Positions 1-64,000 of a stretch of 64,000 bases of DNA are shown in pieces. The position numbers and the translations under genes are program-made. The DNA lies in NCBI RefSeq assembly GCF_036365525.1, contig NC_090399.1, positions 15,127,558 to 15,191,557 on the forward strand, written 5' to 3'. Numbering within the stretch: the stretch's first letter is position 1; the number at the start of each line of letters is the position of its first letter. The notes under the pieces are model-generated. The model did not search any database. It had not been told where the DNA came from and saw nothing but the letters and a program-made list of their open reading frames with translations. The stretch comes from Heterodontus francisci (Eukaryota).

Positions 1-201
1 TAGCACAGAAAGCAGTTGAGACCAAATAATTAAATATATTCAAGAAGGAGTTAGATGCAGTTCTTGGGGTTAAAGGGATCAAGAGATACGGGGAGAAAGC
101 GGGAACAGGGTGTTGAGTTTGGGTGATCAGTCATAATCATATTGAATAGCGGTGCAGGCTCTAAGGGTCAAATGGCCTACTCCTGCTATTTTCTATGTTT
201 C
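1..201 (+). mobile_element. CR1 LINE 3' end/3'UTR
   Basis: Typical CR1 terminus (…aagggtcaaatggcctactcctgct…ttctatgtttc), homologous to other CR1 tails in the window. Confidence 0.8.
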
Positions 202-3200
202 CAAGATCTGATAGTCATTAGAGAGAAATGGCTGCAAGATGACAAAAACTGGGACCTGAATATTCAAGGGTACATGACATTTAGGAAGGACAGGAAACAA
301 GGAAAAGGAGCAAGACTAGCTCTGTTAATTACGGATGGCATTGGTACAATAGAGAGAGGTGACCTTAGTTCTGGAGATCAAGATGTAGAATCAGTTTGGG
401 TAGAGATGAGAAATAGTAAAGGTAAGAAGTCACTTGTGGTAGTGGTTTTCGGCCCCCTACCAGTAACAACACTGTAGGACGGGGTTTGCAGGATGAAATA
501 ATGGGTGCTTGTGAGAAAGGTACGATGGTAATCATGGGTGATTTTAATCTACATATAGATTGGACGAATCAGATTGCTAAAGGTAGCCTTAATGATGAGT
601 TCATAGAGTGTTTTCAGGACAGTTTCTTGGAGCAGCACGTTCTAGAGCTAACCAGAGAGCAGGCTTTCCTAGATATGGTACTGTGCATTGAAACAGGATT
701 AATTAATAATCTCATAGGTAAGGTGCCCCTAGGTAGCAGTGATCATAATATGATCGAATTTTACATTCAGTTTGAAGGAGATAAGGGTGAATCTAAGACT
801 AGTGTTTTAAATTTAAACAAGGGCAATTATGAGGGCATGAAGGCAGAGCTGGCTAAAGTAAACTGGCAAATTAGGTTAAGAGATAGTTCAGTAGAGAAGC
901 AGTGGCAGACATCTAAGGAGCTATTTCAGAATACTTCAGAGAAGGTGCACTCCGGTGAGAAACAAAGACTCTAAAGGAAGGAAGCTCCATTCGTGGCTAA
1001 TGAAAGAAGTAAAAAGCAGTATCAAATTAAAAGAAAAAACATGTAACCATGCAAAGATGAGTGGTAGGTCAGAAGATTGGGCAGAATATAACAAGCTGCA
1101 AAGAATGACTAAAAGATTAAGAAGGGGGAGAAATTAGAGTACAAGAGAAAACTAGCTAGAAATATAAAATAGGTAGTAATCTGGGAAGGTGGTGATGTAG
1201 TGATAATGTCACTGGGCTAGTAATCCAGAGGCCCAAGCTAAAGCCCTGGGCACGTAGGTTCGAATCCCAACACGGCAGGTGGTGAAATTTGAATTCAATT
1301 AATAAAAACCTGGAATTTTATAAAAGCTAGTCCAATGGTGACCATGAAACCATTGTCATTTTTTGTAAAAACCCACCTGGTTCGCTAATGTCCTTTTGGG
1401 AAGGAAATCCACCGTCCTTACCTGGTCTGGTCTACGTGTGATTCCAGATCCACAGCAATGCAGTTGACCCTTAAATGCCCTCTGAAATGACCTAGCAAGC
1501 CATTCAGTTTCTCAATGAGCGATGGATAATAAAAGCTTGCACCCACATTCCTTGAATGAATCAAAAAAAAGTTTCTACAGGTATTTAAAAAGGAAAAGAG
1601 CAAGTAAATTGAGTGTTGGTGCTTTAGAGAGTGAGTCTGTGGAATTAAGATTGACAGGTGAATTGAATAGATATTTTGCATCTGTCTTCACTGCAGAGGA
1701 TACAAATAACATCCCAGAAATATTTGTGAATAAGGAGGTGAAAGGGAGGGAGGAACTTAAAACAATTACAATCACGAGGGAAAGGACACTGAAAAAAAAG
1801 AGCTAAAAACTGACAAGTCCCAAGGTCCTGATGGACTTCATCTTAGGGTCTTAAAATAAGTGACTGCTGAGATATTAGATGCATTGGTTTTAATTTCCCA
1901 AAATTCCCTAGATTCTGGAAACGTTTAATCAGATTGAGAAATAGCAAATGTGATTCCTCTATGTAAGGAAGGAGGGAGACAGAAAGCATAGGGAAATACT
2001 GTAATCTATTATTAAGGAGGTTATACAAGGGCACTTAGAAAATCTCAATGTAATCAGCAGAGTCAACATAGTATCATGAAAGTGAAATCATTTTTGACTA
2101 ATTTAATGGAGTTCTTTGACGAAGTAACAAACAGCATGGATAAGGGGGAACCTGTGGATATGGCGTGCTTGGATTTCCAAAAGGCATTTGACAAGGTGCC
2201 ACATCAAATGTTACGAAGCAAAATAAGAACTCATGATTGAGGGCGTGACATATTAGCATGGATACAGGATTGGTTTGCTAACAGGCAGCAGAGAGTAAGG
2301 ATAAATGGATCCTTTTCGGGTTGGCAACCTGCAAGTAGTGGAGTGCCACAGGGATCAGTGTGGGGCCTCAACTATTTACAATTAATATCAATGATTTGGG
2401 TGAAGGGAACGAATGTATGGTTGCTAAATTTTCTGATGGCACAAAGATAGGTAGGGTAGTAAGTTGTGAAGCGGACATAAGGAGTTTGCAAAGGGACATT
2501 AGATAGGTTAAGTGAGTGGGCAAAAAATTGTCAAATGAAGTATAATGTGGGAAAATGTGAACTTATTCACTTTGACAGGAAGAATAGAAAAGTAGAATAT
2601 TATTTAAATGGAGAAAGTTTGCAGAACTCTGAGGTACAGGTGAATCTGGGTGTCCTGCTACATAAATCAGAAAAGGTTGGTATGTAGATACAGCAAGTGA
2701 TTAGGAAAGCAACTGGAATGTTGTAGTGTATTGCAAGGGGAATGGGATATAAGCTGTGTACAGGTTTGGTCTCCTTCTTTAATAAAAGATATAAATGCAT
2801 TAGAGGCAGTGCAGAGAAGGTTCACTCCACTGATACCTGGGATGATGGGGGGGGGGGGGAGGGGACGGGGGTGGGGGGGGGGGAGGGTGGTTGGGGGGGA
2901 GGGGGGATAGTGGTGGTGCGTGTTATCTTATGAAGCAAGGTTGGACTGGTTGGGTCTGTATCCATTGGTGTTCAGAAGATTGAGAGGTGATCATATTGAA
3001 ACATATAACATCCTAAGGGGACTTGACAGAGTGGATGCTGAAAGGACGTTTCCCCTTATGGAGAGACTAGAACTAGGGGACATAGTTTAAATATAAGAGG
3101 CCATCCATTTAAATTGGAGATGAGGAGAATTTTTTTCTCTCAGAGGGTTGTGAGTCGTTGGAAATCTCTTCCTGAGGGCATGGGGGAGGCAGGGTCATTG

Positions 3201-3203
3201 AAT
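202..3203 (+). mobile_element. Degenerate CR1 LINE ORF2 (APE endonuclease + RT), interrupted by a SINE at ~1181-1570
   Basis: ORF fragments with GDFN, SDHNMIEF, FASVFT, KSxGPDG, DFQKAFDKV and PQGSV motifs; many stops and frameshifts. Confidence 0.9.
1181..1570 (+). mobile_element. tRNA-headed SINE with Zenon-type LINE 3' tail
   Basis: A-box-like TGATGTAGTGA, perfect B-box GGTTCGAATCC (1257-1267), core homologous to 4565-4763, tail …cccacattccttgaatgaatc(A)n homologous to 11820-11894; splits a CR1 ORF2. Confidence 0.8.
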
Positions 3204-3204
3204 A

Positions 3205-4420
3205 CATCTACACTTTCTAATGGCCAACCATTTAATAAATACTCTGCATATCTATTCCTTCTACCAAAGTGGATAACCTCACATTTTTCCACATTCTATT
3301 CCATCTGCTATATTCTTACCCATTCACTAAGTCTGTCCAGATCTCCTTGAATTTGCTTTGCATCATCCTCACAACACACATTCCCGCCACTTTGCGGAAC
3401 ACTTCTGCTCAGTCCGCAAACATGACCCTGAGCTTCCTGTCGCTTGCCGTTTCAACACACACCTCCTGCTCTCATGCCCACATCTCTGTGTTGGGATTGC
3501 TGCAGTGTTCCAGTGAACATCAATGCAGGCTCAAGGAACAGCACTTCATTTACCGTTCAGAGCATGACTGGCTGTGCCCCTTTTTTCAGTTTTACGTTTT
3601 TTTAGTTTTATTTTGTATTTTTTTTTATTTCATTTTATTTTAGTTTGTTTCATCATTATACTTTTTTTTAACCACGTGCCTGACCACTTTTTTCATGTTT
3701 TGCTTTTGACTAAGGCTTTTGTTATTCTATCATTTAACATCCTCTCTGCATTAACGCTTTGTATTTCACCACACCATTAACTTTGCCTTTGCTCCATGAC
3801 CTCCTTGTCAGTTTTTCTCTGTAACCAACTGTCCTATCAACACCTTCCCATTTGTTCTCTTTTGCCCCACCCCCACTTTATTTGCTTAAAACCTATTACA
3901 TTTCTAACCTTTGCCAGTTTTGACGAAAGGCCACTGACCTGAAACGTTAACTTTGCTTCTCTATCCACAGATGCTGCCAGACCTGCTAAGTATTTCCAGC
4001 ATTTTTTGGTTTTATGACGCATTCCCACCTAGTTTTGCGTCATCCGCAAACTTGGAAATATTACATTTGGTCACCACATCCAAATCGTTGATAATATAAT
4101 ATGAACAGCTGGGGCCCAAGTACTGATCCATGCAGTATCCCACTAGTCACAGCCTGCCAACATGAGAATGAGCCGTTTATTCCTACTCTCTGTTTTCTGC
4201 CTGTTAACCAATCCTTAATCCATGGCAATACATTACCTCCTATCCCATGTGCTTTAATTTTGCTCACCAACCTCTATGGGGGACTTTATCAAAAGCCTTC
4301 TGAAAATCCAAGTATACTATGTCCACCAACTCCCCTTTATCAATTCTGTTAGTAACATCCTGAAAAATCTCCAACAGGTTCATCAAACATGATTTCCCAT
4401 TCATAAATCCAAGTTGAATA
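3205..4420 (-). mobile_element. CR1 RT fragment, interrupted by a Penelope fragment
   Basis: Minus-strand ORFs with GKSCLMNLLEIF, VYLDFQKAFDKV, GSVLGPQLF. Confidence 0.85.
3387..4016 (+). mobile_element. Penelope-like element 3' fragment (end of GIY-YIG ORF + pLTR with degenerate hammerhead)
   Basis: Homologous to 21545-22280 and 53725-54328; flanked by imperfect duplication acacattccc/acgcattccc; hammerhead remnant ~3917-3952. Confidence 0.8.
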
Positions 4421-4564
4421 TGCCCAAACAGAAAGAAAAATGAAAATAAAAAAAAATTGACAATAATTTGTGAAAATGATCGATGATACAAATTACACAT
4501 GTGGATAAGGATATATATCACTCCAGGTATTCAAATTAGGGATCAAAGTAAATTAACCCCTTCA

Positions 4565-6810
4565 TCTGGAATTAAAAGCTAGTCTAATGATGGCCATGAA
4601 ACCATTGTCGATTGTCATAAAAAAAAGCACCTGGCTCACTAATATTCTTTAGGGAAGGAAATCTGCTGTCAATACCTGGCCTGACTTACATGTGACTCCA
4701 GACACACAGCAATGTGGTTGACTCTTAAATGGCCTCTGAAATGGCCTAGCAAACCACTCAGTTGTAACAAACGTCTACGAAGTCAATAAGGAATGAAACT
4801 GGATAGACCACTTGGCATCGACCTAGGCACCAGACACGACAGCAGCAAACCCAACCCTGTTGATCCTGCAAAGTCCTCCTTAATAACATCTGCATACATG
4901 TGCCAAAGTTGGTAGAGCTGTCCCACAGACGACTCAAGCAGCAGCTTGACATATTCCTACTCACAGAACCATACGTTACAGACAATGTCCCAGACACCAC
5001 AATCACCATCCCTGGTATGTCCTGTCCCACCAGTAGTACAGGCCCTGCAGAGCTGGTGGCACTGTGGTATACATTCGGGAGGGAGTTGACCTGGGAGTCC
5101 TCAACATCGACTCCAGACCCCATGATGGCTCGTGCATTCAGGTCAAGCAGGGGCAAGGAAACCTCCTGCTGATTACCACCTACCGCCCCCCACCCATCCA
5201 CCACCTCCCCCCTCCCCCCCCCCCCCCCCCCCCCCCCCACAGCTGATGAAACACTACTCCTAAATGTTGAACACTACTTGGGTGAAGCACTGAGGATGGC
5301 AAGGCGCAGAATGTACCCTGGGTGGGGGACTTCAATATCCATCACCAAGGGTGGTTCAGTAGCACCAATACTGACCGAGCTGGCCGAGCCCTAAAGGACA
5401 TCATTGGTAGATTCGATTTGTGGCAGGTGTGAGGGAACCAACAAGAGGGGAAAACGTACTTGACTTCATCCTCAGCAATCTGCTTGTTGCAGATGCATCT
5501 GTCCATGACAACATTGGTAGGAATGGCCACTGCACAGTCCTTGTGGAGACAAAGTCCCATCTTCATACTGAGGATACCATCCATCGTGTTGTGTGGCACT
5601 ACCACAGTGCAAAATGGGATCGATTTCAAACAGATCTAGCAACACAAAACTGGGCATTCATGAGGCGTTATGGGCCATCAGCAGCAGCAGAACACAACCA
5701 CAATCTGTAACCTCATGGCCCGGCATATCCTCCACTCTACCGTTACTATAGGGGATCAACCCTGGTTCAATGAAGAGTACAGGAGGGCATGCCAGGAGTA
5801 GCACCAGGCACACCTAAAAATGAGGTGTCAGATTGGTGAAGCTACAACACAGGACAACTTATGTGCCAAACAGTGTAAGCAGCATGCGATAGACAGAGCT
5901 AAGTGATCCCACAAGCAACAGATCAGATCTAAGCTCTGCAGTCCTGCCACATCCAATCGTGAATGGTGGTGGGTAATTAAACAACTAACTGGAGCAGGTG
6001 GCTCCACAAATATCCCCATCCTTCTTGATGTGGGAGCCCAGCACATCAGTGCAAAAGATAAGGCTGAAGCATTTGCAATGATCGTCAGCCAGAAGTGCCA
6101 AGTTGATGATCCATCTCGGCCTCCTCCTGAAGTCCCCAGCATCACAGATGCCAGTCTTTAGCCAATTTGATTCATTCCATTTGATATCGAGAAACAACTG
6201 AAGGTACTGGATACTGCAAAGGCTATGGGTACTAACAATATTCTGGCAACAGTACTGAGGGCCTGTGCTCCAGAGTTTGCTGTATCCCTAGCCAAGCTGT
6301 TCCCTGCAACTACAACACTGGCACCTGCCTGGTAATGTGGAAAATTGCTCAGGTATATCCTGTACAAAAAACACAGGACAAACCCAACCCAGCCAATTAT
6401 CACCCCATCTGTCTACTCTTGATCATCAGCAAAGTGATGGAAGGTGTTGTCGACAGAGCCATCAAGCGAGACGTGCTTAGCAATAACTCGCTCAGTGATG
6501 CTCACTTTGGGTTCTGCCAGGTTCACTCAACTCCTGACCTCATTACAGCTTTGGTTCAAACATGGATAAAAGCGCTGAATTCAAGAGGTGAGGTGAGAGT
6601 GACTGCCTTTGACATCAAGGTAGAATTTGGTCGAGTATGGCATCAAGGAGTCCTGGCAAAACTGTAGTCAATGGGATTCGGGGGGAGGGGGGGTAGCTCT
6701 CCTCTGGTTGGAGTCATAGCTAGCGCAAAGGACGATGGCTGTAGTTGTTGGAGGTCAATCGTTTCAGCTCCAGGACATCGCTACAGGAGTTCCTTGGGGT
6801 AGTGTCCTAG
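4565..6810 (+). mobile_element. CR1-Zenon-like LINE, 5' half (5' core, APE endonuclease, RT N-terminal part)
   Basis: LLITTYRPP, GDFN, NYHPICLLLIISKVME, GVPWGSVL; continues exactly at 10934 after a CR1 insertion. Confidence 0.8.
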
Positions 6811-9800
6811 AACATAGAACATGGAACAGTACAGCACAGTACAGGCCCTTCGGCCCACGATGTTTTGCCGACCCTTTAACGTACTCTAAGATCAAACTAC
6901 CTACATACCCTTCATTCTACTATCATCCATGTACCTATCCTAGAGTCGCTTAAATGTCCCTAATGTATCTGCTTCTACTACCACCGCTGGCAGTGCATTC
7001 CACACATCCACCACTCTCTGTGTAAAGAACCTACCTCTGACATCTCCCCTAAACCTTCTTCCAATCACCTTAAAATTATGCCCCCTGGTGATAGCCCTTT
7101 CCACCCTGGAAAAATGTCTCTGGCTATCCACTCTATCTATGCCTCTCATCATCTTGTACACCACTATCAAGTCACCTCTCATCCTTCTTCGCTCCAATGA
7201 GAAAAGCCCTAGCTCCCTCAATCTTTCTACATAAGACATGCCCTCCAGTCCAGGCAGCATCCTGGTAAATCTCCTCTGCACCCTCTCTAAAGCTTCCACA
7301 TCCTTCCTATAATGAGGCGACCAGAACTGAACACAATATTCCAAGTGTGGTCTAACCAGGGCTTTACAGAGCTGCAGCATAACCTCACAGCTCTTAAACT
7401 CAATCCCTCTGTTAATAAAAGCCAACACCCCATACGCCTTCTTAACAACCCTATCAACTTGGGTGGCAACTTTGAGGAATCTATGGACGTGGACCCCAAG
7501 ATCCCTCTGTTCCTCCACACTACCAAGAATCCTGTCTTTAAGCCTGTATTCTGCATTCAAATTCGACCTTCCAAAGTGAATCACTTCACACTTTTCCAGG
7601 TTGAACTCCATCTGCCACTTCTCAGCCCAGCTCTCCATCCTGTCAATGTCCTGTTGCAACCTACAACAGCCCTCCACACTATCCACAACTCCAGCAACCT
7701 TTGTGTGATCGGAAAACTTACGAACCCAGCCTTCCACTTCCTCATCCAAGTCATTTACAAAAATCACAAAGAGCAGAGGTCCCAGAACAGATCCCTGCGG
7801 AACACCACTGGTCACCGAGCTCCAGGCTGAATACTTTCCATCGACTACCACCCTCTGTCTTCTATGGGCCAGCCAATTCTGTATCCAGACGGCCAAATTT
7901 CCCTGTATCCCATGCCTCCTTCCTTTCTGAATGAGCCTACCATGGGAAACCTTATCAAATGCCTTGCTAAAATCCAAATACACCACATCCACTGCTCTTC
8001 CTTCATCAATGTGTTTTGTCACATCCTCAAAGAATTCAATAAGGTTTGTGAGGCATGACCTGCCCCTCACAAAGCCATGCTGACTATCTCTAATCAGACT
8101 ATGCTTTTCCAAATAAGCATAAATCCTGTCTCTCAGAATCCTCTCCAATAATTTGCCCACCACCGACGTAAGACTGACTGGTCTGTAATTCCCAGGGTTA
8201 TCCCTATTCCCTTTCTTGAACAAGGGAATAACATTTGCCACCCTCCAATCATCTGGTACTACTCCAGTGGACAGTGAGGATGCAAAGATCATCGCCAAAG
8301 TCGCGGCAATCTCTTCCCTCGCTTCCCATAATAGCCTTGGGTATATCCCGTCTGGCCCCGGGGACTTATCTATCCTCATGTCTTTCAAAATTTCCAGCAC
8401 ATGCTCCTTCTTAACATCAGCCTGTTCGAGCATATCAGCCTGTTTCACGCTGTCCTCACAAAAGACAAGGTCCCTCTCACTAGTGAATACTGAAGCAAAG
8501 TATTCATTAAGGACCTCCCCTACCTCCTCCGACTCCAGGCACAAGTTCCCTCCACTGTCCCTGATCGGCCCTACCCTCACTCTGGCCATCCTCTTGTTCC
8601 TCACATAAGTGTAGAACGCCTTGGGATTTTCCTTAATCTTATCCGCCAAGACTTTTTTCATGTCACCTTCTAGCTCTCCTAAGTCCATTCTTCAGTTCCT
8701 TCCTGGCTACCTTGTAACCATATAGAGCCCTGTCCGATCCTTGCTTCCTCAACTTTAAGTAAGCTTCCTTCTTCCTCTTGACTAGCTGTTCCACATCTCT
8801 TGTCGTCCAAGGTTCCTTCACCCTACCATCCCTTCCTTGCCTCATCAGGACAAACCTATCCAGCAGTCGCAGCAAGTGCTCCCTAAACAACCTACACATT
8901 TCTGTTGTGCATTTCCCTGAGAACATCTGTTCCCAATTTAAGCTCCCCAGTTCCAGCCTAATAGCATTTTAATTCCCCCTCCCCCAATTAAATATTTTCC
9001 CATCCTGTCTGCTCCTATCCCTCTCCATGACTATATTAAAGGTCAGGGAGTTGTGATCACTATCACCAAAATGCTCTCCCACCGAGAGATCTGCCACCTG
9101 GCCTGGTTCGTTGCCAAGCACCAAATCCAACATAGCCTCCCCTCTAGTCGGCCTATCTACATATTGAGTCAGGAAACCTTCCTGGACACACCTGACAAAA
9201 TCTGCTCCATCCAAACTATTTGCACTGAGGAGGTTCCAATCAATATTAGAGAAATTGAAGTCACCCATGACAACAACCCTGTTACTTCTGCACCTTTCCA
9301 AAATATGCCTCCCAATCTGTTCCTCCGTGTCTCTGTTGCTATTGTGGGGTCTCTAGAAAACTCCCAATAAAGTGACTGCTCCTTTCCTGTTTCTGACTTC
9401 CACCCATACTGACTCAGTAGACAAACCCTCCTGGAAGACCTTTCTTTCTGCAGCTGTGATACTATCCCTGATTAGCAATGCCACTCCCCCACCTCTTTTA
9501 CCTCCCTCCCTATTCCTTTTGAAACATCTAAACCCCAGAACATCCAACATCCATTCCTGCCCCTGTGATATCCACGTCTCCGTAATGGCCACAACATCGT
9601 AGCTCCAAGTACTGATCCATGCTCTAAGTTCATCACCCTTGTTCGTGACACTTCTTGGGTTAAAATAGACTCACTTCAACCCATCATACTGGCTGCAACT
9701 TTGCCCTGTCAACTGTCTAACCTTCCTCACAGACTCTCTGCTCTCTGTATCTGCCTGTTCAACAGCTACCCCATCCACTGATCCATAGCTCCGGTTCCCA

Positions 9801-10933
9801 TCCTCCTGCCAAACTAGTTTATACCCTCCCGAAAGCTCTAGCAAACCTCGCGCCCAAGATATTGGTGCCCCTCCAGTTCAGATGCAATCCGTCCTTCTTG
9901 TACAGGTCCCACCTTCCCCAGAAGGTATCCCAATGACCCACATATCCGAAGCCCTCCCTCCTACACCAGCTCTGTAGCCACGTGTTCAGCTGCACTCGCT
10001 CTCTGTTTCTAGCCTCACTAGCACGTGGCACCGTATCAATCCTGAGATTACTACTCTGCTCGTCCTGCCTTTTAGCTTCCAACCTAACTCCCTATGTTCG
10101 CTTTTCAGGTCCTCATCCCTTTTCCTAGCTATGTCATTGGTACCGATGTGTACCACGACTTCTGTCTGCTCCCCCTCCCCCTTAAGAATCCTGTAGACTC
10201 GATCCGAGACATCCCTGACCCTGGCACCCGGGAGGCAACATACCATCCGGGAGTCTCGTTCGCGACCACATAATATCCTGTCTGTTCCTCTAACCATTGA
10301 ATCTCCTATCACTATCACTCTCCTATTCTCCCAACTTCCCTTCTGAGCCACAGAGCCAGGCTCAGTGTCAGAGACCTGGCCGCTGTGGCTTTCGCCTGGT
10401 AGGTCCCCCCCCCCAACCATATCCAAAATGGTATACTTATTATTGAGGGGAACGGCCACAGGGGATCCCTGCACTGTGCGCCTATTCCCTTTCCCTCCCC
10501 TAATGGTCACCCAGCTACCTTTATCCCGTAACTTAGGTGTCACTACTTCCCTATAACTGCTCTCTATCACCCCCTCAGCCTCCTGAATGATCCGAAGTTC
10601 ATCCAGCTTCAGCTCCAGTTCCGTAACGCGGTCAGTGAGCAGCTGTCGTTGGGTGCACTTCTCACAGGTGAAGTCAGCATGGACACAAGTGGTGACCCTT
10701 ACCTCCCACATCCTGCAAGAGGAGCATGCAACTGCCCTAGCTTCCATCCCCTCCGCTCTAAATTGACAAAAGAGATTTTAAAAAAATAAAGGAAAACCTT
10801 ACCTTACCAAACCCTCCACACAAGAGTCCTTTTTTTTGGTTAGAGGAGGAGGATTGGTGGGAGACACTACACGTGTAGTGTTTCGGGTTTAGCCACTGCC
10901 CGAATATGTAAGTTCACTTACCCAGCAGTCCCG
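6811..10933 (-). mobile_element. Near full-length young CR1 LINE (5'UTR, ORF1 zinc-finger/leucine-zipper + SGNH esterase, ORF2 APE-RT), inactivated
   Basis: ORF1 10747-9819 (CxxC..CxxC, GDS, GTND, DGLH; one frameshift); ORF2 ~9700-6940 with two in-frame stops (9353, 8969), a frameshift near 8665 and catalytic FADD changed to FSDH; 9-bp TSD GTGTCCTAG at 6802-6810 and 10934-10942. Confidence 0.95.
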
Positions 10934-11894
10934 GTGTCCTAGGCCCAACCATCTTCAGCTGCTTCATCAATGACCTTCCTTCAATCATAAGCTCAGAGTG
11001 GGGATATGTGCTAATGATTGCACAATGTTCAGCACCACTCACGACTCATCAGATGCTGAAGGAGTCCATGTACAATTGCAGTAAGACCTGGACAATATCC
11101 AGGCTTGGGCTGCTAAGTAGCAAGTAACATTCGTGCCACACAAGTGCCAGGCAATGACCATCTCAAGCAAGACTAATCGAACCATCTCCCCTAGACATTC
11201 AATGGTATTAAGATCACTGAATCTCCCACTATCAATATCCTGGAGTTACCATTGACCAGAAACTGAACTGAAATAGCCATATAAATACCATGGTTACAAG
11301 AGCAGGTCAGAGGCTAGGAATCCTGCGGTGAGTAACTCACCTCCTGGCTTTCCAAAGCCTGTCCACCATCTACAAGGCACAAGTCAGGAGTGTGATGGAA
11401 TGCTCTCCACTTGCCTGGATGGGTGCAGCTCCAGCAACACTCAGGAAGTTCGACACCATCCAGGACAAAGCAGCCCGCTTGATTGGCAACCCATCCACAA
11501 ACACTCACTCCCTCCACCACCGATGCACAGTGGCAGCAGTGTGCACCATATACAAGATTCACTGAAGAAATGCACCAAGGCCTCTTCGACAATACGTTCC
11601 AAATCTGCAGCCTCTACCAGCTAGAAGGACAAGGGCTTGGGAATGCCACCACCTGCAAGTTCCCCTCCAAGTTACACACCATCCTGACTTGGAACTATAT
11701 CTCCGTTCCTTCACTGTCACTGGGTTAAAATCCTGGAACTCCCTTTCTAACAACACTGAGGGTGTACCTACCCCACATGTACTGCAGCGGTTCCAGAAGG
11801 CAGTTCACCACCACCTTCTCAAGGGCAATTAGGGATGGGCAATAAATGCTGACCTAGCCAGCGATGCCCACATCCCAAGGATGAATAAAAAAAA
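10934..11894 (+). mobile_element. CR1-Zenon-like LINE, 3' half with poly(A) tail
   Basis: VLGPTIFSCFINDLP, IYKAQVRSVME motifs; 3' tail ggcaataaatgctg…gaataaaaaaaaa. Confidence 0.85.
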
Positions 11895-13140
11895 ATTCTC
11901 AAGCTCCAAAATGATTCAGTGATATCGGTATCAGTGACAGTGGTTATAGTTTCGTAAGTAAGATTTTGAAACATGCTCCTGTCTGAGCACTAGTATCTAA
12001 GCACAATTACAGTTAACTCTAGGTTGACTGCTTCCAATGGCCATGCCCAAAGCACTGTCATGTCAGTAAATGCGGCATATACCCATGTTGTCCCTCTGCC
12101 AGCCCATCCTTATGGGAGGATTTGTCTGCAGGATGGTGCTGAGCACCTGGCTGAATACATTTACACCTTAATTGCTCGGAGCACCCTTTCTTATACCCTT
12201 GCTACTGAGCAAAATGCTATGAAGACCGATTTACCCCAATCATTGCCTTGCTATAAATTTTCCTACTCTCAGACCAGCACGTTGACATTTCAATGCTGGT
12301 ACCTGGCCAAAGCAAATGAAACACAATGGCCAAGGTGCCCAGCTATCCTACCAGGATTTTAAGGCACGATTGTTTTCTCTGGCCCTTTATCTGTGTCTCA
12401 GGCTCATCTTTTGATTCTCACATACAGGCTCTCAGCTTTCACATTCTGCTTGAATTCCTGTTGAAGTTCACTTTTTGACCATTTGGCCCCTTTTAAACAT
12501 TTAGAGTCAATATAACATTTGATGGCTGAAAATTCAGGCCACATTTTCCCACCATGTCACATCTCTGCCGCTTGTGCCAAGGGCATCTCAAAAGCTATGT
12601 TAAAAATATGCGTAAACATCAACATACCACAACTAGTGAAACTCTAGTAAACAGTCAGTCAGACCACCTTAGTTAGTTCTCATTAATTAGCAAGGAAAAC
12701 CAAAGTAGGGATTTCCCAGGATTCTCACAAGAGTGGAGTGTGATCGACAGATTAACACAAGAAAAGGCAAGTGCAGGAGACAGGGCTGAGAAACGCCATA
12801 TAAACTGACATTTAATTGGGCGAATTCATGTACATTTTATTGGGTAAATCCATACTGTGACTTTAATTGTATCATCACCTTTGTGCAAGCCTAGGAATTC
12901 ACAGTAAACATTGTGCCACTTGTAAATGCAAAAGAGGAAAAAAAACAAGGATTAAGGGAGTTTGGAGAATTATACAGTGACGGGGCTATATCTAGTTTCT
13001 CTCTGGGAGATTTGAGATCTAAATCCATTGTTTTCTTTACATTTACTCAAGACCTATGTGAGCCTGCTGCATTGTGCTTCCGTAAGCAGCCTTCCTTCTA
13101 AAATCAGATCGTAAGTTCCCCTTAAGCATCCAATAAGCAG

Positions 13141-13880
13141 CAACATAGGGACATTGAACAGTAGTAGGCCATTCATCCCCTCGAGCCTGTTCCACCATTC
13201 AATTAGATCATGGCTTATCTCTGCTGTAACCCTTAATAACCTGTCCTAACAAAAATCTATCAACCTCAGTTTTAAAATTTTCAATTCACCCAACCTCAAT
13301 CGCTTTCTGGGGGAGGGTTCCCACCATCCTTTATATGAGGAACGGCTTTCTGACATCACCGCTAAAAAGCAAAGCTCTAATTTTAAGGTTATACCCACTT
13401 ATTCTAGACTCACCCAGCAGGAGGATATAATGTCTTTCTATCTAGCTTACTAAATCCTTTAACCTTCCTGAGCACCTCGATTAGATCATCCCTTAATCTT
13501 CTACAGTAAATGAAATAAAAGTTTCGGCTATGCAACTTGTCCTCATAATTTAAACCTTTTGGTCCTGCTATCATTTTGGCGAATCTGAGCTGCACCCCCT
13601 CCAAGGCAAATATATCCTTTCTGAGGTATAGTGCCCAGAAATTAATCCAGTCCACCAGATGGGGTCTAACCATAGCTATGTATAGTAGTAATATAACTTG
13701 CACTCCTTTGTATTCCAGTCCCATTGAGATAAAGCCCAATATCTCTTTAGATTTTAAATTCGCTTTTGTACCTGTCTACCAATTTTTAATGAACTCTGTA
13801 CCTGGACCCCCAAATCGCCCTGTTCACCCACATCTCCAAGCTTCTCAGCATTCAGAAAATATTCTATCTTTCTTAGGCAT
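13141..13880 (-). mobile_element. CR1 3' fragment
   Basis: Minus ORF with LYIAMVRPHL, ALEGVQLRF, RRLRDDLIEV; CR1 tail at the left end. Confidence 0.8.
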
Positions 13881-13884
13881 AATC

Positions 13885-16150
13885 TTCCCTAGATACGGGG
13901 AGGTGCCAGAGAATTGGAGAGTGGAAAATGTGACAACTTATTTAAAACAAAAGTGTTATGATATTCCTAGTAACTATAGTCTGGTACGTTTAATATCAGT
14001 GGTGGGTACTGTTTTTGAAATAATAATCAAGGAAAAAAATCTCAGCAAGCACTTGGAAAGGTTTGAGTTAATTAAGGAGAGCTAGCATGGATTTGGAAAA
14101 GGCAAATCGTGCTTGAAAAATCTAATTGAATGTTTTGATGGAGTAACAGAGAAAGTTGAAGAAGGGAATGCAATGGATGTTGTCTGTATGGATTTTAAGA
14201 ACACGTTTGACAACGTTTGGCTGCTTAACAAAATTGAGGCTGATGGAATAGGAAGGTCAGTGTCAGCTTGAATAAAAAAATGGCTTAAGGACAGAAAACA
14301 GCCAGTCGTAGTAAATGGTTGTTTTTCAGAACGGAGGACAATAGCCAGTGGTCAGTGCAATTGCCACCGCCTTTTTGCTATATATAAACGACTTGGATAT
14401 TGGAATAAGAGTAAAATTTCAACATTTATCGATGATACCAAACTTGGAAGTGTTGCAAACAGTGAGGATGACACCAATCGACTACAACAGGACATAGATA
14501 GGCCAGCAGAATGGGCAGAAAAGTAGCAGATGGAATTTAATATAGATAAGTTTGAGATGATGCATTTCGGCAGCAGGGATAGGGAGTGGCAATAGGGATT
14601 TAATGGCACAGTTCCAAAGAGCGTGCAGGGTCAGAGTGACCTCGGGGTTCATGTGCATAAATCGTTGAACCTGATAGGACATATTGAGAGAGCCATTAGC
14701 AAAGTGTAGGTGATCTTGGACTTTATAAATAGAGGTATTGAGTACAAAAGCAGGGAATTTATGCTGAAACTTTATAAAACTCTGGTTGGGCCACAACTAA
14801 AGTTTTGCATCCAGTTCTGATCACCATAATTTAGGAAGGATGTGAGGGTGCTAGAGGTTTACCAGAATAGTTCCAGGGATGAGGGTTGGAGAAGCTGAGG
14901 TTATTCTCCCTGGAGCAAAGAAGGTTGAGGGGAGATTTGATTTTGATGTACAAGATTATGACGGATTTAGGTAAGGTAGAGAAAAGTCATTCCCATTAAC
15001 TGACTGAACAAGGACTAGGGAGATACAGATTTAAGGTGTTGGGCAAGAGAACAGGGACTGTGAGCAAGAACATTTTTATGCAGTTTGTGGTAATGACCTG
15101 GAACTTGCTGCCTACAAGGTTGGTGGAGATGATGAATGATTTCAAAAGAAAATTGGATGGACATTTTGGGGACATAAGGTTGCTGGGCTACGGGGATAGA
15201 GAGCGGGAATAGGACTGTCTGGATTGCTCTACAGAGAGACAACATGGACTCAATGGGACTGTAAGCACATGTATTATTTTATCTTTTAATTTACAATCAC
15301 TTTTTAACCATGTAACTGTTCTTTTATTTCTTTTGTATTAAAGAATGTAGACTGGTTGTGGTGGAGTCCTGAGTGTGTGGAGTTTGTCTCATGGTGGCAA
15401 CATGGAGCATTGAAGTACCCGGACCGAAGACATCTAATGAACTGTATTGTGGGCTTGAAAACGCAAGACAAGATGGTCAATTCTGATCATGACAGAGCCT
15501 TGTCAGAAGTAGCAAGATCTACAAAACTAATCAACCTTCAAAAATGCTAAACTTCAGGAAGAGATCCAGGCCTTGCTTGTTAAGAGCTTAAAAAAAGTCT
15601 CTCTGGACCAGGCTGAAGATTGATAACAGTGCTCGAGACAATGAAGCAGAGAAACTGTCTTTGTTATCTGAATCAGTGAGCCCTGAAACTCCTACATGAG
15701 GCCCAAGCGTGTAACCATGTACCTTGTTTTTCCAACAGCATAGTGAGGTAATTGTAGATCAATCGAAGAAGTTAAGAACATGTTTTACCTTCTATGGAAC
15801 AGGGCCATAGCAAAAATAAAGGTATAAAGAAAGAGCCCACAGGAGCATCTTTGCTGCAGTGGTTAGGGTGGCATACTCGGCCATCCAGAAGTTGTGCACA
15901 GGAGATTCGTTGGCAGATTGACCACTGAGACAGACCTAGGCTCACAGGACTGCTGAGCAACTGGTATTATTGTGACTATGTACTATTGCTTAGTGGTGTA
16001 ATCAAGGTGTACCACATCTAAGTGGAACAATATCCAAGTTGTTGTGTGCTATTGATACTCAGCATAAAGGCTAGAACGTTTAGACCAGCTAGAGGATCTT
16101 ACAGACCGAATGGCCTTCTTCTGCACCGTAAATGACCCTATAACTCTATG
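13885..16150 (+). mobile_element. CR1 RT/3' fragment, its tail split by a solo LTR
   Basis: VPENWRVENVT, GKSCL, FIDDTKL motifs; tail …atgggac|LTR|gaccgaatggcc…ctctatg. Confidence 0.8.
15260..16103. mobile_element. Solo LTR-like insertion (844 bp)
   Basis: Begins TGTAAG and ends CTTACA (perfect 6-bp inverted termini); interrupts a CR1 3'UTR that rejoins across it; flanking duplication only 'gac'. Confidence 0.7.
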
Positions 16151-16419
16151 CGACTTAATTCATCCCCTTTACCTGTATCCCTGGAATTTTATCCACATCT
16201 CAATGAAAAAGATTATTGGTGCTTATCCTTCACATTAGCAGTCGTCCTAATCCCGTTTGTCAGTCCTGCTCCCAAATACGGCATTCAGTTACATAAGGCA
16301 AGTAACAGAGGAGCATCTCAGTGCCTGAGGCATGTGAGTCTTGAGCCTGACCAGGCGTGTGAGTGACTGGGGTTAATCCGACACTAAAGTGTTAAATATG
16401 GAGAAGTTATTCCTTCAAG

Positions 16420-16780
16420 TGCATACCCAACAGATTTTTAAAATGCGATGAGTGTTTTTGCTTCTACTGCCTCTTCCAGTACTGAGTCCCAGACTCCTAC
16501 CATCCTCTGGGTGAAAACAATACTCAACTCCCCTCTACTCCTCCCATCAATTGCATTAAATCTATGCTCCCTGGTTATTGATATCTCTGCTAAGAGAAAT
16601 AGGTCCTTCTTATCCATTCTATCTAGACCCTTCATAATGTTATACACCTTCATTAATTCTCTCCTCAGCCTCTTGGGCCAATAAAGGAAAGTATCCTGTA
16701 TGCCTTCCTAAACAGCTTATTTACCTGTCCTGTTAGCCTCAGGAATCAGTGGACATTCACTCTAAGGTCCTTCTGTTCAC
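16420..16780 (-). mobile_element. CR1 3' fragment
   Basis: KVYNIMKGLDR…FTQRMVGVWD…AVEA. Confidence 0.75.
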
Positions 16781-17129
16781 AAACCGAGGTAGAGAGAGAG
16801 TGATTGTTAGATTATATTGAAAGGAAAAATGCTAAATATAATCTTAATTTGATGTAAGATTCACAGACATCTAAGAAACAGGCATGGGGTGTGAAACATC
16901 GGGTTGAGAGGAAGAAATATAGATGGGGAGAGAAAGGGAGTAACAGGCATGTAGACAGTAGAGAGCTACTCTTGCTGGCAATCTCTCCCCATCTCTATAT
17001 CTCTCCTTCTATTTTACTCATTCAATCCCTATTCTCCCTCTCTGTTATTCTCTCTCCATGTTATCTCTCCTTTTCTCACTATCTCTATCTCCCTCTGTAC
17101 CCTTTCAATCCCTGTCTCTCCCTGTGTCA

Positions 17130-17550
17130 TGCTGGGATTGTTCTCCTTGGAGCAAAGGAGATTGAGAGGAGATTTGAGAGAGGTGTACAGATTATGACAG
17201 GATGATAAGGTAGACAAAGAAAAGCTGTTTTCATGAGCTGCTGGTACAAGGACTAGAGGACTCAGATTTAAGGTTTTGGGTAAGAGATGCAGGGGATGTG
17301 AAGAAGAATTTTTTTACGCGGTAAGTGTCAGTGACCTGGAACTCATTGTCCATGAGGGTGATGGAAGTAGAGAAGATGAATGATTTCGAAAGGAGATTGG
17401 TTGGGCACATGAGGGAAATAAACTTGCAAGGTTACGGGGACAGAGAGGGGGAATGGGACTGACTGGATGGCTCTACAGAGAGCAGTCATGGACTCGATGG
17501 GCCGAATGGCCTCCTTCTGTCCCGTAATAACTCTTTGAATCTACGACTCC
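17130..17550 (+). mobile_element. CR1 3' fragment
   Basis: LGLFSLEQRRLRGD-type sequence and CR1 tail ggactcgatgggccgaatggcctcc. Confidence 0.8.
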
Positions 17551-18214
17551 AAAGCGGAGGACTTTACATTTCCCACATTAAACTCCATCTGCCACAATTT
17601 TCCCCTCTCATTTAATCTATCAATGTCGCTTTGCAACGTTCTGTTCCTATTTACACTATTTACTTAGTATATTTACATATTGGGATAACATTTTCTCTGA
17701 TGCGTTTACACAGTCCCTGTACACAGTGACCCAGAGGACCTCTTTTCCTACTTTGGTCAGTTTGTCAGGCTGGTAAAGCAAATAGTTTTGATAATGAGAA
17801 TGAAGATGCAATTACCAAAGGTTTTCGAAGAGACACCGCCTCTACACATTGAAACACTTCTACAACTGGGGAATTAGGAACAGCAGCAGATTTGCACACA
17901 TTTGTAACTAACATGTTGAACAATTATCGGCGGGGTAATAAAGAGCAAGACGATTGGTGTCCTGATACTGTTTCAGATTGCTTAGCGAGAGGGTAAAGGT
18001 ATATCTAGAATCAAGGTTTTGAGGTCTTTCAGGCTTCTTCCCAGAGCTTCATTTGATAGTGGCGTACTCGGCATGATGTGTCTCATATTCAACTGTACTC
18101 GTCTTCGCCCCTTGCTTTTTGTTCACTTTGGCGTATTGCTGGGAAACTGCCTCATCACTGCCACGATTGGAATATACCTAAGAATTATAACAATCAGATT
18201 AAAATTAGATATAA

Positions 18215-18308
18215 AAGTTCCGAAGAAGGGTCCGAAACGTTAACTCTGCTTCTCTTTCCACAGATGCTGCCAGACCTGCTGAGTGGTTCCAGCATTTCTT
18301 GTTTTTGT
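18215..18308 (+). mobile_element. 94-bp Penelope pLTR mini-insertion with hammerhead-like motif
   Basis: Exact 16-bp TSD TTAAAATTAGATATAA (18199-18214, 18309-18324); insert matches the Penelope tail at 22143-22240. Confidence 0.85.
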
Positions 18309-18544
18309 TTAAAATTAGATATAATTCACAATGCATTTACTATAGATCAACGCCAATTTGCATGTTTGTAGAGTTCTTAAAGTAGAAAAAATGTTCCAAG
18401 GTATTTGAGTGATGTGTAATCAGAGAATAAAAAGACGCAGATTCAAGACTGGGCGTCGGAGAAACAGTCTGACAGCACAAGGAATGGTCCTGATTAGTAG
18501 TGGATGAATAGAGGTCTAAGTGGTATAGTGAAGTTTTCAGAGAG

Positions 18545-21500
18545 TCATAGTATGATAGAATTGTTACAGCACTGAAGGAGGCCATTCGGCCCATCGTGTC
18601 CGTGCTAGCTCCCTGCAAGCGCACTCACCTCGGCCCACACCCAGCATGTTTCCTGTCGCTCTGATTTGTTTCTCTTCAGATAAGTATCGAATTCCATTTT
18701 GAAAGACAACATTGAATGGGTCAACCGCACTCTCAGAAAGTGCATTTTTCCTCACGTTTACCCTCATGTTACCTTTGATTCTTTTGCCATTTAACTTAAA
18801 TCGGTGTCATTTGATTCTCGATCCTTCTCTGTATACTCTATCCACACCCCACTATTAAATCTCCCCTCAACCTTCTGTCCTCCAGCTTCTCCAAACTATC
18901 CGTGCAACTGAAATCCCTCATCTCTGGAACCATTCTTGTAATTCTTTTCTGCACTCTTTCCAAAGCCTTCACCTCCTTCCCAAAGTGTAGCTCCTAGACT
19001 TGGACACAATGCTCGAGTTGAGGCTGAACCAATGTTTTTATAAAGGTGCATCATAACTTCATTGCTTTTGTATAAAGCCCCAGGATTCTATATGCTTTAT
19101 TAACAACTTTCTCAACCTACCCTGCCACCTTCAACGATTTGTGTAAATATACCCACAGGTCCCTCTGCTCCTGCACCCCGTTTAGAATTGCACCCTCTAT
19201 TTTACTTATTTAGATGCAGCGCTGAAGCAGGCCCTTCGGCCCACCGAGTCTGTGCCAACCAGCAACCACCCATTTATATTAATCCTACATTAACCCCATA
19301 TTCTCGACCACATCCCCACCATTCTCCTCCCACCTACCTACACTAGGGGCAATTTACAATGGCCAATTTACCTATCAACCTGCAATTCTTTGGCTGTGGG
19401 AGGAAACCGGAGCACCAGGCGAAAACCCACGCAGACACAGGGAGAACTTGCAAACTCCGCACAGGCAGTACACAGAACTGAACCCAGGTCGCTGAAGCTG
19501 TGAGGCTGTAGTGCTAACCACTGCGCCACTGTGTTTTGCTTCCCCTTGTTCTTACTCCCAAATTGCACCTCTTCACACTTCCCTGCATTAAATTTCATCT
19601 CCCACATGACCGCCCATTTCACCAGCCTGTCCATGCCCTCTTGAAGTCTATCACTATCGTCCTCACAGTTTACAACACTTCCAAGTTTCGTGTCATCCGT
19701 AAATTTTGAAATTGTGCCCTGCACACCCAAGCCAAGCTCATTAATACAGATAAAGAAAAGCAGTGGTCCGAATATCAATCCCTGTGTAAACCCACTATAT
19801 ACAGTCCTCCAGTCCAATAAATGACCGTTTACCATGACTCGCTATTTCCTGTACTCAGCCAACTCCATCTCCATGCTGACACTGTCCTGTTTATCTTATG
19901 GACTTTTTAACGTTGCTGACTAGTCTGTTATGTGGCACTTTATCAACTGGCTTTTGTAAATCCATTTACACCACATCAACTTCATACCCGCATCAACCTT
20001 CTCTGTCACCTAATCAAAAAACTGAATTAAGTTAGTTTATCACGATTTGACCTTGACAAATCCGTGCTGGCGTTCCTTAGTTGATCAACATTTGTCGAAG
20101 TCACTGTTAATTTTGTCCCAGAATATAATTTCTAAAAGCTTTCCCAGCACCGAGGTTAAACTGACTGGGCTGCAGTTGCTGGACTTTTTCTTACCACTTT
20201 TTGAATTTGCAATTTGTCAGTCCTCTAATACCATCCATTTATCTGAGGAGGATTGGAAGATTATCGCCAGTGCCTCTACAATTTTCACCCTTACCTTCCT
20301 CAGTATCATAGGATGCATTTGATCAGTCCTGGTGATTATCTGCTTTAAGTACAGCCAAGCTTTCTAATTCCTTCTCTTGATCAATTTTTAACCCATTCTG
20401 TGTCTCAAATCCCTCTTATTTCGCTATGATTTGGGCAGTATCTTCTTGGTAAAAAATTAATACCTCAGCCCTGCCTTCTGCCTCCCTGTGCAAATCTTTT
20501 TTGTTCCCTAATCAGACCTACTCCTCTTTTTGCCACCCTTTTACTATCTATGTGCCAATAAAAGGCACTTGGGTTCCCTTTTATGTTAGTTGCCGGTCTC
20601 TTCTCATGCTCTCTCTTTGTTTCTCTTACTTGTGTTTTTTGTTTCACTTCCCCTCTGAACAATCTATATTCAGCCTGGTTCTCACTTCTATTATCCCCCT
20701 GACATCTGTCATACGCATCCTTTTCCTGTTTCATCGTACTCTCCATCTCTTTCATCATCCAGGGAGCTCTGGATTTGTTTCCCCTACCGTTCCACCTCAT
20801 GGAAATGGACCTTGTCTGTACCTGAACTATCTCCCCTTTTAGGGCAGCCCTTTATTCTGTTACAGTTTTGCCTGACAATCTTTGATTCCAATTTTGGGCC
20901 AGATCCGCTCTCACCACATTGAAATTAGCTCTCCTCCAATTAATTATTTCTACTCTGGATTGCGCCGCGTCCTTTTTTATAGCCAACCTAAACCTTATGG
21001 TACTATGATTACTGTTTCCTAAATGTTCCCTTACTGACACTTGATCCACTTGACCCATTTCGGTTCCTTAGAAATCGATCTAGGAATATTGGACCAGAAA
21101 CACACTGATCTAGAAGATGTTCCTGAATACACTCCAGAAACAATTCCCCCTCTCTGTACTTTACAGTATTGCTATCCCAGCCTATATTAGGATATTTGAA
21201 GCCCTCTATAATTACCCTCTATTGATTTTGCACCTCTCTGAAATTTCCTTGCATATTTGTTCCTTTATATCTTTCCCACTAGTTGGTGGCCTGTAGAATG
21301 TACTCCATAATGTAATGGTACATTTATTGTTTCTTATATCTAACCAAAGAGATCCTGTCATTGATCCCTCGAAGACATTCTCCTTAATCAATATTGCCAC
21401 CCTTTTCCCTCCTTCCCTATACTTCGATAACACTTTTTATTCAGTACTTAGTCCTGTCCTTTTTGAGCCAGATCTCCGTTATCATCATGAAATTATATTC

Positions 21501-21545
21501 GCACTTGGCTATCTGCCCCTGACGCTCACCAACCTTATTTACCAC
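18545..21545 (-). mobile_element. Degenerate CR1 ORF2 (APE + RT + 3'UTR) with an HE1 SINE inside
   Basis: ISKFTDDTKLG, IKGNPSAFY, FYRPP motifs; CR1 tail at ~18545-18600. Confidence 0.85.
19206..19533 (-). mobile_element. HE1-type V-SINE
   Basis: tRNA-like head CACAGTGGCGCAGTGGTTAGCAC, V-domain TGCGTGGGTTTT…GGTGCTCCGGTTTCCTCCCACA, CR1-derived tail. Confidence 0.9.
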
Positions 21546-22280
21546 ATTGGGGTGACCAAACAGAGACTGCGTGACTGCTTTGCGGACACCGCCGCTCAGT
21601 CCGAAAGCGTGACCCAAGCTTCCAGTCGTTGGCCATTTCAACACACCCCTCTGCTCTCATGCTCACATCTCTGTCCTGGGATTGCTGCAGTGTTCCAGTG
21701 AACATCAACACAAGCCTGAGGAGCAGCATCTCATTTACTGATTAGCCACACTACAGCCTGCCGGACTGAACATTGAGTTCAACAATTTCAGAGCATGACG
21801 GGCCCCTCATTTTACTTTTACCTTCAGTTATTTTTTATTTTTTCTTAAATTTTTTGTGTTTATTTCATTTTAGTTTGCTCAGTTTGTTTCTACTGTGCCT
21901 ACCCACTGTTTTTTCATATTTGTGCAAAAAGCTGTTCAGTTTTCAGTCCATTAACACCCTATCTGTACAAATGCTTTGTCTTTCATCACACCATTAACAT
22001 ATTGTTTGCCTTTGCTCCATGACCTTCGAGTCAGCTGTTCTGTGACCTTGTCCTATCAATACCTTCTCTTTTGTTATCTTTTGCCCCCCCCCCCCACTTC
22101 CGCTTTACTTGCTTAAAATCTTTTACATTTCTTATACCTGCCAGTTCTGAAGAAGGGTCACTGACCTGAAACGTTAACTCTGCTTCTCTCTCCACAGATG
22201 CTGCCAGACCTGCTGAGTTTTTTCCAGCACTTTCTGTTTTTATTTCAGATTTCCAGCATCCGCAGTATTTTGCTTTTTTT
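21545..22280 (+). mobile_element. Penelope-like element 3' part (GIY-YIG end + pLTR)
   Basis: HIGVTKQRLRDCFAD matches the YIGETKRRLGDRFAEH-type motif of the copy at 59546-59959; pLTR with hammerhead. Confidence 0.85.
22143..22179 (+). ncRNA. Minimal type I hammerhead ribozyme (Penelope-associated)
   Basis: AGTT-CTGAAGA-A-GGGTC act GACCT-GAAA-CGT-T-AACT: CUGANGA and GAAA cores, stem II hairpin, palindromic ACGT stem III, stem I AGTT/AACT. Confidence 0.75.
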
Positions 22281-22469
22281 CTAATATAGACCTTATTGCA
22301 TTCACTCTTACTTTGACCCCATCTAATGCCACGCTGTTTCTTACTCTATTGCTATGGGTGTCCCCCAATTCCTTGTGCGCCTTGTTTTTCCCTCTGTAAT
22401 GTTACCTGCTGGTTCCTAAACCCCTCCCCAACAGCATTAGAAAACTGCCCCGAAAGGGCATTTTTTTGA

Positions 22470-23450
22470 ATACATGGCTTCGGTGATGTCAGCAAAGAGA
22501 ATCATACAGATGAAGAAGCAAGAGATGGATCCTTTAGAGACTCCTGGGCTAAGGGTTTTGGGTAGAAAGAGCAGCCGTTACTAGAGAGGTCCTGGTTAAA
22601 ATTAAATGATTATGGTAGAGCCAAGTAAGAGCAGCCCCACGGAGGAATCCTGTGATAGTGGTGTCAACGTTTACAGGGAGGAGAAATGGTAGATCATTTC
22701 ACAGTAGCAGAACGTGCCACTCGTAACTTTGGTCAGGGTCGTTTTTATGTCGTGGTAGAGGCAGAAAACTGATTTAAGGGGAGATGGGTTCAGATCAGGG
22801 AGGCGACAGCACGTTAAGGGCCTTGGTGAGGAAAGGATGGTTGAAGATAGGACATTAGCTCAAAAGGATAGAAAGATGCACCGCAGCAATTTGCCAAGGC
22901 TCCTTCCACAGCACCCCTAAACCCGCTAGCTTTATCACCTAGAAGAACAAGGACAGCATCTTCAAACTCCCCTCCAAGCTGTACATCATTCTGCCTTAGA
23001 AATATATCACCGGTCCTTCATCATTGCTGGCCCAAAACCCTACTTAACAGTAGTGTAGATGCACGTGTATACGGACTGCAGCGGTTCATGGATGCAGCTC
23101 AATATCACCTGCTCAAGGGCAATAAGGAGTGGGCAATAAATATTGACTTTGCCAGTGATGTCCACATCCTGTGAATGAATAAATAAAAAACACGATCTTG
23201 AGAGGGGGGTAATGGCAACCACTTTGAAAGGTAGGGTGACAGCGTCTGCTTAAATGCAACTATTTGAAATATTGGCTAAAAACAGTGTCAGGAAGGGACA
23301 TTGGGTGATTAGTTTAGTAGGAATGGAGGTCAGGAAATCAGGACGTAGGTCTTATGGATGAGTTCAATTTAGAAGGGGTGTGGGGAAAAGGGCAGATAAA
23401 AGGTGTCAGTGCAATGATGAAGCGGGACTGAGGAAGATTTGGCTTAGCAG
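22470..23450 (-). mobile_element. Old L2-like RT fragments (with a Zenon-type tail inserted on + at ~22878-23190)
   Basis: Minus strand near 22720-22775 reads as a decayed QSGFRxxHSTETALTKVTND L2 motif. Confidence 0.55.
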
Positions 23451-23456
23451 ACAAGA

Positions 23457-23745
23457 GGCAGCACAGTTAGCACCACAGCCTCCAGCTCCAGCGACCCAGG
23501 GTCAGTTCTGGGTACTGCCTGTGCGAAGTTTGCAAGTTCTCCCGGTGACCACATGGATTTTCTCGGGGTACTCCAGTTTCCTCCCACATGCCAAGACTTG
23601 TGGGTTGATTGGTAAATTGCTCCTAGGAAAATTGAGGGAAAGTGGGGATGTGAGAGGAAAATGGGATTAAAGTAGGATTAGTATCAATGGGTGGTTGATG
23701 GTCAGCTTGGACTCGGTGGGCCGAAGGGCCTGTTTCAGTGCTATA
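23457..23745 (+). mobile_element. HE1-type V-SINE
   Basis: Homologous to 19206-19533 and 54571-54899. Confidence 0.85.
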
Positions 23746-23754
23746 GCTAACAAA

Positions 23755-25690
23755 GAACAATACAGCACAGGAACAGGCCATTCGGCCCTCCAGGCCTGCG
23801 CCGATCTTGATGCCTGCCTAAACTAGAGCCTTTTGCACTTCCGGGGACTGTATCCCTCTATTCCCATCCGATTCATGTATTTGTAAAGATGCCTCTTAAA
23901 CGTCATTATCGTACCTGCTTCCACCACCTCCCCCGGCAGCAAGTTCCAGGCACTCACCACCCTCTGTGTAAAGAATTTGCCTCGCACATCCCCTCTAAAC
24001 TTTGCCCCTCTCACCTTAAAACTATGTCCCCTAGTAACTGACTCCTCCACCCTGGGATAAAGCTTCTGACTATCCACTCTGTCCATGCCGCTTATACCTT
24101 TGTAAACCTCTATCATGTCACCCCTCTACCTCCGTCGTTCCAGTGAAAACAATCCGAGTTTATCCAACCTCTCCTCGTACCTACTGCCCTCCAGACCAGG
24201 CAACATCCTGGTAAACCTCCTCTGTACCCTCTCCAAAGCCTCCGCGTCCTTCTGGTAGTGTGGCGACCAGAATTGCATGCAATATTCTAAGTGTGGCCTA
24301 ACTAAAGTTCTGTACAGCTGCAACATGACTTGCCAATTTTTATACTCTATGGCCCGAGCGATGAAAGCAAGCATGCCGCATGCCTTCTTGACTACCTTAT
24401 CCACCTGCGTTGCCACTTTCAGTGACCTGTGGACCTGTATGCCCAGATCTCTCTGCCTGTCAATACGCCAAAGGGTTCTGCCATTTATTGCATACTTCCC
24501 ACCTGCATGAGATCTTCCAAAATGCATTACCTCACATTTGTCTGAATTAAACTCCATCTGCCATTTCTCTGTCCAAGTCTCCAACCGATCTATATCCTGC
24601 TGTATCCTCTGACAATCCTCATCACGATCTGTAACTCCACCAACCTTTCTGTCGTCCGTAAACTTACTATTCAGACCAGCTACATTTTCCTCCAAATCAT
24701 TTGTATATACTACAAAGAGCAAAGGTCCCAGCACTGATCTCTGCGGAACACTACTAGTCACAGCCCTCCATTCAGAAAAGAACCCTTCCACTGCTACCCT
24801 CTGTCTTCTATGACTGAACCAGTTCTGTATCCATCTTTCCAGCTCACCTCTGATCCCTTGTGACTTCAGCTTTTGCTGAAGTCCATATAGATAACATCCA
24901 CTGCCCTTCCTTCAAGAATCATCTTTGTCACTTCCTCAAAACACTCAATCAAATTAGTGAGACACGACCTCCCCTTCACAAAACCATGCTGCCTCTTGCT
25001 AATAAGTTCATTTGTTTCCAAATGGGAGTAAATCCTGTCCCGAAGAATCCTCTCTAATAATTTCCCTACCACTGATGTAAGGATCACCGGCCTATAATTT
25101 CCTGGATTATCCTTACCACCCTTCTTAAACAAAGGAACATTGGCTGTTCTCCAGTCCTCTGGGACCTCACCTGTAGCCAATGAGGATGCAAAGATTTCTG
25201 TCAAGGCCCCAGCAATTTCTTCCCTTGCCTCCCTCAGTATTCTGGGGTAGATCCCATCAGGCCCTGGGGACTTAGCGACCTTAATGCTTTGCAAGACACC
25301 CAATACCTCCTCATTTTTGATGATGAGATGACTGAGACTATCTACACTCCCTTCCCTAGGCTCATCATCCACCAAGTCCTTCTCTTTTGTGAATACTGAT
25401 GCAAAATACTCATTTAGTACCTCGCCCATTTCTTGTGGCTCCACACATAGATTCCCTTCTTTGTCCTTGAGCGGGCCAACCCTTTCCCTAGTTGCCCTCT
25501 TGCTCTTTATATATGTATAAAAAGCCTTGGGATTATCCTTAATCCTGTTTGCCAATGACTTTTCATGACCCCTTTTAACCGTCCTGACTCCTTACTTAAG
25601 TTCCTTTCTACTGTCTTTATATTCCTCAAGGGATTCGTCTGTTCCTAGCCTTCCAGCCCTTACGAATGCTTCCTTTTTCTTTTTGACTAG
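23755..25690 (-). mobile_element. 5'-truncated young CR1 (RT + 3'UTR)
   Basis: ORFs 24866-25555, 24126-24791 and 23823-24116 closely resemble ORF2 of the 6811-10933 element. Confidence 0.92.
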
Positions 25691-25714
25691 AGATCCAAGT
25701 CGTTGAATAAATAA

Positions 25715-25820
25715 GAGCAAAATATTGCTGGAAATCTGAAATAAAAATAGAAAATGCTGGAAATACTCAGCGGGTCTGGAGAGAGAAACAGAGTTAACGA
25801 TTCAGGTCGCTGATCAGATG
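25715..25820 (-). mobile_element. Penelope pLTR remnant
   Basis: aaatgctggaaatactcagc…agagttaacg, reverse complement of the 22170-22270 tail. Confidence 0.7.
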
Positions 25821-26672
25821 GTCGCTGTCTTTGGGAGGATGAATTGCATGAGTTCCTCGCACTTGTTAAAAATGAGAGCGTAGGTGGGGAAAGTTCCTTA
25901 AGGTAATAGAGAAAAGGAAACCACGGCTATTGTTACCATGCAGGGTAATCTTTGAACAGTGGGTGGTTTCTGTAAAGGAAAGCGGGCCCTGTAAGAGTTT
26001 AATGTGACAAGTCACATCTGGGAATACATGGCTAATCCGGTTTGTGCCACGTATCGTCATATTTGTCCTCCCTTGGATTTAAGGAAGCAAATATGGGGGT
26101 CATACCAAAGCGATCAAGTGAAATGAGAAATTGTGAAGTTTGTATTAGGAAAAAGGGCACCAAATGCAAATCGCCTTTTCAGATTAGTGTTTCAGAAAAT
26201 TACCATGTCGATAACACTGCCAAAGTATGATGCATGAAGTTGTTTGTGATAAGAGAAAAGACACCTCATTAACGTATGTGTCCTTATATCACCATACTTA
26301 AATGATAAACGTAATCTTTATGTTCATTAGGATGACAGACGCTAACGTTATCCAGTAGGATATATTACCACAATAACAATCCAATGTGCCATCCAATATT
26401 TCCGGGTTAGCTGCAGAATAGCCTGCAAGGTGAATTTACCTCTACTCTGCTTGAACAACACCCCTTCACACAAAGTTCCGAAAAGGGACCCTTACTGTCC
26501 AAGTCTACTTATTTACTCTCGCACCTGATGTCCTCTGTGACTGAGATTGCCAATTCAATACTAAATTGTACTTTTTGGAGCGGTTTTGATGTTGTGGGTC
26601 AATGTCCATTAGGAAGCTGTGAACCCTTGCAGTCAACAGAGAGACAGGAGTCGTTTAGTCCATCAGTCTGGG

Positions 26673-26777
26673 CTATAGGTAAGTCCGGGTCATAATGTGG
26701 GCGCAGCACGTCTCCTTAAGCATTATTATCGATTTCATTACGTCTGGTTTCATTTTATAGGCACTTCCCTTATTTTG
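26673..26777 (-). CDS. NCR3: Candidate exon 7 (QNKGSAYKMKPD…; either reads to TAG at 26673 or splices at 26742 to 26625-26599)
   Basis: gaatgttttag| acceptor in phase 0; open for 34 codons; internal GAC|gtaatg donor possible. Confidence 0.4.
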   Translation of the reverse strand, partial: QNKGSAYKMKPDVMKSIIMLKETCCAHIMTRTYL

Positions 26778-29700
26778 CTAAAACATTCGTAACAGGGAAA
26801 AACCTTCAGAAGCATATTTAGGATATTGAAAATAGGTAGAGAACACAGCAATCCCATCGTTGGAGATAATGATTGGCGAATTACTGCAGCCTCGTTGTTC
26901 ATCGCAACCATCTATTATTGCACATACAAAACATCTCACCATCCAATAACTCTTACTTGTGACGTTGGCTGTGGATTAATTGTTGCTGTGAAAATGAGAG
27001 GAAGGGGAATGGGTCAGAATTATATAATGCAAGACACATTAGCATAAACACACACAGACAGACATATTCATATGTGTCAGTAGAACCTTGCGATCAAATG
27101 AATTTGAATAAAATAATTTGCAACAGTATTTTCATATTTAGCTTGTTTTGATTAACCAGCAATGATAATCAATGTAGAATACATCATGTGAAGGCAATTA
27201 CAGCTCACGTACCATACATTGCGTTGGTCCCACTGTGATTTCTGTAATAAGAGAGATGATATTTGAATTTAAAAATTATGCACGTTAAATTCTGAACAAT
27301 CATCAATTCAATAAGATTTGACATTTCCTGTACCTTTTTAGCCTCAGAATAACTGAAAGAAAATAAGGTAGACGTTAATATAATTGTTTTAAGGTAATTA
27401 CTTGCCGATCCTTTCTCTTATTAAAATATCGTAAAACTGACCGTCAACAAACGCACCCACAACCGAATCGATAGGCCGTACAGTGAATCTGGTCACTATG
27501 TGCACGGACATTATAATGATATTTCCTCCGAATATTATTTCTAATGATGTCCTAAGTGTGTTCTAAAATAATTGTTCATACTATAAGTGTCTCTGATTGC
27601 ACTAGTAACGCTGACAAACTCCAGAAATGCATTAACTGGATGACTCCTCATAGCGGCCAGAGCAATTGCCCCGCATTATAGCGAAAGCGTAATAGTTAAA
27701 TAGGGACCAGCGTGTTTCACAGAGTTACAGACCTTTGTTTTGCCAGATCAGTCGACATGTGAGAATCATTATGGTCATGCCCAGCAACGTGAGCGCACCT
27801 CCCAATAGAAGTAGCAGGTTAATATCCCTGCTCTTTTCTCCCCGAATTCTGCCTGAAATAAGGAGTTGAGGTCAAAAAATTAATATGATAAGCTGAGGAA
27901 AAACGATTTTGTTTGCATCAAAAAAGAGCATGATTGTAAAAATACATCAATAAATCAAGTCTTGCATTTCTCTAGCACCTTTCACGGCCCAAGGAAGTCC
28001 TAAAGCACTTCACGGCCGGTGACGTTCTTTTGAAGTATAGCTACGGTTGTAATGTAGGAAACGCAGCAGCCAGTTTGCGCACAGCAAGATCCCACAAACA
28101 GCAATGTGATAATGAACAGATAATTGTTTTTAGTGGTGCCGATTGTAGGCTTAATATTGTCCAGGGCACCGACGATACCTCCCATGCACTTCGTCGAAAC
28201 AGAGTCATGGGATCTTTTACATTCACTTAACAGGGCAGACATCAATTAGAGTCTTGGTTTAAGGTTTCATCCAAAAGCCGGCACCTCTGGCAGTGCAGCA
28301 TTCCTCCATACTGCCCTTGGATATTTGGGCTCAAGCCTCTGGAGTGGGACCATAATAACCAAAATATCAAAATTGGAACAGATTAGTTCCAACCCTATTC
28401 CGCTACAATTCCCACATCAGCTTTAATAAGAGCATTATCTAGGTACTTCCCCCTACATTAAATTTCATGCTCACTCTGAAGTATTCAAGGATTCTGGTGT
28501 CACTGGCAGCTCCCAAATGACGATTGCTTAACGTTGAGACCAGGGGTAAGACTGGGCACTTGACGCAGCATCACAACCCAGCACAGCCTGCTGGACATTG
28601 GACATGGTCGGGGACGCGACACCGGTGGCATTGCATCGGTAGCGTGATACGCACACTTGCAGTTTTCGGTTCTATTGACTTCAATTGGACTTCAATCATA
28701 TTGACTTCAATAAAATGGAATATTGTGTTGTATAACGGGCTGCAGATGGGATTCGGCATGTTTTGCATCAACGCCAAAGACCAATTTCACCTCCCCCATC
28801 ACCCCCGCCCTAAATGTACACATAAATACAAACACATTCCATGGCATAACATATAAGATTTAAGAATGACCTGAAGGAGTTACTCTGAATGATTTCCCCA
28901 TCCCTGGTGCCCAGATTCCTGCGGCCAATTGTCCTCTGGTTAGTTGCAGTCTGCAAATTGACGCTAGGATCTCCCTGGCCTGTAAAAATCGAGTACGGCT
29001 ATAAAATTATAATACCTGTTTAATAAATGATTACTCTAGGATGCCACTTACGCCTCACTTCCAGTTTGGTGCCATTTCCATCTCTCACACCGGTTTCCAT
29101 TAAGCTTACGCGACAGTAATAGGTGTCTGTATCTTTCTCAATCAAGTCGGAGATATTGATGAATATTCTGTTGTTGGTAAATGAATCACTGCCCGATTTT
29201 TCCAGCCGACCTTCATAAAATGGACTCTTGTCCAGTTTGTACCCATCCGGTTTACCCCGTGTCCAGTGAGCAGTGCCGATCAAGGTTACGTTTCCTTCAA
29301 AGTCCAGAGCACAGTTCAGTGTCACCGACTCCCCCTCATCTGCAGTTCGAAAGGGAGGGAACTGGAAAACGGTGACACTTATCTTTCCACCTGCTGAATG
29401 GAAACACTTTAACTTTAAAGGTGATAAGTAGTAAACGTCATTCCTCTCTAACGCTGTCTGACAATTGCCGTTGGTAAAGGTAATTATCATTTTACATTAT
29501 ACAGATATCGAGATGAAAAGTACAACAGCAGTCATTGGAAACGTCAAACACATTACACACAGGCAGGACGTGCTCTAGATATCTAGCAAATCAGTCAGGC
29601 TCTGAAGAGAAGGACAGGTTAGCGTTTGGTTGAGTTGCTCCGCCTTCTCGTCTGAACCAAGAGCTAAACTAATAAAATTCAAGTGTAGATCAATTACCTG

Positions 29701-32060
29701 TGATATTGAATTCTATGAAATTGATATTTTCATTATCCTCGTTCATTCAACCACTGTTTTCTAATTCCAGTTGTTTTCTACCAATGTGGGACAAAATAGA
29801 ACTTGTTTTACATTTCGCCTTAGGCGTTCCTCACTTTACAAGGAACTACAGCAACATTTGTAAAATGGTGCGAATTTGAAAGAAGTTCTGTGATGAGATG
29901 CCGATATGTAAACACATAGTCAGCCACTTATTTGGTTCAGCCCGTGGTGTTATTGACTTCGCGTGAAATCTGACAAGTAAACAATGATATAATGTCGTAA
30001 ATGTTGGTTCTATATTTTGGCAAGAGGAAGTTGTTACGCTAACGCTCCGTCCTTTATTTCAATTAAGGTGTTAACCTATTTATGTCGAACATGTGAACGT
30101 CTTCCCTAAGATTGACGAAAGATGCTGATATCATGTCAGCATGTGATCCGTCTCTTTACATTGTGCTTATTGCTGCAGCCACGTCTCATTCCACATGCGC
30201 AGAACATTGGGAGAATCTAGAACAAGGGGGCACGATATTAAAATTAGAGCGAGGCCGTTAAGGAGGCAAATCGGGAAGGTCTTTTTCACTGGTCATCTTT
30301 TAATTGCCAGTGGGATGATTTCCTCCGCTTTATCTGTGGTGACATTGTAAACAAATGCGTCGTGTGTTCCAATGTTTCTGACAAAAATTCTATAGTTTGA
30401 TCAGAAATTTCAATGCCGAAAAAAATCTCACTATATTTGCGAAATCGGTACCCAGCTGAATGAGCGGAAATAATCCCCAGTGGCCATAAAAATGTACGTG
30501 GAAAATCCCAGAACACTGTGGGCGTAATTTTAGCTTTTGGCGATAGTGGGACACAACAGATATCAAATTCGCTGCCCATTATACACATCACATCCGTACA
30601 CAAAATTAAAATAATAATAATGGTGTATTATTTCTTGTAGTTCATATTCCGATTCCGACTGATAAGATAATAGCGGAAATTTCCCTGCACGCCCAGTATG
30701 TCTAAGTTAATAAACTTAGACTTGAGATGCAGACAATGGGTGAGGTGGGCATCAGGACACAATCAGAGAACCCAGGAGCATTGCGAGTCATATAAAAAGG
30801 AAGACAGGGAACGAGTAAGACAAATGCACAGATGAACAGTGAGATACTGTAAGTAATCGGAGGAGATGCTGAGTAGTCGACGGGAGAATGTGGTTGAATA
30901 TCAGAGCGTGGCATTGAGAAAGCAACAGCAGAAGAGAAACAAAAAGGCAAGAAGGACAGGGCTAGAAAAACATAAATGAGAAGAAGGGGACAAGCAGTGG
31001 GGCAGCTATAGGATTTAATACTGCTATATTGCTTTAATTTGGGATATGAACAACGCGCAAGAACTGCTTGTTCTGATACTGGGAAGAGACAATTATTTGC
31101 ATGCAGTACAACTTTTTTTTCGCGGTGGGCCGAAGGTCCTGTTTCTACGCTGTACGACTCAATGGATTGGTAGAAAGAGCCTGGTGTCGCCAGAAAATTT
31201 TGTGGAACACATAAAGGAAAAGGCTCACAAGGGGATGTTCACTGATGATTACACAGTGTTCAATTCCATTGGAAATTCCTCAGATAATGAAGCAATCCAT
31301 GCTGGCAGGCAGCAAGACCTGGACAACATCCAGGCTTGAGCTGACAATTGGCGAGTAAAAGAAGTGCCAGCGATGCTCACATCTCGGGAATGAATTAAAA
31401 ACAAACGATTATGCGTTTATAAATGTAAAAAAAACGCTGAACTTGTATAGCTCCCCCATCACATCGTCGAATTGTATAAAATTGATTCATAATTACTTGT
31501 TTTGGAGTACAGCCACTGCTGTCATGAAATCAAATGCAGCAGTCAATTTATGTCAGGAACATCCCACAAATGGCTTAAACCGAATGAAGATTTTCGCCTG
31601 GAATTTCTGTTCACTCCATCTCCCGGCGTAACTTCGGCGGAAGATCGGGTAAAAGAAATAACAACCAATCTTCCACGCAAATTACGGCGGCGACCGAGAG
31701 AAAGTCTCGAACACACTGTAATCTCACTTAGAGGAGCCTGGTCAATTGCTTAACACAGTGATATCACTATTTCTTAGTTAATGCGCCAGCTTTCTGTAAG
31801 CTGCAGGGGGTAAAATTAACAGTTGATACCCATGAGCCTTTTTATGACTATTTCAAATAGTAAAATTATCAGTTAGAAGCTGAAAATGCTTTCTTAAAAG
31901 CAAGTCTAGTTTTTGCAAGATTTTAAAATTTAAACTAACGGTATTTTCTCGCCTATCGCCATTCTCCATAAGAGGCAACAACAAAAAAATCAATGAACTC
32001 ACCCGTGCATATTGCAAAGAAAATCAACAGCATTGAAGTGGGCTGTTGACTTAATAGCAT
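26673..32060 (-). CDS. NCR3: NKp30/NCR3-like single VJ-Ig-domain type I membrane receptor (spliced; about 218-232 aa depending on the last exon). Family member, 1:1 orthology not established
   Basis: Exons 32060-32003, 29390-29052, 27852-27733, 27352-27334, 27241-27213, 26985-26957 and 26777-(26673), all with GT-AG sites and compatible phases. Product: MLLSQQPTSMLLIFFAICTG-GKISVTVFQ…C…W…YYCRV…GNGTKLEVR-RRIRGEKSRDINLLLLLGGALTLLGMTIMILTCRLIWQNK-VILRLK-RNHSGTNAMY-ATINPQPTSQ-QNKGSAYKMKPD…. Confidence 0.8.
26957..26985 (-). CDS. NCR3: Exon 6, 29-nt cytoplasmic micro-exon (ATINPQPTSQ)
   Basis: ctctcattttcacag|CA ACA…CAA|gtaaga, phase 1-0. Confidence 0.65.
27213..27241 (-). CDS. NCR3: Exon 5, 29-nt cytoplasmic micro-exon (RNHSGTNAMY)
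   Basis: tctctcttattacag|A AAT…TAT G|gtacgt, phase 2-1. Confidence 0.65.
27334..27352 (-). CDS. NCR3: Exon 4, 19-nt cytoplasmic micro-exon (VILRLK)
   Basis: ttattttctttcag|TTATTCTGAGGCTAAAAAG|gtacag, phase 1-2. Confidence 0.65.
27733..27852 (-). CDS. NCR3: Exon 3, stalk + transmembrane
   Basis: ttatttcag|GC…AAA G|gtctgt, 120 nt, phase 1-1; INLLLLLGGALTLLGMTIMILTC hydrophobic helix. Confidence 0.85.
27956..28350 (-). mobile_element. DeuSINE (SacSINE1/AmnSINE1-like) in intron 2
   Basis: Deu-domain and tail: gtaaaagatcccatg…tgtttgtgggatcttgctgtgcgcaaactggctgctgcgtttcctacattacaac…aatgcaag. Confidence 0.8.
29052..29390 (-). CDS. NCR3: Exon 2, VJ-type Ig domain of the NKp30-like gene
   Basis: cattcagcag|GT…AGG C|gtaagt, 339 nt, phase 1-1. 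B-strand C, C-strand W, DTDTYYC and J-like GNGTKLEV in one exon; aligns by eye to human NKp30 (VSQPP…EG…C…IGSVTW…GRL…YVCRV…GNGTRLVV). Confidence 0.93.
31227..31405 (+). mobile_element. Zenon-like LINE scrap in intron 1
   Basis: GMFTDDYTVF…QQDLDNIQA plus tail remnant. Confidence 0.7.
32003..32060 (-). CDS. NCR3: Exon 1, leader peptide of the NKp30-like gene
   Basis: aagATG CTA…MLLSQQPTSMLLIFFAICT + G|gtgagt; 58 nt, phase 1, matching the V exon; hydrophobic core MLLIFFAIC. Confidence 0.75.
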
Positions 32061-32560
32061 CTTCTGTGTATTTGTGAAGAGGTTGGAAGTAATAGAATCA
32101 ATGGCGCCAGCAAAGTCAGCAAGGTGAGAACATTTAGCACCAACCCACACAGAGTGCGAATGGAATTATTTGCGGTTTCCAGTTGAGAACACAGGATACA
32201 CCCACACTTCACTGCTGCACAGAATTAAAAGCTTTTAGTCTTTAGAGCAGATTTTTTTAACTTCACGAGTCATGTAAGAATGCAGCGTTGATGGAGTTTG
32301 ATAAGCACACATCATAGGAAATATAGCACCGATAGTATCGATTAGCCATGCTGTCATTTGCGCGGTTTTATAATTAGACTGTAAGTTCCATGTCCCTAAA
32401 TTGCATATTGCTCAATGATGATGGTTTTGAAGCTGAATGAAGGGGCGGAAAGACGCGACAGACGTGACCCAAAGTTTACATTCAGCTAATCATAAATCTG
32501 TGATTTCAGCGCCAATATTACCGAGGTAATGCTAATGATTTTCTATTGGGCCGAGCCACC
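32061..32560 (-). promoter_or_regulatory. Putative proximal promoter of the NKp30-like gene
   Basis: Unique sequence upstream of the leader ATG with ETS-like GGAAGT (~32085), RUNX-like TGCGGTT (32171-32177), GGGGCGGAA (~32442) and CCAAT/ATTGG (~32512, ~32545); motif presence only. Confidence 0.3.
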
Positions 32561-32637
32561 GCCACGTGTCAACAATGAACATCTTGACAGAAACTCCAGC
32601 TCCTGTACAGGTTTGCAGTAATCGGGTAACTGTATCA

Positions 32638-33045
32638 GCCGTGGTTCAGGGGATCGCATTCTTGCCTCTAAATTGGGAGATTGTGAATTCAAGTTCAGCT
32701 GTAGCAGACTTAAGCACCAAAACAAAACTGATCTTACGAGAGCGCTGCACTGCCGGAGGTGCCGTCTTTCGGATTCGAAAATGCACAGAAGCGAAAGGTA
32801 CCCCTTTAGGTGAACATGAGGGCCCTATGGCGCTGCTCTGAGCAAGTGGCGTTGTGCTCTGGCCGATATTTATCCTCAAACAAAAACAGATTATCTGGTC
32901 ATTATCTCAATACTGTTTGCGGAATCCGACTGTGCTCAAATTGTATTTTCCTCCAGTGCAACAGCGGCTGCATTTCACAAAGTGCTTCATTGGCTGTAAA
33001 GCGCAGAGGCACATCGTGAGAGGCGTTATATAAATGCCAGTTTTT
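32638..33045 (+). mobile_element. DeuSINE (SacSINE1-like)
   Basis: tRNA-like head, gctgcactgccggaggtgccgtctttcggat Deu core, tail gttatataaatgccag. Confidence 0.8.
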
Positions 33046-33367
33046 TTTATTTTAAACTGTCGATGACTTCGCCTGAAACCAAGAGACAGATGGAATCATG
33101 TTGGATGGCGCGATATGCTGTGCTTGAGTGCAAATCCGGTACTGATTATAGTCAGAGACAAATCAATATAAGCCATTCTTGGCCTTTTCTTTGCAGTTGC
33201 AGCCTATATACAGTGCAAAATCATTTATATTAGTTCTGCTTATTTATATTATCGGACGGATGGTTCACAAACATAATTCAGTTCTAAATTATTAATCCTC
33301 CATTCCCCAGTTTATATTTTTTTTCAGTAACGCACGCTTTCACATACAAAGCTACTAGTCAAATGCA

Positions 33368-34620
33368 GAATCACAAAATCACAAAATTGTTACAGTGCAG
33401 AAGGAGGCCATTCGGCCCATCGTGTCCACACCGGCTCTCCGACAGAGCAATTCACTCAGTTCCATTCCGCTCTCTTCTCCCCGTAACCCTGCAAATTCTT
33501 CCTTTTCATATAATTGTCTAACTCTCTTTTGAATGCTTCGATTGAACCTGCCTCCACCACACTCTCAGGCAGCGCATTCAAGAACTTAACTACTCAGCGT
33601 GAGTTTTGCCAAATGTCACTTTTGCTTCTCTTACCAAGTACTTTAAATATGTGCCCTCTCATTCTCAGTCCTTTCACGACTGGGAACTGTTTCTCTCTGT
33701 CTACTCTGTCCAGACTCTTCATGATTTTGAATTCCTCCATCAAATCACCTCTCAGCCTTTTCTTCTCCAAGGAAAACAATCCTAACTTCTCCAATCTATT
33801 TTCATAACTGAAATTCCTCATCCCTAGAACCATTCTTGTGAATCTTTTCTGCACTCTCTCCAATGCCTTCACATCTTTCCTAAACGCCCAGGACTGGATG
33901 CAATACTCCAGATGAGGCCAAGCGAGTGTCTTATACAAGTTCAACATGACTTCCTTGCTCTTGCATTCTATGCCCCAATTAATGAAGCCCAGGATACTGT
34001 ATGCTTTATGAACCGCTCTCTCAATCTGTCCTACCACCTTCAATGACTTATGCACATATACACCCAGGCCCCCCTGCTCCTGCACCCCCTTTAGAATTGT
34101 AACTTTATTTTATATTGTCTGTCCGTGTTCTTCCTACCAAAATGAATCACCACTTTTTTCTCCATTGAATCTCATCTGCCTCCTGTCTGCCCATTCCACC
34201 GATTGTCTGTTTCCTTTTGATGTTCCACACTATTCTCCTCACAGTTCACAATGCTTTTAAGTTTCGTATCATCTTCATACTTTGAAATTGTGCCCTGTAT
34301 ACCAAGGTTTAGGTCATTAAAATATATCAGGAAAAGCAAAGGTCCCGACACTGACCCCTGAGGAGCTCCACTACAAACCTTCCTCTAGCCCTAATAACAT
34401 CCATTAGCCACTATTCTTTGCTTCCTGTCACTCAGCCAATTACATATCCATGTTGCTATCATACCTTTTATTCCATGGGCTATAGGTTTGCTCACATGTC
34501 TGTTGTGTGGCGCTGTATCAAATGCCTTTTGAAAGTCCATGTACCACACATCAACGGCGTTACCCTCATCAACCCTCTCTGTTACCTTCTCAAAAAAACT
34601 TCAGCCAGTTAGGTAAACAT
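33368..34620 (-). mobile_element. CR1 RT/3' fragment
   Basis: ORF 33594-34085, LYKTLAWPHLEYC…RLRGDLME. Confidence 0.88.
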
Positions 34621-35440
34621 TATTTTCTTTATTTGTTCCATGGAATGTGGGCATCACTGGCTAGGCCAGCATTTATTGCCCGTCCTTAATTGCCCGCGAG
34701 AAGATGGTGGTGAGATGCCTTCTTGAACTGCTGCAGTCCATTTGGTGTAGGTACAACTACAGTGCTGTTAGGAAGGGAGTTCTAGGATTTTGACTCAGTG
34801 ACAGTGAAGGAACAGCAATATAGTACCAAGTCAGGATGGTGTGTGGCTTGGAGGGGAAACTGCAGGTGGTGGTGTTCCAATGCATTTCCTGCCCTTTTCC
34901 TTCTAGGTGGTACAGGTCACGGATTTGGAGTGTGCGGTCTAAGGAGCCTTGGTGCATTGCTGCAGTGCATCTTGTAGATGGTACACACTGCTGCTATTGT
35001 GCATCGGTGGTGGAGGGAGTGAATGTTTGTGCATGGTGTGCCAATCAAGTGGGCTGTTTTGTCCTGGGTGGTGTCAAGCTTCTGGAGTGTTGTTGGAGCT
35101 GCACCCATCCAGGCAAGTGGAGAGTATTCCATCACACTCCTGACTTGGGCCTTGTAGATGGTGGACAGGTTTTGAGGAGTCAGGAGGTGAGTCACAGGAT
35201 TCCTAGCCTCTGACTTGCTCTTGTAGTCATGGTATTTATATGGCGACTCCAGTTCAATTTCTGCTCAGTGGTAACCCCTAGGATGTTGACAGTGGGGATT
35301 CAGCAATTGTAATACCGTTGAATATCAAGGGGAGATGGTTAGATTCTCTCTTGTTGGAGGTTCCCATTGCCTGGCACTGATGTGGTGCGAATGTTACTTG
35401 CCATTTATCAGCCTAAGCCTGGATATTTTCTAGGTCTTGC
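34621..35440 (-). mobile_element. CR1-Zenon-like LINE 3' part
   Basis: TIYKAQVRSVMEYSPLAW…HSLHHR; tail at the left end. Confidence 0.88.
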
Positions 35441-35449
35441 TGAATTCTT

Positions 35450-36800
35450 CCCCATCTGATCCCTTAGCACTAAGGCAGTCCCAGTCAATATTAGGGAAGT
35501 GAAAATCACCTACTATTACAACCCTATATTTCCTACACCTATCTTGATTTCCCTACACATATGCTCCTCCAATTCCCTCTGACTATTGGGGGGGCCTATA
35601 GTATAATCCCATCAAAGTGATCACCCCTTTCTTATTTCTAAGTTCTATCCCTATGGCCTCGCTGGACGTTCCCCCCAGGATATTCTCTCTAAGTACTGCC
35701 GTGATGTCCTCCCTAATCAATAGTGAACCCCCCCCACCCCTCCTGTCTTACCTACATCTCTGTCACGCTGGAAGCATTGGTACCGGGAGCATTGAGCTGC
35801 AAATCCTGCCCATCCCTCAACCACGTTTCCGTAATAGCTATAATATCACAATCCCATATACCGATCCATGCTCTGAGTTCATCTTACCTGTAAGGCTTTT
35901 TGCATTAAAGTAAATATAGTTTAGCCTGCCAGACCTTCCACACTCCTTGTCCTGCCCCTGCCCCTGCCTGGCCTGCCTACTGGACTTGCTTACTTTAACC
36001 TCTACATTTGTCTCAACTATCTCATCAGAGAGACTACTACTTTGGGTCCCACCCCCCACCCCCCCCTACCAGACTAGTTTAAACCCTCCCGAGTACTACT
36101 TGCAAACCTCCCCGCAAGGATATTGGTCCCCTTCCAGTTCAGATGCACCCTGTCCCTCTTGTGCAGGTCACCTCTGCACCAGAAGAAATCCCAATGATCC
36201 AAGTAGCTGTAGCCCTCCCGCCTACGCCAGCTCTTCAGCCACACATTCATTTGCCTTATCCTCCTATTCCTACCCTCACTAGCACGTGGCACAGGGAGTA
36301 ATCCTGAGATTACAACCCAAGAGGTCCTGCTTTTTAACCTTCTGCCTAACTCCCTATATTTACTTTGCAGGACCTCATCTCTCTTCCTGCCTACGTCATT
36401 AATACCAATATGGACCACGACCTCTGGCTGCACACCCTCACCTTTCAGAATGTCCTGCAGCTGCTCCGAGACATCCTTGACCCTAGCACCAGGGAGGCAA
36501 CATACCATCCTGGAGTCTCGTTTGCGGCCACAGAAACACCTATCTGCACCCCTTACGATAGAATCCCCAATCACTATAGCTCTTCCACCCCTTTTCCTCC
36601 CCTGCTGTGCCCTCCGTGGTGCCACGAACTTGGCTGTTGCTGCTTTCCCCTGGGAGGTCATCCCCCCCCTCCCCCCCTCCCCCCCCCCCCCCCCCCAACA
36701 GTATCGAAAGCGGTATATCTGTTTGAGAGGGGGATGGCCACAGGGGACTCCTGCATTACTTGCCTGCGCCTACTATTCCGTTTGGTGGTCACCCATCCCT
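35450..36800 (-). mobile_element. CR1 ORF1 esterase + start of ORF2
   Basis: AIVIGDSIVRG, VVVHIGIND, VHLNWKG; then YFNAKSL…. Confidence 0.88.
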
Positions 36801-38773
36801 AAAATCATGTTAGTTTCGTCAGCCATAATACATTGTCTTAAGTGCACACTATCTGTTCGCAATCCGGTTATTTCATTTTTTGCGTTCTTCGAGTACCTTT
36901 ATTGTCGACTTACATCTCAAAAGACCTTAGTTTGGGATTTTCCAGTCACCGTGCATTAACAGGCACAAGGTGACGTTGATGTACCTCATTCCGCTGTTTC
37001 AACCCCCTGGGCCAAAGTAATGTCCTTCTGCCCTGCCCTTTCTCAGGTCGATCGCCCATGACATGTCCGTCCTTGCGCACTTTCTGAACCTTGTCGACCC
37101 GCTTTCCCCTTCTTGTCCGTTTCCCATTACCGGGAATCAACAATTTGTGTCGTTTACAGAAGTGTTTGCAACACTTTATTCCCAATCGAAGAGCTCACAG
37201 CCTTTGATATCCAAAATGATCAACTCCCAGAGCCGGGTAACACGCCGAAGAATAAGGAGGAACTCGAGATGGGGGTGGGGGGGGGGGGGGGGGGATTTCA
37301 CATGATGCTGCTGGTGGGAGTGGGGACCAAGGGCTTTGATCTGAAGCTGGTGAGGGAAGGTGATAGAGTCTGAGGGGGAGGTGGGTTGAACTCGTTGGGC
37401 AGAGTGAGAGTTGTGGGCCGAGGAGTGCATGGAAAGGAATGAGGCTGATTGTATAATGGCGTGAAGTCAAAGTGGAGAGGGTGATTGACTGCAGAGTTCA
37501 GGAGAAGAACAGGTGAGCTGATATGAGTTCCACGCTGAGCAGATGGGGTAGAAGGGGAGCTGGGAAACATAGGCAAAGAATCATTGAGAAGGGAGGAACG
37601 GCATCTGCTGGATGGCCTCCCATCTTCAACTTTTCATGAGCTCATTCAAAAGATAAACTGAACTGAAGACAAAAGATACATAGCACTAATGGGAAATGAG
37701 ATTGTAAAATGTACTGGGCGGGATCCAATGTGAAACATCACTTAGTGGTCAAGCGTACATTTGTCTTCGGACTTCCAATTTGACTTAATTCTTGTTATTT
37801 AACGGAGGCAGTGATCAATAACTAGGTTGTAGTATAATACAACTGGGAAGATGGAAATCTGTGTATTTTAGCGAGACAGAACATTAAAGGCCACAAATGA
37901 GAGGGGACAATCTTGCCATATGGTGCATTGGTCAGTTACTGTAAAATGATTGTTGCATTAGCGTCAATATGCATCCTAAATTTCAGGAAGAGTATGTGGG
38001 TTTGATGTGATTAATATTTGCAGAGATGGAGGAATTCTCAATTAGATTTGAAGCAATGAGACAATTTGGCATTTCCCCCAAATTTACCTGCAGGGCCAAT
38101 ATAACGAAAAGAAATTGTTATGTATTCAGGTACCTGATCTCAAATATTTCATTTGTCGCGGTTGCTTAATGAAAATCGTGGATATGGTATCACCAAATTC
38201 GCATCCGTTGATGCAAATACAATGGCGTCACAAAATGCGTATCATTTATGTTCTTGAGAGGATAACTAAAAATGGCGTGAAATTTAACGTGAATGTCGTA
38301 TTAAGGTCATAATTGGTCACATTGTCGGTAAGTTCAGTGAAGGCAGGACTGTAAACGTGTTCGTCATTGAATTGAAATGCTGCTGATGTTGAGATTCTCA
38401 TTTTACACGTAAGCTCATTTACATCGACAAGCCTTGCAAACCGACCTGTCTGCATGCGGTTGGTTTACTTCGTACGTGACTGCGCTCAGATCAGCGTCGA
38501 GTCTGTTCAGGCTGTCTGCTGCTCGGCATGTTAGTTATTTTCCAGTCAGCGTCACTATTTATAATACTCTGTCCGCAAAGCGTGCACTTTAGATCCGCTT
38601 ATTGAACCCACTACGGACAGAAAGTATCTGTGAGACAGAGCTCAACTCTATCTCAATACAATTGTACACGATGTTCAGAGAACGGCACTTAAAAAAAAAC
38701 ATTCTTGGTATGCAGGTGTCACATTTAATACCTAATCCTGGTTACATTCGGAAGGTGTAGATTGGGCAAAGTC

Positions 38774-39073
38774 ACGGCACAGTAGTTAGCACCACAGCCT
38801 CACAGCTCCAGCGCCCTGGGTTCGGTTCTGGGTATCGCCTGCTTTGCAAGTTATCCCGGTGACCTCGTGGGTTTCCTCCGCGTGCTCCGGTTTCCTCCTA
38901 CATGCCAAAGACTTGTGGGTTGATAGGTAAATTGTCCATTGTAAAAATTGCCCCCAGTGTTGGTGGGGATGTGAGAGGGGAAACATGCGATTAATTTAGT
39001 ATAAATGGGTTCTTGATGGTCGGCGTGGGCCGAAGGGCCTGTTTCGGTGCTGTATTTCCCTCTCTATGACTCT
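38774..39073 (+). mobile_element. HE1-type V-SINE (inside an older minus-strand copy of the 1181-type SINE, ~38700-39370)
   Basis: ggcacagtagttagcaccacagcctcacagctccag… and V-domain; right flank reads as the reverse complement of the 1181 SINE core/head. Confidence 0.8.
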
Positions 39074-40471
39074 AAGGTGGTCTGGCACTTCAAAGCGTAG
39101 TTAAGTATCAACCGCTTTGGACTGGGACTGGAGTTACATTTTGGCCAGGCCCTGCAAGGATTCGTTCCCTTCGGACATCAGTGAACCAGTTGTGCTTTAC
39201 AACAACAGCTTCAGTCACTTTGACCAATGCTAATTTTTTCTTGACATTTTGTTTTTAAAAAACAACTTAAATACTCAATTTGCTTTGATGGCGATTTGAA
39301 CTCACCCTTATTCAGGTTATCAATCCAACCCTGTGTATTACTAGTCTAGCAACATGTCCACCTCACGACCGCTGCTAACAGGAACGGAAGACCCGATCCA
39401 GATTCATGCCAAGTGCGCAGACCCTTTAAATAGAAGCAATTCATTTATTATCAAACGCTTTATTTGTGAGCATCTCTTCCAAACGTTTTTCGCAAACAAC
39501 TTTCAGTTCAAATACACAATCCCTTTCTGTGCAGCAGCAGACACAGTTATGATACTGTTCATGTATCAGGCTGGGATGTTTTAATACTGTGGATGCCGGA
39601 TACCCTCAGCGAGGTCCTACAACACAAGGGAGAAGATGCGCGTTTCTCTGAAAAGCAGAACCATCGAATTGCTTGTAAGGCAAGTGAAGGTATCTCAGGG
39701 GTGCCCTGCACTTCATGTATGCAGCAGCAAGCTGGGTTGGTCATGCCCTGAAAGGAGCATCACGTGTTATTAGATGAATTGCCGGCATCCTTTCCAGCCT
39801 GTGCTCTTCCCCGCCCGATCATCCGCCCGTGAGGAGGGAAGCGGAAATCTCGCACGAACTTTCTAACATTCCAGACAGTCTTTTCAGACGGAAGTTTGCG
39901 TTAGTGCATTCAGCTATTTCTTGCAAAGGTCAGCTGGTCACTCAAAAAAGGAAATGGATCAATTTAAAGAGGAGTTTTCCAGACTGGAATTCCCACCGGG
40001 GCTGTGGAATTCAGACACTGCTCAGCACCAGTGAAAATGCGCTGCAGGTGGCCAATCGACGCACGCATTAAAATACAGCACATGAATGGCTCGACTGATC
40101 TTTACTAATTTCCCCATTTACACACAAACTTCACGGGTTCAGTGTATTTGTCACGTTGGAGACGTCCGAACTCCGGGACCACAGCCGGGGGCATTTAGTA
40201 AGACTGTCGCAGCTAAATAAGAAGTATAAAAACGTCTGATAATAAGATTCAAACATAAGCAGCGTTGCAATAAATGAAACTCGCAGGTGAACGCAATTGA
40301 AAGGAGATTATTTTTATATGGACGGTACTCTCGGAAACCAAATAATCTCGCACCTTTTATTTCAAGGCGTCTCACTTAGGTATGATGAAATTTTTATTTT
40401 TGGTTATCGTTTGAAAGACTTGAAATTCAATACGGTCGGGTCTAAGGACAACTAAGCTTACTTTCTAAGAG

Positions 40472-40812
40472 GTCAGAGAGTGAATCTCACTGTTTTCCAG
40501 TATGCTGACACACAAATTCAGTAGAGGGAGAGTGAAAGCTTCTGAAGTGCACCATGAATTTTGCAGAAATGGGGTTCACTGTTACATGGATACACAGTTA
40601 CGTGGACAGGGGCTGAAAGAAACACTGGTGATTTGGACGAATAATACATTTCTAAAGGGTGGCTTGAGAACTCGGACATCGGTTCATTTAACAACATTAG
40701 AAAGATCATTATGGCCTCCGGCCTGGTGGAGAGAGTCTCAGAGACCTGTTTCTGTGGAATGTAATGGCAAAGTGATAGGGAGGTAGCAACGGGAACAGAC
40801 TGCATGCGAGGG
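40472..40812 (+). pseudogene. Disabled NKp30-like VJ exon, inverted paralog of 29052-29390
   Basis: ag|GT CAG AGA GTG AAT CTC ACT GTT TTC CAG (cf. ag|GT GGA AAG ATA AGT GTC ACC GTT TTC CAG). Across frameshifts it reads QRVNLTVFQY…VEGE*KLLKCTMNFAE…GYTVTWT…DLDE*YISKGWLENSDIGSFNNIRKIIMASGLVERVSETCFCGM*…GSNGNRLHAR G|gtaagt; 341 nt vs 339 nt. Confidence 0.85.
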
Positions 40813-41109
40813 GTAAGTGGTAACTGTAGTTTTCATATAATGCTGTTTTAAATGTTAGTTTATTTTTTAATAAAATATAGGGGTTGATTTAATCTTGCAA
40901 GCCGGATATGAACGAGTCCTTGTGGATCGATGCCCGTTAGAGAAACCGCGGAACATTCATTTGATTTGATGACAAATATCGATGCAATGTAACCCTGCAG
41001 CAGAACAAGCGAATTTCTGATCATTCCTTCCCCATTAAAACGTGTATTATTTTATTTCATTAATGTTCTTCCTCGTTAAGTGCACAAATATGTTTTCTTA
41101 GAGCCCCGA

Positions 41110-41685
41110 GTAAATACTGTATGAAACGTTAGATAGGCCACAGCTGGTGTACTGTGTGCAGTTCTGGGCACCACACTATAGGAAGGATGTGATTGCACTG
41201 GGAGGTTGCAGAAGAGATTCACCAGGATGTTACCTGGGCTGGAGCATTTCAGCTATGAAGAGAGACTGAAAAGGCTAGGGTTGTTTTCCATAGAGCAGAG
41301 AAGGCTGAGGGGGTACATGATTGAGGTATAAAAAATTATGAGGGGATTTGATAGGTTAGATAGGAAGAAACTTTTTCCCTTAACAGAGGGGTCAATAACC
41401 AGGGGGCATAGATTTAAGGTAAGGGGCAGGAGGTTTAGAGGCGATTTGAGGGGAAAAAAACTCGCTCAGAGGTTGCAATCTGGAACACATTGCTTGAAGA
41501 GATGGTAGAGGCAGGAACCCTCACAACATTTAAGAAGTATTTAGATGAGCACTTGAAACGCCATAACAAACAAGGCTACGGACCAAGTGCTGGGAAATAA
41601 GATTAGAATAGTTAGGTGCTTGATGGTCAGCACAGACACGATGGGCTGAAGGGCCTGTTTCTGTGCTGTATAACTCTATGACTGG
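41110..41685 (+). mobile_element. CR1 3' fragment
   Basis: LVRPQL.YCVQFW…LGLFS…; tail gggcctgtttctgtgctgtataactctatg. Confidence 0.88.
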
Positions 41686-41780
41686 CAAAATCAGTCATCT
41701 TAAGAAGGACGAAGTAAGCAGACAGACGGTCATCAATTTAACTCATGTTCTACAGGACCTACTGGCATTTCTGCCTTTCC

Positions 41781-42330
41781 TTTCCCCAAAAGTATACTAT
41801 ATTCATTAAATTTGTAAGACATGCATTGCAAAACATTTCAAATTGGACATTTTAGAGAAGTGCAATAGAGATCAGATTCTTTCGATACAGCACACGAGGT
41901 GCCTCACAGCTCTTGCTATTCCATTTTATATACAATGTACATTTGCAATACGCAGCAAATACATTCTCTGGTGCATACCGCCCGAGGAGTTTTGTACAGG
42001 TTCCAGCCCTGTTTGGGACCTTACACAGAGGCCTTTCCCCATTGAGCCTTTGCGGCAGCTGCCCCAAGCTTTAGTGCGTCCCTCAGCACGTAGTCCTGGA
42101 CCTTGGATTGTACCAGGCTGCAACACTCGGTCATGAACAACTCTTTGCGCTGGAAGACCAGCAAGTTTTGGGCAGACCAAAGCACGTCTTTCACCGAGTT
42201 GATGGTCCTCCAGTAGCAGTTGATGTTTATGTCGGTGTGCGTCCCTGGGAACAGCCTGTAGAGCACAGAGTCCTGTGTTACAGAGCTGATGAACCTCCAC
42301 AAAAACCACTGCATCTCTTTCGAAACTTGC
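41781..42330 (-). mobile_element. Tx1/L1-clade LINE 3' end
   Basis: VLYRLFPGTH…CYWRTINSVKDVLWSAQNLLVF…VQDYVLRD C-terminal ORF2 pattern, followed by an AT-rich 3'UTR. Confidence 0.7.
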
Positions 42331-43360
42331 CTGTTGTTATTGTCATACTCACACTAAGAAAGCAGTGGTGAACTAATTATATGTACCTTTGCAAATTGTT
42401 TATTTCAAGAGGTCATCTTTCTGGTTATGCGGGCCGTAATTGTAGTTGTTGAGGGCTGTCAGAGGAATATAAGAGTTGGGGGAGGTAAATACTTTTATAA
42501 AGTGTTGTTCAGTTCAATATTTTTATCCAGTTGGTATGTGAACAGTTACATACGATTTCCCCAGAAACGTGGAACAAGGAGAATCCTAAATAACGCTGTT
42601 AGAATGCTGATACATGGGATGAAGGGTTTCAAGGGATGTGTGGAAAGGAAATGAGAGTTCCCTCAAAAATCGGATCATTAAGTGATATGGGGAGATGCTC
42701 ATGCCTGAGGACTGACGGCTGAGTGGTCTTTTCTGCCTCTGGATTTTCTCGGTTGTATGCGTTCTGGTTTTATTTAGGGATAAACTAAATAAATAGTCCA
42801 TCTGGATTTTTTAAATTATTATTTTAAATTACGATTTGGTCATTTTTAGTAAGGTTGAGTTATTGGTTGCTGCCTTCAAGATATGAAGGTTCATTAAGTT
42901 CTTTTGGTTCTATCTCTACAGATTTTAATCACATTCTGAACAAATTTGATTTTAGACCAGAGGAAGTCGGCCCTGATTATACAACCAGAATAATTGAATT
43001 GATATGAATGGAACTTCCTTACAACTTTTCTGAGGCCGAATCTATGTTTCTGGAGCTGGTTGAATTGTGTGAAATGTCATCCATCTCAGTCTGGTACTGC
43101 AGCGAATACAACGAAAGACATGGGACAGGTGGCAAGAGAATTGTATTCGTTTTTAACCTTCTAAGCGAGAATCCAATGTTTAAAAGCGCAAGGGAGAGAA
43201 TAGAGCCAATAAAGTATCAAATAGTTGAGTCTCAATGTATGTTTGAAAATCCTTAGATTACAGGAGGAATAGAAGACAGAGGAAGGTATTAAGTGTTCCA
43301 CATTTTTGAAAACTTGGAGAGGAATATGATAGCAGAGGAGACATTGCCATGTGTATAGTA

Positions 43361-43432
43361 CCCCTGGTGCTCTAACGGGTAAGGTACTGGCCTCTTAAGT
43401 CAAGCGTATGGGTTCAAATGCTCTCTAGGGTG
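43361..43432 (+). pseudogene. Degenerate tRNA, tRNA-Arg(CCT)-derived
   Basis: cccctggtgctctaacgggtaaggtactggcctcttaagtcaagcgtatgggttcaaatgctctctagggtg is colinear with vertebrate tRNA-Arg-CCT as recalled; stems mismatched, anticodon now CTT. Confidence 0.55.
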
Positions 43433-43454
43433 CTGTCAATATTTACAGTCAACC

Positions 43455-43830
43455 CTGGCTCAATGGGGAGCAATCTGGCCTCTGGGTCAGAAAGTTATTG
43501 GTCCCACTCCAGAAAGTCGAGCACAACAAATCTAGGCAGATATTTGAGTGCGGTACTGGTACAGAGCAATCGGAGATGCCGTCTTTCAGATGAGACGTTG
43601 AACCGAGGCCCCGACTGCTCTTTCAGATGCCTGTAAAAGATCCTGTGGCACTATTTCGAAGTACAGGAGGGAGGTGATCCCTAAATCAACTTCACAAAAA
43701 AAGAGTGTTGGGCGCAAGTTTACTGCTGCGTTTCCTACTTTGCAACAGTGACTACACTTCAAATAGTCACTGTAAAGCGAGTTGGGAAGTCCTGAGGTCC
43801 TGAAAGGCGCTATATAAATGCAAGTCTTAA
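43455..43830 (+). mobile_element. DeuSINE (SacSINE1-like)
   Basis: gatgccgtctttcagatgagacgttgaaccgaggcccc…gtaaaagatcc…aaaggcgctatataaatgcaagt. Confidence 0.85.
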
Positions 43831-44490
43831 TTTATTTTTTCATTTGAGTACATTGGAGAAACTCTGAATCTACTGTGCATTTGAAGAGAATGCAAAATGA
43901 AAACAAACGGTTTACCTTATACCTAAAATTACAGGGAGGAATATAGGAATTATTAAATATCAGAAGATTTTTAAGTACAATCGGAACCAAAAAAAAATTG
44001 ATTTATAATATAATGTTGAGACCGGCGGAAATTTGAAAATAACTGCGTCTTGGTAGCACCGACGTTATAATGCACTATCCGATGAATTAAATTCTGTAAC
44101 TTTGTGGTTATATAAATACTTTATAGGTTAATGTTAATAAACAACAGCAGGTTGACCAGTTTACAGTGTTAAATGGAGAAAATTGATTCCTTCATTGGCC
44201 GTCAGCAGAGTATCAAAAGTGCAAGTGCACACAAAATCCATCAGTACTAGGGTCAAATTATATATAACGTTACAGGTAAAAGGAAAACCTGCAGCTCTGA
44301 AATCGAACCAAAAAAAAAAAACGTTGCAAACAAACAGCAGACTAGTGTCAGGGCGTGAAATTCAGTTTCAGCGACAGTGAAAAAATGTGAGTGATTCGGC
44401 CGCCCAGTATACTCCCAGCTGGATTGTCCTTTCCAACACTCTGGAAGCAAGTTGAAAATCTACCCAAATAAATCGATGGATCGAGTCATT

Positions 44491-44830
44491 ATGAGCAACA
44501 ACACTAGGCTGTGCTTACAAAACGTGGAATACTATTGTCATAATTACACAATACATCAATAGAACTTGCTCTTTGATCTTTGATGACAAAGAACTGTCTA
44601 ATAGAATGAAGCTGTCAATTCGTGTGATGTATTTGTAGATACATCTTCAAATATACATTTCCAGGCTTTCTTGACTAAATTCATCGAAATGCTGGTGACA
44701 AATGCAATGAATGGAAATTTATTGCTGTATTTAAAGGATTGCGAAGCTGGAAAATCAGGATGCTTGCAATGAATTGCAGAGGTAACACCATGAACTAGTC
44801 CACAATCCACCAACTGCACATCGAGTGACT
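44491..44830 (+). pseudogene. Possible highly decayed B7-family-like IgV exon
   Basis: One frame reads QNVEYYC(44536)…L**QRT…MNGNLLLYLKDCEAGKSGCLQ*(44770)IAEVTP. TGA codons sit at the expected Trp (+15/16) and second Cys (+78) positions; no clear splice sites. Confidence 0.3.
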
Positions 44831-45479
44831 CCCAATGTACCAACTAAAATTTCATGTACCATTACAGCGAGCAATGGTGTCTGCATCTACTGTTCCTGTG
44901 GCAATGTATTCCACGCTCCAAACATCTTCTGCACGAGAAAATTTCTCTTAAACTTTCTCCTCACTTATGGTGACAATTTGAAATAGACGAGCCTTCACCA
45001 TTTACGCCAGTCAGTGGAAATAGTTATTTGCTATTTCCCCCACCAATTCCCTACATGTTTTTAAAACTTCTATTAAATCGATTCCTTGTCATTGGAAGCA
45101 AATATGGATCAATGGTTGATCACTTCTACATGACCTGTTTTTTTACTATCGCCAGTTTAATTTACTCCTTTGAATGGTGAGTTAATGTTCACTTGAAATC
45201 TTTCGCTGTGTGTACAATGATTACCCACACTAGATGCACCAGTAAGTGCTGCACACATTGAAAGTCTGAACTGATGTTAGCTAGATTCTCATATTTTGTA
45301 AAAACAGCTTCACAATCTCATTACTACAATGTAGATAAACTCGAGCACACCACAATGTATTATAGTTCATCGGCTACAATATTGGTTTTGTTGAAAATAA
45401 ACATGGTTTACACGCCGTGATGAAAATAAATCGACATTCATCATTTTTGAATTATTTATTCAGTGGATGGTTGTATTTT

Positions 45480-45690
45480 TAAAAATTCATTCACGGGATC
45501 CGGGTGTCGCTGGCTAAGCCAGCATTTATTGCACATCCCTAATTGCCCTTGACAAGGTGGTGGAGAGGTGCCTTCTTGAACCGCTGCAGTCCATGTGGGT
45601 TAGGTACACCCATAGTGCTGTTAGGAAGAGAGTTCCAGGATTTTGAAACAGCGGCAATGAAGGAATGGCGATATAGTTCCAAGTCAGGAT
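45480..45690 (-). mobile_element. Zenon-like LINE 3' tail
   Basis: gccagcatttattgcacatccctaattgcccttga, reverse complement of the 11820-11894 tail. Confidence 0.8.
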
Positions 45691-45913
45691 GCAAATTCAA
45701 TCTAGCAGCTGCATTGAGGAAGCAATCACAGCCGATTCGCTGTCTTGATTTCCAGGGATTCTGTGATTTGCTGTTGGATTACTATCTCCTAATTCATTAC
45801 CAACGATCCACCAGTTCCTAAATTATATCAGCAATGGTGACCATTTGTAATTATTTGATCTTCCCTTTGAAAATAGTAGCTAAAAATTTTGGGCTGGATT
45901 CTGCTACCAATCA

Positions 45914-47095
45914 AACATGGTTCAAACATGGACAAAAGAGCTGAACTCAAGATGTCAGGTGAAAGTGACCGCCCTTGACATCAAGGCAGCATTTGACCGA
46001 GTAAGGCATCAAGGAGCCTTAGCAAAACTGGAGTCAATGGGAATCAGGGGGAAAACCCTCCGCTGGTTGGAATCATACCTAGTACAAAGGAGATGGTTGT
46101 GGTTGTTGAAGGTCAATCATCTCAGTTCCAGAACATCACTGCAGGAATTCCTCCAGGCCCAACCATCTTCAGCTGCTTCATCAATGACCTTCCTTCAATC
46201 ATAAGGTCAGAAGTGGGAATATTCGCTGATGATTGCACAATTTTTAGCACCATTTGCAACTCCTCAGATACTGAAGCAGTCCATGAAAAATGCAGCAAAA
46301 CCTGGACAATATCCAGGCTTGGGCTGATAAGTGGCAAGTAACATTCTAGCCACACAACTGCCAGGCAATAACCATCTTCAACAAGAGAGAATCTAACCAT
46401 CTCCCCTTGACATTCAATGGCATTATGATTGCTGAATCCCCCACTGTCAACATCCTAGGGGTTACCATTGACCAGAAACTGAACTGGAGTAGCCATATAA
46501 ATACCGTGGCTACAAGAGCAGGTCAGAGGCTAAGAATCCTGTGGTGAGTAACTCACCTCCTGACTCCACAAAACCTGCCCACCATCTACAAGGCACAAGT
46601 CAGGAATGTGATGGAATACTCTCCATTCCCTGGATGTGTGCAGCTCTAACAATGCTCAAGAAGCTAGAAACCATCCAGGACAAAGCAGCCTACTTGTTCA
46701 GCACCCCATCCACACACATTCACTGCCTCCACCACCGACGCACAGTGGCAGCAGTGTGTCCCATCTGTAAGAGGCACTGCAGCATAAGAGTCTCCTGCAC
46801 CAAGTCTCCTTAGACAGCACCATCTAAACCCGCAACCTCTACCACCTAGAAGAACAAGGGCAACAGATGCATGGGAACACCACTCCTGCAAGTTCCCCTC
46901 CAAGCCATACACCATCCTGACTTGGAACTATATCGCCGTTCCTTCACTGTCTTTGGGTCAAAATCCTGGAACTCCCTTCCTGACAGCACATGGACTGCAG
47001 CGGTTCAAGAACCACTATCTCCTCAAGAGCAATTAGGGATGGGCAGTAAATGCTGTCCTAGCCAGCGATGCCTACATCCCACGAATAAAGAAAAA
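45914..47095 (+). mobile_element. CR1-Zenon-like LINE, 5'-truncated
   Basis: ALDIKAAFDRV, GIFADDCT, tail to …cccacgaataaag. Confidence 0.88.
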
Positions 47096-48035
47096 CAGCG
47101 ATTATCTGAAATCGACAACGATGTGATGAAACGAACCATAACTAATTGCTGCACAGAATTAATCATTTCGTCTTAAACTGTAACATAGCCTTTATCCACC
47201 CAGTAGTAATAGATTGGAAATGAATTCGATACGGACTCTGATTCACGGCAGACCGGGAAGTGGAAAAATCTCTTATGTGCGAATATAGACCCGCAGGCGC
47301 ACCGATTGAGGCAACTTTTCCAACCCTACAACGCCCGAGCTTGCCATTTCACAACATGCTTTAACATTGTTAAATATTGTGCACCATGTATTCATGTATT
47401 CATTTATGGAACAGGCATCACTGGCTAATGCCATTTATTAAATACTAGCGGACCTCTCAAGGCGCTGCTCCATAGGTGGGTATCGTCAAATATTTTTAAG
47501 GACTTGAACATTATATAAACAACAGAGTAATATGTTTCTGCTAAAAGACATCCATGTCTAAAATGACCTGTACGTTTTAAGGTCATTGGCTGCAATCAAC
47601 GCGCCTCCTGGGCCAGTTTGAGGCGAATGGTTCTTATTACGTCAGACCGACTTCCTCCTTTTGTTTGTTGTTCACGCAGCCTCTGCACGAAATGAATGAG
47701 TTCGTTGTTATTTTGCATACTTTTTTAAAAAAGGGAAATCTTTGTCCCATCATCGTTGGCAGATGTTTAAGCCGCCTTCGACCTGCTCTTTGGTACTCGA
47801 TCCCCAAACCGCCCTACCTCGCCACCTTTTGAAAAATTTCTGAAACAGCATCCTTTGGACGATGAGAAGGGAGACGTGAGGGTTGGAGATGGGACAGTGG
47901 CCTGAGAGAACACGTCGATTCAGGGTGTCCTTTTAAGGGGGTTTATAATGTTAGTGGTTTAGGAAAAGAGGGAGATCGACGCGGAGAGAGGAACATTTTG
48001 CAATGTCAATTCTAATTAGAGTTTTCGTTTTTAGT

Positions 48036-48333
48036 TTTAGAGATACAGCACTGAAACAGGCCCTTCGGCCCACCGAGTCTGTGCCGACCATCAACCACCC
48101 ATTTATACTAATCCTACACTAATTCCACATTCCTATCACATCCCCACCTGTCCCTATATTTCCCTACCACCTACCTATACTAGGGGCAATTTTATAATGG
48201 CCAATTAACCTATCAACCAGCAAGTGTTTGGCATGTGGGAGGAAACCGGAGCACCCGGAGGAAACCCACGCAGACACAGGGAGAACTTGCAAACTCCACA
48301 CAGGCAGTACCTAGAATTGAACCCGGGTCACTG
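48036..48333 (-). mobile_element. HE1-type V-SINE (5' truncated)
   Basis: Near-identical to 48858-49157 and 19206-19533. Confidence 0.9.
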
Positions 48334-48336
48334 GTG

Positions 48337-50270
48337 ACTGTTCCTGATTACCTTGAGTTTTTCTCAGTGCCCAGCTAAAGCCTCCTTAATAATCGATTCT
48401 AATACCTTCCCAATGACAGACGTCAAGCCAACTGGCCTATAGTTACCTGTTTTCTGCCTGCCCGCTTCTTGAATAGAGGGGATATATTTTCTACTTTCCA
48501 GTCTGATGTAAACTTTCCAGAATCTAGCGCATTTTGAAAAATTAACACCAACACATCCACTACCTCATTCGCCACCTCTTTTAAGACCCTAAAATGAAAC
48601 CCATCAGGACCTGGGAACTTGTCAGCCCGCAGCTACATCAGTTTGCTCAGTAATGCTTCACTGGTGATGGTAATTTCAGAAGGTTCCTCTTCTTAACACC
48701 TCCTGATTTTCTGCGATGACTGGAATGTTTTTTGTATCCTCTATAGTGAAGACAGAAGCAAAATATCTGTTCATTTCATCCGCCATTTCCTTATTATCTA
48801 CTATTAACTCCCCATTCTCACTCTCATGAGGACCAACACTCACTTTATTTTATTTATATTTAGAGATACAGCACTGAAACAGGCCCTTCAACCCACCGAG
48901 TCTGTGCCAACCAACAACCACCCATTTATACTAACCCTACAGTAATCCTATATTCCCTACCAACTACCTACACTAGGGGCAATTTACAATGGCCAATTTA
49001 CCTATCACCTGCATGTCTTTGGCTGTGGGAGGAAACCGGAGCACCCGGCGAAAACCCACACAGACACAGGGAGAACTTGCAAACTCCGCACAGGCAGTAC
49101 CCAGAATCGAATTATGGTTCCTGGAGCTGTGAGGCTGCAGTGCTAACCATTGCGCTCACTTATTCTGTGCCTTTGAAATACCTGTAGAAACTCTTGCTAT
49201 CAGTTTTTATAGTCCTAGCTAACTTAGTCTCATATTCTAGTTTCATTCTCCTAGTTAACCTTTTCGTCATTCTCTTCCATTCTTGATATACTGACCAATT
49301 GTCTAACCTGCCACTCACCTTTGCACAATTATTTGCCTTTTCCTTAAGTTTGATGTTTTCCTTAACTTTTGTAGTTAACCAAGGATGTTGGGTCCTCCCC
49401 TTAGAATTTTTCTTTATAGTAGGAATATACTTACTCTGAGTATTCTGAAATATCCCCTTAAATGACTGCCACTGCTTTTTCCTATTTCCTAGCTGAGTAA
49501 CCCAGTTCCCTTCAGCTACTTCAGCTTTCATGTCCACATAGTTGCCCTTATTTAAGTTTAAAATACTAGTCTTAGACCCACTTCTATCTCTTACAAACTG
49601 GATGCAAAATTCAATCATATTGTGGTCGCTGATACCTAGAGGTGCCTTTATTCTGAAGTCATTAATTAATCCTGTCACATTACACAATACCAATTCTAAT
49701 AGAACCTGCTCTATGGTTAGTTCCAAAACGTGCTGATCTAAGAAACTATCTTGAAAGCACTCCTCATCCAAGCTACAATTTCCAATTTGATTTTCCCAGT
49801 TTATATATAGATTTAAATCACCCATAATTATTGCCATTCCTTTATCACAAGCACCCAATATTTCTTCTTGTATACTTCATCCTACATTGTGGTTAATGTT
49901 AGGGGCCTGTAGCCCACTCCCATTAGTGACTTCTCTCCCCTACTATTCCTCATCTCCACCCAAACCAATTCTACATCCTGATCTCCCAAAACAAGGTCAA
50001 CCTTAACTATTACACAAATGCCATCCTTGATTGATAGTGCTACCCCTCCACCTTTTTCTAGCTTCCTTTACTTCTTGATCGTCATATACCCCTCAATATT
50101 CAGGACCCAATCCTTATCATCCTGCAACCACGTCTCCACAATAGCTATCGGATCATATTTATTTACTTCATTGTGCACCATCAGTTTGTCTACTTTGTTA
50201 TGAATGTGACGTGCATACAGATACAAAGTCTTTAGTTTTGTCTTATTGTTATCTTTGTAACATCTAAACA
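48337..50270 (-). mobile_element. CR1 ORF2 5' part (APE + linker), split by an HE1 SINE
   Basis: ORFs 50068-50316 and 49160-49858 homologous to the 202-3203 CR1 subfamily. Confidence 0.88.
48858..49157 (-). mobile_element. HE1-type V-SINE
   Basis: Full head/V-domain/tail; flanking ctcact(t)tatt duplication. Confidence 0.9.
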
Positions 50271-52947
50271 GACTTACCTTCAAGAGCAGAGAGCAGTTGG
50301 ACCTTTGTGGGAGCACCTAAAACAGGGCGCAGATAAATTCAACACCAGGCTTGGGGCGTTCACTTACCTTCAGGAGCGGAGAACAGTCGGACCTCTTCAG
50401 GAGTTGGTGCGGCACTGACTGAGTTTGAAAAAAAGATTCGAACAGTGACATCACAGGAAAATTGCAAGGTTGGTGAGTAACTGCAGTTAGGTAGTATCAG
50501 TAAATAGCTGGGTCAGGAACTAAAGTAAAGAGAAAGTTCAGGTCTACACTTTTTTTTATAAAGTAAGTAATTTTTTTTAGGGAATCAAGGTCCGTAGTGT
50601 AAATAATCTCTCATTTTGAATAATTTAAGGGTGTAGATTAAGGTTAAGTCATGGCAGGGCAGCTCGGCAGCGTGGAGTGCTCCTCCTGTGAAATGTGGAA
50701 AGTCAGGGACACTTCCAGTGGCGAACACATGAGCAGGAAGTGTCTCCGCCTGCAGCTACTCGAAATCCGTGTTTCAGATCTGGAGCGGCAGCTGGAGACA
50801 CTGTGGAGCATATGTGAGGTGGAGATCATCATAGATAGCACGTGCAGGAAGGAGGTCACACCGCAGGTAAAGACAAGCAGAAAGGGAATGGGCGACCGTC
50901 AGGCAGAGTAGAAGAACTAGGCGGGGTAGTTCAGGAGTCCCCTGGGTACATCTCCCTCTCTAACAGACTTTCCCCTTTGAATACCGTTGGGGGAGATAGC
51001 TTCTCAGCAGAATGCAGTGGCACCACAGATATCTCAGCTACACAGGAGGAAAAAGAGTGAGGGAGCTATAATGATAGGGGATTCTATCGTAAGGGCACAA
51101 CTAGGCGTTTCTGTGGCCACAAACCTGACTCCAGGCTGATATGTTGTCTCCCTGGTGTTAGGGTCAAGGATGTCACAGAGTGGCTGCAGGAAATCCTGAA
51201 GGGACGGATGAACAGAGGTCGTGATTCACATTGGTAACAATGATATAGATAGAAAGAGGGATGAGGTCCTGCAACAAGAATTTAGGGAGTTAGGTAGCAG
51301 ATTAAAAAGCAGGATGGCAAAGGTTGTAATCTCTGGATTGCTCCCAGTGTCACGTGCTAGTGATTTTAGGAATAGGAGGTTAGAGCAGATAAATGAGTGG
51401 TTGCAGAGATGGTGCAGGAGGGAGGGCTTTATTTTCCTGGATCACTGGGTCTGTTTCAGGCGAAGAGGGACCTGTACAAGTCCGACAGGTTGCACCTGAA
51501 CAGAAACGGGACCAACATCCTTGCAGGAAGGTTTGCTAGTGCTGTTGAGGGACGGCGGGGGGGGGGGGGGGGGGGGGAGACAGGTGGTGGTGGGAGGGGG
51601 TGGTGGTTAGACTAATTTGGCAGGGGACGGAATACCAAGTGGAGGTAACGTAGGATGTGATGCACAGCCAATATAGAAGCGAAACTAAGTCAGTCTGGAA
51701 GGCAGAGTAAATATAGACCTGTTAAGGCATAAGCGAATAATGCAAGGCTGGGTTGCAAGGATTGGCAGCTCAATATTCCGGCGTATGGAATCTTCAAGAG
51801 TGACAGGGGTGGGGGCGGGGGATGTCATTGTACCATTAATCAAGCACTCAATTACTGCAGTAAGCAGGGATGATATCTTGGAAGGTTCCTCAAATGAGGC
51901 TATATGGGTAGAACTTAAAAACAAAAAGGGGAAAATCACTTGGCTGGGAGTGTACTGCAAGCCTCCAAACAGTCAGGGAGAGATAGAAGAGTAGATATGT
52001 AGGCAAATCTCAGAGAGATGTAAAAATAATAGGTTAATAATAGTAGGGGATTTCAACTTCCCCAATATTAACTGGGGTAGTCTTAGTGCAAAAGGCTTAA
52101 AGGGGGCAAAATTCTTAATGTGCATTCAGGAGAAGTTTTTGAGCCAGCACGCAGAAAATCCTGCAAGTGAAGGGGCGGTACTGGACCTAATCCTCGGGAA
52201 TGAAGCCAGACAAGTGGTAGAAGTGTCAGTGGAGCAGCATTTCTGGGATAGTGACCATAATTCTGTAAGATTTAAGGTAATTATGTAAAAGGGCAAAGAT
52301 GGACCGGAAATAAAGGTACTGAATTGGGAAAAGGCCAATTTTAACATGATAATACAGGATTTGGCCAAAGTGGACTGGGAGCAGCTACTTGTAGGAAAGT
52401 CTACATCAGACCAGTGGGAGTCATTCAAAGAGGAAATAGTGAGAATTCAGGGCCAACATGTTCCCCTGAAGAGTAGGACCAACAAGTCCAGCGAACCCTG
52501 GATGTTAAGGGATATAGAGGATTGGATAAGGAGAAAAAGGGAGGTTTATGGCAGATTCAGAGAACTGAAAACAGCAGCAGCCCTAGAGGAGCACAGAAAG
52601 TGTAGAGGGGAAATTAAAAAAGTAATTCGGAGAGCGAAGGGGTGGCATGAAAAAAACACTGGTGGGCAAGATAAAGGAAAATCCCAAGGCATTTTACAAG
52701 TATATTAAGGGCAAGAAGATAATCAGGGAAAGGTTCGTGCCTATTAAGGACAAAAATGGCAATCTATGTGTGGAGCAGAAGGATGTAGGTAAGGTTTTAA
52801 ATGATTACTTTTCATCTGTGTTCACTATGGAGAAGAACGATGTCGGTGTAGAGATCAGGGAGGGGGACTGTGATGTACTTGAACAAATTAGCATTGAAAG
52901 GGAGGAGGTATTAGCGGTTTTAGTGGGCTTAAAAGTGGATAAATCTC
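50271..52947 (+). mobile_element. CR1 5' portion (5'UTR, ORF1, APE, linker), 3'-truncated
   Basis: MAGQLGSVECSSC…KCLRLQLL, IHIGNND, DRLHLN, GDFN, KENPKAFY, ends at VDKSP. Confidence 0.88.
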
Positions 52948-53680
52948 CTTATGTTGCGCAGTGTTTGCAGTTCCGCTTCCAGATCAATAATCCTGATCCG
53001 GAAGTCCTCGAGCTGCTTACACTTTCTGCAGACATGTTTCTCCTGGATCGCCTTGTCATCCAGGAGGTCCCTCATACCACAGCTGCAACACAACACTGGT
53101 CCAGCCATTGTTATTTACCCTAATAGTTAATTTACTTTAATTACTTTCTTAATTAACTAAGAATAATGCCTATGTATTGTAGAACTTACTGCGCTTATTA
53201 AATGCTCCTACCACTTTCAACTAAAGTTATTCTATTCTTGATTACATAGTAATTACCTCCTGGTAATAGGCCAATTCTAATAACCCTTACTACTACTAGT
53301 AAACCTTGCAAATAATGATAAATGCTAATAATGCGTAATGCAATTAATGTATTAAGTTGTCCAAATTTGAGCGAATACACCCCCTGCGTGTCCCTCTCAC
53401 TCTGTATGATAAATTATCAAATCCACTTCAGTTTTTAATTTACACACTAATGAATAGATCAAGTCTTATTTTATATTTGATTGATTGAGATTAAGTTAAA
53501 TTAAAAGCTTACTTGCATATTGACCCTGGCCGGCTTTCTGCTTCGCTGCGCTCTCTGTCATTCTGTCACTCCGATGTCACTTTTCAATCTTTCCCCCTGC
53601 TCCCGCTGCTGTCTCTCTCGCCTCCGATTTCTTGGTGCGCTTTTTATATCTCTGCTCCCGCTGCTCTCTCTCTCTCTCTT
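52948..53680 (-). mobile_element. 5' end of a different CR1 (5'UTR + ORF1 zinc-finger/zipper)
   Basis: Minus strand from ~53108: MAGPVCCCSCGMRDLLDDKAIQEKHVCRKCKQLEDFRIRIIDLEAELQTLRNIR. Confidence 0.8.
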
Positions 53681-53724
53681 GTGAGATATATGTAGATTTA
53701 AACATCTCCAATATTTCAATTCAG

Positions 53725-54328
53725 TTATAAAAACAAGAAATTTTGGAAATACTCAGCAGGTCCAGCAGCATCTGTGGAGAGAGAAGCAGAGTTAACGTTT
53801 CAGGTCAGTGAAGCTTCATCAGAATGGGCACAGGCTAGAAATGTAATAGGTTTTAAGCAAATAAAGCAGGAGTGGGGCAAGGGTTCAGCAAAGAGAAGGT
53901 ATTGAAAGGACAAGACAAACGATATGTTGACGGTGTGCTAAAAGACAATGTATTAGTGCAGACAGGGTGTTAATTAACAAAAAAATACAACAGCCTGGCC
54001 CAAAGCACAAACATGAATAAAAAGCAGTGAGTAGGTACATGGTAAAAAAAATGAATGATGAAACAAAATGAAATAAACAAATAAAAAAGAAAAAAGAACT
54101 AAAAATAAAAAGGGTGGGGGGTCGTCATGCTCTGAAATTTTTGAACTCAATGTTCAGTCCGGCAGGCTATAGTGTGCCTAATCGGTGAATGAGTAGCTGT
54201 TCCCCGAGCTTGAGTTGATGTTCACCGGAACACTGCAGCACTTCCAGGACAGATATGTGGGCATGAGAGCGGTGTGGGGCGAGGGGCATAGATGTTGAAA
54301 TGGACAGCAACTGGAAGCTCAGGGTCAC
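53725..54328 (-). mobile_element. Penelope-like element 3' part with hammerhead (~53782-53825); continues at 59532
   Basis: Minus strand ccattCTGATGAagcttcactgacctGAAAcgttaact; joins …gggtca|tgcttccggact across the CR1 insertion. Confidence 0.85.
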
Positions 54329-54570
54329 GGAAACATAGAAAATAGGTGCAGGAGTAGGCCATTCGGCCCCTTGGGCATTCTGCGCCATTCATAAAAGATC
54401 ATGGCAGATCGTCTAGTTCAGTACCCTGTTCCTGCTTTCTCTCCATATCCCGTGATCCCTTTGGCATTAAGAAATATATCTATCTCCTTCTTGAATATAT
54501 TTAATGACTTGGCCTCCACTGCCTTTTGTGGTAGAGAATTCCACAGGTTCACGTTCATTTGAGGGAAGAA

Positions 54571-54899
54571 GGCACAGTGGCGCAGTGGTTAGCACCGCTG
54601 CCTCACAGCTAAAGTGATCCGGATTTGGTGCTGAGTACTGCCTGTGCGGAGTTTGCAAGTTCTCCCGATGACTGTATGGGTTTCCACAAGATGCTCCTGT
54701 TTCCTCCCACCACCAAAGACGTGCAGGTTGTTAGGTAAATTGGCCATTGTAAATTGCCCCTAGTGTAGGTAGGTGGTAGGAGAATGGTGGGGATGTGGTC
54801 GGGAATATGGGATTAATGTAGGATTAGTATAAATGGATGGTTGTTGGTCGGCACAGACTTGGTGAAGTCTGAAGGGCCTGTTTCAGTGCTGTATCTCTC
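54571..54899 (+). mobile_element. HE1-type V-SINE
   Basis: ggcacagtggcgcagtggttagcacc…; aagaa duplication on both flanks. Confidence 0.9.
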
Positions 54900-56199
54900 C
54901 ACAACTTAAGAAATTCCTTATCATCTCTGTTCGAAGTGGCATACCCCAGATCGTGAGACTGTTAACCCAGGTTCTGGATCCCCAGCCATCAGGAGCATCC
55001 TCCCTGTATCTAGACTTGTTAGAGTTTTATAGGTTTCTATGAGATCCCCTCTCGTTCTTCTAAACTCTAGTGAATATAGGCCTAGTCGACCCAGTCTCTC
55101 CTCATACATCAATCCTGCCAACCCAGGTATCAGCCTAGTAAATCTTCTTTGCACGCCCTCCATGGCAAGAACATCCTTCCTCAGATAAGGAGACTAAAAC
55201 TGCGCACAATATTCCAGTTGTGGTCTCACCAAGGCCCTGTATAACTGCAGTAAGACATCCTTGCTCCAGTATTCAAATCCTCTTGCAATGAAGGCCAATA
55301 TACCATTCGACTTCCTAACTGCTTGCTGCACCTGAATGCTTGCTTTCAGCGACTGGTGTACATGGACACCAAGGTCTCGTTCCACCTCCCCCTTACCCAG
55401 TCTATCACCATTCAGATACTAATCTGCCTATCAGTTTTTACAACCAAAGTGGATAACCTCACATTTATCCACGTTATACTGCATCTATCATGCATTTGCC
55501 CACTCACCCAACTTGTCCAAATCACATTGGAGCCTCTTTGCATCCTGCTCATAACTCACATTCCACACCCCACTCCCCCCCCCCCCCCACCCCACACCCC
55601 CCCCCCACCCCCACCCACCAGCTTTGTGTGGTCTGCAAACTTGAAAATGTTACATTTAGTTCCGTCACCCAAGTCATTAATATATTTTGTGAAAAGCTGG
55701 GGCCCAAGCACTGATCCCTGATATACCCCACTAGTCACTGCCTGCCACCTGGAAAAAGACCCATTTATTCCTGCTGTCTGTTTCCTGTCTGTCAACCAAT
55801 TCTCAATCCATGCCAGTATATTGCCTCCAATCCCATGTGCTTTAATTTTGCACACTAACCTCTTATGTGGGACATTATCAAAAGCCTTCTTAAAATCCAA
55901 ATACACCACATCCACTGGTTCTCCATTATATATTCTACTATTTACATCCTCAAAAAACGCCAATAAATTTGTTAAGCATGATTTCCCTTTCCTACACCCA
56001 TACTGACTTTGTCCAATCCCGTTTATGCTTTCCATGTGTTCTGCTATCACATCCTTTATAATAGACTCTAGCATTTTTCCCATTACTGATGTAAGGCTAA
56101 CTGATCTGTAATTCCCTGTTTTCTCTTTCCCTCTTTTCTTAAATAGTGGGGTTACATTTGCCGCCCTCCAATCTGTAGGAACTGCTCCAGAGTCTATAG

Positions 56200-56773
56200 T
56201 GTAGCCAGATGGCTAACAGCTAAGCATCTGCAGAGCATGAAGTAAAAAATAGCCAGCCTTACACAACGGTGAGAACTGTGAGAAATGAACCCTCCTGAAA
56301 AAGCAGTGTGTGAGATAAGATGTGCTAATGCTAGACAAGGTCAGAAAACAAGAACAAGGCCAGCAGATGTATTTTGTTTTGCTTTTAACCAGCACTAAGC
56401 AAACAGATGACTCCAAGTCAGGGGTGTACGTGACGAAGAACATTCTCGAGGCTGGGAACAACTGGATGAAAAGGGGAGGCTAGGAGCCTGCAATAGGAGA
56501 AGACCTGCAGGACCATCACGGAAAGGGAACTTTGAGTCCATTTCAGTGAAGAGAACCCATCAGAGGGTGACTGATCATCTCGTCTCGCAACAGATAGTAT
56601 TTAAGCCCAAGCCGTTGGTCTTGTGATTTATTGTAACAAGTAGAAAGTAGTTTAACAAGTGAAGAAACAGAAGATAAGTGATTTAAGTATCAGTAAAAGT
56701 GATTATATGAAGTATTTCGTGCAGGTGTCTTTTGTCCGCCACGTCAGTTGACACTCTGGTTTGAGGGTCAACA
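56200..56773 (+). mobile_element. Solo LTR (574 bp)
   Basis: TGT…ACA termini, exact 4-bp TSD ATAG (56196-56199, 56774-56777), TATA-like gtatttaag and AGTAAA signal; CR1 ORF2 rejoins across it. Confidence 0.8.
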
Positions 56774-59531
56774 ATAGCATTTTGGAAGATGACCACCAAT
56801 GCATCCATTATTTCTAGGGCCACTTCCTTTCGTACTCTTGGATGTAGATTATCAGGCCCTGGAGATTTGTCAGCCTTTAACCCCATTAATTTCCCTAGCA
56901 CTTTTTTTTTTAACTCATACTGATTTCCTTCATTTCCCCCTCTTATTAGACCTTTAGTTCCCTAACATTTCTGAGATGTTATTTGTGTCCTCTTTTGGGA
57001 AGACAGAACCAAATGTTCTGCCATTTCTTTGTTCCCCAATATAATTTCCCCCGTTTCTGACTATAAGGGACCTAAATTTGTCTTCACTAATCTTTTTCTC
57101 TTCACATATTTATAGAAGCTTTAAAGTCAGTTTTTATGTTCCTCGCAAGTTTACTCTCATATTCTATTTCCCCCCACTTAATCAACCTCTTTGTCCTCCT
57201 TTGCTGAATTCTAAACTTCTCCCAATCCTCAGACTTGCTGCTTTTTCTGGCAATTTTATATGACTGCTCTTTGGATCTAATATTATCCCTAATTTCTTTT
57301 GTAAGCTAATTTGGTTTGACCAATCTGTATGTAGATTAAACTCATCCGTGATTACATTTGAAACCTTATTGCATGCATCTCTAATTTCCTGTTTAATGTC
57401 ATCCCTTACATCTCCACTACTGTTTGGGGGCCTATGGATAACTACCACCAACGCTTTCTGCTCCTTGATGTATCTTAGCTCCACCCATACAGATTCCACA
57501 AAATTAATTTTCCGAGCCAATATCCAACCTCACTATTGCATTGATTTCCTCCTTTACTAACAATGCTACCCCCACCTCCTTTCCCCTTTTGCCTGTTCTT
57601 CCTAAATATTGAATACCCATGGATGTTCAGTTTACATCCTTGGTCACCCTGCAGCCATGTCTCTGTAATCGCAACTATATCATAACCGTTTCTATCTATT
57701 TGCATTGTTAATTCATCTACCTTATTGCGAATGTGCCGTGCATTAAAACACAATGCCTTTAGACTTGTCTTTTTAACATTGTTCGTCATCTTCACTTTAT
57801 TTTGCACTATGGCCCCATTTGTTTCTCGCCCTTGTTTTCTCTGCCTTCCACTTTTGCTTCCTACCTTTCTGTCTTTCATTTCTATCCTTGTTTCCCCATC
57901 CTCTGTCTCCCTGCTCAGATTCCCATCCACATGCCATTCTAGTTTAAACCCTCCCCGACAGCACTAGCAAACACTATCTCCCTCCCACCCCCTCCCCCCC
58001 CCCCACCCCCACTCCCCCCCTCCCCCCCCCCCCACCCCCACTCCCACGGAAATCGGGACTGGTCGTGCCCAAGATGCAACCCGTCCAGCGTGTACTGGTC
58101 CCATCTTCCCCAGAACTGGTCCCAATGTCCCAGGAATCTGAATCCCTCCCCTCTACACCATTTCTCCAGCCGCATATTCATCTGATACACCCTGCTATTT
58201 CGGCTCTTGCTAGCACGTGGCACTGGTAATATTCCTGAGATGACTACCTTTGAGGTCCTACTTATTAATTTACATCCTAACTCCCTATATTCAGCTTGTC
58301 GGACCTCATCCCTTAATTTACCTATGTCGTTGGTACCGATATGTACCATGACAACTGGCTGCTCGCCCTCTCCCTTCAGAATGTCCTGCAGCCACTCAGA
58401 GACGTCCTTGACCCTAGCATCAGGGAGGCAATACACCAACCTGGAGTCTATTTTGCGGCTGCGGAAACGCTTGCCTGTTCCACGTACGATTGAATCCCCT
58501 ATCACTATAGCCCTGCCACTCTTCTTCCTGCCCTCCTGTGCAGCAGAGCCACCCATGGTGCCAATAACTTGGTTCTTGCTGCTTTCCCATGAGCCATCTC
58601 TCCCAACAATATCCAAAGCGGTATATCTGTTAGAGAGGAGGATGGCCACAGGGGACTCCTGCACTACCTGCCTTCCTCTACTCTTCCTGATGGTCACCCA
58701 TTCCCTTTCCACCTTTGCAGCATTTGCCTGCGGTGTGACTACCTCACTAAACATGCTATCCACGATGATCTCAGCATTGCGGATGCTCCACAGTGAATTT
58801 ACCCACAGCTCCAGTTCTGTAATGTGGGTAGCCAGTAGCTGCAGATGGATACACTTCCTGCACACATGGTTGATTTCCCACACAGCATATCACGGGTGTG
58901 AGCTCTCCTGCTATGAGTTAACTTTAGATTACTTAGTTGCTACCTTTAATTAAAAAATACTAATTACGCTAGGGGCCTTGTTCTACTCCAAACACTGCCC
59001 ACTAGAATCTAAAGTCCTTATCTTAATTTTTGAAGCTAATGGATTGCAGTAGTATAAATAGTAGAAAAAGTAGAAAACCTCACCTGAACCTACTTACCAA
59101 ACAGCTGCTTCCAGGCTCCCTGCTTCCCATGGTCAGTAAAATCCCTCACACACAACTCAAAGCCTCACTGTGTTCAAACAGCACTATTCTAATGCGTAAT
59201 TGTTAATGAATTAGACTAATTAAAACACAATCTGAGCAGTACTAACCTTATCACTTACAAGGTAGCTATTTTGAGGGTTTAAATAAGAACATTCCACGCC
59301 CCCCCCCGCCATTTTTAAGTTATTTACAGGTAATAGCAGCTGTTACTTATCAACCAATCAGCTTACAGATCTCCCATGATGTCGCTTGTAGATTTTTTCC
59401 CTCTTTTGAAACTCAGAGCGTGCCGACACAGCAAGAGAGCAGCCGCCCACGACTGCCACTGCTCCTGTCCAAGGGTCCGGATTCGCCTCCTCCCAAGTCT
59501 GCTGCCGACTTACGCTGCTCCAGTCGAAGAA

Positions 59532-59950
59532 TCATGCTTCCGGACTTAGTGGAGGTGTTCTGCAAAGCGGTCACCCAATCTGCATTTAGTCTCCCCAAGG
59601 TAGAGTAGACCACATCGTGAGCAGCGAATACAGTATACTAAATTGAAAGAAGTACAAGTAAACCGCTGCTTCACCTGGAAGGAGTGTTTGGGGCCTTGGA
59701 TAGTAAGGAGAGATGAGGTACATGGGCAGGTATTACACTTTCTAGATTCCACGGGAAGGGACAAGGTGTTGGAGGTAATGGAGGAGTGGACCAGGGTGTC
59801 ACCGAAGGAATGATTCCTTTGGAATGCTGACGGGGGAGGGGAGGGGAAGATGCATTTAGTAATTACATCACGCTGGATGTGACGGAAATGGTAGAGGATG
59901 ATCCTTTGGATGTGGGGCCTGGTGGGGTGGAAAGTGAGGACAAGGGAACA
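59532..59950 (-). mobile_element. Penelope-like element, GIY-YIG endonuclease region
   Basis: FTCTSFNLVYCIRCSRCGLLYLGETKCRLGDRFAEH. Confidence 0.9.
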
Positions 59951-60490
59951 GCATCTCATTTACTGATTAGGCCCACTACAGCTTGCCAGACTGAATATTA
60001 AGTTCAATAATTTCAGAGCATGACTCCCCTTCCCACCCCCGCCCCATCCCCCACCCTTTTATTTTTAGTTCTATTTTTTTTATTTGTTCTATTTTCTTTC
60101 ATCATTCATTTTTTTTTTACCCTGTGCCTACACACTGCTTTTCTCACATTTGTGCTTTGGGACAGGTTGTTCTATTTAACACCCTCTCTGCACTAACACT
60201 TTGTCTTTCAGCACACTATTACCATACCGTTTGTCTTTGCTGCATGGCGTTCTGGTCAGTCATTTTCTGACCTTGTCCTTTCAAATCCTTCTCTTTGGTG
60301 AACTCTTGCCCCCATGCCTGCTTTATGTGCTTAAAACCTATTACATTTCTAGTCTTTGCCCATTCTGATGAAGGGTCACTGATATGAACTCTGCTTCTCT
60401 CTCCACAGATGCTGCCAGACCTGTTGAGTATTTCCAGCATTTCTTGTTTTTATTTCAGACTTCCAGCATCGGCAGTATTTTGCTTTTATT
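59950..60490 (+). mobile_element. Inverted Penelope 3'/pLTR segment
   Basis: Reverse-complement copy of 53725-54200; hammerhead core partly deleted (ctgatgaagggtcactgatatgaactc). Confidence 0.8.
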
Positions 60491-61125
60491 TCAATTCAAT
60501 TCAGTTAGTTGAAGGGCATATTGTCTTTAATAAACATATATGGTCCAATTGATGTCTCGTGCTGATAAATTTTAGGCACTGTCTTAAGATGGAATTCCAT
60601 GTTTTTAATTATTTTTTTCAAACTCTTCCACTCTGTGAAGCCATTGCACATCTTTTTTATCCCCTCCATAGATTTTCATCTTCACCGTGTGAAGGGTCAC
60701 TTCATGGATATCATCGTCCGCCCTTTAAGGACACGATCGGATTTCCATTGCGTGCATTACAATATAATGTAAATAAGGCGAGTGCTATAAAGGTCGGGAG
60801 ATCCTGTCGGCCAGATTACCACCCGAGCTGGTAAAGACAAAATTCATTCTCGCCCTAAGTTTGCGGAGGTCGCCATTGTTGATTTCGGGACTGAAATTGA
60901 TTTAAGTCGATAATGCAAAGAGAGGAGTCCGTTTTACATCCCTTTAAGAGAAAATACAAACAGCTAGAGTGTAAGGCAGGCTGCGGTTCGGTATTTCCAG
61001 ATTCGCACCATCCAAGACCAATTTCACCACCTGCATTAGTTGGGATTGCTGTGCAGACTCTGGCCACAACATACGTATGGTTGTTCCCTGTTCTGGGAGC
61101 AACAGTATGGAAATCTGTCCGTTAT

Positions 61126-62112
61126 GTTCCACAGGGTAGTGTCCTAGGCCCAACCATCTTCAGCTGCTTCATCAATGACCTTCCTTCAATCATAAGGTCA
61201 GAAGTGGGGATGTTCGCTGATGATTGCTCAATGTTCAGCACCATTGGCGACTCCTCAGATACTGAAGCAGTCCATGTAGAAATGCAGCAAGACCTGAACA
61301 ATATCCAGGCTTTGGCTGATAAGTGGCAAGTAACATTCGCGCCACAAAAGTGCCAGGCAATGACCACCTCCAACAAGAGAGAATCTAACCATCTCCCCTT
61401 GACATTCAATGGCATTACAATCGCTGAATCCCACACTATCAACATCCTAGGGGCTACCATTGACCAGAAACTGAACTGGAGTAGCCATATAAATACCACG
61501 GCTACAAGAGCAGGTCAGAGGCGAGGAATCCAGAGGTGAGTAACTCACCTCCTGACTCCCCAAAGCCTGTCCACCATCTACAAGGCACAAGTCAGGAGTG
61601 TGATAGAATACTCTCCACTTGCCTGGATGGGTGCAGCTCCAACAACACTCAAGAAGCTCGACACCATCCAGGACAAAGCAGACCGCTTGATTGGCACCCC
61701 ATCTACAAACATTCACTCCCTCCACCATCGACGTACAGTGGCAGCAGTGTGTACCATCTACAAGATGCACTGCAGCAATGCACCAAGGCTCCTTCGACAG
61801 CACCTTCCAAACCTGTGACCTCTACCAACTAGAAGGACAAGGGCAGCAAATACATGGGAACACCACCACCTGCAAGTTTCCCTCCAAGTCACACACCATC
61901 CTGACTTGGAACTATATCGCTGTTCCTTCACTGTCGCTGGGTCAAAATCATGGAACTCCCTTCTTAACAGCACTGTGGGTATACCTACCCCTCATGGACT
62001 TCAGCCGTCCAAGAAGGCAGCTCACCACCACCTTCTCAAGGGTAATTAGGGATGAGCAATAAATGCTGGCCTGGCCAGTGACACCCACATCCCCTGAATG
62101 AATAAAAAAAAA
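61126..62112 (+). mobile_element. CR1-Zenon-like LINE, 5'-truncated
   Basis: VPQGSVLGPTIFSCFINDLP…GMFADDC…; poly(A) tail. Confidence 0.9.
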
Positions 62113-62189
62113 TGTTCCATACATTGCGTTACACTCGGGCGTACGGTGATTTCCCAATCCACGCTTTCATTCCATTAGCGTATACACTC

Positions 62190-62870
62190 AGGTAAGCAGA
62201 TGGAAACAGAACACAATAAAAGGATATTGCTACGATTGAAAGAATACAGAAGAGAGTCACCAGAATGACTGAGGAGCTGGAAGGATTGAATTATGAGGAG
62301 CGCTATGCAAATTGAAAAATCAAAGTTTGAGAGGGAATATGATTGATATTTTTAGAATACGACAGGGGCTGGACAATATAGACCAAGACAGGCTAGCTCA
62401 CCACGTCCACAAGAGTGGAACCAAAGGACATTGTCTGTGGTTGAAGGGGGTCAACTAAAAAAAAAACTCAGTGAACAAGTGGTTAATCTATGCAACAGAC
62501 TCCCGAAGTGATGGTGAAAGCAGTTAAGCAGTTAGAATTGTTCCATGCAAATGGACATTCGATAGCTTTCTTTCACAATGTGACATTTTGGGGTTCAGTA
62601 TTTCAGCAATCGTGGAGATGACGTGTGGTAAATGTAACATACTTGGGAGGAACAATTTGATTTTGCGCCTATGGTTCCCAAATCTCTCCAGCACTTGGTT
62701 TTCCTCGTCTTATTGTCTGGGTCTGTTATAGACGAATGGATAAACATGATTGCTGTGATTCGTCAAAACTTCCATTATCATGCGGCTACCAGGATGGCAG
62801 AAGGCGAACTAGATGGACCTTGGTCTCCATTCGTTTACCAATTCTTATGTCCCTATGTGTTTCAATAGTG
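62190..62870 (+). mobile_element. Old CR1-like 3' fragment
   Basis: KDIATIERIQKRVTRM.EELEGLNYEER…LRGNMID. Confidence 0.6.
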
Positions 62871-63257
62871 ATTGGCTATGGTCCTCTGCTACTCTTTCAA
62901 GTGTCGTTTGGTCATTTTGGAAAGCACGACAATCATAAGCTTCAGCAGTGGCCAAATTAACGTCCGGAAATTCTTCCATTGAGATTAGAACAGGCCGGCT
63001 ATCGAACCTAAGATTCTCCATTCTTTATTGCTTAAAGGTACGCCGGGCGGATGCTAAATGGGCATCAGTAAAGCCTATTGTAAGTTCTTTTTTATTATTC
63101 CAAAATCGCTCTCAAGTCACTAAGAACACTCCATTCCAGTACCGTCATACTGTTGTATAGTACACATTAATAACGTTTCTAAACGGAAACATTATTTTTT
63201 CTCAATAAATTAAGTGCTGCATCCTTGTATCCTTATTCAAGAACAAACCATTCGACT

Positions 63258-64000
63258 AAACAATGAGGGGGAAAGCGTTAGATTACAGGACGATATAGAT
63301 GGGCTGGTAAGATGGGCAGAGAAGTGGCAAATGGAATTTAATCCTGAGAAGTGTGAGGTGATGCATTTTGGGAGGACTAACAAGGCAAGGGAATATACAA
63401 TGGATGGTAGGACCCTAATAAGTACAGAGGATCAGAGGGACCTTGGTGTACTTGTCCATAGATCACTGAAGGCAGCAGCACAGGTAGATAAGGTGGTTAC
63501 GAAGCCATATGGGATACTTGCCTTTATTAGCCGAAGCATAGAATATAAGAGCAGGGAGGTTATGATGGAGCTGTATAATACACTTGTTAGGCCACAGCTG
63601 GAGTACTGTGTACTGTTCACCACACTATAGGAAGGATGTGATTGCACTGGAGAGGGTGCAGAGGAGATTCACCAGGATATTGCCTAGGCTGGAGCATTTC
63701 AGCTATAAAGGGAGACTGGAAAGGCTAGGGTTGTTTTCCTGAGAGCAGAGAAGGCTGAGGGGAGACCTGATTGAGGTATACAAATTATGATACCTCATTG
63801 ATAGTTTAGATAGGAAGAAACTTTTTCCCTTAGCGGGGAGATTAATAACCAGGGGACATAGTTTTAAAGTAAGTGACAGCAGCTTTAGACAGGATTTGAG
63901 GAAAACAACTTTCACCTAGGGGGTGGTTGGAATCTGGAACACACTACCTGAAGGGGTGGTAGATGCAGGAACACTCACAACATTTGAGAAGCATTTTAGT
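63258..64000 (+). mobile_element. CR1 RT C-terminal fragment (runs off window)
   Basis: RLQDDIDGLVRWAEKWQMEFNPEKC…LVRPQLEYC. Confidence 0.9.

What the first reader, a model, noticed from the sequence alone, without database searches (positions are those of the whole stretch)
26599..44830. Overall: compact NK-receptor module (inhibitory NKp30-like gene, divergent dead paralog, possible ligand relic)
The intact gene and the pseudo-V are well supported by the sequence; the activating TM and the B7-like relic are tentative. Together they suggest a paired-receptor locus sharing an ~8-kb divergent upstream region, now invaded by CR1/Zenon copies. This is my best candidate for an undescribed system in the window.
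Basis: partly seen in the sequence, partly recalled or inferred. Interest (0 to 1): 0.7.

Follow-up and report, generated by a model that had tools for sequence, protein, structure and literature searches.

The report
Shark NKp30 gene facing dead activator
An already annotated horn-shark NKp30-like immune receptor gene, likely inhibitory, sits head-to-head with a broken relative whose supposed 'ligand relic' is the remains of two tail exons that, in an unbroken neighbouring copy, are predicted to give the receptor its own built-in activating signal.

Summary
The intact gene is real and already annotated (horn shark NCR3-like, RefSeq XP_067865596). Its last exon lies at 18049-18177, outside the finding. 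The head-to-head pseudo-V (40468-40818) is real. The module is not compact: it is one unit of a triplicated block among 15 open NKp30-like V exons in 650 kb on the MHC chromosome.

There is no B7 relic. The stretch 44595-44813 is 66% identical to two small tail exons of a paralog about 100 kb away (gene D). In D's open five-exon model they encode YMGL-x7-YSEL, split by a phase-0 intron like a classical ITAM, behind an uncharged TM. The dead gene was therefore probably an ITAM-tailed activator. D's V exon is about 90% identical to the inhibitory-type genes, but its leader and TM only 59-64%: a borrowed ectodomain, as in CEACAM paired receptors.

Expression of D is not shown, and the window gene's ITIMs are non-canonical. 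A shared promoter is unsupported. The scan noted similar shark NCR3 pairs on other DNA. I could not read the key paper (Kinlein 2021). Verdict: known family, with a possibly new ITAM-tailed variant.

The parts
32003..32060 (-). Gene A1 exon 1, leader of RefSeq isoform X1 (alternative first exon of X2/X3 at about 29699-29746)
   Evidence: 100% match to P0004/P0001; GT donor
29052..29393 (-). Gene A1 exon 2, single germline-joined V-J Ig domain, NKp30-like
   Evidence: Pfam V-set 4e-10; top PDB hits NKp30; AG/GT sites
27733..27852 (-). Gene A1 exon 3, transmembrane exon with no charged residue in the hydrophobic core
27334..27352 (-). Gene A1 exon 4 (19 nt)
27213..27241 (-). Gene A1 exon 5 (29 nt)
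26957..26985 (-). Gene A1 exon 6 (29 nt)
18049..18177 (-).
   Evidence: 100% match to RefSeq proteins; motif scan
33368..36776 (.). Block of LINE fragments between the two genes, including an esterase-type ORF1 (CR1-type, name recalled)
   Evidence: 5 or more copies in 650 kb; Pfam GDSL hit
40468..40818 (+). Pseudogene B1 V-J exon with stops and frameshifts; splice acceptor and donor kept
41117..41684 (.). LINE 3' fragment inserted in B1
   Evidence: 50-69 overlapping matches in 460 kb
41689..41720 (+). Possible 5' end of the B1 transmembrane exon (weak: short match, not tested against shuffles alone)
41786..42330 (-). Second retroelement fragment (Tx1-like by recall; no Pfam hit), apparently splitting the B1 TM exon
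42302..42378 (+). 3' half of the B1 transmembrane exon relic, donor lost; homolog of the uncharged TM exon of paralog D
   Evidence: score 62.5 vs shuffle max 66 of 60 unmasked; 64 vs max 61.5, 0 of 500 shuffles reaching it, after removing the insertions
44595..44813 (+).
   Evidence: 66% identity to D, E=3e-18; score 144.5 vs shuffle max 57.5 of 200

Best explanation
The window holds an annotated horn-shark NCR3 (NKp30-family) gene that likely inhibits, facing a broken paralog that likely was an activating receptor with its own ITAM tail, inside a large duplicating NCR3 cluster. SHOWN: seven-exon gene A1 equal to the RefSeq protein; uncharged TM; three tail tyrosines; pseudogene B1 with V, split TM and tail-exon relics in collinear order; a three-fold duplicated block; paralog D (C29:15261327-15270994, plus strand) with an open 209-codon five-exon model ending in YMGL-x7-YSEL; D's V exon about 90% identical to A-type genes against 59-64% for leader and TM. 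INFERRED: A1 binds a cell-surface ligand and recruits SHP-type phosphatases through degenerate ITIMs. D-type receptors would signal through Syk/ZAP-70 directly, without CD3zeta/FcRgamma. D took its V exon from an A-type gene by conversion or exon-scale recombination between inverted genes, so A and D would see the same ligand with opposite output. B1 lost this role early (its exon-a donor loss is shared with the copy in block 3, so it predates the triplication) and then collected retroelements. No ligand gene is in the window.
For: (gene A1). (24 of 25 V matches on C29; 15 open V exons, one truncated and the pseudo-V in 650 kb). (59 of 64 class I and 2 of 2 class II alpha matches on C29). (triplicated block). 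(ITAM exon relic). (D model open; AG acceptors on exons 2-5, GT donors on exons 1-4). (exon b, D vs block-3 copy: 5 synonymous and 6 non-synonymous codon changes in the ITAM frame, 1 and 10 in each other frame). (V vs TM/leader identity; D groups with A3 at 90/96). PMC4536121 passage: a classical ITAM is split by an exon boundary in the first tyrosine module. PMC5112662 passages: conversion limited to the ligand-binding exon between oppositely oriented ITIM and ITAM genes. Orthologs of A1 carry canonical ITIM/ITSM (3 of 3).
Against: No transcript or protein record of D was found: 0 of the 43 hit rows is D, so D may be unexpressed or itself decaying. Its leader donor is GTTAGT. D's ITAM lacks the acidic residue at Y-3 of the consensus. 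None of A1's three tyrosines fits the ITIM/ITSM pattern. No ITAM in 25 of 25 shark NCR3-like proteins; 1 of 55 (P0072, unnamed, no clear TM) has a loose match. Support for the horn-shark A+D clade is weak (84/74). Four-fold-site differences D vs A (3-6 of 40-48) equal those of A1 vs A3 (6 of 43), so the transfer is old, not ongoing. The TM relic is only moderately significant. An earlier scan note (e1-9571153) doubted an ITAM-like tail in another shark NCR3 gene.
Confidence: 0.7

Rival explanations
1. Ordinary birth-and-death cluster: A1 is the only working gene of this subtype, and B and D are all decaying copies, so no living paired system exists here.
For: B1, B2, B3, D1 and D2 are broken or deleted. 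A3 has lost a donor and one exon. No database protein for D.
Against: D is open across five exons with intact splice sites. The ITAM frame shows a synonymous excess. A second, independent V-sharing pair exists in the cluster.
Confidence: 0.22
2. A1 is not inhibitory but an adaptor-type, weak or decoy receptor, because its tyrosine motifs have lost the hydrophobic Y-2 residue.
For: AMYATI, QQYAKV and AEYATI all fail the pattern. RefSeq isoform X4 has a frame-shifted tail (P0006).
Against: All three tyrosines and their +3 hydrophobic residues are kept; orthologs have VEYATI, TEYATI, IHYAKV, LHYAKV, VQYAKV; the TM is uncharged.
Confidence: 0.25
3. One reading: a compact receptor-plus-ligand module with a charged-TM activator and a B7 relic under one shared promoter.
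For: Head-to-head layout is real. B7-superfamily genes do lie on the same chromosome: 23 of 42 C2-set_3 matches.
Against: The nearest such match is 3.0 Mb away, and the one V domain tested looks CD276/MOG/butyrophilin-like. No Ig signal at 41-46 kb. The stretch is explained as tail exons. No B1 leader found.
Confidence: 0.03

Closest known systems
Shark NCR3 family (nurse shark QTT61901/QTT61902; MT914154-914161 as cited in PMC12227049; Kinlein et al. 2021, title seen in reference lists only, content recalled)
   Same: A1 is the horn-shark counterpart of nurse shark QTT61901 (V 75% identical, same tail layout). Multigene family on the MHC chromosome.
   Different: The ITAM-tailed B/D subtype was not among the database proteins retrieved; whether the paper describes it could not be checked.
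Human NKp30 (NCR3/CD337)
   Same: One germline-joined VJ domain, best structural relative, MHC-linked. By the alignment, 4 of the 11 B7-H6 contact residues tabulated in PMC3135353 are identical (I50, G51, S82, F85).
   Different: Human NKp30 is a single gene with a TM arginine that uses CD3zeta/FcRgamma (PMC6514059 passage). A1 has no TM charge and a tyrosine tail; D has no TM charge and a predicted ITAM. L80, L86, E111 and G114 are not conserved. Arg-TM members lie in the 31-Mb cluster.
CEACAM1/CEACAM3-type paired receptors (PMC5112662 passages)
   Same: ITIM and intrinsic-ITAM members in opposite orientation, with similarity limited to the ligand-binding exon; ITAM split by a phase-0 intron.
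   Different: Unrelated gene family. Function and pathogen binding are established for human CEACAMs but only predicted here. The transfer here is old (about 10% divergence).
Xenopus XMIV MHC-linked V genes (recalled; the library search for the term found no relevant paper)
   Same: Recalled as an MHC-linked NKp30-related cluster with ITIM and charged-TM members.
   Different: Recalled activators use TM charge, not an ITAM of their own; not checked.

Membership tests
NCR3/NKp30 family | Single-exon, non-rearranging V-J domain most similar to NKp30 | tested here: met
NCR3/NKp30 family | Linked to the MHC chromosome | tested here: met
   59 of 64 class I and 2 of 2 class II alpha matches on C29, the nearest 17 Mb away
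NCR3/NKp30 family | Orthologs in other sharks named NCR3 | tested here: met
Mammalian-type activating NKp30 | Arginine in the TM for CD3zeta/FcRgamma coupling | tested here: not met
   A1 and D TMs uncharged
Mammalian-type activating NKp30 | Binds B7-H6 | not testable with these tools
   4 of 11 tabulated contact residues identical; no shark B7-H6 sequence in hand
ITIM inhibitory receptor (gene A1) | Canonical I/L/V/SxYxxL/V or TxYxxV/I motif | tested here: inconclusive
   0 of 3 tyrosines fit in A1; 3 of 3 orthologs fit
Classical ITAM (gene D and relic B1) | YxxL-x7-YxxL split by an intron in the first module | tested here: met
   criterion from PMC4536121 passage
Classical ITAM (gene D and relic B1) | Acidic or Asn residue at Y-3 | tested here: not met
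   Tyr at Y-3, Asp at Y-5 in D
Classical ITAM (gene D and relic B1) | Expressed with this junction and recruits Syk/ZAP-70 | not testable with these tools
   no transcript in hand
Paired receptors | Similar ectodomains with opposite signalling modules | tested here: met
   A vs D V 83-89% protein identity, predicted motifs only; A1 vs the dead B1 only about 31%
Paired receptors | Exon-limited homogenisation between inverted genes | tested here: met
   tract from about 220 bp before the V exon to its donor
Paired receptors | Shared ligand and opposite function shown | not testable with these tools
   needs binding and signalling assays
B7 family (claimed relic) | IgV or IgC exon homology | tested here: not met
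   positive alternative identity

The most novel reading that the evidence does not exclude
Sharks have an NKp30-family activating receptor that carries its own ITAM and needs no adaptor chain. It is paired with ITIM-type siblings through a borrowed V exon, so one MHC-linked cluster uses three activation routes (TM Arg, TM Lys, intrinsic ITAM). The window's pseudogene is a fossil of that subtype.
Probability: 0.4. Interest if true: 0.6.

Novelty: new variant of a known kind. Interest (0 to 1): 0.36.

Why it matters
NKp30 is a germline-joined VJ receptor discussed as a relative of the antigen-receptor precursor (PMC10751288 and PMC12227049 passages). In mammals it signals only through adaptors. 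A shark member with its own ITAM, paired with inhibitory siblings, would show that the family explored adaptor-free signalling and CEACAM-like pairing. It would also give a concrete pair (A1/D) for finding the ligand of shark NK-like cells. The finding as first written, a receptor-plus-ligand module, does not hold; the gene itself is already annotated.

Tried and rejected
B7 relic: Pfam on 24 frames; tblastn with 210 proteins. DNA alignment of 9 B7/butyrophilin-like exons on both strands: 16 of 18 at or below the shuffle maximum, 2 slightly above it in 30 shuffles (62.5 vs 60; 44 vs 40.5), taken as chance.

Leader of B1: pattern search gave one weak candidate at 37946; alignment with the D, E and A1 leaders was at shuffle level.

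Charged TM at 42409-42484: about 13 hydrophobic residues, lies in sequence aligning to D's intron.

Expression: no RNA holder on record was listed. Three guessed-RNA contig sets of one sample covered only repeats of the D locus; this is no evidence either way.

ITAM exons behind gene E: none found. The representatives search was crowded by multi-domain proteins.

The D model and my two trial starts used a wrong V acceptor; one search is the correct one. The A1 and E rows of the TM table were out of frame; corrected. A notebook line saying no shark protein had a charged TM was wrong: P0007 has a TM lysine.

Literature: 9 searches listed no held paper on shark NCR3 signalling motifs. Kinlein 2021, Flajnik 2012 and Ohta and Flajnik 2015 are not held, so absence from print is not established.

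No structure or complex was predicted: the fold is not in doubt and no ligand sequence was in hand. The names CR1, Zenon and Tx1 could not be tested.
Full report
Setting. The window is C29:15,127,558-15,191,557 of a 6-Gb genome. The V domain matches RefSeq NCR3-like proteins of Heterodontus francisci, isoforms X1-X4, from a contig of the same length. C29 carries 59 of 64 MHC class I and 2 of 2 class II alpha matches, so it is the MHC chromosome. MHC linkage of NKp30/NCR3 is stated in PMC10751288 and PMC12227049 (passages).

The intact gene (A1). Seven exons on the minus strand (32060-32003, 29393-29052, 27852-27733, 27352-27334, 27241-27213, 26985-26957, 18177-18049) add up to 726 nt, the 241-aa protein P0004 plus stop, with AG/GT sites. 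The finding starts at 26599 and so misses the terminal exon. The V domain's four best PDB hits are human NKp30. The TM is uncharged. The tail has AMYATI, QQYAKV and AEYATI; none fits the ITIM/ITSM pattern, whereas the nurse shark, bamboo shark and smooth-hound orthologs do (which examined 25 of 40 proteins then held; 3 isoforms and 12 non-shark proteins were left out). Inhibition is therefore inferred from orthology and the uncharged TM. By the alignment, 4 of the 11 B7-H6 contacts tabulated in PMC3135353 (passages) are identical, so B7-H6 binding is open.

Not compact. A search with the V domain gave 25 matches, 24 on C29: 12 at 14.8-15.4 Mb and 12 at 31-32 Mb. A profile scan of 650 kb found 15 open V exons, one truncated copy and the pseudo-V. 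The stretch 17.7-45.9 kb belongs to a block present three times, giving A1, A2 and A3 (V 93% and 84% identical to A1).

The pseudogene (B1). The plus-strand V at 40468-40818 is about 60% identical in DNA to the four closest V exons, scoring about 190-210 against a shuffle maximum of 51. It has stops and frameshifts but keeps its splice sites. A TM exon relic follows, apparently split by retroelements: a weak 5' piece at 41689-41720 and a 3' half at 42302-42378. The 3' half is marginal unmasked (62.5 vs max 66 of 60) and exceeds all 500 shuffles once the insertions are removed. Its homolog is uncharged. The Arg-containing frame just behind it aligns to intron. No leader was found, and 44% of the 8.4 kb between the genes is repeated, so a shared promoter is unsupported.

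The 'B7 relic'. No Ig signal was found at 41-46 kb. B7-superfamily C2 exons are on C29 (23 of 42 matches), but the nearest is 3.0 Mb away, and the one V tested resembles CD276, MOG and butyrophilins. Instead, 44595-44813 aligns at 66% to C29:15,270,802-15,271,014 (E=3e-18; 144.5 vs shuffle max 57.5 of 200), and a third copy lies in block 3. In own-genome DNA searches the relic found only itself and the block-3 copy, and the D exons only themselves and one short flank, so it is not a dispersed repeat.

Paralog D. That target is two small exons of a plus-strand gene about 100 kb away. Leader, V, TM and the two exons join into an open 209-codon model ending YMGL-ELEDVDT-YSEL-HR-stop, with a phase-0 intron inside the first module. 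PMC4536121 (passage) gives this split as the rule for classical ITAMs; D lacks the acidic residue at Y-3. Between D and the block-3 copy, exon b shows 5 synonymous and 6 non-synonymous codon changes in the ITAM frame, against 1 and 10 in each other frame. A search for intervening exons gave only one weak candidate and candidates inside a repeat. B1 keeps the stop position but has lost the exon-a donor (also lost in block 3), gained 2 nt and changed the second Tyr to Cys. So B1 most likely was an ITAM-tailed activator that died before the triplication (inference).

Borrowed ectodomain. D's V exon is 89.7-91.5% identical in DNA to A1-A3, but its TM exon is 62-64% and its leader 59-64% identical. 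Homology runs from about 220 bp before the V exon to its donor. In a V tree D groups with A3 (90/96) inside a weakly supported horn-shark clade (84/74), apart from other sharks' orthologs. D faces opposite to the A genes. This is the pattern described for CEACAM paired receptors (PMC5112662 passages). Four-fold-site divergence equals that of A1 vs A3, so the event is old. A second pair exists: a gene at 15.42 Mb shares 5.1 kb at 94.7% (V 98.8%) with the triple-ITIM gene P0012 but has a Lys-bearing TM like P0007. Arg-bearing TM candidates follow 2 of the 9 V exons examined in the 31-Mb cluster.

Limits. No protein or transcript of D was found (one search is uninformative). No ITAM occurs in 25 of 25 shark NCR3-like proteins, and one loose match without a TM in 55. 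Other shark genomes could not be searched. Kinlein 2021, Flajnik 2012 and Ohta and Flajnik 2015 were seen only as titles in reference lists; their text or supplements may already describe these tails. PMC6514059 was read in passages. Earlier scan notes report similar pairs and tyrosine exon doublets in other shark DNA; they are unchecked leads and were seen after the ITAM reading was made.

Verdict. Known family and an annotated gene. The ligand relic is refuted, and the paired-receptor idea is right at cluster scale by another mechanism. The ITAM-tailed NCR3 subtype is the only possibly new element. Interest 0.36.

Noticed in passing
G000:C29:15418500-15425700 (minus) vs 14969400-14978400 (plus): Chimeric gene: leader and V 94.7% identical over 5.1 kb to the triple-ITIM gene P0012, joined to a Lys-bearing TM of the P0007 type; a classical paired-receptor candidate in opposite orientation.
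   Followed up: partly
G000:C29:31.0-32.0 Mb (L069-L077): Second NCR3-like cluster next to class I genes; two TM candidates carry an Arg near the outer face, like mammalian NKp30.
   Followed up: partly
G000:C29:2.7-12.1 Mb (L061-L067): At least 22 butyrophilin/B7-like C2 exons on the MHC chromosome; one V tested resembles CD276/MOG/BTN.
   Followed up: partly
L002 (C29:15204848-15204966) and L006: A2 has Glu-Arg in its TM in place of Gly-Gly. A3 has lost the exon-4 donor, exon 6 and the terminal Tyr but keeps LHYAEL.
   Followed up: partly
C29:15192140 and 15223459; window 60516-63261: Orphan copies of the D-type leader and upstream region whose V and TM exons are deleted.
   Followed up: partly
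L010 (C29:15282606-15288283): Gene E: leader, divergent V with a degenerate J end, and an uncharged TM starting like D's; no tail exons found.
   Followed up: partly
window 37388-38738 and 39815-40235: Non-repetitive sequence 78-86% identical to block 2; possible regulatory DNA.
   Followed up: no
window 6943-8691 (minus): 583-codon open reverse-transcriptase frame of a LINE, unusually intact.
   Followed up: no
protein P0072: Unnamed two-V protein with a loose ITAM-like tail match and no clear TM.
   Followed up: no

Follow-up and report, generated by a model that had tools for sequence, protein, structure and literature searches.

Does the NKp30-like locus of the horn shark Heterodontus francisci encode a receptor built for inhibition, when mammalian NKp30 is an activating receptor? 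Human NKp30 (NCR3) carries an arginine in its membrane span, signals via CD3zeta or FcRgamma, and has a short tail. The original prediction, made from a 64,000-nucleotide stretch of contig NC_090399.1 (hereafter the window), proposed an inhibitory or switch-type member of the family whose membrane span is uncharged and whose tail has a PD-1-like YATI motif assembled across an exon junction. We compared this proposal with RefSeq models, assembled RNA, orthologues from other sharks, and solved and predicted structures.

The minus-strand gene at this locus corresponds to RefSeq "natural cytotoxicity triggering receptor 3-like" isoform X1 of H. francisci, with 241 of 241 residues identical in an exon-by-exon check. 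Seven AG/GT-bounded coding exons extend from 32060 to 18049 over approximately 14 kb, with canonical sequences at all 12 splice sites and an intact reading frame. The coordinates of these exons and of other features in the window are given in Table 1. Exons from the window were searched one at a time (the V exon via its open frame, the membrane exon alone), and full-length comparisons used the public proteins. RNA evidence was taken from the Logan contigs of three runs of unspecified tissue, a resource that drops rare variants. The parts of the window examined contain no runs of N. The horn-shark locus is a genuine, transcribed gene already present in RefSeq, and it is predicted to encode a type I receptor in which a signal peptide and one V domain are followed by a short stalk, a membrane span free of charge, and a tail of 68 residues. 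Genes of the shark NCR3 (NKp30) family were reportedly described by Kinlein et al. in 2021 (Immunogenetics 73:333), with QTT61901.1 deposited for the nurse shark Ginglymostoma cirratum. With the gene already annotated and its family already described in sharks, the locus is mostly ordinary.

Table 1. Features of the NCR3-like locus, in window coordinates.
Feature	Coordinates	Strand	Details
Leader (signal peptide) exon	32003..32060	-	ATG at 32060; gtgagt donor after 32003, phase 1; residues 1-19 of RefSeq isoform X1
Alternative 272-nt exon in leader-V interval	29698..29969	-	Stops in all frames; holds the ATG (29746) of leaderless RefSeq isoforms X2/X3
VJ-type V-set Ig exon	29052..29393	-	342 nt; phase 1 at both ends; AG/GT-bounded
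Stalk and transmembrane exon	27733..27852	-	120 nt; joint with V exon in RNA of three runs
Micro-exon 1	27334..27352	-	19 nt; V-ILRLK; AG/GT bounds; matches RefSeq isoform X1
Micro-exon 2	27213..27241	-	29 nt; R-NHSGTNAMY plus first base of Ala codon
Micro-exon 3	26957..26985	-	29 nt; A-TINPQPTSQ; ends in phase 0
True last coding exon	18049..18177	-	42 codons plus stop TGA; acceptor cttag|; 3' UTR runs on below 18049
Decayed NCR3-like V pseudogene	40471..40755	+	30-35% identity to shark NCR3-like V domains (tblastn); three in-frame stops

The NKp30-type VJ domain that had been proposed is present as described. Its V and J-like parts lie within one non-rearranging exon that reads YYCRV...GNGTKLEV, with the GxGTxLxV motif complete. 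The exon matches the Pfam V-set family (E=4.3e-10), is 100% identical to isoform X1, and is covered by RNA contigs in three runs. In searches against solved structures, human NKp30 is the top phmmer match of the V domain (2e-9) and heads the profile search (2e-11, 46 bits, with the next family at 37 bits). A Foldseek search with an AlphaFold model (pLDDT 82) likewise places human NKp30 first, with a TM score of 0.79. The two proteins have 31-32% identity in the V domain and share a single VJ-type domain with GNGT-x-L (PDB 3NOI, 3PV6, and 6YJP for the human receptor). Nurse shark NCR3 is 75% identical over the V domain (E=2.8e-48) and has a matching architecture, and V domain identity among sharks of long divergence is 68-75%. 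Judged against solved structures, the V domain is nearer to NKp30 than to other V-domain families. Membership of the PD-1/CD28 family is extremely improbable: the C-terminal EYATI core of the protein is the core of the PD-1 ITSM consensus, but PD-1, CD28, and CTLA-4 are all absent from the best 60 profile matches (all E<7e-5) and from the best 50 Foldseek matches, both headed by NKp30, and the full J-like motif also argues against it. Assignment to the NKp30/NCR3 family as a single-V receptor of a cartilaginous fish is borne out by sequence, profile, and fold, and profile and fold agree on a grouping with NKp30 and not with PD-1, CD28, or CTLA-4.

Similarity to other receptors extends beyond NKp30. 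In both the profile and fold searches, SIRPalpha ranks next behind antibody V domains (E 1e-7). This inhibitory receptor carries ITIMs and has paired relatives that activate, but it has three Ig domains and CD47 as its ligand, and its similarity lies below that of NKp30. Teleost NITR-like receptors (profile E 1e-12 to 1e-4) resemble the shark protein in their VJ-type V domain, GxGT J motif, uncharged span, and two Yxx[LV] tail motifs. They differ from it in having two Ig domains (V plus a second), a length of 330-400 residues, only 24-32% identity, and other tail sequences.

The membrane core, INLLLLLGGALTLLGMTIMILTC (23 residues), contains no Asp, Glu, Lys, Arg, or His, in agreement with the predicted absence of Arg and Lys, and the best hydropathy window covers residues 146-164. 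Arg and Asp are found just beyond the borders of the core, which is flanked by SRD and by CRLIW. No basic residue lies within the core, whereas mammalian NKp30 has one in its span that pairs with CD3zeta/FcRgamma; Arg is present at the two borders only. The core is uncharged in horn shark and in four of the five other orthologues that have the span. The two exceptions, His in catshark and Glu in Heptranchias, both lie at the outer edge of the scan window. A Pfam search of the membrane exon found nothing, as expected. A candidate stalk exon at ~28885-28990 is open and AG/GT-flanked but was rejected on account of its end phase, which is wrong for the membrane exon, and zero RNA depth across 28838-29036.

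In contrast to human NKp30, the shark protein lacks an embedded charge, and its 68-residue tail carries five tyrosines. An activating receptor of the mammalian NKp30 kind, coupled through its membrane span to an ITAM adaptor, would fit the NKp30-type V domain, the Arg two residues before the hydrophobic core, and the further Arg at its cytoplasmic end. We regard this as very improbable given the 23-residue core without charge and the long tyrosine-rich tail, which has ITIM-type motifs in orthologues. The horn-shark tail itself contains no ITAM (YxxL/I-x6-8-YxxL/I).

The first part of the tail is encoded by three micro-exons that read in series ...TNAMY|ATINPQPTSQ. The original prediction had placed a TNAMY|ATI sequence here, and the junction that forms it (26985>27213) is found in spliced contigs of runs X1 and X2 with GT..AG ends. 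These contigs are identical to the genome across micro-exons 2 and 3. Bin depths over micro-exon 1 are 4.14 (run X2) and 11.9 (run X1), which equal contig depth x 19/199, plus a retained-intron contig in run X1. The 19-nt micro-exon is therefore included in the same contigs, and the Y|ATI frame holds. Micro-exon 1 is skipped in RefSeq isoform X4, which shifts the tail frame, and such skipping would be expected to remove receptor function. At the site of the junction, orthologues have TTYAVP, ATYAPA, ATDAPA, AIPASA, or PIYETV, and AMYATI is not conserved but specific to the horn-shark lineage. The idea of a PD-1-like YATI spanning the junction is partly right: the motif is formed in RNA, but the PD-1-like motif that orthologues conserve is encoded by a last exon overlooked in the original prediction.

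This true last exon lies 8.8 kb beyond the candidate considered earlier and outside its coordinates. A tblastn search with a leaderless RefSeq isoform gave 100% identity over its 42 residues. A 1492-nt contig from run X2 continues for ~687 nt past micro-exon 3, and three extra aligned bases (gta) fit the start of the last exon. The previous candidate for this exon (26673..26790, minus strand) is in frame, has a usable acceptor, and had been thought to supply a second tyrosine in the sequence SAYKM. It was rejected, as RNA depth over the region is zero in all three runs (bins 26450-26847) and it is absent from all four RefSeq isoforms. The tail as first modelled ends too early; the real last exon encodes QVYSNR, QQYAKV, VEYETH, and C-terminal AEYATIK, and adds three tyrosines including that of AEYATI. 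The complete horn-shark tail has five tyrosine sites, namely AMYATI, QVYSNR, QQYAKV, VEYETH, and AEYATI.

None of the five tyrosines lies in a canonical ITIM, (S/I/V/L)xYxx(I/V/L), and the tail has no ITSM of the form TxYxx(V/I). The residues at position -2 of the three Yxx[IV] sites are A, Q, and A, which extends the earlier observation that Ala at -2 is non-canonical for either motif. Y214 and Y237 are separated by 23 residues. In shark orthologues, the same arrangement takes the form [I/L/V]xYAKV, 23 residues, [T/V]EYATI, which corresponds to canonical ITIM/ITSM forms. Canonical motifs, one or two per species, occur in each of the four other sharks whose tail is complete and in frame (nurse shark, bamboo shark, Mustelus, and catshark): VEYATI in nurse shark, IHYAKV and TEYATI in Chiloscyllium plagiosum (the only species with TEYATI), VQYAKV and VEYATI in catshark, and LHYAKV in Mustelus. 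Y-A-K-V-N and E-Y-A-T-I are invariant among orthologues (positions -1 to +4), while position -2 varies between Q, I, L, and V at the YAKV site and between A, V, T, and D at the EYATI site, with D in Mustelus. From these alignments, the conserved putative signalling module is xxYAKV plus the C-terminal xEYATI, encoded in the last exon.

Over the full length, nurse shark NCR3 is an orthologue-level match (60% identity, 238 versus 241 residues in horn shark). Both proteins have the leader, the uncharged span, an ILRLKR juxtamembrane box, and the C-terminal xEYATI. The nurse shark protein has a canonical VEYATI but has lost the tyrosine of the YAKV site (CNAKV), whereas in horn shark both tyrosines are retained, position -2 is occupied by Q and A, and AMYATI is added.

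In composition-preserving shuffles of the 68 tail residues, at least three Yxx[IVL] motifs arose with P=0.018, and P for a repeated Tyr 4-mer was 0.0017. At the codon level, the two YATI copies are different in every one of their four third positions (TAT GCA ACA ATT versus TAC GCC ACT ATC), and together with the repeated 4-mer this points towards selection on the peptide. A word search with the tail only (residues 171-241 of isoform X1) found, among three candidates, only the protein itself and the C. plagiosum orthologue, and is silent on the tails of other families. An ESM Atlas search with the tail gave no usable feature match, its structural rows being meaningless for a disordered tail. 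A literature search on the shark subtype name and on NKp30 with ITIM in cartilaginous fish found no match, with the 2021 description of the shark genes falling outside its coverage.

Processing at the 5' end of the transcript may bear on how much receptor is made. The leader exon shares homology with its counterparts in the Mustelus and Scyliorhinus orthologues, and an RNA contig of run X1 splices its donor at 32003 to 29969. The leader proposed earlier matches isoform X1 and has a working donor, but the contigs join it to a 272-nt exon and not directly to the V exon. Joints on the two sides of this exon (29393>29698 in runs X1 and X2; 29969>32003 in run X1) have GT..AG ends and full contig depth. 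On translation, the leader frame terminates five codons into the 272-nt exon, so that the major assembled mRNA in these runs of unspecified tissue contains an exon that breaks the signal-peptide frame. Inclusion of the exon would cause loss of the signal peptide and with it of receptor function. RefSeq isoforms X2/X3 start inside the 272-nt exon, and isoforms X1 and X4 use a direct leader-to-V junction. No direct leader-to-V joint was seen in the RNA contigs; a minor productive isoform would not show there, because Logan contigs drop rare variants.

These observations raise the alternative that the horn-shark copy is weakened or largely unproductive and yields little signalling-competent receptor. 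The full contig depth of the 272-nt exon without a direct leader-to-V joint is consistent with this, as is the lack of any canonical motif in horn shark compared with one or two in each of four other species, and a dead paralogue is present 8 kb upstream. We nevertheless consider it improbable. The frame is intact with every splice site canonical, the V domain has remained 68-75% identical across sharks, and the EYATI and YAKVN cores have been kept; the RefSeq models X1 and X4 contain the direct junction, and a minor productive isoform would be invisible in Logan contigs of unspecified tissue.

We favour an NKp30-family receptor with an inhibitory mechanism, SHP-recruiting and PD-1-like, as the best explanation and a reasonably probable one. 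Under this explanation, the locus is the horn-shark orthologue of a particular subtype within the shark NCR3 (NKp30) family. The inhibitory reading is based on the canonical motifs of the orthologues and on the architecture of the protein, in which an uncharged span and two tail motifs at tandem-SH2 spacing are both present in horn shark; an inhibitory role for the horn-shark receptor is plausible. Without a charged membrane residue, the receptor would not pair with adaptors of the CD3zeta or FcRgamma type, unlike mammalian NKp30. Once the receptor engages its ligand, presumably a B7H6-like molecule, its tail tyrosines would become substrates of Src-family kinases. SHP-type phosphatases could then dock through their tandem SH2 domains on the two conserved phospho-motifs, and activation would be damped in much the way that PD-1 achieves with its ITIM/ITSM pair.

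Counted against this inhibitory reading are the absence of canonical motifs at all five horn-shark tyrosines, the variability of position -2 in orthologues, and the 272-nt exon in the major transcript. In a KIR ITIM, exchange of the hydrophobic residue at -2 for Ala reportedly abolishes SHP-1 binding. Because both horn-shark motifs are non-canonical at -2 (Gln and Ala) and a third motif, AMYATI, has been added, phosphatase recruitment may differ in its tuning from that in nurse shark, bamboo shark, and catshark, or be weaker. In favour of the inhibitory reading, the C-SH2 domain of SHP-2 shows a preference for +1 Ala and +3 Ile (PMC12151841).

The same protein might instead use its tail tyrosines mainly in ways that do not involve SHP, for YxxPhi/AP-2 sorting as in CTLA-4 or for docking of SAP/EAT-2-type "switch" adaptors, SHIP, or Csk. 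Conservation lends this some weight, since the invariant positions are -1 to +4 whereas -2, on which SHP-type binding depends, varies. YATI and YAKV both match Yxx-hydrophobic, and one orthologue has a true ITSM in TEYATI. The Csk SH2 domain prefers pY-(T/A/S)-(K/R/Q/N)-(M/I/V/R), which YAKV fits. Nevertheless, two motifs spaced to suit tandem SH2 domains, the uncharged span, and ITIMs of canonical form in most orthologues make up a classical inhibitory layout, and the ITSM threonine occurs in one species only. We judge these non-SHP roles rather unlikely as the main function of the tail.

Returning to the SHP-recruiting reading, PD-1 (PDCD1) is the natural comparison. It too has one V domain, a membrane span free of charge, and tandem tyrosine motifs close to its C-terminus. 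The shark EYATI core matches the ITSM consensus (T/V)EYATIx(F/Y), with C. plagiosum having exactly TEYATI, and the 23-residue spacing of the shark motifs resembles the tandem ITIM-ITSM layout. Differences from PD-1 include the V domain, which is not PD-1-like, and the first motif, which is YAKV in sharks and YG(E/V)L in PD-1. The shark protein also stops one residue past the EYATI motif and so has no aromatic residue at +5.

These comparisons describe one conserved NKp30-family subtype, shared by Heptranchias, Heterodontus, catsharks, and carpet sharks, that is built like an inhibitory checkpoint receptor, unlike the activating NKp30 of mammals, and whose C-terminal motif core is that of the PD-1 ITSM. 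It offers a concrete module for asking how receptors for B7 ligands split between activating and inhibitory signalling early in jawed vertebrates. A bolder proposal is that the shark xxYAKV...(T/V)EYATI tail is homologous, and not convergent, with the ITIM/ITSM tail of PD-1. Under this proposal, the ancestral single-V receptor for B7 ligands would have been an inhibitory checkpoint, the Arg-bearing NKp30 of mammals would be derived, and the horn-shark copy would be a checkpoint tunable by splicing through its third YATI, its 19-nt micro-exon, and its 5' exon. We regard this as a long shot.

The remaining content of the 64-kb window is limited to transposon fragments and the single V pseudogene, which stands head-to-head with the live NCR3-like gene, 8 kb upstream of it.

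The minus strand carries the whole of an expressed NKp30 (NCR3)-family gene, and our comparisons show that its product combines an uncharged membrane span with a conserved two-motif tail. The gene is already annotated in RefSeq, and a nurse shark study of 2021 reportedly described the NCR3 family. In a word search, the open frame spanning the V exon gave a 100% match to the RefSeq protein "natural cytotoxicity triggering receptor 3-like" of Heterodontus francisci, whose cluster comprises the four isoforms X1 to X4. In an exon-by-exon check, seven window exons, all AG/GT-bounded, reproduce 241/241 residues of isoform X1 (P0010, 241 aa). The leader, V domain, membrane core and three micro-exons of the original prediction are all right. 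Its last exon, encoding SAYKM (26673-26790), has to be abandoned: it occurs in no RefSeq isoform, and RNA depth is zero in bins 26450-26847 in every run, so this exon is unused. The actual terminal exon is 8.8 kb past the range first proposed. It was missed from sequence alone because the 8.8-kb last intron (18178-26956, minus) is filled with LINE reverse-transcriptase fragments, for example at 24126-25555 and 19368-19835.

Exons of the NCR3-like gene and a related decayed exon in the window (P0010, RefSeq isoform X1)
Feature	Position	Strand	Length	Remark
Leader exon	32060-32003	minus	58 nt	matches P0010
5' exon in RNA contigs	29969-29698	minus	272 nt	
V exon	29393-29052	minus	342 nt	matches P0010
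Stalk/membrane exon	27852-27733	minus	120 nt	matches P0010
Micro-exon 1	27352-27334	minus	19 nt	matches P0010
Micro-exon 2	27241-27213	minus	29 nt	matches P0010
Micro-exon 3	26985-26957	minus	29 nt	matches P0010
Last coding exon	18177-18049	minus	129 nt incl. stop	matches P0010
Decayed NCR3-like V exon	40471-40755	plus		30-35% identity to shark NCR3-like V domains; three in-frame stops

Translation of the V exon gives a V-set domain of 113 residues (Pfam PF07686, E=4.3e-10). Window exons were searched singly, and full-length comparisons used public proteins. Among solved structures, phmmer placed NKp30 first (E=2e-9), followed by antibody V domains (scFv), and a profile of nine shark sequences again ranked NKp30 first (E=2e-11, 46 bits), ahead of antibody VL (37 bits) and SIRPalpha (34 bits). 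When the V exon was modelled with AlphaFold (pLDDT 82, pTM 0.78), the top four Foldseek matches were all NKp30 (TM 0.79, 31-32% identity), with IgNAR V and SIRPalpha next. The predicted NKp30-type V domain is upheld by these comparisons with solved structures, in which it did not group with another family. Among named relatives the closest is the nurse shark protein QTT61901.1, deposited as NCR3 (75% identity in the V domain, 60% overall), and orthologues of the same layout are present in Chiloscyllium, Mustelus, Scyliorhinus and Heptranchias. We give next to no weight to membership of the PD-1/CD28 family: PD-1, CD28 and CTLA-4 are absent from the best 60 sequence matches and the best 50 fold matches. 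What recalls PD-1 is the EYATI core of the shark tail: the jawed-vertebrate consensus for the PD-1 ITSM, (T/V)EYATIx(F/Y), has exactly this core (PMC12151841).

Spliced contigs of the gene occur in three RNA sequencing runs of one sample and are 99-100% identical to the window, which identifies the RNA as that of Heterodontus francisci. The comparison covered 5951 bases of the window, a stretch that ends short of the last exon. Read on the minus strand, every joint shows GT..AG ends: 26985>27213 and 29393>29698 in runs X1 and X2 (run names, distinct from the isoforms), 29969>32003 in run X1, and the joint between membrane and V exons in 3/3 runs. Micro-exon 1 is too short to be listed as its own piece, and its inclusion was judged from bin depths. 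For bin 27246-27444, the depth of 4.14 in run X2 equals 43.4 x 19/199, and that of 11.9 in run X1 equals 112.4 x 19/199 + 5.97 x 39/199. Micro-exon 1 is therefore included, and the TNAMY|ATI frame is that of the assembled transcripts. Micro-exon 2 ends with a Tyr codon and micro-exon 3 starts with Ala-Thr-Ile codons, so the Y|ATI predicted across this junction is indeed formed in the RNA of runs X1 and X2. The micro-exon 3 bin has 32 covered bases, 29 of exon plus "gta", which is common to the intron start and the exon start at 18177; this coverage is consistent with the RefSeq junction to that exon. A run X1 contig at 27406-27762 (minus; depth 5.97 vs 77.7 spliced) passes from the membrane exon into the next intron and is unspliced or intron-retaining RNA. 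The sample differs from the assembly by A>G at 29131 (3/3 runs; third base of a V-exon Asp codon, synonymous), G>A at 27705 (intronic) and C>T at 29761 (272-nt exon, run X2 only).

The hydrophobic core, residues 144-166, contains no charged residue, as predicted; Arg and Asp lie just outside. Such an NKp30-family receptor would not pair with ITAM adaptors, and an activating role is very improbable. The 68-residue tail has five tyrosines (7.4% vs 3.7% in the whole protein), in the contexts AMYATI, QVYSNR, QQYAKV, VEYETH and AEYATIK-end. With ITIM defined as (S/I/V/L)xYxx(I/V/L) and ITSM as TxYxx(V/I) (PMC12151841), 0/5 of these are canonical in horn shark, because the -2 residue is A, Q and A at the three Yxx[IV] sites. 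The A at -2 of the junction motif had been flagged as non-canonical, and AMYATI does fail both definitions. This site is not conserved, orthologues having TTYAVP, ATYAPA or ATDAPA, AIPASA and PIYETV there. The two horn-shark YATI copies differ at every third codon position and therefore did not arise by duplication or conversion in recent times. Only 0.17% of tail shuffles contained a repeated Tyr 4-mer.

The two last-exon sites, whose tyrosines are spaced 23 residues apart, are canonical in orthologues save for exceptions by species. They read IHYAKV and TEYATI in Chiloscyllium plagiosum, VQYAKV and VEYATI in Scyliorhinus (catshark), LHYAKV and the non-canonical DEYATI in Mustelus, and QQYAKV and AEYATI in Heterodontus; Ginglymostoma (nurse shark) has lost the first tyrosine (CNAKV) and retains VEYATI. 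Three features are of modest interest: the EYATI core, identical to that of PD-1 and conserved at the C-terminal end of this shark NKp30 subtype; the canonical -2 residues that horn shark has lost; and the 272-nt 5' exon that breaks the frame.

The residues favoured by the C-SH2 domain of SHP-2 are Ala at position +1 and Ile at position +3 (PMC12151841). Ligand engagement would lead to phosphorylation of the tail tyrosines, and the two conserved motifs would recruit SHP-type phosphatases via tandem SH2 domains. Together with the lack of an ITAM adaptor, this would make an inhibitory receptor of the PD-1 kind, a role that we consider somewhat probable from sequence. We rate it no higher because all horn-shark motifs are non-canonical at -2 and because we infer the function. 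A less probable alternative, which keeps some weight, is that the tail tyrosines serve other SH2 partners or endocytic sorting: the invariant part of each motif runs from -1 to +4 and excludes the -2 residue.

Splicing could act as two switches, with skipping of micro-exon 1 losing the tail frame and inclusion of the 272-nt exon losing the signal peptide. Upstream of the V exon, the contigs continue into the 272-nt exon, which is spliced in turn to the leader donor. Stop codons interrupt all three frames of this exon, and the frame set by the leader closes after five of its codons. The major RNA contigs contain the exon at a depth equal to that of the gene contigs, so it is no high-copy repeat. 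A 1492-nt run X2 contig runs from it through the V exon, membrane exon and micro-exons, then ~687 nt beyond the compared stretch. RefSeq isoforms X2 and X3, which have no leader, start at the next in-frame ATG (29746). No direct leader-to-V joint was seen among contigs of the three runs; rare variants are lost from Logan contigs, and with the tissue unspecified as well, this is no proof that a productive isoform is absent. A signal-peptide-bearing protein is predicted (RefSeq X1), and the contigs carry the 272-nt exon instead. A weakened horn-shark copy, or one that is for the most part unproductive, seems unlikely.

RefSeq X4 (P0012) skips the 19-nt micro-exon, which leaves the remaining tail in another frame, without motifs. 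The Heptranchias perlo X2 model (P0009) ends in the same alternative last-exon frame (…IPIVAVMRQFPSNTPK in P0012 vs …IPIMAVVSRFPCIMSK in P0009). A motif-less tail isoform may be common to distant sharks, or the likeness may come simply from nucleotide conservation. Two predicted Scyliorhinus canicula X2 isoforms (P0006, P0008) skip the membrane exon and pass from the V exon straight to micro-exon 1, which would yield a tail-bearing protein without an anchor. The Chiloscyllium plagiosum orthologue (P0013, 287 aa) starts with ~45 residues resembling a reverse-transcriptase fragment, ahead of the true leader; its first exon is probably mis-predicted.

RNA word depth is about 20,000-38,000 in the intronic stretch 28042-28240 and about 2,300-7,300 in 31226-31424, and both show numerous short contigs and loose ends. 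Evidently these are SINE/LINE-like repeats of high copy number whose RNA comes from elsewhere in the genome, outside the gene proper. The ORF listing of 44300-45000 holds no open frame with obvious Ig features, and a decayed exon would escape such a listing. The decayed V exon and the live gene are arranged head-to-head, with about 8 kb between the exon and the gene's 5' end.

What the first reader, a model, noticed from the sequence alone, without database searches (positions are those of the whole stretch)
40472..40812. Hidden head-to-head NKp30-like pseudogene missed by the ORF track
Seen: colinear homology to the intact V exon from acceptor to donor: TVFQ, EGE..L.C, W, LD, G.LE.S, SF.N, S.L.E....C, NG..L..R and the same phase-1 gtaagt donor, broken by at least three stops and several frameshifts. 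It lies on the opposite strand about 8.4 kb upstream of the intact gene's ATG, so the two are divergent. Inference: an old inverted duplication followed by loss, i.e. birth-and-death evolution of an NK-receptor cluster.
Basis: seen in the sequence. Interest (0 to 1): 0.7.

Follow-up and report, generated by a model that had tools for sequence, protein, structure and literature searches.

The report
Transcribed dead NKp30-like gene in shark
This is a broken copy of a shark NKp30-like immune-receptor exon that points away from an intact relative 8.4 kb off; its old splice signal is still joined to a downstream exon in one probable RNA data set, so it is likely an ordinary old, transcribed pseudogene.

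Summary
Confirmed. Window 40472-40812(+) aligns end to end with the intact V exon at 29390-29052(-): about 60% nucleotide identity, score 574, reached by 0 of 1000 shuffles. It carries 4 stops and 3 frameshifts. NCBI names the intact neighbour NCR3-like; it has a nurse-shark counterpart and a likely inhibitory tail. It sits in a cluster of 17 V-exon hits in 734 kb on the MHC class I contig.

Refinements: the dead exon is equally far from four intact copies and likely predates their tandem duplications; the next repeat unit lacks it. Orientation is mixed across the cluster, so head-to-head is unremarkable. No leader, membrane or tail exons were found, and no closer protein among 193 sequences compared.

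New: one probable RNA run splices the old donor (GT..AG) to a non-homologous exon at 42922, and two such runs cover about 39773-45002 in pieces (one sample). It is likely a non-coding transcribed pseudogene. The scan has noted similar dead NCR3 copies in other sharks and elsewhere in this genome. Ordinary birth-and-death; low interest.

The parts
40472..40812 (+). Decayed NCR3/NKp30-like VJ-type V exon (4 stops, 3 frameshifts); acceptor decayed to GAG at 40469-40471
40813..42921 (+). 2109-nt GT..AG intron opened by the ancestral phase-1 donor GTAAGT; contains repeat fragments 41116-41684 and 41786-42329
   Evidence: joint in one X5 contig; repeat mask
39773..40812 (+). Likely first exon of the transcript: pieces of probable RNA contigs cover the upstream DNA and the dead V exon; no joint to the old acceptor seen
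42922..45002 (+). Second exon of the transcript, not homologous to NCR3 membrane or tail exons; its acceptor lies in a stretch whose one other detected copy is on C10
39808..40239 (.). Block with two GC boxes and ETS-like motifs near the 5' edge of RNA cover; likely promoter; 88% identical to its copy in the next repeat unit, about background
   Evidence: motif patterns recalled
40236..43388 (.). About 3.15 kb (dead exon, intron, start of exon 2) absent from the paralogous repeat unit upstream of copy L002
32003..32060 (-). Intact NCR3-like gene: leader exon (ATG at 32060)
   Evidence: matches P0153
29052..29390 (-). Intact VJ-type V exon (NCBI's isoform X1 has one more residue, fitting an acceptor 3 nt upstream)
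27733..27852 (-). Intact gene: transmembrane exon, no charged residue in the hydrophobic core
26957..27352 (-). Intact gene: three small cytoplasmic exons (27352-27334, 27241-27213, 26985-26957), first tyrosine motif
   Evidence: matching P0001
18052..18177 (-). Intact gene: last coding exon with two further tyrosine motifs (ITIM-like)

Best explanation
The feature is a broken V exon of an NKp30 (NCR3)-like gene that likely arose by an old duplication within the shark MHC-chromosome NCR3 cluster and now likely survives only as part of a non-coding spliced transcript. Shown: colinear homology, 4 stops, 3 frameshifts, opposite orientation, and a GT..AG joint from the old donor to 42922 in one probable RNA contig. 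Inferred: a gene of the L001 subfamily was duplicated into the opposite orientation well before the tandem duplications that made copies L001-L004. It lost coding capacity, and its leader, membrane and tail exons were lost or decayed past detection. It was carried in the repeat unit and later deleted from the next unit. A GC/ETS-rich stretch near 39800 likely starts transcription, reads through the dead acceptor, and the intact donor picks the next usable acceptor. No receptor can be made in the ancestral frame; the RNA is most likely a by-product.
For: Alignment far above shuffles and real-sequence tiles. A DNA profile of the four closest intact exons finds it at E 5e-26, and its own best matches are those four exons. 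Its best protein matches are L001-L004 at 32-35% among 173 proteins plus 20 exon translations. Difference to L001-L004 is 0.40-0.44 per site (JC about 0.59) against 0.12-0.20 in non-coding blocks between repeat units. Mismatches are flat across codon positions (p 0.34-0.71), unlike 4 old intact pairs (p 0.015 or less). A genome DNA search found one copy only. The next repeat unit joins the two flanks directly. No significant membrane or tail match lies on + after it. RNA-type cover stops at the donor in X5 and X6, is zero over the first unique part of the intron (40864-41110) and in other unique bins, and X5 joins 40812 to 42922. No Pfam match at E<0.1 for the 4 transcript-region ORFs tested and no Rfam match. 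C29 holds most MHC class I hits.
Against: The runs' RNA status is a guess, both come from one sample and study, and the joint rests on one contig at depth about 6, in 1 of 4 runs laid. The flat codon pattern is weak evidence because 3 young intact pairs are also flat (p 0.41-1.0), and dN/dS of about 0.5-0.6 overlaps theirs. Tree placement inside or beside the subfamily is unresolved (AU p 0.42 and 0.43). Deletion from unit 2, rather than insertion into unit 1, is inferred by parsimony. The lesions are seen in one individual only. The search for relatives covered annotated proteins, not other shark genomes.
Confidence: 0.86

Rival explanations
1. The transcript is a functional cis-regulatory long non-coding RNA, or marks an enhancer-promoter, that tunes the divergent inhibitory NCR3 gene; the dead exon is kept for its donor.
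For: Spliced RNA-type contig and bounded cover. The donor GTAAGT is intact although the exon is 40% diverged. The promoter-like block and one ETS motif persist in the next unit.
Against: The transcript start lies about 7.5 kb from the intact gene's leader, so it is not a shared bidirectional promoter. The block's 88% identity is close to the 80-87% of neighbouring non-coding blocks. The exon and intron are missing from the next unit. Contig depth is low, and a 6-nt donor can survive by chance.
Confidence: 0.06
2. It is the dead relic of a distinct old subtype that is still intact in other sharks or rays, not a quickly killed duplicate of the L001 subfamily.
For: dS of about 0.84-1.10 to L001-L004 implies an old split, and dN/dS below 1 allows a coding period. 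A position outside the subfamily is not rejected (AU p 0.36; 0.43).
Against: None of 173 fetched proteins scored above the best own-genome copies (L001-L003), and none exceeded 35% identity. Grouping with the L006 subtype is rejected (AU p 0.035).
Confidence: 0.06
3. A recent inverted copy of the adjacent gene, or an assembly or chance artefact.
For: It is adjacent and inverted; one small tree put it next to L001 with support of only 47/10.
Against: Divergence is about 3 times that of neutral DNA between repeat units. It is equidistant from four copies. DNA contigs reproduce the sequence. Chance is excluded by 0 of 1000 shuffles.
Confidence: 0.02

Closest known systems
Shark NCR3 (NKp30) multigene family; nurse shark NCR3 QTT61901.1 (P0002) and NCR3-like XP_067865596-600 (P0153, P0001, P0154, P0155)
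   Same: Single VJ-type V exon with phase-1 ends; same subfamily motifs; located on the contig that carries MHC class I. PMC12227049 (passages read) calls NCR3 a non-rearranging, MHC-linked VJ-domain gene and lists eight nurse shark NCR3 accessions.
   Different: No open frame; no leader, membrane or tail exon detected; the donor is spliced to an unrelated exon.
Human NKp30/NCR3 (PDB 3noi, 9fww, 6yjp, 3pv6) and the mouse Ncr3 pseudogene
   Same: These are the best four PDB matches of the intact neighbour's V domain (E 3e-9 to 5e-9). PMC6514059 (passages read) reports NCR3 as a pseudogene in mouse strains, so loss of NCR3 copies is known.
   Different: Human NKp30 is activating, with a transmembrane arginine. 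The shark neighbour has an uncharged membrane core and three tail tyrosine motifs (likely inhibitory), and the dead exon is one of many paralogues.
Transcribed unprocessed pseudogenes in NK-receptor clusters (KIR, Ly49, NITR; birth-and-death model)
   Same: Tandem cluster with intact and broken copies; the broken copy keeps a splice donor and is likely transcribed. The general model is recalled; only search listings were seen.
   Different: A single surviving exon spliced to a non-homologous exon; no function tested.

Membership tests
NCR3/NKp30 family (as a derived pseudogene) | V-set domain with the J-like strand in the same exon, no RSS split | tested here: met
   Colinear with the intact V-set exon through the G-x-G-like end and donor. 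An RSS scan of 39700-43700 gave one degenerate hit inside the exon's 3' end on the minus strand, with 1 heptamer and 2 nonamer mismatches allowed; not treated as real.
NCR3/NKp30 family (as a derived pseudogene) | Closest relatives are NCR3 proteins | tested here: met
   Best matches are L001-L004, P0001 and shark NCR3-like proteins; the intact neighbour's best PDB hit is human NKp30.
NCR3/NKp30 family (as a derived pseudogene) | MHC linkage | tested here: met
   Same contig C29 as 60 of 64 MHC class I exon hits, the nearest about 17 Mb away: chromosome-level linkage only.
Functional NCR3 receptor gene | Open V-domain reading frame | tested here: not met
   4 stops and 3 frameshifts.
Functional NCR3 receptor gene | Leader, transmembrane and cytoplasmic exons | tested here: not met
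   None detected on + near the exon by nhmmer, tblastn or pairwise alignment; the spliced exon 2 is non-homologous.
Functional NCR3 receptor gene | Binding of B7-H6 and signalling | not testable with these tools
   No protein is predicted.
Transcribed unprocessed pseudogene | Genomic duplicate that keeps splice signals (not a retrocopy) | tested here: met
   Homology stops at exon ends with donor and decayed acceptor in place; no fused leader or membrane exon.
Transcribed unprocessed pseudogene | Transcription | tested here: inconclusive
   A GT..AG joint in one contig and bounded cover in 2 of 4 runs; run type is a guess and there is one sample.

The most novel reading that the evidence does not exclude
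A dead NKp30-like exon has been re-used: its surviving donor drives a spliced long non-coding RNA, transcribed away from an inhibitory NCR3 gene, that sets whether or how strongly that receptor is expressed. That would be a shark counterpart of the promoter switches known from mammalian NK-receptor clusters (recalled).
Probability: 0.06. Interest if true: 0.55.

Novelty: new member of a known kind. Interest (0 to 1): 0.2.

Why it matters
It is a small, well-supported example of gene turnover in the shark NCR3 cluster, the oldest known NK-receptor family with germline-joined VJ exons. It helps order events in the cluster: the dead copy likely came first, tandem duplication followed, and the copy was then lost from a sister unit. 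It would matter more only if the spliced RNA regulates the neighbouring receptor, which is untested.

Tried and rejected
Plain tblastn of the intact V peptide missed the exon; DNA or frameshift-aware alignment was needed.

My first read-through put the last segment in the wrong frame (3 stops); one search corrects it to 4 stops.

A 96-nt 'stalk' exon at 28979-28884 of the intact gene is open in frame but absent from NCBI and nurse shark proteins, so I dropped it.

Exon 2 as a decayed membrane exon: rejected, score 145 against a shuffle maximum of 202. A leader remnant in 36800-40400: score 184 against 191. Upstream intron 204 against 312 and downstream intron 150 against 155, neither above shuffles.

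A 16-nt tandem duplication as the cause of the middle frameshift (12 of 16 match): not adopted, because removing it gives a C-to-W spacing unlike the subfamily.

L005 and the partial hits at C29:15094k and 15333k as further pseudogenes: rejected, they are open.

No tRNA in the window, no Rfam hit in 37000-46000, no Pfam hit for the ORF across the exon-2 acceptor.

No RNA holder is on record as RNA. Runs X7 and X12 gave no listed cover of the unique transcript parts; this is no evidence either way.

Papers not held: Kinlein 2021 (title seen in reference lists only), Flajnik 2012, Ohta and Flajnik 2015. These papers and their supplements may already describe NCR3 pseudogenes. Five searches listed no title on this locus; that is weak evidence.

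Full report
Observation. The intact exon at 29390-29052(-) encodes a V-set domain (Pfam V-set E 4e-10). Its best four PDB matches are human NKp30. Window 40472-40812(+) aligns to it from acceptor to donor: 286 of 478 columns identical including flanks, score 574, reached by 0 of 1000 dinucleotide shuffles (max 229). The best unrelated tile of 542 scored 198, and a frameshift-aware protein alignment scored 91 against at most 35 in 40 shuffles. In the ancestral frame the exon has four stops (40533, 40642, 40773, 40776) and three frameshifts, giving 341 versus 339 nt. The GTAAGT donor is intact and the acceptor has decayed to GAG. DNA contigs X1 and X3 show no change inside the exon; they are the same sample and X1 may be the assembly's source.

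The intact neighbour. Its exons are leader 32060-32003, V, membrane 27852-27733, three small tail exons and a last exon 18177-18052. The product matches NCBI's NCR3-like proteins P0001 and P0153 and is 75% identical over V to nurse shark NCR3 P0002. The membrane core is uncharged and the tail has three tyrosine motifs, so it is likely inhibitory (inference; ITIM consensus recalled). Human NKp30 is activating through a transmembrane arginine (PMC6514059, passages). The window is G000:C29:15127558-15191557. The genome search gave 24 matches, 23 on C29, in clusters near 14.8-15.4 and 31.0-32.0 Mb. C29 also holds 60 of 64 MHC class I exon hits.

The cluster. A DNA profile found 17 V-exon hits in 734 kb. 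Fifteen are open (one checked by hand) and two are broken: this exon and a partial duplicate at C29:15248118-15248275. This is a lower bound: an earlier unreviewed note (e1-9845464) describes a further remnant near 15.36 Mb that my profile did not report. Strand order is - - + + + + - (+) - (-) - + + + + + -, so opposite orientation is common. An orphan leader, a close paralogue of the L004 leader, lies at C29:15192024-15192302 with no V exon found behind it.

Age and origin. The dead exon differs from L001-L004 at 0.40-0.44 of aligned codon sites (JC about 0.59, dS 0.84-1.10). Non-coding blocks of the repeat units differ at 0.12-0.20, and the V exons of L001 and L002 at 0.04. It therefore likely split well before the tandem duplications and is no copy of the neighbour in particular. 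Mismatches are flat across codon positions, unlike four old intact pairs, but three young intact pairs are flat too, so this is weak. Trees place it with the L001 subfamily in the wide sense; a position inside the own-genome clade or outside the cross-species clade is not resolved (AU p 0.42, 0.43), and grouping with the L006 subtype is rejected (p 0.035). In the next repeat unit the flanks at about 40235 and 43389 are joined directly. The genome search found only one copy of the exon, so deletion from that unit is the simpler reading. Among 173 fetched proteins and 20 exon translations, none scored above the best own-genome copies and none exceeded 35% identity. Other shark genomes could not be searched as DNA.

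Transcription. The run search listed no holder on record as RNA, but two guessed RNA runs, X5 and X6, hold about half the words. Their contigs cover about 39773-40812, stop at the donor, and give no cover in the unique bins 37000-38655, 39208-39759 and 40864-41110, where the DNA runs are continuous. One 1024-nt X5 contig joins 40812 to 42922 across a 2109-nt GT..AG intron and runs to 43645; X6 covers 42920-45002 in pieces. The GT..AG ends point to the + strand. The joint was seen in 1 of 4 runs laid; X5, X6 and X7 are one sample. No joint to the old acceptor was listed. One X6 contig starting at 42920 has 97 unplaced bases, which may be another upstream exon; this is unexplained. Exon 2 has no detectable homology to membrane or tail exons. 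Its acceptor lies in a stretch with one other detected copy, 71-78% identical, on C10. The longest sense ORFs of the modelled transcript are 94, 82 and 72 codons, off the ancestral frame, with no Pfam match at E<0.1; Rfam gave nothing. GC boxes and ETS-like motifs lie at 39811-39895, and that block is no more conserved than nearby non-coding DNA.

Mechanism. Shown: homology, lesions, orientation, absence from the sister unit, and one spliced contig. Inferred: old duplication, early loss of coding, later tandem duplication of the unit, and read-through from an upstream promoter-like stretch with the surviving donor using a cryptic acceptor. The regulatory-RNA reading is not excluded but has no positive support beyond the splice, and the start is about 7.5 kb from the intact gene's leader.

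Comparison with what is known. PMC12227049 and PMC10751288 (passages) describe NCR3/NKp30 as a non-rearranging VJ gene in the MHC, and the first lists eight nurse shark NCR3 accessions. The primary shark NCR3 paper (Kinlein 2021) was seen only as a reference title and may already report pseudogenes. Earlier scan notes (unreviewed, seen after my reading was formed) report other dead NCR3 copies in sharks; none lay near this window.

Verdict. The feature is real and correctly read: a new member of a known kind, a likely transcribed unprocessed pseudogene in a known multigene family. Interest 0.2.

Noticed in passing
G000:C29:15192024-15192302 (+), about 0.5 kb past the window end (L022): Orphan promoter plus leader exon, a close paralogue of the L004 leader, with no V exon found behind it; likely a second gene remnant in this repeat unit.
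   Followed up: partly
G000:C29:15248118-15248275 (-) (L003, L027): Partial 5' duplicate of a V exon about 180 bp downstream of the intact L003 V exon, frameshifted and truncated.
   Followed up: partly
window 29734-29686 (-): NCBI isoform X2 (P0001) begins with a different, hydrophilic N-terminus that reads from this stretch inside the leader-V intron; it would lack a signal peptide.
   Followed up: no
window 28979-28884 (-): An in-frame 96-nt AG..GT-bounded stretch 72 nt after the V exon could be an optional stalk exon; it is absent from annotated isoforms, and no match was found in the L002 unit.
   Followed up: partly
G000:C29:15286144-15286467 (+) (L005): A V exon that appears to start after the first strand, as in sawshark P0006 and in P0029; likely a conserved short-V subtype rather than a pseudogene.
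   Followed up: partly
G000:C29:15265828-15266189 (+) (L004): Its V exon is 83-89% identical to L001 and L003, but its leader and membrane exons are much more divergent, and a membrane lysine may be present; possibly an activating partner or a chimera.
   Followed up: no
window 42624-42954; G000:C10:95104702-95108823: A roughly 330-bp stretch holding the exon-2 acceptor has one other detected copy, split in two, on C10, about 14 kb from an exon with a Pfam Tissue_fac match (likely a class II cytokine receptor).
   Followed up: partly
window 42920-43161, run X6: A contig has 97 unplaced bases upstream of the exon-2 acceptor, suggesting an alternative upstream exon.
   Followed up: no
G000:C29:14973301-14973649 (+) and 15421486-15421834 (-): Two V exons at opposite ends of the cluster share the same translated 3' end in opposite orientation, hinting at a recent large inverted duplication.
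   Followed up: no
G000:C10:95119895-95132127 (L070, L071): Open frames that look like retroviral or LTR-element gag/pol/env pieces; seen only, by recalled motifs.
   Followed up: no
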